Assembly (NCBI RefSeq): GCF_000341395.1 | Contig: NC_020304.1 | Coordinates: 2,940,001-2,972,000, forward strand | DNA: 32,000 nt | Direction: 5' to 3' | From: Desulfocapsa sulfexigens DSM 10523 | GTDB lineage: Bacteria > Desulfobacterota > Desulfobulbia > Desulfobulbales > Desulfocapsaceae | Shown: positions 1-32,000 of the stretch, piece by piece | How positions within the stretch are numbered: the stretch's first letter is position 1 | Layout: each line of letters opens with the position of its first letter | Program-made: the position numbers and the translations under genes | The notes under the pieces: generated by a model | Told to the model about the DNA's origin: nothing | The model's input: only the letters and a program-made list of their open reading frames with translations | Databases searched by the model: none

Positions 1-1187
1 GTCAGTTCCATAAGAGTCTTGATACCCATGATAACAACCAGAACACCAAGCCACTCTTTATAGGCAGTCATGGAGACATATTGGGTCACATATGTACCTA
101 ACCAGATGGAACCGATAAAAATACCTGCACCAAAAGAAAGACCAACCGGCCAGGCAACACGTTTCTCAACCACGGCAAAACGGTAAAAGGAACCAAGTGG
201 AGAGAACAGGGTAAGGGCGATATTTGATGGACGAAGAACGTTGGCAGCATTGATACCTACGGGACCAGCTGTCTGAACAAACAAAGCCTGGAAAGCACCC
301 ATCAACATACCACCGGCAGCACCGATCATTGAAAAATAGGTACCAACAAGAATAGCACCGATAACCACGACCAGAGGATTCATGTAACGATAGCCTTTCG
401 CAAGCCAGAAACCGTTCTTTTCTATGGTGTAAGATCCGCTTTTGGTGCCGTTTACATATACATCAAAACCGGTGTCAGGCGCGGTATGACGAAATGATTT
501 GAAAGAGGCTTTGAAATTTCCGGTGGCTTTGTCGAGATTTATGGATGTGCCCTTATCCCAGTAATTACCGCTTGAGGCATCGCCGATGACGGAGCGGGCA
601 AAAATGACAACTTTACCCTTTTTATTCCCTTCTTTAACAACGGTATCTATACCATATGAATTCTCGTGGCCCCACTTGAACATATTCCACTGTTCAGCGG
701 TTTTGATTGGACCAAGCATGTCTTTGGCGGCAACCTCATCAAAATTCTTTTTCAGCTTGAACATTGTGGTGTTGTAGAGTCCCTGGCCTTTTTTAAAGAG
801 AAAGGAGGGGCCACCAAATTTCTTATCAACATCACTACCAAAAGCTTCTCTGTTGGTTGTCAACATGTAGTAAAGAGGGGGAATCTCAGTATCCATTGTA
901 AAACCGGCCTTTTCACCATTCTGAGGCAGCTTCTTTTTTTCGTAGGTGCCGACGGATGATTGTCCGGCAAATTCTGTGACATTACCTTTGAACATTGCCT
1001 GCTGTGCAACAGCGATATAAAGGTCCTGGCCTGGCTCAATTTGTCCCTCTATGGTAATCGTGTCACCAGCCTTGTATTTATCTGCTGAGACTGTAGCACC
1101 GGCAAATGAACTGCTTTGCAAGGCTAAAAGCCAGATTGAAATCACCATCAAGGATATTGATAGTTGCTTGCATTTCATCATCTTCAT
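1..1187 (-). CDS. Partial membrane protein: signal peptide, ~270-aa periplasmic domain, then TauE/SafE-like transmembrane region. The 3' end runs off the window.
   Basis: It is absent from the ORF track because no stop lies in the window. The reverse strand reads from an ATG cluster at 1187/1181/1178, with AGGAG at 1191-1195, giving MKMMKCKQLSISLMVISIWLLALQSSSFA. A long soluble region follows, then hydrophobic helices containing IGAAGGMLMGAFQALF, which resembles the GxGGG motif of TauE/SafE anion exporters. Which ATG is used is uncertain. Confidence 0.55.
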   Translation of the reverse strand, partial: MKMMKCKQLSISLMVISIWLLALQSSSFAGATVSADKYKAGDTITIEGQIEPGQDLYIAVAQQAMFKGNVTEFAGQSSVGTYEKKKLPQNGEKAGFTMDTEIPPLYYMLTTNREAFGSDVDKKFGGPSFLFKKGQGLYNTTMFKLKKNFDEVAAKDMLGPIKTAEQWNMFKWGHENSYGIDTVVKEGNKKGKVVIFARSVIGDASSGNYWDKGTSINLDKATGNFKASFKSFRHTAPDTGFDVYVNGTKSGSYTIEKNGFWLAKGYRYMNPLVVVIGAILVGTYFSMIGAAGGMLMGAFQALFVQTAGPVGINAANVLRPSNIALTLFSPLGSFYRFAVVEKRVAWPVGLSFGAGIFIGSIWLGTYVTQYVSMTAYKEWLGVLVVIMGIKTLMEL

Positions 1188-1329
1188 ATCTCCTTTTTTT
1201 GATTAATATAACCAGAGTGAAGCCCTATCGTACGTAGCTTCTCTTGTGCTCCTTCTGTTAAAGATCCCTTTTAATTCCTGGTTTCTACCTCCTTTTTAAT
1301 AGTCGCTGTTATCAAGATGTGTGGAAAGC

Positions 1330-1695
1330 TCATCTGGCGAGGTTGAGTACCTTTTCCACCTTCTCTTCAAGTTCATCACGATCAATAGGTTTCACACAAT
1401 ATTCATCGGCGCCCAGGCTGATAGCCTCACGGGCGGTTTCTACGGTCGGATATCCGGTAAGCATGATCACCCGAATGGAAGGATCAATTTTTTTTAGAAT
1501 TGCCAGGACCTCAACTCCATTCATCTTTTTTAACTTTATATCGAGAATGGCCAGGTCGATTTTGTGCATTTCAGCATGGGTAATGGCATCCTCTTCTTCT
1601 GTGAAGGTGTGAACTGTATGTCCTTTTTTACGAAGAATTTTTCCTATGAGCACTGTTGCATCGCGGATATCATCAAGGGTTATGATCTCTGCCAT
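1330..1695 (-). CDS. Stand-alone response regulator receiver (CheY-like, no output domain)
   Basis: 121 aa with an acidic pocket (TLDD), phospho-acceptor context LAILDIKL, T in MLTGY and K in CVKP. It sits 13 nt downstream of the histidine kinase. Confidence 0.9.
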   Translation of the reverse strand: MAEIITLDDIRDATVLIGKILRKKGHTVHTFTEEEDAITHAEMHKIDLAILDIKLKKMNGVEVLAILKKIDPSIRVIMLTGYPTVETAREAISLGADEYCVKPIDRDELEEKVEKVLNLAR

Positions 1696-1708
1696 ATGTA
1701 CCTCTGAG

Positions 1709-3292
1709 TTACTGGTTCTTAGGTTTAAGGGTATCGCTATCCCTTTCGTCCGATATAGCTGGAAGGGTAACGTGAAAAGCTGTTCCGCCAGGGGATTTTC
1801 CGGTTTCGTTGTCAGTAACAGGAGACTCTATATCTATTCTTCCCTCGTGTTCCTGAATGATGCCGTAGGAGACTGAAAGACCAAGACCGGTACCTTTGCC
1901 AACGGGTTTGGTCGTGAAGAATGGGTCAAAAATAGAGGAAAGAATTTTTTCAGGTATACCGTGTCCGGTATCCATGACTGTTGCTATAACTTCTCTGCTG
2001 TCTTCACTGTTACGGGTCCTGATGTAGAGTTCACCACTCCCCTGGTCTTCCATTGCATGATGAGCATTATTGATAAAATTAATGAAAACCTGACGTAACT
2101 TTTCAGTGTCTCCGATGACACTGTTCAGGTTGGGGCTCAAATTTCTGTGGACCGTAATATGATCAATATTCAGTGAGTGTTCAGTTACGGCAAGTACATC
2201 GGTTACTATTTCATTGATGGAAATAATGTCCTTAGAGCTTTCTCCCTGTCTTGCAAATTTCAGAAGGTCGGCTACAATTTTCCGGCACGTTTTTGTTTGA
2301 CGTCCTATGACTTCCAGGCTTTCTCCTTCTTCGGTGTCTGGAGGAAAATCGTCCATCAGCAGTTGGGAATAGCCGAGTATGACGCCGAGAGGTGTGTTTA
2401 TTTCGTGGGCAACTCCCGCCGCCATCTGACCGATCGAAGCCATTTTTTCACTGGATGCCAGCTGGGCCATCATCGTCTTAACACGGGTAAGATCCTTGGC
2501 TATTCCTTCACAGCCAGTGAATTCACCGGCATCATTATGGATAGCGTTGGCAGAGAGAAGAACGTAGATGATACTGTCATCGGCTTTTTTGAATTCAACC
2601 TCAAGATCTTCGACAAAGCCACGAGTGAGAATTTCTTCAAAGTAGTTATCAAGATCGTCTTCATGAGAAAATATGTCCCATAGATTCAATGATGGCGGAT
2701 CATTGAATGGGTATCCAAGCATTTCAAGACCCGATGCATTCATATTGACCAGCCTGTTGTCTGAATCACAAAAATAAATCATGTCCTTTGAGTTGATGAA
2801 AAAGTTTCTGAATTTTTTCTCAGAGGCAGAGAGCTCTTTGGTACGGCTTTCGACCATTTCTTCAAGGTGACTATTCATCTCGTGGAGTTTCACTCCCGCC
2901 TGCTGAAGTTCACTATTGGCGGTTTTGAGACTTCTAGCCTTTTCCTCAATGGCACGATATCCTTCTATTCCTTTATGGTAATAGATGGTAACTGCCGCGA
3001 GAGAAGTCATAAGAAGTGTATTGAACCCTCCGGCCAGTGGAGCGAGAGTTCTCCACTGGTCATCGTTTCCGCTGATAAGTAAAACCTGTTTGACAAGATG
3101 TCCCATCGCTCTTGATACGGCAAATGCGGACAGTGTCATGCAGAAATAGAACAAGAACCCCCAGAGAAAGTTGTCCGGTTGTTCTTTTGTTAAAAGAAAA
3201 GCGTAGCGTAGGGAAAGAAATGAAAAAATAATTATGATAACGGAGCCGATCATGTCTGTGAAGTCGGCTGGAAACATGCTGAGACTACTCAT
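1709..3292 (-). CDS. Sensor histidine kinase (multi-TM N-terminus, coiled coil, PAS, HisKA, HATPase_c)
   Basis: H-box AHEINTPL, N-box [10 protein letters not shown]1 DTGHGI and G2 GTGLGLS. About four N-terminal hydrophobic helices have only short loops. A PAS-like segment lies between a coiled coil and the H-box. The start overlaps the upstream gene's stop (ATGA at 3289-3292). Confidence 0.92.
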
Positions 3293-3780
3293 GTCTTCAC
3301 CTTATCGCGGATTCCGAGGTAGAGAGAACGGAGACAGAGGTACAGACAGAACATCGCAGGAACGCTAAAAAGATGATCAAGTTTTGTGAAATAATATATC
3401 AGTTTCGTTGCGGTGATTGGGCCCGTAATTTTTGTAGACAAGTATCCGTTGTCTCGGGCAATGTCAGTTACCTCGATATGTTCGCTCATCCAGTGCCCGG
3501 TAAATGCAACGATATTCCAGAAAATCATGAAGATGCAGAACATCTGGAGGAAGCGCCATCCTTTGCTGGGAAATGAACTTCTGCGAATATCCCAGAAGAG
3601 GTAGCAGAGCGCGGCAAGAAAAAAGATGTGGGCCAGCTGATGCACATATATCCCTTCAGGGGCAGCATGGGATTGGAGTGCCTGGGCTTGATTCGGAAAA
3701 ATAAGAAATACTGTAAGGAGGAACAAACAGAATATCTTGTGTATTTTCCTGGAATGAATCATTTGACTCCTGTGCAACAA
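3289..3780 (-). CDS. Small integral membrane protein of unknown function, translationally coupled to the histidine kinase
   Basis: The track ORF begins at a TTG. The first ATG is at 3762 and is preceded by AGGAG (caggagtcaaATG), so 3289..3762 is the more likely CDS. It has a signal/anchor sequence and three further hydrophobic helices carrying His/Trp (HQLAHIFF, FTGHWMSEH). I recognise no family. Confidence 0.6.
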   Translation of the reverse strand: MLHRSQMIHSRKIHKIFCLFLLTVFLIFPNQAQALQSHAAPEGIYVHQLAHIFFLAALCYLFWDIRRSSFPSKGWRFLQMFCIFMIFWNIVAFTGHWMSEHIEVTDIARDNGYLSTKITGPITATKLIYYFTKLDHLFSVPAMFCLYLCLRSLYLGIRDKVKT

Positions 3781-3907
3781 TTTAGAGGCAGTATGGAGGA
3801 GCTGTTCTTGGCAGCAATGTCGTCTGGCCCATTGGCCAATACAGGATGAACAGTATTGTTTTCTGCAGCATCTATTTCAATTGCTGGCCCACATCTGTAG
3901 GAAGTGT

Positions 3908-3923
3908 TGCACATGTGATGCCA
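3908..3923 (-). promoter_or_regulatory. Candidate sigma-54 (-24/-12) promoter for the membrane protein-HK-RR operon
   Basis: The minus strand reads TGGCATCACATGTGCA. GG and GC have the canonical spacing of TGGCAC-N5-TTGCA, with three mismatches outside the GG/GC cores. It lies about 145 nt upstream of the ATG at 3762 in a 312-bp intergenic gap, directly downstream of an NtrC-type activator gene. Confidence 0.4.
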
Positions 3924-4042
3924 GAAATGAAATTCAATATGACAAAATAGAAATGAGCTGTTGTAACAGGGAATTGAGTTGGATTCGTTTTGGGAGTATT
4001 TGCCAGGGAAAAGCCGTTCGAAAGAGGAATGAGCGATTTTGG

Positions 4043-4079
4043 TGCAATATGAATGTTTCAGTGCAACAAATATATTGCA
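4043..4079. promoter_or_regulatory. Inverted repeat TGCAATAT-N21-ATATTGCA, a possible enhancer (UAS) for the sigma-54 promoter
   Basis: Perfect 8-bp arms at 4043-4050 and 4072-4079, with a third TGCAA between them. It is 120-170 bp upstream of the candidate -24/-12 element, a typical distance for EBP binding sites. Confidence 0.3.
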
Positions 4080-4092
4080 GGTGGTTAAGAAC

Positions 4093-5517
4093 TTACTTAT
4101 AGGTACTTGACTGGATAGCGTGTTTACGCATGAGGCGTTGAAATGCCTGACGTTCCATGCAACTGGCCCTGGCAGCAGCCGTGACGTTACCCTTACTGTT
4201 GTGCAGGCAGTTTTTTAGATAGGAAATTGTAAAATCTGAAATGATGGTCTGTTTTGCATCTTTATAGGGAAGGGAGTGAATATTTTGTGGAAGAGGAAGC
4301 TGGGAGGGATCATAGTTGCAGGTATTGTTACCATCGTCATTTTTTAAATCATGTACAGTCAGGATGTGGTCAGAAGCGAGCAGGACAGCTCTGTTGATAA
4401 TATTCTGAAATTCCCTGACATTTCCCTTCCATGGCTGTTGCATCATGCACTGCATGGCTTCTTTGCTGAAAGACAAATTTTCTCTTTCATACTCAATCGC
4501 ATACATCTTCAGAAAGTGCTGGGCCAGTAATGGGATGTCTTCCTTCATTTCACGTAAGGAGGGGAGTACAATGTTCATTACATTCAGTCTATAGTACAGA
4601 TCCTCTCTGAATTCTCCTTTCTCGATTTTTTCCTCAAGATTCTGATTCGTTGAAGCAAGAACCCGGACATCGACTTTGATGGTTTTGGTCTGGCCAAGAG
4701 GTTGGATCTCTTTTTCCTGAAGGACTCGGAGTAATTTTGTCTGGAGACTGACAGGAATATCGGCAATTTCATCGAGTAAGATAGTTGAGCCTTCGGCTTC
4801 AAGGAATAAACCATCTTTGTCGTTGTCTGCGCCGGTAAATGCACCTTTGCAGTAGCCAAAGAGTTCACTTTCCAGGATTTGCTCAGGAAGTGCAGGGCAA
4901 TTTACGGTGATCATCTTTCTGGCAGCACGCTTTGAGGAAAGGTGCACCGTACGTGCGGCGACTTCTTTACCTGTTCCAGATTCACCCCGAATAAGAAGTG
5001 TAGCATCGCTTTTCCCATAACGGATAAGCAGGTCAACCGCCTGTCGAAGGGGTTTTGACTTGCCAATAAATTGAGTTGAATTGCAATTATTAATGACCTG
5101 TTGCTGCAACCTTTGGTTTTCTTTCAGCAGTTTGGTGCGTTCCATGGCACGTTTGACAACTTGACTGATTTTGTCATTGTCAAAGGGTTTCTCGAAAAAG
5201 TCATAAGCTCCCTTTTTGAGTGCCTTGACGGCCATCTCAACGGTACCGTAGCCAGTCATGATAATAGTGGAAATAGTTGGGTCCGTAGTCTGTATAAATT
5301 CGAGAAGCTGCAGACCATCGGTTTCAGGCATAATAATATCAGTAAGGACGACGTCGGGCTTCCAGCCTTGTATCTGTGTCTGTGCCTCTGCGCCAGTATT
5401 GGCAAGTGATATGTCGCAGTCACATTTTTTAGCCAATACCTTTTTCAGGAGATTGAGAAGATCTCGTTCATCATCAACAATCAGAAGTCGCATCTTTTTC
5501 TCTGCTTCACCATTCAT
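4093..5517 (-). CDS. Sigma-54-dependent response regulator (NtrC family: REC + AAA+ + Fis-type HTH)
   Basis: REC domain (LLIVDDE, phospho-acceptor LTDIIMP), Walker A GESGTGKE, ESELFGY/GAFTGA loop, and a C-terminal HTH (GNVTAAARASCMERQAFQRLMRK). The alternative start M9 (MRLLIVDD) at 5493 is possible. Confidence 0.93.
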   Translation of the reverse strand: MNGEAEKKMRLLIVDDERDLLNLLKKVLAKKCDCDISLANTGAEAQTQIQGWKPDVVLTDIIMPETDGLQLLEFIQTTDPTISTIIMTGYGTVEMAVKALKKGAYDFFEKPFDNDKISQVVKRAMERTKLLKENQRLQQQVINNCNSTQFIGKSKPLRQAVDLLIRYGKSDATLLIRGESGTGKEVAARTVHLSSKRAARKMITVNCPALPEQILESELFGYCKGAFTGADNDKDGLFLEAEGSTILLDEIADIPVSLQTKLLRVLQEKEIQPLGQTKTIKVDVRVLASTNQNLEEKIEKGEFREDLYYRLNVMNIVLPSLREMKEDIPLLAQHFLKMYAIEYERENLSFSKEAMQCMMQQPWKGNVREFQNIINRAVLLASDHILTVHDLKNDDGNNTCNYDPSQLPLPQNIHSLPYKDAKQTIISDFTISYLKNCLHNSKGNVTAAARASCMERQAFQRLMRKHAIQSSTYK

Positions 5518-5520
5518 TGG

Positions 5521-6504
5521 CTATTTCTCTGCTACCTTGAGCATGGCCTGGAAGTAATGCTGAACAAAGCGACCGGATATGGTGTCGAGTATCGAGAAGG
5601 ATGGTATCTCCTCGGGCGGGAAGGACCCAGTCAAGGCAAAGAAGACATCTCGTGAAAGGGTGCTTATCATAGATGTTATTTTCTCAGTGTTTCTCTCATC
5701 TGTCAAGTTCCTGCAGTGAACAGGGCGTTCCCTGGCGATGAGAGAGCACGTTCCATTTTGTAGAAGAGGACAGGTGGTGAAAATTTTATCGTTGGTATAT
5801 TTTTGTGCCAGGGATGCAGCCTTATGGATAACGGCTTCACGAGCACTGCTTGTCAGTGAGAGGTTCATATTATGACTGACAAATACTGCTTCGATTAGTT
5901 GTAGTTCAAAGTATTCATGACAGCATGGTTCGTCTTTGATCCATTGCGCGTCTTCTTCATCACTCTGCCTGGCAAACTCTGAGACTATTGCCTGATATTC
6001 TACAAAAAAAGGAGTTAAATCTATGGTACTGTCGTGCTGTATACTGGCTTCACGGGCGATGAGCTTTCCCTGTTTCTTGCCGTACTTCTTGAGGAGCTTC
6101 CATTGACTGTAATTTGTTGGTGTGGCCCGCGTTGTTTGTAAGGTTTTCTCAGCAAGTTTCAAACCCAGACCACGCCTGAGCAGATAGGCCGAGACAAAAG
6201 TTCCTGTGCGACCAATACCATGACGGCAGTGAACCAGAACCTTTTTTTTTAGATAAATTGACTCATCAAACCAGTGCAGAGCTTTTTCCATTGCCTCCAT
6301 TTGGGGAGCACATTCGTCGTGGACAGGGAGGTAATATACCTCAAACCCTGCCTGCTCTTCAAGCTCGTGAAGGTCACTGAATTCAGCACAGAGATTGACA
6401 ATGGCATTGATTCCCTGTTCTTTTATGGAATCCAGTTCTTCATAGGACATAGGGGCATGTCCAACTGCCAGTTGATTTGTTATCCAGGTAAGTTCATAAG
6501 ACAT
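5521..6504 (-). CDS. Dual-specificity (Cys-based) phosphatase fused to a Cys-rich YkgJ/UPF0153-like domain
   Basis: The N-terminal ~150 aa carry the CX5R P-loop VHCRHGIGRTGT. The C-terminal ~170 aa contain CCHEY and CPLLQNGTCSLIARERPVHCRN, which resemble the putative Zn/Fe-chelating CxxCxxCC family. The stop is 3 nt from the EBP start. There is no Shine-Dalgarno sequence upstream; CTCCTCCT precedes the ATG. Confidence 0.8.
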   Translation of the reverse strand: MSYELTWITNQLAVGHAPMSYEELDSIKEQGINAIVNLCAEFSDLHELEEQAGFEVYYLPVHDECAPQMEAMEKALHWFDESIYLKKKVLVHCRHGIGRTGTFVSAYLLRRGLGLKLAEKTLQTTRATPTNYSQWKLLKKYGKKQGKLIAREASIQHDSTIDLTPFFVEYQAIVSEFARQSDEEDAQWIKDEPCCHEYFELQLIEAVFVSHNMNLSLTSSAREAVIHKAASLAQKYTNDKIFTTCPLLQNGTCSLIARERPVHCRNLTDERNTEKITSMISTLSRDVFFALTGSFPPEEIPSFSILDTISGRFVQHYFQAMLKVAEK

Positions 6505-6530
6505 AGGAGGAGCCCTGATGGTCTACTGAG

Positions 6531-8981
6531 TTACAGCACCCGAAAGAATTTATCGATTTGTTGTTCTACCATTTCAGTATCCTTGAGGCGCATATCCATC
6601 TGTTTGGTTACTCCCAGAAGCTTTCCCAAAGACTCTATGCGTTCCATAAGACTGTCAGCTGAAATACCGCTTATTCTGGCGTCGAGAAGATCTCCTTTGA
6701 TTGTAACATCAAAACCAAGGCGGCTAAGTACTTTGTCCAGAAAAAGGATTCGAAGCTCGCGTCCTTCAAATTCACCACCGCCTCCGGCAAAACGCAATGT
6801 GCAATAACTGGTGGTGGAATCTGGTTCACAAAGAGCATCGATAACAGTGAAATGATATCCAAAACGGATGTTCATATTCAAGTAATCTTTTCCAAGAACG
6901 GCATAACTTGCAGAATCGGAATTTGATTGAAAGGCAAAGGCATCACTCATTGCCATGCGGTCATATCCCTTCCAGTCATAATAGGTCTGTTCGCCCCAAC
7001 TGATATCAGAATGATTAAAACCACGCCATAACGCCTGAAAGGGAGATGAACGTATCAGGTCCACTGTTATTATCTGGAGTGCGGAGGCATGTTTATCAAG
7101 TCCTTCATCCACATCTACAATAAACACTTCGAAGGGAAGCTGGGTCTGAAGTTTCTTTTTCCCACCCTTGATGGTGCTGCAGCGATCCCCTATGGAAAAC
7201 ATGCTCTGGACCGCCATTTCATGGGAAAAACGGATAATGTCATGCAATGAGCGACAGGATTCCGGCGCAAAATCTTTTGACTGTGGATCGAGTAGCTTTA
7301 AAGGTGTTATAAAATCAAGGACAGTTCGCAGCTTACTGAAAAATGGGAGATCTTTATCTCTTTTATAAACAGGGGAAGGCTTTACTTTAGGAGAGTGTGC
7401 TCCTGAGTAGACCGTGCGTGTATCTGCCACAAGAGTGATAACCTCGCCATGTTGAATGCGGGAAATGTCTTTTCCAACGCCAAGGAGGAGTGGGACTCCA
7501 AACTCTCTGCAGACGGTGGCGAAATGCCCGGCAGCACTCCCGAGTTCAGCAATAACTCCATCGACCCGATGGAGAACTCGCACATAGCTTGGAAGGGTTT
7601 CATGGAGCACCAGAATGTGGCCCGGTTCTATTGTGTCCAGAGGATTTTCTGCATCAGGAACCCATGCCCTGGCAGAGGCAAATCCTGATGAGGCCATTAC
7701 ACCACCATGAAAGAGTAACGATTCTTTATTGATAGACAGCTCAGAAGGTATGTTGTTTTCAGATTTGTAAAGATGTAATTCCCGAGTTTGAAGGAAAACA
7801 AAGGTTCCATCACCTTGCAGTGCCCATTCGATATCCTGAGGCCTGTCGAAATGGCGTTCAATGCGAAGAGCCATTTTACCGAGATCCTCTATCTGGGTCG
7901 TGGTGAGGAGTTTTTGTTTTGAGCTCTGCGCAGCAACTGGCAGCGTTGAGTTTTTATCAACTGTAAAAACCTCGGGTATTACAGTACCGCTGACAACTGC
8001 ATCACCAAGGCCAGAGGTGGCGTGGATATACAGTTTGTCTTCTTGAGTTCCTGAGGGATTGATGGTGTAAACAACACCTGCCGTGACTGCATCAACCATG
8101 GTCAGTATCATGACCGCCATGGGAGTTTCTTCGTCGCTGAGGCCGCAGTTAATTCTGTAGGCAAGTGCCTCGGGGCTGTATTTACTGCAAAGTACATCAA
8201 GGTAGGCATCAAGGAGTTTGTCTGTTTCCACGTTGAGATAGCTGGAGTATTGGCCGGCAAATGAGCATTGCCCATCCTCGCTGAGAGCACTGCTTCGGAC
8301 AGCGAAGCGCATGTGTGAGCCTTTTTCGGTCTGAAGTCTTTTCCCGGCATATTTAAGAGCCTCGATGATTTCGGGGGGGATTTCTGCTCCCTTGATCAGG
8401 TCTATAATAGCAACAGAAATTTCAGACAAAAGCCGGGTGGATGTGATGTCTGTTTTAGCGAGTAATGCATTAATGGCCGGTCGCAGATCATTATATTCGA
8501 GAAGATAGGAAAAACAGTTTGTTGTGAGGACATATCCTGAAGGAATAACAAGGTTGAGTTGCTGGTGTAGCTCTGCCAGAGTACTGCTTTTTGCACCAGC
8601 AAGTTGTGTGGTGAGTGCCTCATCATGTAATGGAAGGATAAAAGGTTTGCCGAAATGTAACTCAGGGGGGGCGAAAAAAAAGCGACAATAAAAGTTAAAC
8701 TTATTGAAATAGGCGGGCAGGTCTATATAGGAACCGGGTGCCATACGTTGAAGGTTGATAACCATACCTTCAACGTTTTCAGCAAGGGATTCATATTTCA
8801 GGGAAATTTTACAAAAATCTTCTTTCTTTCCCTGGTAGTAGAGGCTTTCAAGGTCTGCCATGATTTCATGGCATTGACTGTCAAAGGCCAGCAAATTCTG
8901 GAAAGCCTCATAGGTTGTTCGCAACACAGCACCGGGTGCGAATACCCTGTATGTCCAATACTTGAAAAGATTGGTCAACAT
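6531..8981 (-). CDS. PEP-utilising-enzyme-family dikinase-like protein (ATP-grasp PPDK_N domain + swivel His domain + unrecognised N- and C-terminal domains)
   Basis: LAGAKSSTLAELHQQL...IPSGYVLTT, FAVRSSALSEDGQCSFAGQYSSYLNV and DIEWA match the nucleotide-binding domain of PEP synthase/PPDK. GSAAGHFATVCREFGVPLLLGV matches the mobile phospho-histidine domain, with the His retained. I do not recognise the last ~270 aa as the PEP/pyruvate TIM barrel. Confidence 0.8.
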   Translation of the reverse strand: MLTNLFKYWTYRVFAPGAVLRTTYEAFQNLLAFDSQCHEIMADLESLYYQGKKEDFCKISLKYESLAENVEGMVINLQRMAPGSYIDLPAYFNKFNFYCRFFFAPPELHFGKPFILPLHDEALTTQLAGAKSSTLAELHQQLNLVIPSGYVLTTNCFSYLLEYNDLRPAINALLAKTDITSTRLLSEISVAIIDLIKGAEIPPEIIEALKYAGKRLQTEKGSHMRFAVRSSALSEDGQCSFAGQYSSYLNVETDKLLDAYLDVLCSKYSPEALAYRINCGLSDEETPMAVMILTMVDAVTAGVVYTINPSGTQEDKLYIHATSGLGDAVVSGTVIPEVFTVDKNSTLPVAAQSSKQKLLTTTQIEDLGKMALRIERHFDRPQDIEWALQGDGTFVFLQTRELHLYKSENNIPSELSINKESLLFHGGVMASSGFASARAWVPDAENPLDTIEPGHILVLHETLPSYVRVLHRVDGVIAELGSAAGHFATVCREFGVPLLLGVGKDISRIQHGEVITLVADTRTVYSGAHSPKVKPSPVYKRDKDLPFFSKLRTVLDFITPLKLLDPQSKDFAPESCRSLHDIIRFSHEMAVQSMFSIGDRCSTIKGGKKKLQTQLPFEVFIVDVDEGLDKHASALQIITVDLIRSSPFQALWRGFNHSDISWGEQTYYDWKGYDRMAMSDAFAFQSNSDSASYAVLGKDYLNMNIRFGYHFTVIDALCEPDSTTSYCTLRFAGGGGEFEGRELRILFLDKVLSRLGFDVTIKGDLLDARISGISADSLMERIESLGKLLGVTKQMDMRLKDTEMVEQQIDKFFRVL

Positions 8982-9094
8982 TGCCTGAGAGGATTTTTGG
9001 ATAATGCCTCCTTTAATCAGCGATGAAAAGGATAAACTAATTACAGATCATAGAGTTGTAAAATCACTAATCCGGGTTCGTTTCAGGTAATACG

Positions 9095-11701
9095 TTACTC
9101 GACGGTTTCTGGGCTGACTGCTTTTTCCGTTTCCTGCGGCGTGGCTGTTTGAATTTTTCTGAGTTCCACTCTGCGATTTTTTGAACGACCGGTGTCTGTT
9201 GTGTTGTCAGCGATCGGCTCTGCAGCACCATATCCTTTCGCCTGGAGGGAGTCAGCAGAAACACCTTTGGATACCAGGTAATTCAGTACGGATTGGGCAC
9301 GCTGGGTGGAGAGTTGCAGGTTTGATTCTTCCTCACCAATTGAATCGGTATGGCCAGCTATTTCCATCTGGAGATCAGAATTGATCTGAAGAATGGCTGC
9401 GGTTGTATCAAGTGCATGATGAGCGTCTTCAGTGAGTTCTGCCGTTCCAAATTGAAAGCTTATTCCTTCAAGAACAACCGTGGTCTGTTCTTCAGTACAT
9501 CCGGCATTATCAATTGCTTCACCGGAATTGCTGCCGGGACAGAGATCGAGCCTGTCAACCAGGCCATCACCATCCGAGTCTTTCTCACACCCCTGTTCAT
9601 CGACTTTGGCCCCTTTAATAGTGTCCGGACAGGCGTCCTCAGCATCTGATATGCCATCGTTATCACTATCGGTGGTCATAAGCTTGAGTTTGTCCCGTTC
9701 AGCAGTCAGTGCCGAGAGACTTGTTTGCAGTGCGGTGACTTCGGCAAGGCTTTTCGTCAGATTTTCCTGATTGGCGTTGAAAGAGTCTTCCAGCTCTTTG
9801 TTTGTATCTTTAAGGGCTGTCACTTGTTCCTTAATGGATTCAATTAATGCTGTTTGCTCATCGGCTGCAGCTTTTGCAGTGGCGGCTTCCTCAGTCAGTC
9901 TTTCAATCTCTTGTTGTTGCACAGTACTAGTGTCTGTCTCATTGCTTTGTTGAGCTTTTGCCTCATCGAGGGCGGTCTGGAGAGAGGCAAGTTGTTCATT
10001 ATTCGTGCTAAGTTGATCGGTAAGATTTTGAATAGTTGCGTCTTTTTGTGAGACAAGAGCAGTATGTTCTTTAATCTGGCTATCGGAAAGGGCCTTAGCG
10101 GCGGTAAGATCTGCGACGAGTTGTGCGATCTTCTGTTCCTTTTCGGCACCATCGTTGGCCGTAATTTGGGAGGTTAATTGTTGTATGGTTGCTTCTTTTT
10201 CAGCTAGAGTAGAAGAAATTTGATCAATTTCTTTCTGTAAATCGGTTGAGTGCTTTACAGCTGTTTCCGTCGCAGCAGTTTGTTGATCAAGAAGACTCTG
10301 CAGAGACTCGACCTGCTGGGCATGCTGTTTGTCTGTATCTGTTTGTTGAGTACTCAGGGTCTCAATTTCTTCACGGGCCTGGGAAAGAGCAAGCTGGACT
10401 TCCCCAAGAGCAGATTTTGCAGGTTCAAGCTCTTTGCTGAGTGAATCGTTTACCGCTTGCAGTTCAGCAAGAGTTGTTTCAGAGTGGGTGCTGTTCTCAG
10501 TGAGGAGCGCATTTTGTTCACTCGCTTCTTTCAGTTGTTGTTCAAGGGAACTGAGCTTTTCTGTCAACTGAGCAGTGACTTCCTGATTTTGTATGATGAT
10601 ATTTTCAATTTCCTGATCTTTGTCAGTCAAAAGGATCTGCAACTCGGTCAGTGTTTGGCCAGCTTCTTCTTTCATGTGGTGCAATTTGTTAAGCTCATCG
10701 CTTAAAAACTGATTGTCTGTCTGCAGCAGTAGCAGCTTTTCCTGGTTTTCAGCATTGCTGTTTTCGCTTACCTGCAGGTCATTGAGCAAATCCTGGAGGT
10801 GTGCACTCTGCTCATTGATTTGTGACTGTAAAGTGGTGTTACTGAGTTCAAGTTCCTGGATTTTGGTAATAGCTGCGGCGAGTCTACCATCTTCAGCCGG
10901 GGTGGGCTGTTGATTCATCTTTTCAATAAGGGCACTAATTTCAGCTAGAGCGGCGTCTGTGGGCCTCTGAGTGGTTGCTGATGCTCCGGGCTGACCAGTG
11001 GTTCCGGACAGTTGTTCAAGTTGTTCCTGGAGGTCAACAACCTGTTGGGTTTTACGTGCCAGTTCGTCAAGCACCAGGGATAAATTCATTGCCTTGGTGT
11101 TGTTGGCACTTCTTGAATGCTTTATTGTTTCTGTACTTGCTTCAAGCTGTTCTTTATATAGTGCAATGGCCTCATCTTTTTCCTTAAGGGCGGCGGCCAG
11201 CATTTTGAGTCGTGCGTCTTTGTGCTCAAGGGAATTCTGTGATGTCTTGAGATGCCTGGTTATCTCATGGATCTCTGCTTCGAGGGCACCTTTTTCTTTT
11301 TCTGCACTGGCCAGTAGTTTCTGTTGTTCATCAAATTGTTTTTGAAGGGTGGTGAATTCGACCATGCGTTTACTGGCATCATCAAGTTGTTTGTTCAGCT
11401 GTTCGTGAAGGTCTTTTACCTGCTGCTGGTATAATGCTTTCTCTTTTTCGATGGCAGTTATAGTATTCGAAAGCTCGGGGATAAGGTCATTTTTCTTTCG
11501 GGCATTTTCGGCAGAAAGAGTTGTTTCTTTAAGTGTCTGCTGTATCTCACTGATCAGCTGTTCCTTTTTTTTGACGGTTTGCTGGATGTCTTGTTTATCA
11601 AGTGCCAGTTGAGCACTTTTCTGCATGTAAAAAATAAGAAAAAGAGAAATGATAAGTATGGTGAGTATACTGCCGTAGACGATTTTTGCTGTTGACCCCA
11701 T
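9095..11701 (-). CDS. Membrane-anchored long coiled-coil protein with thrombospondin type-3 Ca-binding repeats and a C-terminal OmpA-like peptidoglycan-binding domain
   Basis: N-terminal TM (IVYGSILTILIISLFLIFY) and ~650 aa of Q/E/L/K/T-rich heptad-like sequence. TSP3 motifs DSDNDGISDAEDACPD and DSDGDGLVDRLDLCP are present. The OmpA_C signature includes GHTDSIG, LSTQRAQSV and NRRVEL. Confidence 0.85.
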   Translation of the reverse strand: MGSTAKIVYGSILTILIISLFLIFYMQKSAQLALDKQDIQQTVKKKEQLISEIQQTLKETTLSAENARKKNDLIPELSNTITAIEKEKALYQQQVKDLHEQLNKQLDDASKRMVEFTTLQKQFDEQQKLLASAEKEKGALEAEIHEITRHLKTSQNSLEHKDARLKMLAAALKEKDEAIALYKEQLEASTETIKHSRSANNTKAMNLSLVLDELARKTQQVVDLQEQLEQLSGTTGQPGASATTQRPTDAALAEISALIEKMNQQPTPAEDGRLAAAITKIQELELSNTTLQSQINEQSAHLQDLLNDLQVSENSNAENQEKLLLLQTDNQFLSDELNKLHHMKEEAGQTLTELQILLTDKDQEIENIIIQNQEVTAQLTEKLSSLEQQLKEASEQNALLTENSTHSETTLAELQAVNDSLSKELEPAKSALGEVQLALSQAREEIETLSTQQTDTDKQHAQQVESLQSLLDQQTAATETAVKHSTDLQKEIDQISSTLAEKEATIQQLTSQITANDGAEKEQKIAQLVADLTAAKALSDSQIKEHTALVSQKDATIQNLTDQLSTNNEQLASLQTALDEAKAQQSNETDTSTVQQQEIERLTEEAATAKAAADEQTALIESIKEQVTALKDTNKELEDSFNANQENLTKSLAEVTALQTSLSALTAERDKLKLMTTDSDNDGISDAEDACPDTIKGAKVDEQGCEKDSDGDGLVDRLDLCPGSNSGEAIDNAGCTEEQTTVVLEGISFQFGTAELTEDAHHALDTTAAILQINSDLQMEIAGHTDSIGEEESNLQLSTQRAQSVLNYLVSKGVSADSLQAKGYGAAEPIADNTTDTGRSKNRRVELRKIQTATPQETEKAVSPETVE

Positions 11702-11926
11702 AATTTTTACCCCGGAAGAAAATTGAACGCCTATATTTTGTAATATTGTATATTAGTGGTACTGATGAGTACCTTTAATCTGTAAACAGAATAACTTGGC
11801 TATTGATACCCCCTCTTAGTTCCAATTGCAAGTTGTCTGAGTAATAACTCGAGTAAAGAGAAAAAGGAGAAGAAGGGAAAGTTCAGATCCAACCTCCCTG
11901 TGCTTCAGTAAACAGCACCTGAAAAT

Positions 11927-12382
11927 CTAATTTACGGTGGGAGCAGTTCCTAAAACTTTTGCATTGATTTTTTCTTTCTGGCTATCACTTGGTTCAGGTT
12001 TGCTCCAGTGGATAAAGGCCTCAGTTACCCGCATATAGTCACCATCATCTTTTTTACATAAGTCACAGATGCTTTCTGCCTGGTCGCGGTATATGATGAG
12101 CTTAGAGGCTGGTTCACCATCTTTTGCCACTGCAGCCATCTTTTTACAGCCGCATGCCAGGCGAACTATAACCACACCGATGCCGTCGGGACTTCCCTCA
12201 AGGATTCCTTCAATCATGGCTTCTTCGTTTTTTTCGGCAACCAGCGTTTTAGTTTTTGTTTTCCCAGTGGATTTATTTTTTTTTGCCATTTTCTTGTCTC
12301 TCTGCATTTCTATTATTAATGAATTGTTAGGAGTTTGTACTATAAGACGGATTGATTTCAGGTCAATGTTTTTCGGGTTCAT
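11927..12382 (-). CDS. Small hypothetical protein with a Lys-rich N-terminus and CxC...CxxC cysteines
   Basis: Open frame of 151 aa. The internal starts M26 (12307) and M32 (12289, MAKKNKSTGKTKTK) are at least as plausible as 12382, and none has a strong RBS. The Cys pattern LACGCKK ... SICDLCKK suggests a small metal-binding fold. No family recognised. Confidence 0.45.
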   Translation of the reverse strand: MNPKNIDLKSIRLIVQTPNNSLIIEMQRDKKMAKKNKSTGKTKTKTLVAEKNEEAMIEGILEGSPDGIGVVIVRLACGCKKMAAVAKDGEPASKLIIYRDQAESICDLCKKDDGDYMRVTEAFIHWSKPEPSDSQKEKINAKVLGTAPTVN

Positions 12383-12457
12383 TCTGGTCTGATTTCAGCG
12401 CTAGCAGGGGAGATTGAGCTTTTCACAATATATCCCCTTTAAACGTTAGAATTATAC

Positions 12458-12486
12458 TTGACAAAAAGCAGGTGTTGAATTACTTG
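12458..12486 (+). promoter_or_regulatory. Possible sigma-70 promoter for the ferredoxin gene
   Basis: TTGACA at 12458-12463, then a 17-nt spacer and TACTTG at 12481-12486. The -10 is weak, matching 3 of 6 positions. It is the only consensus -35 in the 209-bp upstream gap. Confidence 0.25.
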
Positions 12487-12537
12487 GTCTATACACGAAA
12501 CAAGTGTTCCAGTTTGCGTTAATGCTTATGGAGACTG

Positions 12538-12563
12538 AAAAAGATACCTTTTGTATCTTTTTT
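12538..12563 (+). other. AU-rich 10-bp hairpin in the ferredoxin leader
   Basis: AAAAAGATAC (12538-12547) pairs perfectly with GTATCTTTTT (12553-12562) around the loop CTTTT. A T-rich tract follows, then AGGAGG at 12581-12586 and the ATG at 12592. Confidence 0.3.
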
Positions 12564-12591
12564 AATTTTTTATTTATTTTAGGAGGTTATT

Positions 12592-12780
12592 ATGGCTTGG
12601 GAAGTAGTTGTAGACAAAGACAAATGTGCTGGTGATGAAGAATGTGTAAACGCTTGTCCTGCTCAGGTTTACGAGATGGTAGACGGAAAAGCAGAGGTTG
12701 TTGAAGAAGACGAGTGTCTCGGTTGTGAGACCTGCGTTGAAGTTTGTCCTGAAGGCGCTATCACCGTAACTGAAGTCTAA
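12592..12780 (+). CDS. Small ferredoxin (62 aa)
   Basis: Carries the CxxCxxCxxxCP motif (CLGCETCVEVCP) plus a second partial motif C-x5-C-x3-CP (CAGDEECVNACP). It is acidic, has a strong RBS (AGGAGG) 5 nt upstream, and is followed by a terminator. Confidence 0.9.
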   Translation: MAWEVVVDKDKCAGDEECVNACPAQVYEMVDGKAEVVEEDECLGCETCVEVCPEGAITVTEV

Positions 12781-12803
12781 GTCATTTAGAACTCGGTTTG
12801 TTG

Positions 12804-12846
12804 CAAGCCCATTCTCCCGTCAGGGAGGATGGGCTTGTCTTATTTA
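12804..12846 (+). terminator. Rho-independent terminator after the ferredoxin gene
   Basis: CAAGCCCATTCTCCC (12804-12818), loop GTCA, GGGAGGATGGGCTTG (12823-12837). This gives a 15-bp stem with one G-U pair, followed by TCTTATTTA. Confidence 0.6.
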
Positions 12847-12864
12847 TGGGGTAGACAAATTCAA

Positions 12865-13329
12865 ATGGCTGGGAAACTTTCCAAACTCAAACCAGGTGCA
12901 TCCCGATCGGTACATCTTCTGGTAGCAGCAACACTGTGGACAGTTGTCGGTATCTCTCTGATGTCCAGGGGGATTGTGTGGCTGAATGGGCTTGGACAAC
13001 TGTGGATTGTACTCCCTGGTCTGCTGCTGGGTTCTCTTAAATCCCTCTTTATGCTGGATCGTTCAGCCATAAAAAGTATAAATCGCATAATCGCCACCCG
13101 TGATGGCCGATGTATCGGTGGTGTATATTCAGTTAAAACCTGGCTGCTGGTGTTGCTCATGATGGCAGCAGGCTGTCTCATGCGTAATTCGAGTCTGCCA
13201 AAAGAGTTGCTTGGACTGTTTTATGTCTCCATCGGCTGGGGCCTGTTGTTTTCATCGAGAACTGCCTGGGTTGCCTGGAAAAAAGGTGACGAAGTTCCTC
13301 TAAAGAAAAACACGGGTATGGGCGTGTAG
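12865..13329 (+). CDS. Hypothetical integral membrane protein
   Basis: The track ORF starts at 12829, inside the terminator stem, so the ATG at 12865 (MAGKLSKLKPG...) is more likely. It has four predicted hydrophobic helices. No family recognised. Confidence 0.55.
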   Translation: MAGKLSKLKPGASRSVHLLVAATLWTVVGISLMSRGIVWLNGLGQLWIVLPGLLLGSLKSLFMLDRSAIKSINRIIATRDGRCIGGVYSVKTWLLVLLMMAAGCLMRNSSLPKELLGLFYVSIGWGLLFSSRTAWVAWKKGDEVPLKKNTGMGV

Positions 13330-13335
13330 ATTGAA

Positions 13336-14460
13336 ATGAGCACTTCTTTTAATCAGATTCTGATAAGTCGTTCAGCCCTTTGCCACAATTATCGTCTTCT
13401 CTCAGAACGTGTAGGGAAAACCGCCCACTTACTTGCCATGGTCAAAGCTGATGCTTATGGTCACGGGATGATTCAGACTGCAGGTGTTCTGAATAATGCC
13501 GGATGCCGTCATTTTGGTGTGGCTGAAGTTGGTGAAGGAGTTCAGTTACGAGAGTCAGGTGTTGAAGGGGCTATTTTTGTCTTTCTTGGCTTTGATCCCC
13601 TGGATGTCTCACTTTTTTTTGAGTATGATCTCATTCCTGTGATTTATGATCTTGAGAGTGCACGTGTATTATCCCTTGAGGCCGTAAAGCGTGATACAGT
13701 CATAGAAGTTCATGTGAAAGTGGACTGTGGAATGACTCGCCTCGGGATATTTCCGGAAGCGTTTGGAGTTTTTTCCTCTGCACTGCAGCAATTACCTGGG
13801 ATTACCTTGACTGGTATCGCCAGCCATTTTCCGCGATCCGATGAGGCAGATTCCGACCATACTTCCAAACAGTTTTTACGCTTTGAAAAGCTTTTTGCCA
13901 TTGCCGGGCATGCAGATACACTTATAAAACATATCGCTAACTCCGGCGGAGTTCTCTATTTCCCTCATACATCTTGTGATATGGCCAGGGCAGGGATATC
14001 GCTCTATGGCTACTATCCTGATGGAATGATTGGAAGTGCAGCCGAAAATGGGGAACAGTTGCAACCTGTCATGTCCTTTGTTACACGAGTCCTTCAGGTG
14101 AAAACTGTACCGGCCGGAGTTGGAATCAGTTATGGCCATACCTACGTCACCAGTCGTGAGACACGTCTGGCTGTGCTCCCGGTTGGCTATGAAGACGGTT
14201 TGTCACGAAGTCTCTCCAATAAAGGGGAAGTTCTCGTTCATGGTGAGCGGGCAAAAGTGAGGGGCCGCATCTGCATGAACTTATGCATGGTTGATGTCTC
14301 CCATATTGAAGGTGTTCAGGCAGGGGATGAAGTAATTATTCTTGGCCGACAGGGAAAGGACACCATAAGCGGTGATGAAATCGCGGGGTGGATGGATAGT
14401 ATCTCCTACGAGGTACTCTGTCTCTTTGGAAATAATAACGAAAGAAAATATATAGAATGA
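13336..14460 (+). CDS. alr: Alanine racemase
   Basis: PLP-lysine motif AMVKADAYGHG, the C-terminal RGRICMNLCMVDVS block, and typical length (374 aa). Confidence 0.93.
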   Translation: MSTSFNQILISRSALCHNYRLLSERVGKTAHLLAMVKADAYGHGMIQTAGVLNNAGCRHFGVAEVGEGVQLRESGVEGAIFVFLGFDPLDVSLFFEYDLIPVIYDLESARVLSLEAVKRDTVIEVHVKVDCGMTRLGIFPEAFGVFSSALQQLPGITLTGIASHFPRSDEADSDHTSKQFLRFEKLFAIAGHADTLIKHIANSGGVLYFPHTSCDMARAGISLYGYYPDGMIGSAAENGEQLQPVMSFVTRVLQVKTVPAGVGISYGHTYVTSRETRLAVLPVGYEDGLSRSLSNKGEVLVHGERAKVRGRICMNLCMVDVSHIEGVQAGDEVIILGRQGKDTISGDEIAGWMDSISYEVLCLFGNNNERKYIE

Positions 14461-16124
14461 TTCTTGAACGATTACAGAAACTGGTTGATGGCTGTTTTGA
14501 AAGAGGAGTGAATGAAGGGAAGTGGTCTGCCAAGGCTTCCGGAAAATATTCACTTGAAGTTCCAAAACGTGATGGCCAGGGGGATTACTCTACCAATATG
14601 GCCATGGTCATGGCTGGAATGGAGAAAAAAAATCCTCGGGAGATTGCTGGAGCATTGCTGGAACTGCTTGGTGAGGATGACAGCATCATCGAAAAACTGG
14701 AAATTGCAGGTCCCGGGTTTGTGAATATCTTTCTCAAGAAACAGGTGTGGCAGGATATCATCAATCCAGTGCTTGCGGCCGGGAAGACCTATGGTCAATC
14801 CAGGGTGGGAAATGGCAAAAACGTTATGGTTGAATTTGTCAGTGCCAATCCAACCGGGCCATTAAGCATTGGACATGGTCGTCAGGCTATTCTTGGTGAT
14901 GCCATTGCCAGATTGCTCGAAGCGACGGGTCATTCAGTGTACCGTGAATATTATTTTAATGATGCCGGACGTCAGATGCGGGTACTTGGTCAATCCACCA
15001 GGGCACGTTATCTTGAACTCCAGAACAAGCCATTCGAATTTCCTGAGGATGGATATCAGGGAGAGTATATTCAGGACATTGCGCAGGAACTCTACAATGA
15101 ACAGGGTGACGCACTGGTAGACGAGGAGGACACACTTCCTTTTACTCAAAAGGCAAAAGATGTTATTTTTGCTGATATTTCCTCAACTCTGAAACGAATG
15201 GGGATTGTCTTTGACAACTATTACAACGAGCACTCCCTCTACGATGAAGGGCATATTGATTCCGTTGTAAAAGAACTTCGTGAAAAAGGGCTGGTATACG
15301 AGAAGGATGATGCCGTCTGGTTTAAAACAACTGAATTTGGTCATGACCAGGACAGGGTGATTATTAAAAATACTGGTGAACCCACATATAGACTCCCTGA
15401 TATTGCCTACCATCGTGAAAAATTTAAACGTAATTTTGACTGGATGATAGATGTTTTCGGCTCGGATCATATTGCCACCGTTCCTGATGTGATGGCAGGA
15501 CTTGAGGCCCTCGGGTACGATTCACAGAAGGTTACTGTTGTTTTACATCAGTTTGTAACGCTTACCCGAAATGGCAAGCAGGTTAAAATGTCCACCCGTA
15601 AGGCAACCTTTGTCACGGTTGACGAACTGCTTGATATGGTCGGTCCCGATGTTGCCCGATTTTATTTTATGATGCGCAAGGCCGACAGTCAGCTTGAGTT
15701 TGATCTGGATCTTGCGACGAGTGAAGAAAAAGATAATCCTGTCCACTATGTTCAGTATGGTCATGCAAGACTCTGCTCAATCATGCGCAAGGCTGAAGAA
15801 TTGGGGATGGAAAATAATAGTGTGTGTAATGCTGATCTTTCGCTCCTGAAGGAACCGGAAGAGATACAACTATTAAAACGTATGGCCTCTTTTCCCGGAT
15901 CCGTGGAATCGGCTGCACTTGATCTCGCGCCACACCGTGCCATATTTTTCCTGATGGAACTTGCAGGGGACTGGCATAGTTATTATAACAAACACAAAGT
16001 GATAGATCCTGAAAATGTTCCCCAGGCAGTTACCGACGCCCGCCTTTGTCTGGTTGCAGCTTTGCGGCAGGTTTTTAAGAATGGATTGGAAATGCTCGGT
16101 CTGACTGCTCTGGAGAAAATGTAG
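14457..16124 (+). CDS. argS: Arginine--tRNA ligase
   Basis: Class I HIGH-type motif SANPTGPLSIGHGR and KMSKS-type MSTRK. The C-terminal anticodon-binding region ends with the conserved M. The start overlaps the alr stop (ATGA). Confidence 0.96.
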   Translation: MILERLQKLVDGCFERGVNEGKWSAKASGKYSLEVPKRDGQGDYSTNMAMVMAGMEKKNPREIAGALLELLGEDDSIIEKLEIAGPGFVNIFLKKQVWQDIINPVLAAGKTYGQSRVGNGKNVMVEFVSANPTGPLSIGHGRQAILGDAIARLLEATGHSVYREYYFNDAGRQMRVLGQSTRARYLELQNKPFEFPEDGYQGEYIQDIAQELYNEQGDALVDEEDTLPFTQKAKDVIFADISSTLKRMGIVFDNYYNEHSLYDEGHIDSVVKELREKGLVYEKDDAVWFKTTEFGHDQDRVIIKNTGEPTYRLPDIAYHREKFKRNFDWMIDVFGSDHIATVPDVMAGLEALGYDSQKVTVVLHQFVTLTRNGKQVKMSTRKATFVTVDELLDMVGPDVARFYFMMRKADSQLEFDLDLATSEEKDNPVHYVQYGHARLCSIMRKAEELGMENNSVCNADLSLLKEPEEIQLLKRMASFPGSVESAALDLAPHRAIFFLMELAGDWHSYYNKHKVIDPENVPQAVTDARLCLVAALRQVFKNGLEMLGLTALEKM

Positions 16125-16140
16125 TAACACAGAAGAATGT

Positions 16141-16404
16141 ATGGCTCCCAGAAAACGGAAAAAACCGGTCAAGAAAGTTAAATTTCAAGTGACCAGAAGT
16201 GGAATAGCCGGTATTGCCGTTGTCTGTTTCTGCATATTTCTCTGGATGTTTTTGATTGGCGTCTGGGCTGGGCAGTCACTTCTGTATCCACCAGTGAATG
16301 ATACCAAGAGTTCTCCAGAAGTATCAGATAGTGGTAAGGGGAAGCAGGTATTTGAAGTTATTCAGCTGGAAGCGGATAAAAAGAAAAAAATAATTCAGAA
16401 ATAG
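16141..16404 (+). CDS. Small basic membrane-anchored protein, function unknown
   Basis: 87 aa, with a Lys/Arg-rich N-terminus (MAPRKRKKPVKKVK) and one TM helix (IAGIAVVCFCIFLWMFLIGVWAG). It begins 17 nt after argS and ends 6 nt before the next gene. Confidence 0.5.
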   Translation: MAPRKRKKPVKKVKFQVTRSGIAGIAVVCFCIFLWMFLIGVWAGQSLLYPPVNDTKSSPEVSDSGKGKQVFEVIQLEADKKKKIIQK

Positions 16405-16409
16405 TTTTT

Positions 16410-16877
16410 ATGATAATACGAAACGCCACAATGAGTGATGTGAAAGCGATGCATTCACTTCTCAATCATTATGCTGATAAGGGGCAGTTGCTCGGACGCT
16501 CCTTCAGTTCTTTATATGATAAACTCCGCGACTTTAAAGTATGTATTGATACAGATGGCGTTCTTGTCGGTTTGTGCGCTCTCAATATAATATGGGAAGA
16601 TCTTGCAGAAATCAGGTCCCTGGCCGTTCTGGAAAATTCACAGGGAAAAAAAATAGGGCAAAAGCTGGTACGTGCCTGTCTGGAAGAAGCCAATCGCTAT
16701 AATATCACGAAAGTTTTCACACTGACATATAAGGCTGGATTTTTCCGAAAACAGGGTTTTAAAGATATTGATAAGAGCCAACTGCCCCATAAGATCTGGA
16801 GTGATTGTCTGAACTGCCCCAAATTTCCAGACTGTGATGAAGAGGCTTTGCAGTGTATCGTCTCTGATGTTTTATGA
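16410..16877 (+). CDS. GNAT-family N-acetyltransferase (short ArgA-like amino-acid N-acetyltransferase type)
   Basis: Acetyl-CoA motif QGKKIGQKLV and the C-terminal Cys motif WSDCLNCPKFPDCDE, which I associate with short N-acetylglutamate-synthase-like GNATs. Substrate assignment is not secure. Confidence 0.75.
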   Translation: MIIRNATMSDVKAMHSLLNHYADKGQLLGRSFSSLYDKLRDFKVCIDTDGVLVGLCALNIIWEDLAEIRSLAVLENSQGKKIGQKLVRACLEEANRYNITKVFTLTYKAGFFRKQGFKDIDKSQLPHKIWSDCLNCPKFPDCDEEALQCIVSDVL

Positions 16878-16914
16878 TTTTCTACAATTTTAATAAAAAG
16901 AGTGAATTGCAATT

Positions 16915-19473
16915 ATGATAGGGAAAGCCTTAACAAGGGTCTTTGGAAGCAAGAATGATCGTGTCCTCAAACAGATCAAACCATTGGTCAATAGAATTAA
17001 TGAACTTGAAAGTACGGTAGCATCACTCGATGATGCACAGCTTGCTGCAAGAACCGTTGAATTTCGTGAACGGTTTGCCAAAGGCGAAAATCTTGACCAG
17101 CTTCTTCCGGAAGCTTTCGCAACCATGCGAGAGGCCGGTAAACGTGTACTTGGTGAGCGGCATTACGATGTGCAGCTTATTGGTGGCGTGATCCTTCATC
17201 AGGGGAAAATTGCTGAGATGAAAACCGGAGAAGGGAAAACACTTACCTCGACGCTTCCTGTCTATCTCAATGCTATTCCCGGAAAAGGTGTTCATCTGGT
17301 AACGGTGAATGATTATCTTGCTGCCCGTGATGCCGAGTGGATGGGAAAGGTTTATAATTTTCTTGGTATGTCTGTTGGGAAAATTATTCACGATATGGGC
17401 GATGATGAAAGGAGGCAAGCCTATGCTGCTGATGTGACCTACGGGACGAATAACGAGTTTGGCTTTGATTATCTGCGCGATAACATGAAGTTTGAAATGA
17501 GTGATTTTTGTCAGCGGGGATTTAACTTTGCCATTGTGGATGAGGTTGATTCCATTCTGATCGATGAGGCCAGAACACCTCTTATCATTTCGGGACCTGC
17601 GGAAATATCCACAGAAATGTATGGAAATGTTGACAAGATTATGGGCTCTTTTAAAGCAGATGAACATTATCTTGTGGATGAAAAGGCAAAACAGGTAACC
17701 CTTACTGAAGAGGGTGTTGCTCTTGGCGAAGAGCTTCTTGGTGTTGAAAATCTCTATGAGCCTGAGTCTATTGAGCAGTTGCATCATCTCAATCAGGCGT
17801 TGAAGGCACATACTCTTTTTCAAAGGGATATAGATTATATCGTTAAGAATGGCGAAGTTGTTATTGTTGATGAATTTACTGGTCGCACCATGGAAGGCCG
17901 TCGATACAGTGATGGGCTGCATCAGGCATTGGAAGCAAAAGAGCATGTGAAAATCGAAAAAGAAAACCAGACACTTGCCTCCATTACCTTCCAGAATTAT
18001 TTCCGCATGTATGACAAGCTCTCAGGAATGACCGGAACCGCTGATACAGAGGCCTCGGAATTTAAAAATATCTATGACCTTGATGTGGTTATTATGCCTA
18101 CCAATATGCCCATGGTCAGGAAGGACTTTGCCGATGTAATATACAAAAATATTGCTGCAAAGGAACGGGCGGTGATTCGTGAAATCAAGGCCCTGCATGA
18201 AAAAGGTCAGCCGGTACTGGTCGGTACCATTTCCATCGATGTCTCTGAAAAAATTTCGAGATTACTGAAAAAAGAAAAAGTAGAGCACGAGGTCTTAAAT
18301 GCCAAACAGCACGATCGTGAAGCTGAAATTATTGCTGACGCCGGGCAGTATGGAAAGGTGACCATTGCCACCAATATGGCTGGACGTGGTACTGATATAA
18401 AACTGAGTAAGGAATCAAAAGAAGCCGGTGGACTCCATATACTGGGAACTTCCCGCCATGAATCTCGACGTATTGACAATCAGCTTCGCGGTCGTTCAGG
18501 GCGTCAGGGCGATCCAGGGTCCTCCCGTTTCTTCCTCTCCCTGGAAGACGATTTGCTTCGTATTTTCGGGTCCGGGAGAATATCAGGAATTATGGATAAA
18601 CTTGGTATGGAAGAGGATGAGCCAATCGAACATAACCTCATTTCCAGAGCCATTGAAAACGCCCAGAAAAAGGTGGAAGGGCACAACTTTGATATACGTA
18701 AGCATCTCCTCGAGTATGACGATGTTATGAATAAGCAGCGCGAGGTCATTTATCGACAGCGCAGGGAAGTGCTTTCCGGTAGTGATCTGGCCGAGGTGGT
18801 GCAGGATATGATTGCTGACCAGAAAGAACTGCTCATTTCATCATTCTCTAATTCTCGTCTTGCCTCTGAAGACTGGAACTGGGACGGCTTTGAGGAGCAG
18901 ATGCTTGAGCTTTTCCAGGTCAAGGTTGATTGGGATGATTCTGATAAGTCAGGAATGGATGCAGAAAGTTTTCGGGAAAAGGTTTCTGCAATGATTGATG
19001 ATCATTATAAGAGTCAGGAAGAGTATAACGGTGTAGATACTCAACGACATCTCGAACGGGTTATTTTACTGCAGATGGTTGATACACACTGGAAGGATCA
19101 TCTCCTCTCCATGGATCACCTGAAACAGGGAATTGGACTGCGTGGTTACGGCCAAAAAAAACCACTGGATGAGTATAAAAAGGAGGGATACAATCTCTTT
19201 ATCCGCATGATTGAAACCGTGAAACAGGAGACTGTAAAAACCCTGATGCGCGTCAGAATCATGCAGGAAGATGACGTGGAACGACTGGAAGCCGAGAGAC
19301 GAGAACGACTGGAAACAGAGCGTGCTCAGGCAAAACTGAACAAAGGGCCTGCCGGCGAGGAGACGCCCGTTGCTCAGCCGGAAAAGAGAGAAGGGGATAA
19401 GATAGGCCGTAATGCCCCCTGTAGCTGTGGATCCGGAAAGAAATTTAAGAAATGTTGCGGAAAGCCCAACTGA
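16915..19473 (+). CDS. secA: Preprotein translocase ATPase SecA
   Basis: MKTGEGKTL Walker [20 protein letters not shown], the [10 protein letters not shown] motif, and the C-terminal zinc finger [14 protein letters not shown]. Confidence 0.98.
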
Positions 19474-19503
19474 TAGTTGATATTTTCATTTTAGGTTGTT
19501 TGG

Positions 19504-19548
19504 AAAAACGGGTTTTGGAATATCTTCCAAAACCCGTTTTTTCTTTCA
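19504..19548 (+). terminator. Rho-independent terminator after secA
   Basis: AAAAACGGGTTTTGGAA (19504-19520), loop TATC, TTCCAAAACCCGTTTTT (19525-19541). This is a perfect 17-bp stem running into a T tract. Confidence 0.85.
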
Positions 19549-19748
19549 TGCTCATTAGCTGATATCGAAAGCTTGTGCAATAAACGAGAGGTGTTGGCAA
19601 TTCTGTTCAGGATCGTTATCCCTGTAGAACCGAAGATTTCACTGCAGACTCTCATGTTAAATGGTAATATGAAGAAGGCACCTCAAGCGATAGCATCATT
19701 AAAGAACGCAGGCATTCAATGGTTAAGGCAACAGATCGGAATGTAATA

Positions 19749-19999
19749 ATGATTTCAATACACCCCAGGTTCGCTGAGGCGATTTTTTGAGGTGAGAAAA
19801 AGGTTGAATTCAGTAAGCTCAATATACCGAAAAGCATCGAACACATCGTTCTGTATCTAACGGCACCAGAGAGCAAAGTTGCCGGTTATTTCCGTGTCGA
19901 AAATGTAGTTGAGGCCAGCGCCGCAGAGTTGTGGAGAAATTTCATGACGTATCCGGAACCACTGAGGAGTTCTTCTTCAGCTATTACGGTAAAGGGTAG
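19749..19999 (+). pseudogene. Decayed ASCH-domain-like gene (in-frame TGA, a 1-nt frameshift and 3' truncation)
   Basis: The reading is MISIHPRFAEAIF-TGA-GEKKVEFSKLNIPKSIEHIVLYLTAPESKVAGYFRVENVVEASAAELW, and after a -1 shift near 19937, EKFHDVSGTTEEFFFSYYGKG-stop. The pattern (SI.P.FAE.I..G.K..EFR..., V..Y.T.P...I.G.F.V, LW) matches my memory of small ASCH proteins. No intact ORF is present. Confidence 0.5.
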
Positions 20000-20003
20000 C
20001 TAC

Positions 20004-20192
20004 ACAATAGGGTCGGACTAAGGTACCTAGCTGGTTTGTTGTTGAAGTAGGCTAGAAAACAAAAGATTTTTGCTCTTAGAAGCTCTTTTTTACCCCAAAA
20101 AGAACCTTTTAAGGAAGTGGCTAATGTTCTGATAATAGATATCTTTTTGACTTAAATGACAGTAACTCAGACTGATATCTTGGTCTGACCCG
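20004..20192. repeat. Copy A of a ~190-250 bp intergenic repeat, upstream of the GGDEF gene
   Basis: It shares ordered blocks with copy B: ACAATAGGGTCGGAC(T/C)AAG, CTTAGAAGCTC...TTTTTACCC, and a ~46-nt block (T)AATAG.TAT.TT.TTGACTTAAAT.ACAGTAA.TCA.ACTGAT, of which about 37 of 46 positions are identical by hand alignment. The 5' end GGGTCGGAC is complementary to GTCTGACCC at 20184-20192. Confidence 0.6.
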
Positions 20193-20262
20193 GTTACCAG
20201 GTTCCGTTACCAGTGGCTGGCACGCGGGGCCTGGTTTCTTTTCTTTTGAGAGAGGCACATCT

Positions 20263-21930
20263 ATGATGCGAGTGAATGTCCTGACTGTTGCCCTGGCAGC
20301 CTCCCTGGCCGTGCTCTTGATTTTACCGTTGGCGAGCTTTTTCTTTTTCGTGCCGGCCTATCAATTTATGTTGACCAGCATCACCGAGGAAGAATCCATC
20401 CGGGTCGCCAGTCATCTTGCCACTTCCATTGCCACCGAGGGGACGCCCATCAACCGCAACTCTCTACAGCCTCATAAACATAGAGAAATAAGGGCGCTTG
20501 TTGAGGATTTTAAATTAAGAAAGTTACGGATTTTTTCCGATACCGGCGAAATCGTATTTTCCACGGATGCTTGGGAAATCGGGACTCGCACCACCAGTGA
20601 GTATTTTTTCGAGGTAGTGGCCAAGGGTAAATCCTTGACCAAACTGGTGCATAAGGATACGCCGTCCATGGACGGGCAGGTGCAGCCGATTGATGTGGTG
20701 GAGACCTATGTGCCCATCATGGAAGCGGGCAGGTTCATGGGGGCCTTTGAAATCTATTACTCCATCACCATGCGTAGGGAAAAGTACAACTGGGTGGTCA
20801 GGAGGTACTTGTACACGGTATTTGGAGCGACCTTGGTCCTACTTGTGGCGGTTGGGCTTACCATCCACAAGGCTCGTAGTCATCTGGAGAAACGGAATCG
20901 AGCCGAAAAGGCGTTGCAGAATGCCCATGATGAACTGGAGGTTCGGGTTCGGGACAGGACCGCTGAGCTCAAGGAGAGTAACGAGGCTCTGGTTGCCGAG
21001 AACAAGATGCGTAAGGCCTTTGAGGCGGAGCTAAGATTGGCCGCCAAGGTGATTGATAACATCATTGAGGGCATCTGCGTTACCGATACCAGTGGCACCA
21101 TTGAAAGGGTCAATCGAGGGTTTAGTGATATCACCGGCTATGAGGCCAAGGAGGTGGTGGGCAATAATCCCCGTATCCTCAAGTCAAACCGCCACTCCCC
21201 TGAATTTTACGAGGCGATGTGGAAATCGCTGGGCGCCACTGGTACGTGGCATGGCGAGATCTGGAACCGACGCAAAAGCGGTGAGATCTATCAGGAATGG
21301 TTGTCAATTTCATCAATCAGAAATGAGGATAACCGGATAACCCACTATGTTGGCGTCTTTTATGAACTCAAGAGCCTGCTGGAAAAACAGGAACATCTGT
21401 CCCGCAAGGCCTTTCACGATGCCTTGACCAATCTCCCCAACCGCGAACTCTTCTTTGACCGTCTCGATGTTGCCTTGTCCAAAGCTAAACGCCAGGAGCA
21501 GCAGCTGGCCGTCATTTTTATTGATCTTGATGATTTTAAGCCGATCAATGATACCTTGGGCCATCACTTCGGCGATGTTTTTCTACAGGGCGTGGCAGAA
21601 CGCCTTGTCCTCTGTTGCCGTGAGGAGGACACCGTGGCCCGCTTGGGGGGGGATGAGTTTGTCATGCTCCTTACTAACGTGGGTGGCTTGCCGGATGTGG
21701 TGGCGGTGGTGGAACGGCTTTTCTCACATCTGGGCGTGCCGGTAAGCCATCAGGGCAAGGAGATGACAATCAAGGCCAGTATCGGCATCGCCCTGTATCC
21801 GCAAGACGGAGACGAGGTGGAAGTGCTTCTGAAGAAGGCGGATGCCGCCATGTATGTCGCCAAAAACACGGGCAAGAACAACTATCAGTTTTATCAATTA
21901 TCAGGGCTTGTCATTGGTGATGACAAATGA
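20263..21930 (+). CDS. Membrane-bound PAS-GGDEF diguanylate cyclase
   Basis: N-terminal TM, a ~150-aa periplasmic region, a second TM, a coiled coil, then PAS (VTDTSGTIERVNRGFSDITGY). The GGDEF domain has an intact RLGGDEF active site and an RxxD I-site (REED) five residues upstream. No EAL or HD-GYP domain is present. Confidence 0.93.
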   Translation: MMRVNVLTVALAASLAVLLILPLASFFFFVPAYQFMLTSITEEESIRVASHLATSIATEGTPINRNSLQPHKHREIRALVEDFKLRKLRIFSDTGEIVFSTDAWEIGTRTTSEYFFEVVAKGKSLTKLVHKDTPSMDGQVQPIDVVETYVPIMEAGRFMGAFEIYYSITMRREKYNWVVRRYLYTVFGATLVLLVAVGLTIHKARSHLEKRNRAEKALQNAHDELEVRVRDRTAELKESNEALVAENKMRKAFEAELRLAAKVIDNIIEGICVTDTSGTIERVNRGFSDITGYEAKEVVGNNPRILKSNRHSPEFYEAMWKSLGATGTWHGEIWNRRKSGEIYQEWLSISSIRNEDNRITHYVGVFYELKSLLEKQEHLSRKAFHDALTNLPNRELFFDRLDVALSKAKRQEQQLAVIFIDLDDFKPINDTLGHHFGDVFLQGVAERLVLCCREEDTVARLGGDEFVMLLTNVGGLPDVVAVVERLFSHLGVPVSHQGKEMTIKASIGIALYPQDGDEVEVLLKKADAAMYVAKNTGKNNYQFYQLSGLVIGDDK

Positions 21931-22013
21931 CAGAAATGAGGATGTACACGATAAACTAGTATACGATGGGGTGTGGCACGATAACTGTAAAAAAACAATA
22001 GTTAACAATATAA

Positions 22014-22263
22014 ACAATAGGGTCGGACCAAGCTAAATATCTGTTTTACTGTTTAATGTGAGTTTTAAAGTACCCGTTTTTACACTTAGAAGCTCGCTTT
22101 TTACCCTAAATAAATGTTCTAAGAAATTAGAGATCATGTTGAATGAGGCTTCGGCTTCTTATAATACACTTTTTGAGGGTAAGAGAGCACTCTAAGGCCT
22201 TGTAATAGCTATTTTGTTGACTTAAATTACAGTAATTCAAACTGATGGCTTGTTTCGATCCCG
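22014..22263. repeat. Copy B of the intergenic repeat, downstream of the GGDEF gene and upstream of the propeller-OMPLA gene
   Basis: It has the same ordered blocks as copy A, in the same orientation, plus ~60 extra nt between blocks 2 and 3. The extra segment extends an imperfect hairpin, with CTTAGA...TTTTTACCCT at 22085-22107 against AGGGTAAGA...TCTAAG at 22176-22196. The end complementarity is retained with one bulge (GGGTCGGA with TTCGA-T-CCC). Confidence 0.6.
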
Positions 22264-22308
22264 CCTCCGCCTCTCCAAAGACATGGAAATATGATCTAAC
22301 CATCTGTC

Positions 22309-23787
22309 ATGATTCAAGGATTTTTCATGGACCAAAAGCATCTGATGATTGTTGCAGTTCTGTTTTTACTATCCGGGATTTTCACAAGTATCGTTCCGGT
22401 TCAGGCGCAAATTAATGAAACTGATCAGTCTGGTAATACCATTACGGAAATGCCTAGTGATGTATCAAGTGGCACTTCGGCATCAACCAACATTATCGGC
22501 ACAAACACAACTATTGACAATCCGCTTGGGTTAGTTGTGGATAAAGAATGGATTTATGTAGTCAATAGAGATGGCAACAGTGTCGATATCTTTCCCAGAA
22601 AGGGGAAAGGAAATATCGCCCCGACACGTAGCATTTCCGGGCCGAACACAACCTTAAGTTCGGCTGCCGGGGTAGCTGTTGATGCGAATTGGATTTATGT
22701 GGCCAATCCTGGTGGTCACAATATTCTTGTGTTTCCCTTAACTGGAACAGGAAATATTGCCCCAACCCGCATCATTTTCTCGAGTAATTCTTCGATGTTT
22801 GAACCTTCCGGTGTAGCAGTAAATGAGAACTTGATATATGTAACTAATCGTAACACTCACAGTGTCCAGGTTTTCCCAATCGATGCCACAGGCATGCCTC
22901 CCGAGAATAAGGAGCCTGATAGCACCAGTTATTGGGGAAGGTTAAGCAGCCACGAAGAAAATGCTGTAGGTATGACCTATGACGATGATAGCGATGAACC
23001 ATTCCTCGATTTCAAGGTTTCCTTAAAATACCCAATATTACATGATGGGATTCCAGACTCTCCTTTCTCACCCCGTCTGTACTTCGCGTTTACCGGTAGA
23101 TTTGGACAATACGTGTTCACTCGCGACTCATCCCCTGTGATAGGCAAGAGGTTCAATCCCGAATTCTTTCTTAGAGGGTGGACTAACACCGATCCTAATA
23201 AGGAGGTTTACTACAGTTTCTATTTGGGCCATGAATCAAATGGACAAAGTATAAACTCACAGAACGAATACTATGGCAAGCAGAATAGTCTTAGAGAAGA
23301 CAAGGAGAACCCCTATTATGCAAATGACTACATTAGTAGGGGGTGGGATTACGTTGGGTTTGACTTTAGAATGAAGAGAGTGAAACTTTCTAAGTTTGAT
23401 TTTATTTTTACCCACGAGTTAAAGTTAAGGTACTTTCTTGAATGGGGGCCGCTCCAGAAAGATCGAGAAGATTATAACGACTGGGAAAATGACTCTGAAG
23501 GAAAACCGCGGGAATACGTAGATGGAATTAGTTATAATTTCACAACCAATCTGAAACTCGATGATGATTTTCTAGATTTTATTACTGGTGGGGATATCTC
23601 TATAGACCTTACCACTGGCTACTCGAAGATATTCAAGTATTTGACTATTAGGGGTGAGTATGGGCTATTATTCTGGGATAATCTCCCCATTTCCGTATGG
23701 GCTTCCCATGGGTATAATAGCGACCTGTCCCTTTATTACAAGAAAGTTACCAGTTTCGGGATCCGTTTAACTTTGCGGAGTTTCTAA
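22309..23787 (+). CDS. Secreted fusion protein: three YVTN/NHL-type beta-propeller repeats + outer-membrane phospholipase A (OMPLA/PldA) beta-barrel
   Basis: Signal peptide ending VQAQ. There are three ~45-aa repeats (GV.VD..WIYV.N....S/IL..FP..G.GNIAPTR). The C-terminal half is collinear with E. coli PldA: SSPVIGKRFNPEFFL vs SSPFRETNYEPQLFL, GHESNGQS vs NHDSNGRS (catalytic His/Ser), SRGWDY vs SRSWNR, and a terminal Phe. The more likely start is the ATG at 22327, with AAGGA 7 nt upstream. Confidence 0.75.
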   Translation: MIQGFFMDQKHLMIVAVLFLLSGIFTSIVPVQAQINETDQSGNTITEMPSDVSSGTSASTNIIGTNTTIDNPLGLVVDKEWIYVVNRDGNSVDIFPRKGKGNIAPTRSISGPNTTLSSAAGVAVDANWIYVANPGGHNILVFPLTGTGNIAPTRIIFSSNSSMFEPSGVAVNENLIYVTNRNTHSVQVFPIDATGMPPENKEPDSTSYWGRLSSHEENAVGMTYDDDSDEPFLDFKVSLKYPILHDGIPDSPFSPRLYFAFTGRFGQYVFTRDSSPVIGKRFNPEFFLRGWTNTDPNKEVYYSFYLGHESNGQSINSQNEYYGKQNSLREDKENPYYANDYISRGWDYVGFDFRMKRVKLSKFDFIFTHELKLRYFLEWGPLQKDREDYNDWENDSEGKPREYVDGISYNFTTNLKLDDDFLDFITGGDISIDLTTGYSKIFKYLTIRGEYGLLFWDNLPISVWASHGYNSDLSLYYKKVTSFGIRLTLRSF

Positions 23788-24220
23788 GCAAACTGGGAAT
23801 AACACACTCCCTGTTACAACAACCATGCACCAGATGAACTGGTGATTGCACCCTTCTCTGTCCGGAATGTTGAAATGAACTTAATGTGTACAATTAATCC
23901 GTTAGGATTGTTTAAGTTGGTATATCCTGTTGTTCCGATAGTGGTCAAAAGGCTGATCCTGATTTCACCCCTAGAAATACCAAAAAAAGCTTTTTTGAGA
24001 TTAATAGTCCTATAGTGTTTATTGATGAGGCGCATAGTAATTTCCTCACAAAGACTCATTACTAGAAAGAGATAAGTAACAATGGAACACCCACAAATAT
24101 ATAAGGTGTGTAGATCCAACTGAATTCAGAATTGTTAGTAGAGTAATTCGAAGAGAAATATAAATATTCTGCAAACAAAGCATTAGCTATAGACTTGCAT
24201 AAGTCGCAGGCGGCTGAGCA

Positions 24221-25321
24221 GTGATTGGGCATATAAAAATGAGAACCATGCACAATGCATATATTTACTCTGGTATTCTGAAAAGGTCCTTTCTGTCTCT
24301 GGTGGCAGCCGCACCCTATGTTACGCCTAGAAAGATAAGTAACGTGGCCCAGTGCGAAGTCGAGAAATATCGCAGGGTATTGAGCCCGAAATCTCTCCCT
24401 TATGTTGCCGTCATTGACATTACAAATACGTGCAATCTTTGTTGTCCCTATTGCCCAACTGGGACAAGGCGTGACAGCGGTCGAAAACCGGGGATGATTG
24501 ACATCCCTGTTGTCCGGAAACTGATCGATGAGGTTGGGGAGTATCTGGTCAGCGCTAATCTCTTTAATTGGGGAGAACCCTTGCTTCACCCGAGGATTGC
24601 TGAAATCACCAGCATGTTCCATGATGCACGTATCTATACGACTATCTCCAGCAACCTGAGCCTCCCAAGGCAAGAAGCCCTCGAGAGTGTATGCAACGCT
24701 GGCCTTGACTATTTGATGGTAAGCATAAGTGGCGCATTTCAGGCCGTTCATGAAATTTATCACAAGAAAGCCAGCCTCCAAACAGTCATTGAAAATACCC
24801 GAAGCTTGATCAGTTATAAGAAGGCAAGGGGATTAAAGAGACCTATTGTTGAGTGGAAATACCTTTTATTCAAACACAATCAGGACGAGGTTGAATCCGC
24901 ACGAACACTTGCCATGAAGATTGGCGTGGATGTTTTTAGAGTGGTTAAAGGCGGCGGAGCTACAGAGGCCATTATTGACAATGGCAGTATTCCCAGGAGA
25001 AATATTCGGGCCCCATTTTGTCATCAACTCTGGAATACGGTGGCGGTCAATGCTGACGGAGGGATCTCTCCATGCTGTTTTCTATTCTTTAAGGAGGATG
25101 ATTTCGGGGACTATCTTCAGGATGAGATCAGACAGATTCGCAACAGTGGTCGTTCTGTTGCGGCGCGGACTTTTTTTAGCCCTTCCTGTATCAATCAGCT
25201 TCAACAGGGGCTTCGTCACCCCTGCTTAAAATGCGAACTGGTACATGGCCAATCTCATCTAAAAGATTACCTGAGATCCAATTCTGCTGCAAAAAAGGGG
25301 CACCGAACCGGAGGACCATAG
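24221..25321 (+). CDS. Radical SAM enzyme with a C-terminal SPASM/twitch-like Cys region
   Basis: CNLCCPYCP supplies the CX3CX2C cluster motif, and NWGEPLLHP is the SAM-binding GGE-like motif. The C-terminus has C-x12-G-x4-CC (CHQLWNTVAVNADGGISPCC) plus CLKC. The track start is a GTG; ATGs at 24239 and 24248 are alternatives, and no strong RBS is present. Confidence 0.85.
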   Translation: MIGHIKMRTMHNAYIYSGILKRSFLSLVAAAPYVTPRKISNVAQCEVEKYRRVLSPKSLPYVAVIDITNTCNLCCPYCPTGTRRDSGRKPGMIDIPVVRKLIDEVGEYLVSANLFNWGEPLLHPRIAEITSMFHDARIYTTISSNLSLPRQEALESVCNAGLDYLMVSISGAFQAVHEIYHKKASLQTVIENTRSLISYKKARGLKRPIVEWKYLLFKHNQDEVESARTLAMKIGVDVFRVVKGGGATEAIIDNGSIPRRNIRAPFCHQLWNTVAVNADGGISPCCFLFFKEDDFGDYLQDEIRQIRNSGRSVAARTFFSPSCINQLQQGLRHPCLKCELVHGQSHLKDYLRSNSAAKKGHRTGGP

Positions 25322-25623
25322 AAGCGTTAGAATTACGAAGACAGTTTACCTGTTTTCCGAGTTGGGATTGCCAGTTGAAGGTTTAAGCACGTTAACAGGA
25401 CAAATAGGTATGCTGCTGTGAATCGCCCCCGGACCCGTTATTTCAGAGTTGTCGTGTCGGTTATATTTCCATACCAGGAAAGCAAAAGGGGGCAAATCTG
25501 CTTTTGGCTTTAGTTTGGCCTCAAAGGACAATTAATGGGTAGACCGCAAAGTTGATTTATGGGCCGAAATGGGTAATAGAGAGTTCAAACGGCCAAAAAT
25601 CACCGAACAAGCCAATAACCTGA

Positions 25624-25708
25624 TCGCAAAATTCGTCGGTTTCTCAAAACTTAATGTTCCGTGCTAAACGTATAGTTTTGAGCAAAGCCGTACCACGCAT
25701 TTTTGCGA
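25624..25708. other. Nested stem structure in the convergent intergenic region
   Basis: The outer stem pairs TCGCAAAA (25624-25631) with TTTTGCGA (25701-25708). The inner stem pairs CTCAAAACT (25643-25651) with AGTTTTGAG (25674-25682), and CGGTTT/AAA(G)CCG extends it. No T tract follows on either strand. Confidence 0.3.
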
Positions 25709-25823
25709 CAGATTATCGAAGCGTTAACACTGCAATTTAAAAGAGAAATCAGATTCTATTACGTACGTTGGCTAAATCTGCCGGTTTTTATCGAACCGTA
25801 TTACAATATACCTCTATCCGTGT

Positions 25824-26750
25824 TTAACCATGGAGTTTGTCGGGATTCATGATGTTCTTCTCCATATGTTGGAGCTCTTCAATCCCGGAGACAATAATTT
25901 CTGGATCATATTCCAGTTGTTCTTTCGAAAGTTTTCCGTCATACTCCATATTGGAAAGAATATATTTGATGCAGTTAATTCTGGCTTTTTTCTTCACATC
26001 GGAACGAACAATTGTCCAGGGAGATAAGGTTCTGTTGGTCTCGGACAGCATCTGAAATTTACGTACTGAGTATTGATCCCAATATTCCTGAGCCAGATTG
26101 TCAACAGGTGAAAGTTTAAACTGTTTCAGAGGATCAGTCTTCCGTGAATCAAAACGCTCCTTCTGGACATCTTTGGAAACTGAAAAGTAGAACTTGAAGA
26201 GCTTTATCCCATCCTTAACCAGTAGCTCTTCAAGCATGGGCACATCCTTCAGAAATCGCTTGTTTTGCTCATCGGTACAGAAGTTCATTACCGGCTCAAC
26301 CATGGCACGATTATACCAGCTTCGGTCAAAAAGAACGATTTCTCCAGCTGCGGGAAGATGTGGAGTGTAGCGTTGAAAATACCACTGGGTTGTTTCTGTT
26401 TCATTAGGCTTGGTGAGTGCGGTTACTCTGGTATTCCTGGGGTTGAGGTTTGCCGTAATCCTTTTGATGGTGCCCCCTTTGCCTGCTGCATCCCTACCTT
26501 CAAAGATAGCAAGAATACGATCTCCACTGGCCTGCATATGTTTTTGCAGTTTCATTAATTCTATCTGGAGCATTTTGAGTTCCGCTTCATACTCAATGTG
26601 CCAGTTTTTAACGCAGATGGATGTTTTTCCTTTACCGTCTTTTGTGTTTATGTTTCTTAAAGCAGTTCCTTCAAGTAATCTGAATTTTTTACAGTCTATC
26701 TGTTCAGATGCATCATTTTTCTTTTTCTTTTTCTTTTTCTTTTCTGACAT
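25824..26750 (-). CDS. ppk2: Polyphosphate kinase 2 (single-domain PPK2), copy 1, with an N-terminal K8 tract
   Basis: The Walker-A-like FEGRDAAGKGGTIKRI and the FDRSWYNRAMVEPV motif are typical PPK2. AAGGAG lies 6 nt upstream of the ATG and overlaps the stop of the upstream paralog. Confidence 0.92.
   Translation of the reverse strand: MSEKKKKKKKKNDASEQIDCKKFRLLEGTALRNINTKDGKGKTSICVKNWHIEYEAELKMLQIELMKLQKHMQASGDRILAIFEGRDAAGKGGTIKRITANLNPRNTRVTALTKPNETETTQWYFQRYTPHLPAAGEIVLFDRSWYNRAMVEPVMNFCTDEQNKRFLKDVPMLEELLVKDGIKLFKFYFSVSKDVQKERFDSRKTDPLKQFKLSPVDNLAQEYWDQYSVRKFQMLSETNRTLSPWTIVRSDVKKKARINCIKYILSNMEYDGKLSKEQLEYDPEIIVSGIEELQHMEKNIMNPDKLHG
26716..26744. repeat. Hexanucleotide microsatellite (TTTTTC)x4 + TTTTC, encoding the K8 tract of PPK2 copy 1
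   Basis: Read directly from the sequence. On the coding strand it is GAA AAG AAA AAG AAA AAG AAA AAG AAA AAT. The unit length of 6 keeps the frame if the tract slips. Confidence 0.8.
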
Positions 26751-26760
26751 CAGTTGCTCC

Positions 26761-27729
26761 TTAGCTTAACGGGGTACCATATTGCTTCATCTGCTGTTTC
26801 ATGATTTTTAATTCGCGGCTACCGGAAATAACAGTATCCTGATCTATTTTGAAATTAAGGCTTCGGCTTCGTCCCCTGTATTTTACTGAACTGAGGATGA
26901 GCTTCATCGTCTCGCGTCGTGCAAGGTGCTTATCATCCGAACGGATAATCCACCATTTGGATTGTTTAGTGTGTGTTTTCTGAAGAAGAATTCTTTTCTT
27001 TTCTGTAAATTCGTCCCAGAGATCCTGAGCCTGGAGATCTACTTCGCTGAGTTTCCATTGGCGCAGAGGGTCATTTTTTCTCCTCTCAAAACGCTTTGCC
27101 TGCTCCTCTTTGCTTACTGAGAAATAGAGCTTCAAAAGTATAGTTTTGCCGGCGTCGAGGATGAAATTCTGTTCGTATGAGGTAACTTTCGTTAAAAAGC
27201 GCCGATACTGTTCAGGGGTGCAGAAACCCATGACAGGTTCAACCATCGCGCGGTTATACCAGCTTCTGTCAAACATGACGATTTCACCGGCATGGGGGAA
27301 ACGCTCTATATAGCGTTTCATGTGCAGTTCTGTTTTCTGGGTTTCATTAGGCTTGCCCAGAGCCTCGACCCGATAGCGCTTTTCATTCATATACCGTGCA
27401 ACCCGACGGATTGTTCCACCTTTTCCGGAGGCATCACGACCATCAAAGAGAATAATCATCTTTTTCCCGGTTGCTTCAAGGTGATTCTGCATTTTGATAA
27501 GTTCTGCCTGGTAGGGCTTTAACTCTTCGGAGTTGTAATACTTGAGAAGTGCAGCTTCGACTATTTCTTCTTTGTGCCGATCTTTTAGTACCGAGAGGAT
27601 TTTGCGACTTTTTTCACTGGGTGGTTGTGACTTGAAGTCCTTGTCGAGTTTATGGACGAGTTTGCGAATTATTGCGGTACTACCTTGGGATTCATTTGCT
27701 TGGATTTTTTTCTTTTTTGGGGGAGTCAT
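26761..27729 (-). CDS. ppk2: Polyphosphate kinase 2, copy 2 (tandem paralog)
   Basis: FDGRDASGKGGTIRRV and FDRSWYNRAMVEPV, collinear with copy 1. The track ORF extends to 27783, but the ATG at 27729 (MTPPKKKK) has AGGTGA 8 nt upstream and is preferred. Confidence 0.9.
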   Translation of the reverse strand: MTPPKKKKIQANESQGSTAIIRKLVHKLDKDFKSQPPSEKSRKILSVLKDRHKEEIVEAALLKYYNSEELKPYQAELIKMQNHLEATGKKMIILFDGRDASGKGGTIRRVARYMNEKRYRVEALGKPNETQKTELHMKRYIERFPHAGEIVMFDRSWYNRAMVEPVMGFCTPEQYRRFLTKVTSYEQNFILDAGKTILLKLYFSVSKEEQAKRFERRKNDPLRQWKLSEVDLQAQDLWDEFTEKKRILLQKTHTKQSKWWIIRSDDKHLARRETMKLILSSVKYRGRSRSLNFKIDQDTVISGSRELKIMKQQMKQYGTPLS

Positions 27730-27799
27730 AGTGTTTGTCACCTGCGGAAAAGTTTTTGTTAAAGAAGATGGTATCAGTAACACTATTTAACATCAACTA

Positions 27800-28519
27800 T
27801 TAATTGAGTTTTTTTCCTAAAGTATACATGGACTGGTAAATGTCGGGTAATTTGTGTTTTTTGAGAGCCTGGATCATCTGTTCAATTGGCCATGAAATTC
27901 TGTGAAACCGGGTTGATACAGTCTCACCTATGATGGTGAGAACAGCACAGGATGCTGCTGGGTTGGAATCAAACATTCGTCCCACACTTCCAGGATTTAT
28001 AAAATGGATATTGTTAACCCGTTTGTGGAAAGCTGTATGGGAGTGACCACAGAGAATAATGTCGCATGGGCAGAGTTTGGAGAGAGCTGAAAATCGAGCT
28101 GGATCCGTTTCTGGAAAAAGGAATTCATTCGGATTATCAGGACTTCCGTGAAAAAGACAGATTTCGTGGTTTTCCACGGTTAATTGCCTGGTTCTTTTAA
28201 GGGATAAAATATACTTTGCAGCCGCTGGTGTCAGGTGTTCGGCTGTCCAGGTATACATGATCCGTTTCTCTGTTTTGCGGGGTTTTTTGAATGTTTTTCC
28301 TGTAAGTAGTTTTCTGATTTTCCAGTCGGTATTGCCAACGATGGATTGGACGTCGTTCGTCTCCAGCCAGTCAAGTGTCTCGTTAGGGAATGGGGCATAG
28401 ACAAGTGAATCACCACAGTTGAAAATTGCATCAAAACGTGTTCCCGAAAAGAACAGGGCAATGGCTTCAAGTGCAGGGAAGTTTGCGTGGATATCAGAGA
28501 GAAGGAGGATTTTAGCCAT
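27800..28519 (-). CDS. Calcineurin-like metallophosphoesterase (YfcE/MJ0936-type)
   Basis: Metal-ligand motifs in canonical order: LSDIH, GDSLVY, GNTD, FHGSP, GHSH. 239 aa. Confidence 0.85.
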   Translation of the reverse strand: MAKILLLSDIHANFPALEAIALFFSGTRFDAIFNCGDSLVYAPFPNETLDWLETNDVQSIVGNTDWKIRKLLTGKTFKKPRKTEKRIMYTWTAEHLTPAAAKYILSLKRTRQLTVENHEICLFHGSPDNPNEFLFPETDPARFSALSKLCPCDIILCGHSHTAFHKRVNNIHFINPGSVGRMFDSNPAASCAVLTIIGETVSTRFHRISWPIEQMIQALKKHKLPDIYQSMYTLGKKLN

Positions 28520-28543
28520 ATAAAAAATTATACAGTATTTAAT

Positions 28544-30049
28544 TTATAAGAGTGGCCCGATAATAAGTGATACGTTTTCAAAGAATTTCTGCATGATGGA
28601 GCGATCTGCGAAGTCAGCAGGTAGAAGAGTTTGCGACTGGACTTCATAACCGGCCTGAACAGCACGAAGTTCTCTGGTGAAATCCCGATTATAGATGAAA
28701 AGAGTTGCCTCAAAATTAAGCCAGAAGCTACGCATATCGAGGTTTACTGAACCAAAAAGGGCAAATTCATCATCTACTGTGATGGTTTTTGAGTGAAGGA
28801 GGCCACCTTTGAAAAGTTTTATGGAGACACCGTCGCTGACCAGATCCTCATAGCGAGCCCAACTTGCATAGTGGACAAGCCTGGAATCATTTTTTTCAGG
28901 AACGATGATCCGAACATCAACACCCCGTCGGGCAGCTGATTGCAGTGCGGTGAGAATGGATTCATCCGGGACAAAATAGGGCGTGGTAAGAGTGATGTTT
29001 TTGCGTGATGCGTAAATAGTGGTGAGAAGCAGACTGTGGATGGCATCCTTGGAAAAACCTGGCCCCGATGGTACAAATTGTACTGGAACATTTCCCTTGA
29101 GTGGTTGATGGGTAATATCTGCAATCTCACGTATATGCCTGATATCCTGGTCGAGCGATCGAAATTGAACCTGCTGGCTGTCAGTTTCAAGGAACCAGTC
29201 ACTGATAAATGTACCGGCAAGGGCCTCAACCACAGGCCCCTGGATGCGGACCATGATATCGATCCAGTGACCCAATCCGGAATCCTGCTTGAAAAACTTT
29301 GGATCCACCATGTTTTGGCTTCCGGTGTAGGCGATCTTACCGTCAATCACTACGATTTTGCGGTGGTTCCGGATATCAACCCGAACGAAAAGAGCTTTGA
29401 TAAATCCTGCTGGAAGTTCTTCTTCAATTTGTACGCCGGCTGCCAGGAGCGTCTGGATTTTTTCCCCTTTCAGGAAATCATTGGACCCAATCGAGTCAAT
29501 AAGAATTCGACAGGTCACTCCGCGTCCGGCAGCACGAATTACGGCTGCAACAACTTCATCGGCTGTTCCTCCTTCGGCCCATATATAAAATTGCAGATGG
29601 CAGGTTGATTGAGCGGCGTCTATATCTTTGATGATGGCACGCATGATCAGTTCAGGTTCTTCGATCAGTTCGAGATGATTACCATCCATTGCCGGAATCC
29701 CTATCAGGCTGTTTGCCAGGTGGTGAATAGCTTTTAATTCTGAATTGAGTTCGGACCAATTGACAGGTGCTATTGCAGGGAGGGCCTCCAGCCATTTACG
29801 ATAGTGGTCAAGGGAGTCTTTGATCCGCTTTGCCCTGGTTTCACCGATTCTGTTTTCTCCAAACAGGAGATAGGTGATTGCTCCAAAAAATGGCAGGAGC
29901 AGTATGACGACAAGCCAGGCGAGAGTGACCCCGTACTGACGTTTACGCATGATAACCCTGATTGAAAGGCCGAGACGCAGGATCAGGTCAGCAACGGGAA
30001 TGATGATGGTTGCAATGTGAACACTCCAGTGAAGGCTGTCTTGATCCAT
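28544..30049 (-). CDS. cls: Cardiolipin synthase (PLD superfamily, two HKD motifs)
   Basis: Two N-terminal TM helices, then HKD motifs HRKIVVIDGKIAYTGSQN and HSKTITVDDEFALFGSVNLD. Length and layout are typical of ClsA. Confidence 0.9.
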   Translation of the reverse strand: MDQDSLHWSVHIATIIIPVADLILRLGLSIRVIMRKRQYGVTLAWLVVILLLPFFGAITYLLFGENRIGETRAKRIKDSLDHYRKWLEALPAIAPVNWSELNSELKAIHHLANSLIGIPAMDGNHLELIEEPELIMRAIIKDIDAAQSTCHLQFYIWAEGGTADEVVAAVIRAAGRGVTCRILIDSIGSNDFLKGEKIQTLLAAGVQIEEELPAGFIKALFVRVDIRNHRKIVVIDGKIAYTGSQNMVDPKFFKQDSGLGHWIDIMVRIQGPVVEALAGTFISDWFLETDSQQVQFRSLDQDIRHIREIADITHQPLKGNVPVQFVPSGPGFSKDAIHSLLLTTIYASRKNITLTTPYFVPDESILTALQSAARRGVDVRIIVPEKNDSRLVHYASWARYEDLVSDGVSIKLFKGGLLHSKTITVDDEFALFGSVNLDMRSFWLNFEATLFIYNRDFTRELRAVQAGYEVQSQTLLPADFADRSIMQKFFENVSLIIGPLL

Positions 30050-30221
30050 GTGTTTTTTTATGAATTATGGTAAGTGTAAATGCGTTTTTTTGAGCGTCTG
30101 ATCTGCAAATCTACCCTGCCTGGGTAAAAATGTAAAATAGCTTATTTTTCTCTGGCATTATCTTCAATGTGGATGGTAGTGTGCAAGCCTGACGGATTCA
30201 CATTTTAAAGGTAAGGATATA

Positions 30222-31406
30222 ATGGAAATTAAAGGATTCTCCACATCTGCTGTAGCGGCAGGTATTCGATATAAGGATCGGCTGGATCTTGGTCTTATTT
30301 ATAGCAATGTTCCAGCTGTTACTGCCGGGGTTTTTACCACCAATCAGGTGAAAGCTGCACCAGTCATAATTGATCAGGATCGTTTGCGGCAGGGACGAGC
30401 TCAGGCCATTCTTGTAAACAGTGGTTGTGCCAACGCCTGTACTGGAGTGAAAGGGATGGAGAATGCAAACATCACCAGCTCACTTCTTGCAACACGCCTG
30501 AAGATTGATGAGAAAATGGTGCTTCTGTCATCCACCGGAGTAATTGGCGAACAGCTGAATATTGGAGCCTTCCGCTCGGCAATGGGCAAACTTGTTGAGG
30601 GCTTGGGTGAGGATAATTTTGATTCCGTAGCCAGGGCCATCATGACCACGGACACTTTTCCAAAGGTGGTAAGTAGAGTTGTGACGATTGGAGGCCAAGA
30701 AGTGAAGTTTATGGGCATGGCCAAAGGCGCCGGGATGATAATGCCCAATATGGCAACCATGCTCTCCTTTGTGATTACCGATGCCCAGATAAGTTTTCCT
30801 GAATTGCATGATTCTCTGAAACAGGCAACCGATAGAACTTTTAACCGCATTACGGTGGACGGTGATACCAGTACTAATGATATGGTTTTGGTTATGGCAA
30901 ACGGAACTGCAGAGAACGCCTGGATTGATGAGGATAATCCCATTGATAAACAGTTGTTTCAGGATACTTTGGAAGGCGTGTTGAAAGAGCTTGCCCTGCA
31001 GATTGTGAATGATGGAGAAGGTGCAAGTAAGTGCATCACTATACGAGTATGCGGGGCGCGTGGTGAGGCCGAAGCCGAACAGATTGCCAGGACCGTAGCT
31101 AATTCACCTCTGGTGAAGACGGCATTTTTTGGAGAGGATGCCAATTGGGGGAGGATTTTTGCTGCCATGGGGCGGGCAGGAGTCCGATTCGATCCCAGTC
31201 GGGTTGACATTGCCTTTGGTGATGTGGTTATTGTTCGTGATGGGCTTGCCGTTGGTCCTGATGCTGAAAAGGCTGCTACCAAGCTGTTGAAAGAAAAGAA
31301 TATTACAGTGTGTATAGATTTGAAAGATGGTACAGATTGTGAGGAGATCTATACATGTGATTTTTCTTTGGATTATGTGAAGATTAATGCTGATTATCGA
31401 TCCTGA
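30222..31406 (+). CDS. argJ: Bifunctional glutamate N-acetyltransferase / amino-acid acetyltransferase ArgJ
   Basis: KGAGMIMPNMATMLSFVITDA contains the autoproteolytic ATML site. TVDGDTSTND and the C-terminal INADYRS are characteristic. Confidence 0.96.
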   Translation: MEIKGFSTSAVAAGIRYKDRLDLGLIYSNVPAVTAGVFTTNQVKAAPVIIDQDRLRQGRAQAILVNSGCANACTGVKGMENANITSSLLATRLKIDEKMVLLSSTGVIGEQLNIGAFRSAMGKLVEGLGEDNFDSVARAIMTTDTFPKVVSRVVTIGGQEVKFMGMAKGAGMIMPNMATMLSFVITDAQISFPELHDSLKQATDRTFNRITVDGDTSTNDMVLVMANGTAENAWIDEDNPIDKQLFQDTLEGVLKELALQIVNDGEGASKCITIRVCGARGEAEAEQIARTVANSPLVKTAFFGEDANWGRIFAAMGRAGVRFDPSRVDIAFGDVVIVRDGLAVGPDAEKAATKLLKEKNITVCIDLKDGTDCEEIYTCDFSLDYVKINADYRS

Positions 31407-31426
31407 AGCTGTTCACGGTATAAGCT

Positions 31427-32000
31427 ATGAATAGTATAGCGATGTATTCAAGCAAAGGAGGGGTGGGAAAGACTGCTGCTGCCGTCAATCTGTCCTATGC
31501 TTCATCCATTCGTGGGAAAAAGACTTTGCTCTGTGATATGGATCCGCAGGGGGCCGCAAGTTTTTATTATCGTGTTCCTATTAAAGGAAAATTTAATAAA
31601 AAACAGTTCCTGAAGGGAAGACTGAAGGGATTTATCCGTGAAACCGGGTATCCTGGCTTAGATCTTTTACCCGCTCATTTTTCCTTTAGAAATCTCGATA
31701 TTGCACTTGATATTGATGGGCAGGATCAACTCAAAAATATTTTTGCTGTACTTGCAGATGACTACGATGTTCTTATCTTCGACTGTCCACCCAATATGAC
31801 TCTGTTATCTGAAAAACTTATTGCGGCCTCAGATCAGGTGGTGATGCCAGTTATTCCGACTACACTTTCCATCAGGGCACTGGCCCAACTGATGAAATTT
31901 TTTGATAAGATTGGAGCAGATCGGAAGAAACTCCGGGCCTTTTTTTCCATGGTCGAACGCCGCAAAAACATGCATCTTGATACAGTTAAAAGCTATCGGA
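31427..32000 (+). CDS. ParA/MinD-family P-loop ATPase (partial; the 3' end runs off the window)
   Basis: It is not in the track because there is no stop in the window. From the ATG at 31427 it reads MNSIAMYSSKGGVGKTAAAVNLSY... with the deviant Walker A KGGVGKT, then DMDPQG and IFDCPP. Confidence 0.85.
   Translation, partial: MNSIAMYSSKGGVGKTAAAVNLSYASSIRGKKTLLCDMDPQGAASFYYRVPIKGKFNKKQFLKGRLKGFIRETGYPGLDLLPAHFSFRNLDIALDIDGQDQLKNIFAVLADDYDVLIFDCPPNMTLLSEKLIAASDQVVMPVIPTTLSIRALAQLMKFFDKIGADRKKLRAFFSMVERRKNMHLDTVKSYR

Follow-up and report, generated by a model that had tools for sequence, protein, structure and literature searches.

Organization of the Locus

The window analysed here is a stretch of 32,000 nucleotides of the genome of Desulfocapsa sulfexigens DSM 10523. 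It contains three tightly packed genes on the minus strand, encoding an atypical dikinase with a swivelling phospho-histidine domain, a dual-specificity phosphatase (DSP) fused to a Cys-containing domain, and an NtrC-type regulator (Table 1). The gaps between these ORFs are exactly 26 and 3 nt, as an earlier sequence-only reading had reported, and the motifs quoted in that reading (RFAVRSSALSEDGQCSFAGQ, QDIEWA, GSAAGHFATVCREFGVPLL, and HCRHGIGRTG) were all found. However, the trio is only part of a larger conserved arrangement that reaches position 1 of the window. It makes up the first half of a seven-gene module for signalling and transport, whose remaining genes encode a membrane protein of small size, a histidine kinase with a PAS domain, a receiver-only regulator, and a permease of the TauE family; a conserved sigma-54 promoter also belongs to the module. 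A second copy of the whole module is carried by the same genome.

Table 1. Coordinates of the genes, domains, and regulatory elements of the module and its upstream neighbour in the window.
Feature	Position (nt)	Strand	Basis
TauE/SafE-family permease gene, 5' part (395 codons)	1..1187	-	Translation, TauE match
Receiver-only response regulator, 121 aa	1330..1695	-	Domain calls; conserved gene order
Membrane-anchored PAS histidine kinase	1709..3292	-	Domain calls; gene order conserved
Small integral membrane protein, 163 aa	3289..3780	-	Translation; position kept in most related loci
Sigma-54 -24/-12 promoter element TGGCATcacatGTGCA	3908..3923	-	Conserved in orthologous intergenic regions
Candidate upstream activator site	4044..4078	-	Alignment of 7 orthologous intergenic regions
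NtrC-type sigma-54 enhancer-binding response regulator, 474 aa	4093..5517	-	Pfam, NCBIfam
DSP + Cys4-domain fusion, 327 aa	5521..6504	-	Pfam
Helical Cys4 domain of phosphatase (aa 152-327)	5524-6051	-	Weak YkgJ/CxxCxxCC similarity
DSP domain (aa 7-143)	6076-6486	-	DSP families; DSPc 49 bits vs cut-off 33.5
DSP catalytic Cys93	6226-6228	-	Invariant
Atypical swivel-His dikinase, 816 aa	6531..8981	-	Pfam; NCBIfam scores all far below cut-offs
Dikinase novel C-terminal domain (aa 530-816, ~287 aa)	6534-7394	-	Without Pfam match
Dikinase phospho-His swivel, PEP-utilizers (aa 451-520)	7422-7631	-	Pfam E 3e-15
Dikinase phospho-carrier His486	7524-7526	-	Conservation
Dikinase ATP-grasp PPDK_N (aa 126-408)	7758-8606	-	Pfam E 1.5e-68
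Dikinase novel N-domain (aa 1-125)	8607-8981	-	Without Pfam match
Coiled-coil/TSP3-repeat/OmpA-like peptidoglycan-binding protein, 868 aa	9095..11701	-	Domain calls

The gene for an OmpA-like protein lies 113 nt upstream of the dikinase gene. A gene of this kind precedes the dikinase gene mainly in the nearest loci, those of clade A (L001, L003, L005, L007, L008, L009, and L010); in L004 it has another location, and in L042 it is encoded on the other strand. It is a lineage-specific neighbour, whose membership in the module is uncertain.

A Dikinase without the PEP/Pyruvate Barrel

The dikinase is publicly annotated as a phosphoenolpyruvate synthase/pyruvate phosphate dikinase, and its best NCBIfam match is PpsA, both of which favour an ordinary PEP synthase (ppsA) lying beside unrelated genes. 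However, this match reaches 260 bits against a cut-off of 598 and covers the first two domains only, the PEP/pyruvate barrel (PF02896) was not found in the Pfam search, the predicted model of the C-domain is not a barrel, and adjacency to the phosphatase gene is kept in more than 130 loci. The ppsA reading, to which we give practically no credence, is refuted by the absence of the barrel. The dikinase swaps this barrel for a family-specific alpha+beta C-domain and adds a family-specific N-domain, neither of which gave a Pfam match even at E ≤ 10 or a PDB sequence match. The sequence-only reading had described these termini as unrecognisable and the enzyme as a re-targeted swivel-His protein, and it was right on both counts.

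The predicted model of the C-domain (pLDDT 75, with only 55-68 along its first 80 residues) is moderately confident and had no fold match in the PDB. The domain belongs to a family of at least 1116 clusters at 50% identity and is found almost always at about aa 540-830 of the 1116 representatives, in a constant architecture. Homologues of the full-length dikinase have identities of 48% or more. Invariant in it are residues H580, D581, R584, H587, E588, H710, R744, and D796, forming an HD..R..HE/H/R/D constellation. In addition, His486 is conserved in 100% of 116 representatives.

The Phosphatase and Its Cys Domain

Both catalytic residues on which the sequence-only reading had relied, His486 of the dikinase and Cys93 of the phosphatase, are invariant. 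In the alignment of phosphatase homologues, R99 and D63 are invariant too, as are C195, C245, C253, and C264 of the Cys domain, and the CX5R phosphatase is predicted from its conserved residues to be catalytically intact. The proposed fusion to a YkgJ-like domain stands as regards the DSP part, whereas the likeness to YkgJ is weak and comes through homologues only: PF03692 (CxxCxxCC) is weakly matched by the C-terminal halves of 12 of 21 homologues (best E 0.0033), and the C-terminal half of the window phosphatase itself has no Pfam match. The model of the Cys4 domain (pLDDT 79) gave no fold match, and there is no solved YkgJ/CxxCxxCC structure to compare it with. Through this domain, as suggested in the sequence-only reading, the erase step might conceivably be gated by redox state; the domain is dispensable in 19 of the 63 clade-4 partners.

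Among the PDB matches listed, the nearest relatives of phosphatase residues 22-143 are small archaeal PTPs (E 1e-16 to 3e-18), and no glucan phosphatase is present among the best 60. This bears on the analogy, drawn in the sequence-only reading, with a dikinase of glucan or another polymer opposed by a laforin/SEX4-like phosphatase. The established dikinase and DSP logic of GWD/SEX4 is indeed similar, and clade-3 relatives bear a C-terminal lectin/ConA-like domain (GH59_C, Laminin_G_3), but a carbohydrate-binding module was found by Pfam in neither window protein, the domain order is unlike that of GWD, and the surrounding genes encode sensors, permeases, and a molybdoenzyme rather than enzymes of glycogen metabolism. 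Specific support for the analogy was not found, and a polymer as the acceptor seems very improbable.

Predicted Sigma-54 Control and Downstream Genes

The activator shows REC, Sigma54_activat, and AAA lid domains in Pfam, contains the GAFTGA motif, and ends in an HTH region. Its conserved target promoter, as predicted from the intergenic sequences, precedes the membrane-protein/kinase/receiver operon, not the dikinase gene: the element TGGCATcacatGTGCA, which lies ~130 nt before the membrane-protein gene, shows no variation in alignment A6, and an equivalent GG-N10-GC signature was detected in 40 of 45 orthologous intergenic regions, compared with 4 of the 72 regions that precede the dikinase gene. 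An invariant TTGCAC.GAAAC flanked by TGCA repeats, found right after the stop codon of the activator gene, is a candidate for the upstream activator site.

The small membrane protein, with a signal-like N-terminus and about three TM segments, gave no Pfam match and could be assigned to no family; the end of its gene shares 4 nt with the beginning of the kinase gene. The kinase has 3-4 N-terminal TM segments followed by PAS, HisKA, and HATPase_c domains. The receiver-only regulator is the most conserved protein of the module (about 80% identity versus about 50% for the dikinase C-domain). In L081, L082, L086, and L168, a receiver-only gene immediately precedes the dikinase gene; in L087, the order is dikinase, kinase, receiver. 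Finally, the TauE gene starts 143 nt downstream of the receiver gene, a position kept directly after it in 7/7 clade-A loci, and runs off the start of the window. Its product starts with a signal peptide, followed by about 260 aa of periplasmic N-domain. The window fragment matches TauE with an E value of 8e-6, and the orthologue in its full length (L001:16214-17920) does so with 105 bits.

Conservation of the Pair and Its Partners

In 70 of the 74 genome loci and 63 of the 68 metagenome loci, the DSP gene is the next one after the dikinase gene, and in P0344 and P0297 both enzymes are part of one polypeptide. The pairing foreseen in the sequence-only reading hence extends far beyond the Desulfocapsa genome among sulfur-metabolising bacteria, but the same cannot be said of the triad with the activator, which is lineage-specific: its gene comes after the pair in 51 of 62 Desulfobulbales loci and is absent from the Desulfovibrionaceae versions.

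In clades 4 and 5, which carry the DSP partner, genes for a histidine kinase and a receiver-only regulator recur nearby, joined by a TauE-family permease in Desulfobulbales and Desulfovibrionaceae loci. Kinase and receiver genes were also found beside distant members, fusion proteins included. In contrast, clade-3 contexts showed no two-component genes, so receiver control cannot be universal, and the partners there are Cys proteins other than DSP, known from 3-4 loci only: ArsC(pI258)-like proteins that combine CX5R with a CX6C redox pair and in one case are fused to a thioredoxin-like domain of the DF family, or a rhodanese of the sulfurtransferase type.

Relationship to the Desulfovibrio Nitrate Cluster

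A "nitrate cluster" (DVU0251-DVU0245/Dde_0597-Dde_0605) has been studied by genetic work only, its genes being left "poorly annotated" (Korte 2014, PMC4001038). It encodes a TauE-family permease, a PAS kinase, a receiver-only regulator, a "dikinase" with PPDK_N and PEP-utilizer domains only, and a DSP (PMC4001038). In Pseudodesulfovibrio piezophilus, we found the series TauE, hypothetical protein, PhnD-like binding protein, PAS kinase, receiver, dikinase, and DSP, interrupted by a single gene on the other strand; the content and order are those of the published table (Korte 2014, PMC4001038), and the dikinase and phosphatase are 37% and 42% identical to the window proteins, both end to end. 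The module thus appears to be the Desulfobulbales counterpart of the nitrate cluster, the equivalence with DVU0246 and Dde_0604 being drawn through this orthologue and the published domain and order table. Compared with that cluster, the window adds the sigma-54 activator, its promoter, and the small membrane protein; where the cluster has an sCache kinase with a PhnD/PtxB-like binding protein, the window version has a kinase embedded in the membrane and no PhnD-like protein; and its TauE protein bears a periplasmic N-domain, unlike that of the nitrate cluster.

Transposon insertions in the genes for the permease, receiver, binding protein, and dikinase conferred resistance to nitrate (Korte 2014, PMC4001038). 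The D. vulgaris phosphatase mutant was not, with a fitness of -6.04, opposite to the dikinase mutant, whereas in G20 the phosphatase mutant (+2.08) had the same sign as the dikinase mutant, and the G20 mutants were mildly sick on thiosulfate (PMC4001038). For the write/erase pair suggested in the sequence-only reading, the conserved pairing, the fusions, and the opposite D. vulgaris phenotypes speak in favour; given the G20 data, though, a simple eraser role is not established, and a sequential pathway fits as well as an antagonistic pair.

Proposed Mechanism

The explanation that we favour, and hold to be fairly probable as a whole, is a nitrate-cluster counterpart in which a receiver-controlled dikinase/phosphatase cycle acts on an anion permease. 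ATP would be converted to AMP and Pi, with His486 passing the beta-phosphate to whatever acceptor the C-domain binds, and the Cys phosphatase would then remove or further process this phosphate. The membrane histidine kinase may control the cycle through the receiver-only regulator, itself without output domain, and the output would be the TauE-family permease and, in relatives, also a cytoplasmic PhsA-like molybdoenzyme, whose gene is nearby in more than 30 loci and adjoins TauE in Pseudodesulfovibrio. Such a permease and molybdoenzyme suggest the uptake or reduction of a sulfur oxyanion, e.g., thiosulfate. In the Desulfocapsa lineage, the NtrC-type activator would add transcriptional control at the promoter of the membrane-protein/kinase/receiver(/permease) operon.

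The acceptor could be a module protein or a small anion. If it is a protein (permease, kinase, or molybdoenzyme), the dikinase would write a mark that the DSP erases, a switch that we consider possible but rather doubtful. The DSP domain is closest to protein tyrosine/dual-specificity phosphatases, the D. vulgaris mutants are opposite, both enzymes are fused in some proteins, and the Desulfovibrionaceae modules have no DNA-binding regulator, so the output there must be post-translational. On the other hand, clade 3 relies on partners of the thiol-redox type and has no kinase or receiver genes, the strong conservation of the polar pocket in the C-domain suggests a small ligand, and we know of no swivel-His dikinase that phosphorylates a protein hydroxyl.

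That pocket, with its dense invariant His/Arg/Asp constellation typical of small-molecule sites, would fit the activation of an oxyanion or sulfur species taken up by the cell, such as thiosulfate or sulfite. In this scheme, modelled on selenide, water dikinase, the phospho-anhydride formed would be attacked or processed by the Cys-P-loop partner, whether DSP, ArsC-like, or rhodanese, and nitrate would be toxic as a substrate mimic. Consistent with this are the non-homologous replacement of the DSP by ArsC(pI258)-like or sulfurtransferase-type proteins, the recurrence of anion transporters (TauE, ChrA, MFS, and SulP, with ChrB) and PhsA-like molybdoenzymes nearby, the PhnD/PtxB-type oxyanion-binding protein that partners the clade-4 sensor, and the phenotype shared by the G20 mutants. 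Nevertheless, the DSP retains its general-acid Asp and resembles protein-type PTPs, the replacements come from those few loci, the D. vulgaris phenotypes diverge, and phospho-oxyanion chemistry is, to our knowledge, not known for this chassis; we regard this anion chemistry, like the protein switch, as possible but rather doubtful.

Comparison with Known Systems

PpsA/PPDK and the dikinase share the ATP-grasp and swivel phospho-His domains, in the same order and with the catalytic His kept, but the latter has no TIM barrel, bearing the novel alpha+beta C-domain and an extra N-domain of 125 aa. The same principle, a chassis re-used with a new acceptor-binding domain, is found in rifampicin phosphotransferase (RPH), PigC/RedH, and phenylphosphate synthase, and NCBIfam matches to re-targeted enzymes were partial (150-176 bits, all far below cut-offs). 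RPH and PigC have their His domain at the C-terminus and the acceptor domain in the centre, and none of these enzymes is known to be paired with a phosphatase or a two-component system.

The window DSP has in common with Tk-PTP (5z5b), SsoPTP (2i6i), and ShufPTP (9e9l) the HCX5R(S/T)G motif and the general-acid Asp, and differs from small archaeal and bacterial PTPs in being fused to the Cys4 helical domain and genetically locked to a dikinase. The Cys4 domain itself contains the second-half motif of YkgJ/CxxCxxCC proteins (PF03692), CPxL..G.C......RP..CR, and the CC pair, whereas the eponymous CxxCxxCC is absent and only four invariant Cys remain. Finally, in GWD with SEX4/LSF2/laforin, a swivel-His dikinase is opposed by a DSP-family phosphatase, as may be the case here, while the window pair is set in a bacterial context of signalling and transport genes.

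A Swivel-Histidine Dikinase without the Pyruvate Barrel

Analysis of the ORF coordinates (Table) confirmed that the genes of the dikinase, the phosphatase and the activator lie packed on the minus strand, with gaps of 26 nt between the first two and 3 nt between the last two, and all the peptide motifs quoted in the sequence-only reading were found in the corresponding proteins. As proposed there, the dikinase showed the two domains typical of PEP synthases in Pfam searches, the ATP-grasp nucleotide-binding domain PPDK_N (PF01326, aa 126–408, E 1.5e-68) and the PEP-utilizers swivel domain (PF00391, aa 451–520). The remaining segments, aa 1–125 and 530–816, had been described as unfamiliar, and neither gave any Pfam match even at E ≤ 10, including the PEP/pyruvate TIM barrel (PF02896) sought in the C-terminus. 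No PDB sequence relatives were found for the C-terminal 287 aa (hereafter C-domain), and its AlphaFold2 model (pLDDT 75, pTM 0.77) presented an alpha+beta fold, with a four-strand beta-meander followed by alpha-beta-beta-alpha elements and no (beta/alpha)8 barrel, for which the best Foldseek match in the PDB reached only E 0.02 and TM 0.22.

Table. Features of the locus and its surroundings, in window coordinates
Feature	Position	Strand	Remarks
TauE/SafE-family permease gene, 5' part	1–1187	minus	395 codons; runs off window start
Conserved block CAGATGTGGGCCAGCA	3881–3896	minus	adjoins the sigma-54 -12 element on its downstream side
Predicted sigma-54 -24/-12 element TGGCATcacatGTGCA	3908–3923	minus	GG-N10-GC; between activator gene and next gene
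Conserved TTGCAC.GAAAC/TGCA block	~4044–4078	minus	same alignment as the sigma-54 element
Activator gene	4093–5517	minus	474-aa ORF
Phosphatase gene	5521–6504	minus	327-aa ORF
Dikinase gene	6531–8981	minus	816-aa ORF
Coiled-coil protein gene	9095–11701	minus	868 aa
Gene without Pfam match	11927–12382	minus	151 aa
Gene without Pfam match	12829–13329	plus	166 aa
PAS-GGDEF diguanylate cyclase gene	20263–21930	plus	
NHL-repeat protein gene	22309–23787	plus	
Radical-SAM/SPASM enzyme gene	24221–25321	plus	

The NCBIfam models for PpsA, RPH and PigC covered only the first two of these domains, with 150–260 bits against cut-offs of 598–1300; specifically, PpsA scored 260 bits against 598 (NF005057) and 252 against 740 (TIGR01418), and RPH 176 against 999. 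An ordinary PEP synthase (ppsA) was consequently rejected, as the C-terminal barrel is absent and the PpsA scores are far below their cut-offs. With neither a barrel nor a PDB fold match, and with a C-domain that is family-specific, the dikinase is a re-targeted swivel-histidine enzyme carrying its own acceptor domain.

More than 120 full-length homologues were found at identities of at least 48% over 100% of the length, among them P0098, a paralogue encoded in this genome. With the C-domain as the only query, an exhaustive HMMER search that counted matches as cluster representatives at 50% identity enlarged the family to at least 1116 clusters, uniformly mis-annotated as PEP synthase, in which the domain almost always occupies positions around aa 540–830 of proteins 800–870 aa long. 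The swivel His486 was invariant in 26 homologues and in 100% of 116 full-length representatives, and the ATP-grasp motifs are likewise intact in this barrel-less enzyme. Within the C-domain of these 116 proteins, H580, D581, R584, H587, E588, H710, R744, D796, G733, and G734 were 99–100% conserved, and D623, D715, D764, Y700, Y709, and W662 were kept in at least 93%.

The Phosphatase and Its Cysteine Domain

The phosphatase showed a DSP-type domain at aa 7–143 (Pfam; DSPc, PF00782, 49.2 bits against 33.5; Tc-R-P, 69.5 against 27), with the P-loop HCRHGIGRTG matching a conserved family consensus, HC(R/K)HGxGRTG. Its C93 and R99 and the general acid D63 were invariant among the aligned homologues, and the catalytic motifs of this Cys phosphatase are intact; the conservation expected for the swivel His and for the CX5R Cys was thus found in both enzymes. 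The closest solved relatives of the domain were archaeal small PTPs (ShufPTP, Tk-PTP, SsoPTP), followed by DUSPs and PTEN, and no glucan phosphatase appeared among the 60 best PDB matches listed.

The C-terminal half, with C195, C245, C253, and C264 invariant among homologues (the Cys4 domain), was modelled as mostly helical (pLDDT 79) and gave no significant Foldseek match in the PDB. It had been taken for a YkgJ-like cluster fused to the phosphatase. The phosphatase part of that claim stands, but PF03692 (YkgJ/CxxCxxCC) matched only weakly, in 12 of 21 homologues (best E 0.0033) and not in the window protein. The CxxCxxCC motif has shrunk to CC or xC in this family, whereas the CPxL...C...RP..CR half is kept, which suggests a real but weak similarity to YkgJ. 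For the two novel-domain models, YbjN/T3SS-chaperone-like and arginine-kinase Foldseek matches were discarded as uninformative (E ≥ 0.02, TM ≤ 0.22). None of the PADLOC defence models matched the dikinase, the phosphatase or the 163-aa membrane protein encoded beyond the activator.

Pairing of Dikinase and Cysteine Enzyme

Among GTDB species genomes, at least 557 stretches encode the C-domain, and the best 80, all from Desulfobulbales, were examined. In these, a DSP gene directly followed that of the dikinase in 70 of the 74 loci with room for it, the activator gene came next in 51 of 62, and the order dikinase, DSP, activator, membrane protein, kinase and receiver was intact in 36 of 50. Beyond this group, the DSP gene followed in 63 of 68 loci of clade 4, sampled as 80 metagenome loci with C-domain identities of 40–50%; 44 of these 63 partners included the Cys4 domain and 19 were bare DSPs of ~150 aa. 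Moreover, proteins P0344 (1205 aa) and P0297 (1252 aa) join dikinase, DSP and Cys4 domain in one chain. The adjacency of the pair is, therefore, nearly obligate, with occasional fusion, and extends well outside this genome.

Several loci departed from this pattern. No DSP gene followed the dikinase gene in L006 and L011 (L013 stops at the dikinase gene and is uninformative), and all three showed a divergent activator/kinase pair upstream; in L023 and L042, the activator gene came directly after that of the dikinase. In addition, four clade-4 loci (L124, L144, L159, and L167) carried, at about 3300–5290, a second dikinase-like ORF of ~600–670 aa, with the full-length ORF ~1 kb farther downstream.

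In clade 3, the dikinases are ~1020–1100 aa long with a C-terminal lectin/ConA-like domain, and one partner is an ArsC(pI258)-like protein of LMW-PTP fold with CX5R and CX6C. P0345 joins it to the dikinase in one chain; in L084 it adjoins the dikinase and is itself fused to a thioredoxin-like DF domain. Such partners score well below the ArsC cut-offs and thus are probably not arsenate reductases. Both motifs were seen in the partners at L084:787–1491 and L083:2636–3300, one of them with an N-terminal DF-family (seleno)protein-like domain. Another clade-3 partner is a sulfurtransferase-type rhodanese, and ChrB, ChrA and MFS genes are found nearby, with kinase and receiver genes absent from the clade-3 contexts examined. 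Two domains of no known fold, together with a Cys-enzyme partner that is nearly obligate, characterise the family.

A Predicted Sigma-54 Promoter and a Larger Module

The activator presented REC, Sigma54_activat and AAA_lid domains (Pfam) with a GAFTGA motif and is, by domain content, an NtrC-type enhancer-binding response regulator; its AtoC/NtrC-like NCBIfam scores (380–408 bits) were under the equivalog cut-offs. Sigma-54 patterns across the window were at chance level (18 matches, 17 expected), and only the conserved site was retained. An equivalent of this element was present in 40 of 45 orthologous intergenic regions versus 4 of 72 control regions preceding the dikinase gene. The GG and GC columns of the element were invariant in the alignment of intergenic regions from clade A, the closest relatives, and the block CAGATGTGGGCCAGCA was kept in most of the seven relatives aligned. 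These data argue for a conserved, predicted sigma-54 promoter in this lineage. Scans for sigma-70 promoters and terminators gave no more signal than shuffled controls and were set aside, and the window yielded no Rfam or tRNA match.

Downstream of the promoter follow genes for the membrane protein (not assignable to a known family), a PAS histidine kinase with a TM anchor, a receiver-only regulator and a TauE-family permease. The permease, which bears a signal peptide and ~260 aa of periplasmic N-domain, scored 26 bits against TauE (PF01925; E 8e-6, cut-off 32.6), a value under the cut-off because the gene is truncated at the window edge; the full-length orthologue of L001, a locus that shares 89% identity with the window in the dikinase C-domain, reached 104.8 bits, and a permease gene directly followed the receiver gene in 7 of 7 closest loci. 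The regulator is of the type proposed earlier, but the conserved promoter precedes this sensor/permease operon and not the dikinase gene, and the activator accompanies the pair in Desulfobulbales loci while the Desulfovibrionaceae versions lack it. It is an addition specific to the lineage, and the sensor/permease operon would be its conserved target.

Desulfocapsa sulfexigens DSM 10523, a thiosulfate/sulfite/sulfur disproportionator, carries the whole module in two copies. The second (L173, with P0098) runs dikinase, DSP, activator, membrane protein, kinase, receiver, TorD-fused molybdoenzyme, GAF kinase and DUF8269-TauE, the PhsA-like molybdoenzyme and the GAF kinase thus lying between receiver and TauE genes. 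The six-gene module is similarly doubled in other Desulfocapsa genomes (L001 with L018, L009 with L016), with dikinases ~50% identical. A homologous molybdoenzyme is encoded downstream in more than 30 loci; its best family match, the thiosulfate reductase PhsA (531 bits, under the 694 cut-off), starts at model position 40, which suggests that it lacks a Tat signal. In distant members, a PhnD-like binding protein, a PAS kinase and a receiver precede a dikinase::DSP fusion; another locus has the binding protein, kinase, receiver and dikinase set with chemotaxis-type genes interposed, and a further dikinase gene shows translational coupling to those of a dCache kinase and a receiver. Of the three main clades, two have the dikinase clustered with a kinase and a receiver-only regulator, and all three have it clustered with anion permeases.

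The 868-aa protein, whose gene is found upstream of that of the dikinase mainly in the Desulfocapsa relatives closest to the window, has a TM segment at its N-terminus, a coiled coil of ~650 aa rich in Q, E and L, thrombospondin type-3 repeats and a peptidoglycan-binding domain of OmpA type. The 151- and 166-aa products are encoded between the module and alr/argS, and the diguanylate cyclase, NHL-repeat and radical-SAM/SPASM genes, downstream of secA, appear unrelated to the module.

Relation to the Nitrate Cluster of Desulfovibrio

In the "nitrate cluster" of Desulfovibrio (Korte et al. 2014; PMC4001038), a permease resembling TauE, a hypothetical protein, a binding protein resembling PtxB and a PAS kinase are encoded together with a receiver-only regulator, a DSP and a "pyruvate phosphate dikinase" whose signatures are limited to PPDK_N/ATP-grasp and the mobile domain (PMC4001038, Table 3). 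Permease, kinase, receiver, barrel-less dikinase and DSP are all present in the window and in Pseudodesulfovibrio piezophilus, where the order is TauE, hypothetical gene, opposite-strand gene, binding protein, kinase, receiver, dikinase and DSP, a PhsA-like molybdoenzyme adjoins the TauE gene, and dikinase and phosphatase align with those of the window from end to end at 37% and 42% identity, respectively. The L149 dikinase, identical to a Desulfovibrio sp. protein and closest to those of Pseudodesulfovibrio and Maridesulfovibrio, lies in the gene order of the cluster. Unlike the cluster, the window encodes no PhnD/PtxB-like periplasmic binding protein and has instead the 163-aa membrane protein, which shows no similarity to the Pseudodesulfovibrio 196-aa hypothetical protein, and the TM-anchored kinase. 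The gene content agrees with a link to DVU0246/DVU0245 (Dde_0604/0605), which would rest on the published table of domains and order and on the Desulfovibrionaceae orthologues.

Mutants in the permease, receiver, binding protein and dikinase resisted 100–150 mM nitrate and were not nitrite resistant; the D. vulgaris phosphatase mutant remained sensitive (pooled fitness -6.04), whereas that of G20 was resistant (+2.08) (PMC4001038). The same authors cited unpublished data on G20 mutants mildly sick on thiosulfate and guessed at a leaky thiosulfate transporter (PMC4001038). Our literature search on DVU0245–0251, or on dikinase plus DSP systems, found only this study: mutant phenotypes brought this type of locus to notice in 2014, but it was never dissected. 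The family is thereby linked to the sole experimentally defined nitrate-resistance locus of sulfate reducers, a trait that bears on oil-field souring control and whose biochemical basis was left open in 2014.

Possible Reaction and Acceptor

We propose that the dikinase would convert ATP to AMP + Pi, with His486 relaying the beta-phosphate to an acceptor bound in the C-domain, and that the Cys enzyme would strip or further process this phosphate. The kinase would exert control through the receiver-only protein, and the output, the TauE-type permease and the PhsA-like enzyme, would be sulfur-oxyanion handling; a post-translational output would be needed because the Desulfovibrionaceae modules have no DNA-binding regulator. 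The receiver domain was rejected as universal phospho-acceptor, since the clade-3 contexts have neither kinase nor receiver genes.

Two classes of acceptor carry about equal weight. The PTP-like phosphatase and the opposite behaviour of dikinase and phosphatase mutants in D. vulgaris point to a protein of the module, whereas the concordant phenotypes in G20 favour a small oxyanion or sulfur species, as do the interchangeable thiol-redox partners, the anion transporters in the contexts, the sensor protein of oxyanion type and the dense polar pocket of the C-domain. A narrower proposal within the latter class, built by analogy and in our view unlikely, is that the dikinase could use ATP to activate an oxyanion, of inorganic sulfur or of another kind, the phospho-anion being processed by the interchangeable Cys-loop partners (DSP-Cys4, ArsC-like, rhodanese). 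If true, it would represent a previously unrecognised step of thiosulfate/sulfite handling in sulfate reducers and sulfur disproportionators and would account for nitrate toxicity as substrate mimicry. The identity of the acceptor would reveal either a new output mode of receiver-only regulators (an ATP-to-AMP dikinase/phosphatase switch) or new dissimilatory sulfur chemistry.

In conclusion, the finding of the sequence-only reading is real and more extensive than described, and its write/erase interpretation is partly supported: intact enzymes and their near-obligate adjacency agree with it, but the concordant G20 mutants would suit a sequential pathway just as well.

Comparison with Known Systems

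The dikinase has the ATP-grasp domain and the swivel His in common with PpsA/PpdK but is devoid of their TIM barrel. In RPH the His domain sits at the C-terminus, whereas here it is central, with 290 aa after it, and the RPH cut-off is missed. Glucan and phosphoglucan, water dikinases have a starch/glucan-binding module and a nucleotide domain C-terminal to the His domain; the order is reversed in our protein, where ATP-grasp precedes His, and Pfam matched no carbohydrate-binding module (CBM) in its 816 aa. Neither was a CBM matched by Pfam in the phosphatase, which differs in this from SEX4, LSF2 and laforin and has archaeal PTPs as nearest PDB relatives, and the glucan analogy initially drawn thus lacks support. 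Should the dikinase activate an oxyanion, its functional analogue would be selenide, water dikinase.

Follow-up and report, generated by a model that had tools for sequence, protein, structure and literature searches.

Two repeats bracketing an imported PAS-GGDEF gene in Desulfocapsa sulfexigens are very probably decayed miniature TIRtrons

Quentin et al. 2018 (PMC6006769) equate subclass 2.1 of the TnpA-REP proteins with the TIRYTs described by Di Nocera 2013, and a GGGGWSAS motif occurs in the terminal inverted repeats (TIRs) of many, though not all, TIRYTs (Di Nocera, De Gregorio & Rocco 2013, PMC3733652). REPINs, with their RAYT transposases, are another close parallel (Nunvar 2010; Bertels & Rainey 2011, PMC3116915). 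Here, two repeats that bracket a PAS-GGDEF gene are compared with these systems; they lie in a 32,000-nucleotide stretch of the D. sulfexigens DSM 10523 genome (the window). They are very probably decayed, non-autonomous miniature copies (“mini-TIRtrons”) of an IS-like element of ~0.94 kb, and bystanders beside an imported GGDEF gene. The repeats belong to an already known element type, TIRYT/TIRtron, of which they are a well-resolved but ordinary case.

A profile search (nhmmer) places the repeat copies at window positions 20007-20193 and 22017-22263 on the same strand, within 3 nt of the bounds given in a preliminary description of this locus (20004-20192 and 22014-22263). That description had reported a same-orientation pair sharing three ordered blocks, and the blocks are indeed collinear, with 78%, 74% and 80% identity over 46, 50 and 59 nt. 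Chance is a poor source of such matches: the 15-mer ACAATAGGGTCGGAC occurs exactly twice in the window (0.03 expected), as does a 30-nt block of the right module (0.00 expected). When 13 copies drawn from five genomes are aligned, they show sharp common ends and inverted termini. Copy 1 (20007..20193, + strand; 187 bp) consists of the L and R modules and is shorter than copy 2 because a middle module of ~63 nt, M, is missing. Its left TIR (20010..20025, +; GGGTCGGACTAAGGTA) and right TIR (20176..20191, +; TATCTTGGTCTGACCC) each have 2 mismatches to the consensus, and a terminal stutter, GGTTACCAG ... GTTACCAG, lies just outside the right one (20192..20217, +); the copy gives nhmmer matches with E values of 1.6e-29 and 1.9e-11 and folds as single-stranded DNA with a z score of -2.0 and a 16-bp terminal stem. 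Copy 2 (22017..22263, + strand; 247 bp) has the complete L-M-R form, covers profile positions 1-249 (E 1.5e-61) and folds with a z score of -3.0. Its left TIR (22020..22035, +) is a perfect GGGTCGGACCAAGCTA, with 0 mismatches; the right TIR (22246..22261, +; TGGCTTGTTTCGATCC) is degenerate, with 4 mismatches here and just 2 in a 97%-identical strain. Both copies lie in intergenic DNA.

Where do such units come from? The parent element spans ~0.94 kb, carries 16-18-nt TIRs with the core GGGTCGGACCAAGCTA and has one gene, of 262-266 aa. An intact element is present in the same genome at C1:3588493-3589428, where TIRs at 3588493-3588508 and 3589413-3589428 flank the gene, here of 262 aa at 3588524-3589309. 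The D. sulfexigens genome has two intact and about five broken transposase copies. TIRs likewise flank the gene at loci L049 and L055. Judged from its sequence, the gene product is predicted to be a RAYT-like Y1/HUH tyrosine transposase of the TIRYT/TIRtron type (subclass 2.1 of Quentin 2018). Pfam Y1_Tnp matches the 266-aa ORFs of two congeneric contigs (G005:C72 and G020:C217) with E values of 2e-9 and 2e-10 (best 1.6e-10), the domain occupying residues 12-122. The NCBIfam REP_Tyr_transpos model gives 62-70 bits, under its curated equivalog cutoff of 80 bits; the IS200 model gives just 17-21 bits against a cutoff of 55, and a PDB sequence search returns only marginal matches (ISDra2 TnpA, E ~0.1). 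The motifs read in translation, NHIH, FWE and YIDLNM (in YIDLNMVRAG), fit subclass 2.1, and Pfam finds no HTH or DnaA_C-like domain, a trait of that subclass, in the C-terminal ~140 aa. Seven of the eight GGGGWSAS positions are matched by the reverse complement of the right end, cGGGGTCGG, and by GGGTCAGA of copy 1.

The breakpoints tie the miniature form to this parent. On the G005 and G020 contigs the 266-aa ORF lies between L and M-R, with its 3′ end extending into M/R, and comparison of the breakpoints with this ORF identifies the L and M-R modules of the mini form as the two ends of the parent. The mini form arose by an internal deletion of ~730 bp, in which the start codon and some 230 codons were lost; it retains module L (left end and 5′ leader), modules M and R (the final ~35 codons) and the two TIRs. 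In copy 2, the transposase gene remnant is recognizable at 22118..22245 (+ strand) as a DNA match to the 3′-terminal ~35 codons of that ORF at L049 and L055, and 22118-22189 gives a weak tblastn match to transposase residues 225-248. Copy 1 has lost M in addition.

The two copies are not sisters. They are 71% identical over the whole element, and each is nearer to copies from other species than to its partner (a G005 copy is 82-83% identical to the window copies), so they are old, independent, decaying insertions that share an orientation; the tree of copies is star-like with long end branches. The repeat is present in 13 of 24 same-genus genomes, with at most 10 matches in each, often at contig ends; 23 of 30 genus genomes carry the transposase, which is multi-copy and frequently broken, and its homologues number more than 8000, mostly on ~1-kb contigs. 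The suggestion that the repeats belong to a dispersed element, to be examined by counting copies, therefore holds for the genus. It does not hold for the 4.02-Mb genome itself, in which neither BLAST nor nhmmer finds a further complete miniature copy beyond the two, 2 kb apart. Such proximity is unlikely under uniformly random insertion.

The behavior of the family can be read from its copies. Two species share one subfamily at 95-99% identity, with unrelated flanks. A search at every offset revealed no target-site duplication of 4-9 bp (a match in 1 of 14 copies at most, no more than re-paired flanks gave). Short outward stutter duplications mark 42% of ends. Within seven contig clusters the copies are co-oriented, 11 of 11 agreeing with the first; set against the direction of replication (origin ~1.22 Mb, terminus ~3.20 Mb), orientation agrees at two loci and disagrees at two. 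The best-preserved copy has a single-strand hairpin z score of -5.0. Going by the enzyme family, the transposase would act in trans on the mini copies and mobilise them via single-stranded DNA in which the TIRs close a hairpin; they would move without target duplication and, accumulating in tolerant accessory DNA, would be bystanders rather than the vehicle of the gene. Within the species, no mobility is seen: in the 97%-identical strain both copies occupy their sites in the same arrangement, without excision polymorphism.

The bracketed gene (20263..21930, + strand) encodes a membrane-anchored protein of 555 aa with PAS and GGDEF domains (Pfam GGDEF, E 1.8e-51). The active site, RLGGDEF, is intact, with REED (an RxxD I-site) five residues upstream, and the product is predicted to be a diguanylate cyclase (c-di-GMP synthase). 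The preliminary description had remarked on the GC-rich sequence and GC-heavy third codon positions of this gene, and the full measurement agrees: GC and GC3 are 51.7% and 63.1%, versus 45.3 and 43.5 for secA and 42.1 and 43.4 for the downstream gene. The genome has 2114 long ORFs, whose GC3 averages 45.2 (sd 6.4); among them the gene ranks at the 96th percentile by GC and at the 99.4th by GC3, and it is compositionally atypical. The windowed profile rises from ~0.35 to ~0.52 at ~20190 and falls just past the stop codon at 21930. Orthologues in other lineages are 80, 74, 68, 67 and 55% identical, and a search of 24 same-genus genomes gave none. The nearest (80-67%) lie on contigs of 55-61% GC in unrelated contexts, and five non-syntenic orthologue contexts are without repeat hits, which argues for import; the similarity is confined to the coding sequence, the GGDEF flanks, searched for a transfer junction, having no homology to the orthologue contigs. 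The PAS-GGDEF gene was acquired horizontally from a higher-GC relative, probably within the Desulfobulbales, and has been partly ameliorated.

The gene is part of a variable islet of 6.3 kb (19474..25823) that runs from secA to the first ppk2 gene. The conserved left anchor, secA (16915..19473, + strand; Pfam SecA domains), is 72-87% identical at the amino-acid level in 27 of 29 congeneric genomes. Synteny, as had been proposed, is informative: one relative (G007) has only ~170 bp between secA and the ppk2 homologue, another (G014) has a 2.4-kb SulP/STAS filler (a SulP transporter) at the same site and a third (G009) has ~0.6 kb, so the interval is empty or differently filled. Given the atypical GC3, an islet that is absent or different in relatives and the lack of a congeneric orthologue, the gene can be regarded, as the earlier description had it, as an accessory, variable trait at this locus. 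Downstream of copy 2 lies another accessory gene (22309..23787, + strand), NHL-repeat/phospholipase-A1-like by Pfam, with no orthologue among 29 congeneric genomes. Upstream of copy 1 is an ASCH-like pseudogene remnant (19749..19999, + strand) with an in-frame TGA and a frameshift; it matches profile positions 1-56 of 103 below the Pfam cutoff (E 0.0098), has an intact homologue, 52% identical, in G022 and stops at the left border of copy 1. With the ASCH remnant ending at its left border and the GC step falling at its right one, copy 1 sits exactly on a junction of unrelated segments, and may have had a role in a rearrangement.

Did the repeats bring the gene, or can they move it? A composite running from the left end of copy 1 to the right end of copy 2 could be excised and pasted by the Y1 transposase, or incoming DNA could have been joined at element ends. 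The position of copy 1 at the point where the truncated ASCH remnant gives way to the high-GC segment, the bracketing of the GGDEF gene by the only two mini copies of the genome, the co-orientation within clusters and the frequent bracketing of single genes in relatives (including another PAS-GGDEF and an NHL-like gene) all speak for such a role. Yet co-orientation is expected anyway under strand-specific single-strand transposition; no second occurrence of the copy 1-GGDEF-copy 2 block was found; the five orthologue contexts lack the repeat; and the repeat family is native to a low-GC genus while the gene comes from high-GC relatives. The copies, 71% identical, are also decayed, with 4 mismatches in the right TIR of copy 2 and a deletion of the left TIR of copy 1 in the sister strain. 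A carrying role is therefore unlikely. A broader version extends to the whole genus, with co-oriented TIRYT mini-elements bounding single-gene modules, the Y1 transposase moving the enclosed gene as ssDNA from the left end of one copy to the right end of the next and the stutter duplications left as a scar; it is distinctly unlikely, but, if true, it would constitute a cassette-like route of gene shuffling separate from integrons. Of the earlier proposal that the gene arrived as a discrete unit, what stands is an imported accessory gene, on the evidence of GC3, islet and orthologues. The proposed routes, cassette-like insertion and recombination between copies, find no support: the copies are divergent, each is nearer to copies from other species, both are Y1-transposase mini-elements, the window is devoid of the genome's own, unrelated attC sites, the orthologue contexts are repeat-free and the 97%-identical strain shows no excision polymorphism.

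The repeats might instead have a function of their own, as a promoter, leader or structured RNA that co-regulates two genes: each copy ends 46-71 nt before a same-strand start codon, TTGACT is found within the right module and the copies fold better than shuffled sequence. This is highly improbable: the block with the strongest conservation corresponds, in full-length members, to the 3′ end of the transposase ORF, the TIR stem accounts for essentially all of the fold, and some copies in relatives precede genes on the opposite strand or follow genes; scans found no sigma-70-like promoters or terminators in either copy and, at the Rfam gathering threshold, no RNA family in the whole window. Hardly conceivable is an origin by local duplication of one intergenic segment, or as integron attC sites bounding a cassette. 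The copies are co-oriented around one gene, and the search for integrases that had been advised did reveal two above the curated cutoff (IntI genes at 0.98 and 3.27 Mb). However, the identities (71% mutually, 82-83% to copies from one other species) and the tree contradict a local duplication. The nearest integrase relic is >70 kb away, and the attC repeats of the genome, ~130 nt long and found at C1:3.267-3.270 Mb with a spacing of 590-870 bp, bear no relation to the window repeats; allowing up to 3 mismatches, the attC cores do not occur anywhere in the window, which contradicts an integron cassette, integrases notwithstanding.

Identification of the repeats as mini-TIRtrons gives a name to what had been left unnamed and separates two issues, the import of a c-di-GMP synthase and the presence of repeats beside it. 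The flanking repeats would be selfish mini-transposons of a little-studied class, TIRYT, and not cassette boundaries; they offer a clean example of gene-less TIR elements traced via breakpoints to a full-length tyrosine-transposase parent. They also call for caution in annotation, as conserved upstream blocks of this kind can be misread as promoters or RNAs. The terminal stutter might inform on mechanism.

How do the mini-TIRtrons compare with described elements? TIRtrons share with them a single RAYT-like Y1/HUH gene between long TIRs, a protein of ~240-265 aa that has a C-terminal extension and the motifs NH[VI]H, W[EQ] and YI[ED]LN, the absence of GTAG REPs, a prevalence of the class in delta-proteobacteria and TIR repeats found as singles, pairs and clusters; the TIR here, at 7/8 positions, may carry a GGGGWSAS-like motif. 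The differences are that the dispersed repeats here go beyond TIR units, being whole internal-deletion derivatives (5′ leader plus last ~35 codons), that HTH/DnaA_C is not detected by Pfam in the C-terminal part and that short outward stutter duplications occur at the termini. As in REPINs, two inverted recognition sequences can close an ssDNA hairpin, the cognate RAYT-like Y1 transposase would act in trans and copies are intergenic; unlike REPINs, which measure ~60-110 bp and number tens to hundreds per genome, the units here are of 190-270 bp and two per genome, and, in contrast to the single-copy, vertically inherited (domesticated) RAYTs of REPINs, the transposase here is IS-like, with multiple and often broken copies. 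IS200/IS605 elements and PATEs also combine a Y1 HUH transposase with gene-less deletion derivatives, co-oriented clusters and a lack of target-site duplication, but IS200/IS605 ends are asymmetric subterminal hairpins rather than TIRs, and the IS200 model score is low. Integron cassettes resemble the locus in having one promoterless-looking gene between same-orientation repeats, with integrases in the genome; the repeat here lacks R″/R′ cores, its full-length members encode a transposase and no integrase is nearby. Finally, the 187- and 247-bp units have the generic features of MITEs (<300 bp, TIRs, non-coding, a parent element) and resemble the classical RUP, NEMIS and ERIC, which are 70-300 bp long, non-coding and gene-adjacent, have 15-30-bp TIRs and derive from autonomous elements; classical MITEs, however, rely on DDE transposases and generate target duplications, whereas the mini-TIRtrons have a Y1 parent and show none.

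The complete genome of D. sulfexigens DSM 10523 (4.02 Mb, 45.4% GC) contains the full repeat unit at two sites only, window 20007-20193 (copy 1) and 22017-22263 (copy 2). The preliminary description of two same-orientation copies with three ordered blocks is correct: the copies share three collinear blocks on the + strand (46 nt at 78%, 50 nt at 74% and 59 nt at 80% identity), and the window has exactly two occurrences of the opening 15-mer of the repeat and exactly two of a 30-nt block from its last module (0.03 and 0.00 expected). The search for further copies that it proposed gave a divided answer: none of the complete units lies elsewhere in the source genome, but the longer copy 2 has multi-copy matches in 13 of the 24 same-genus genomes, often at contig ends (up to 10 matches in G004, 8 in G020, 6 in G005). 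Mapping these matches defines a three-part unit of 250-270 bp with left, middle and right modules (L, M and R); copy 2 has all three, copy 1 lacks M. When 13 copies, drawn from five genomes, are aligned, the ends are sharp, common to the copies and mutually inverted, with a terminal inverted repeat (TIR) consensus of (A)ATAGGGTCGGACCAAGCTAtC on the left and GATAGCTTGGTCCGACCCCG on the right. A subfamily with an extra ~24-nt insert (L046 454-726 and 11652-11924 in G020; L056 1539-1808 in G004) is 95-99% identical between two species, with unrelated flanks, a pattern that implies recent activity or transfer; it sets the true ends of the mobile unit as GGAATATAGGGTC...GACCCCGYATTT.

What is this unit a remnant of? 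In two congeners (G005:C72 and G020:C217), a 266-aa ORF with a Pfam Y1_Tnp match (E 2e-9 and 2e-10) occupies the space between L and M-R, its last ~35 codons crossing M into R. Because the ORF sits there, with its 3' end inside M/R, the L-M-R unit is an internal-deletion derivative of a ~1-kb element that has lost ~730 bp, start codon included. On the source chromosome, C1, one element is intact and retains both TIRs (C1:3588493-3589428); another intact homologue (C1:3036785-3037564) shows 54% identity, and several more, at 3.27 and 3.58-3.59 Mb, are broken. Of 30 genomes of the genus, 23 carry the transposase family, frequently as more than one copy and frequently interrupted by stops. Over 8000 homologues (260-267 aa) were recovered, most on ~1-kb contigs, some labelled RayT or REP-associated tyrosine transposase, with Desulfosediminicola, Desulfotalea and Desulfobulbaceae among the named hosts. 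The family thus behaves like an insertion sequence. No target duplication of 4-9 bp was found at any offset. Folded as single-stranded DNA, the best-preserved copy forms one long TIR-closed hairpin (z -5.0); the terminal stem persists in the window copies, which fold more poorly (z -2.0 and -3.0). As the enzyme family suggests, transposition would proceed via single-stranded DNA and in trans.

The TIR ends also show a family-wide terminal stutter: at 16 of 38 ends, versus 2.2% of random genome positions, the 10 nt immediately beyond the TIR core reappear (at least 8 of 10 matching) 9-35 nt further out (e.g., window 20192-20217 and 21995-22019; L046 19840-19866; L048 14990-15015; L049 4443-4480). 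The stutter copies are mostly in tandem, and their unit varies by copy and sometimes takes in the first TIR bases (e.g., cggggtcg x4); target duplication was rejected as an explanation. All family copies on the chromosome, whether mini, full-length or broken, lie at 2.96-3.59 Mb, no more than ~0.4 Mb to either side of the terminus at ~3.20 Mb given by GC skew, with the origin at about 1.22 Mb. When copy orientation was compared with the direction of replication, two loci fitted and two did not.

The two window copies are only 71% identical to each other, as compared to 82-83% between each of them and a G005 copy, and occupy long end branches of a star-like tree; these relationships exclude local duplication as their source and indicate that the insertions are old and independent. 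In a metagenomic strain (L074/L075) with ~97% identity across the region, gene order is unchanged and neither copy is missing, so the locus shows decay without presence/absence polymorphism: a deletion of 63 nt (window 19980-20042) takes the end of an ASCH remnant together with the left TIR of copy 1, and the right TIR of copy 2 is less decayed than in the window.

The copies lie in a segment, window 19474-25823, which a comparison of gene orders identifies as a variable islet, because the interval between secA and ppk2 differs among relatives: in G007, only ~170 bp separate secA from the homologue of the ppk2 gene at window 26761-27783; in G014, a SulP/STAS transporter gene precedes the two ppk2 genes; in G009, the gap after secA is ~0.6 kb; and in G020, synteny breaks. 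The other large islet genes are likewise unconserved, and 29 genus genomes contain no orthologue of the NHL/phospholipase-A1-like gene. At window 19504-19541, 30 nt past the secA stop, an inverted repeat with perfect 17-bp arms, a 4-nt loop and flanking A and T runs is probably a bidirectional terminator. In G004, an unrelated PAS-GGDEF gene ends within the left end of a mini-element (C5; L048 13506-15261) and an NHL/SdiA-regulated-like gene lies between two mini copies (C188; L056 218-1808); these gene types recall those beside the window copies.

The gene between the copies (window 20263-21930) encodes a 555-aa protein with a ~150-aa outer region between two hydrophobic segments, a coiled coil, and PAS and GGDEF domains; RLGGDEF is intact, with an REED (RxxD) site five residues upstream. 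Its reported GC richness, third positions included, is confirmed: GC is 51.7% (96th percentile) and GC3 63.1% (99.4th percentile of 2114 long ORFs, 45.2 +/- 6.4), with secA and the downstream gene ordinary in both, and GC profiled over 150 nt at a time steps up from ~0.35 to ~0.52 near 20190, then drops back directly past the stop codon. No full-length orthologue exists in the 24 same-genus genomes searched; elsewhere, orthologues form a graded series (80, 74, 68, 67 and 55% identity) in five mutually non-syntenic contexts, on contigs of 55-61% GC. Orthologue GC agrees with that of its contig in four of the five; the fifth (55% identity; L085 5001-6641, from a source-named Desulfurivibrionaceae MAG) has 41.7% GC in a 55.8% GC contig, so the family looks horizontally mobile in both compositional directions. 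Since its orthologues occupy non-syntenic contexts and can be GC-discordant with their hosts, the gene is, by distribution and composition, mobile between lineages; most likely, its source was a higher-GC relative, and it has been partly ameliorated since reaching this 45% GC genome. The 68%-identical orthologue lies next to, and divergent from, genes for a PPDK_N/PEP-utilizer dikinase, a PTP-type phosphatase, a response regulator and a histidine kinase (L077 1-7841, compared with window 4093-8981). These neighbours share homology (40-58% aa) with the dikinase-phosphatase module that occupies window ~1.3-9.0 kb (C1:2941345-2948972) and with a paralogous cluster at C1:732-740 kb; the cyclase family may be functionally linked to this module.

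If the gene is an import, did the repeats bring it? The preliminary description had the gene arriving as a discrete unit through them; import into a variable site stands, and we find no evidence that the repeats were its carriers, with no repeat-profile match in any of the five orthologue contexts. Nor was its cassette-like insertion borne out. The integron integrases it suggested looking for do exist, two above the curated cutoff, at 0.98 Mb (C1:982614-983561, intact, without an obvious array) and 3.27 Mb (intact, 363 bits), plus a broken one at 3.04 Mb. The 3.27-Mb integrase belongs to an integron (C1:3265233-3270000; L080 1100-4700) with at least four attC-like repeats of ~130 nt, 590-870 bp apart, and broken elements of the transposase family lie just past the array (C1:3270585-3274098). 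The window contains no match to the attC cores even when three mismatches are allowed, and the attC repeats are unlike the L-M-R unit, so the copies are rejected as cassette sites.

The elements could instead have assisted a rearrangement at the locus, which we consider improbable. The genome's only two complete mini copies are 2 kb apart, the ASCH-like pseudogene stops at the left border of copy 1, which lies exactly at its junction with the high-GC segment, copies in seven contig clusters across the genus are co-oriented (11 of 11 in the direction of the first), and in relatives single genes, including another PAS-GGDEF gene and an NHL-like gene, frequently lie between copies; yet clustering in tolerant accessory DNA, combined with strand-specific insertion, accounts for this pattern without gene capture.

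The transposase scores 62-70 bits on the NCBIfam REP-associated tyrosine transposase model (below the cutoff of 80) and 17-21 bits on the IS200 model, and has the motifs NHIH (HUH), FWE and YIDLNMVRAG. Subclass 2.1 of these enzymes is characterized by NHVH/NH[YF]H, W[EQ] and YIELNP/Y[IV]HLNP (Quentin et al. 2018, Table 1, PMC6006769), has a median length of 238 aa and no REPs, and is prevalent in epsilon-, beta- and delta-proteobacteria; the same authors identify it with the TIRYTs described by Di Nocera et al. in 2013. TIRtrons are RAYT-like genes between long TIRs, many with a GGGGWSAS motif, and TIR repeat families occur singly, as dimers or in clusters (Di Nocera et al., PMC3733652). The termini of the present element match this motif at seven of eight positions, and the window repeats are miniature TIRtron derivatives, members of an already known class.
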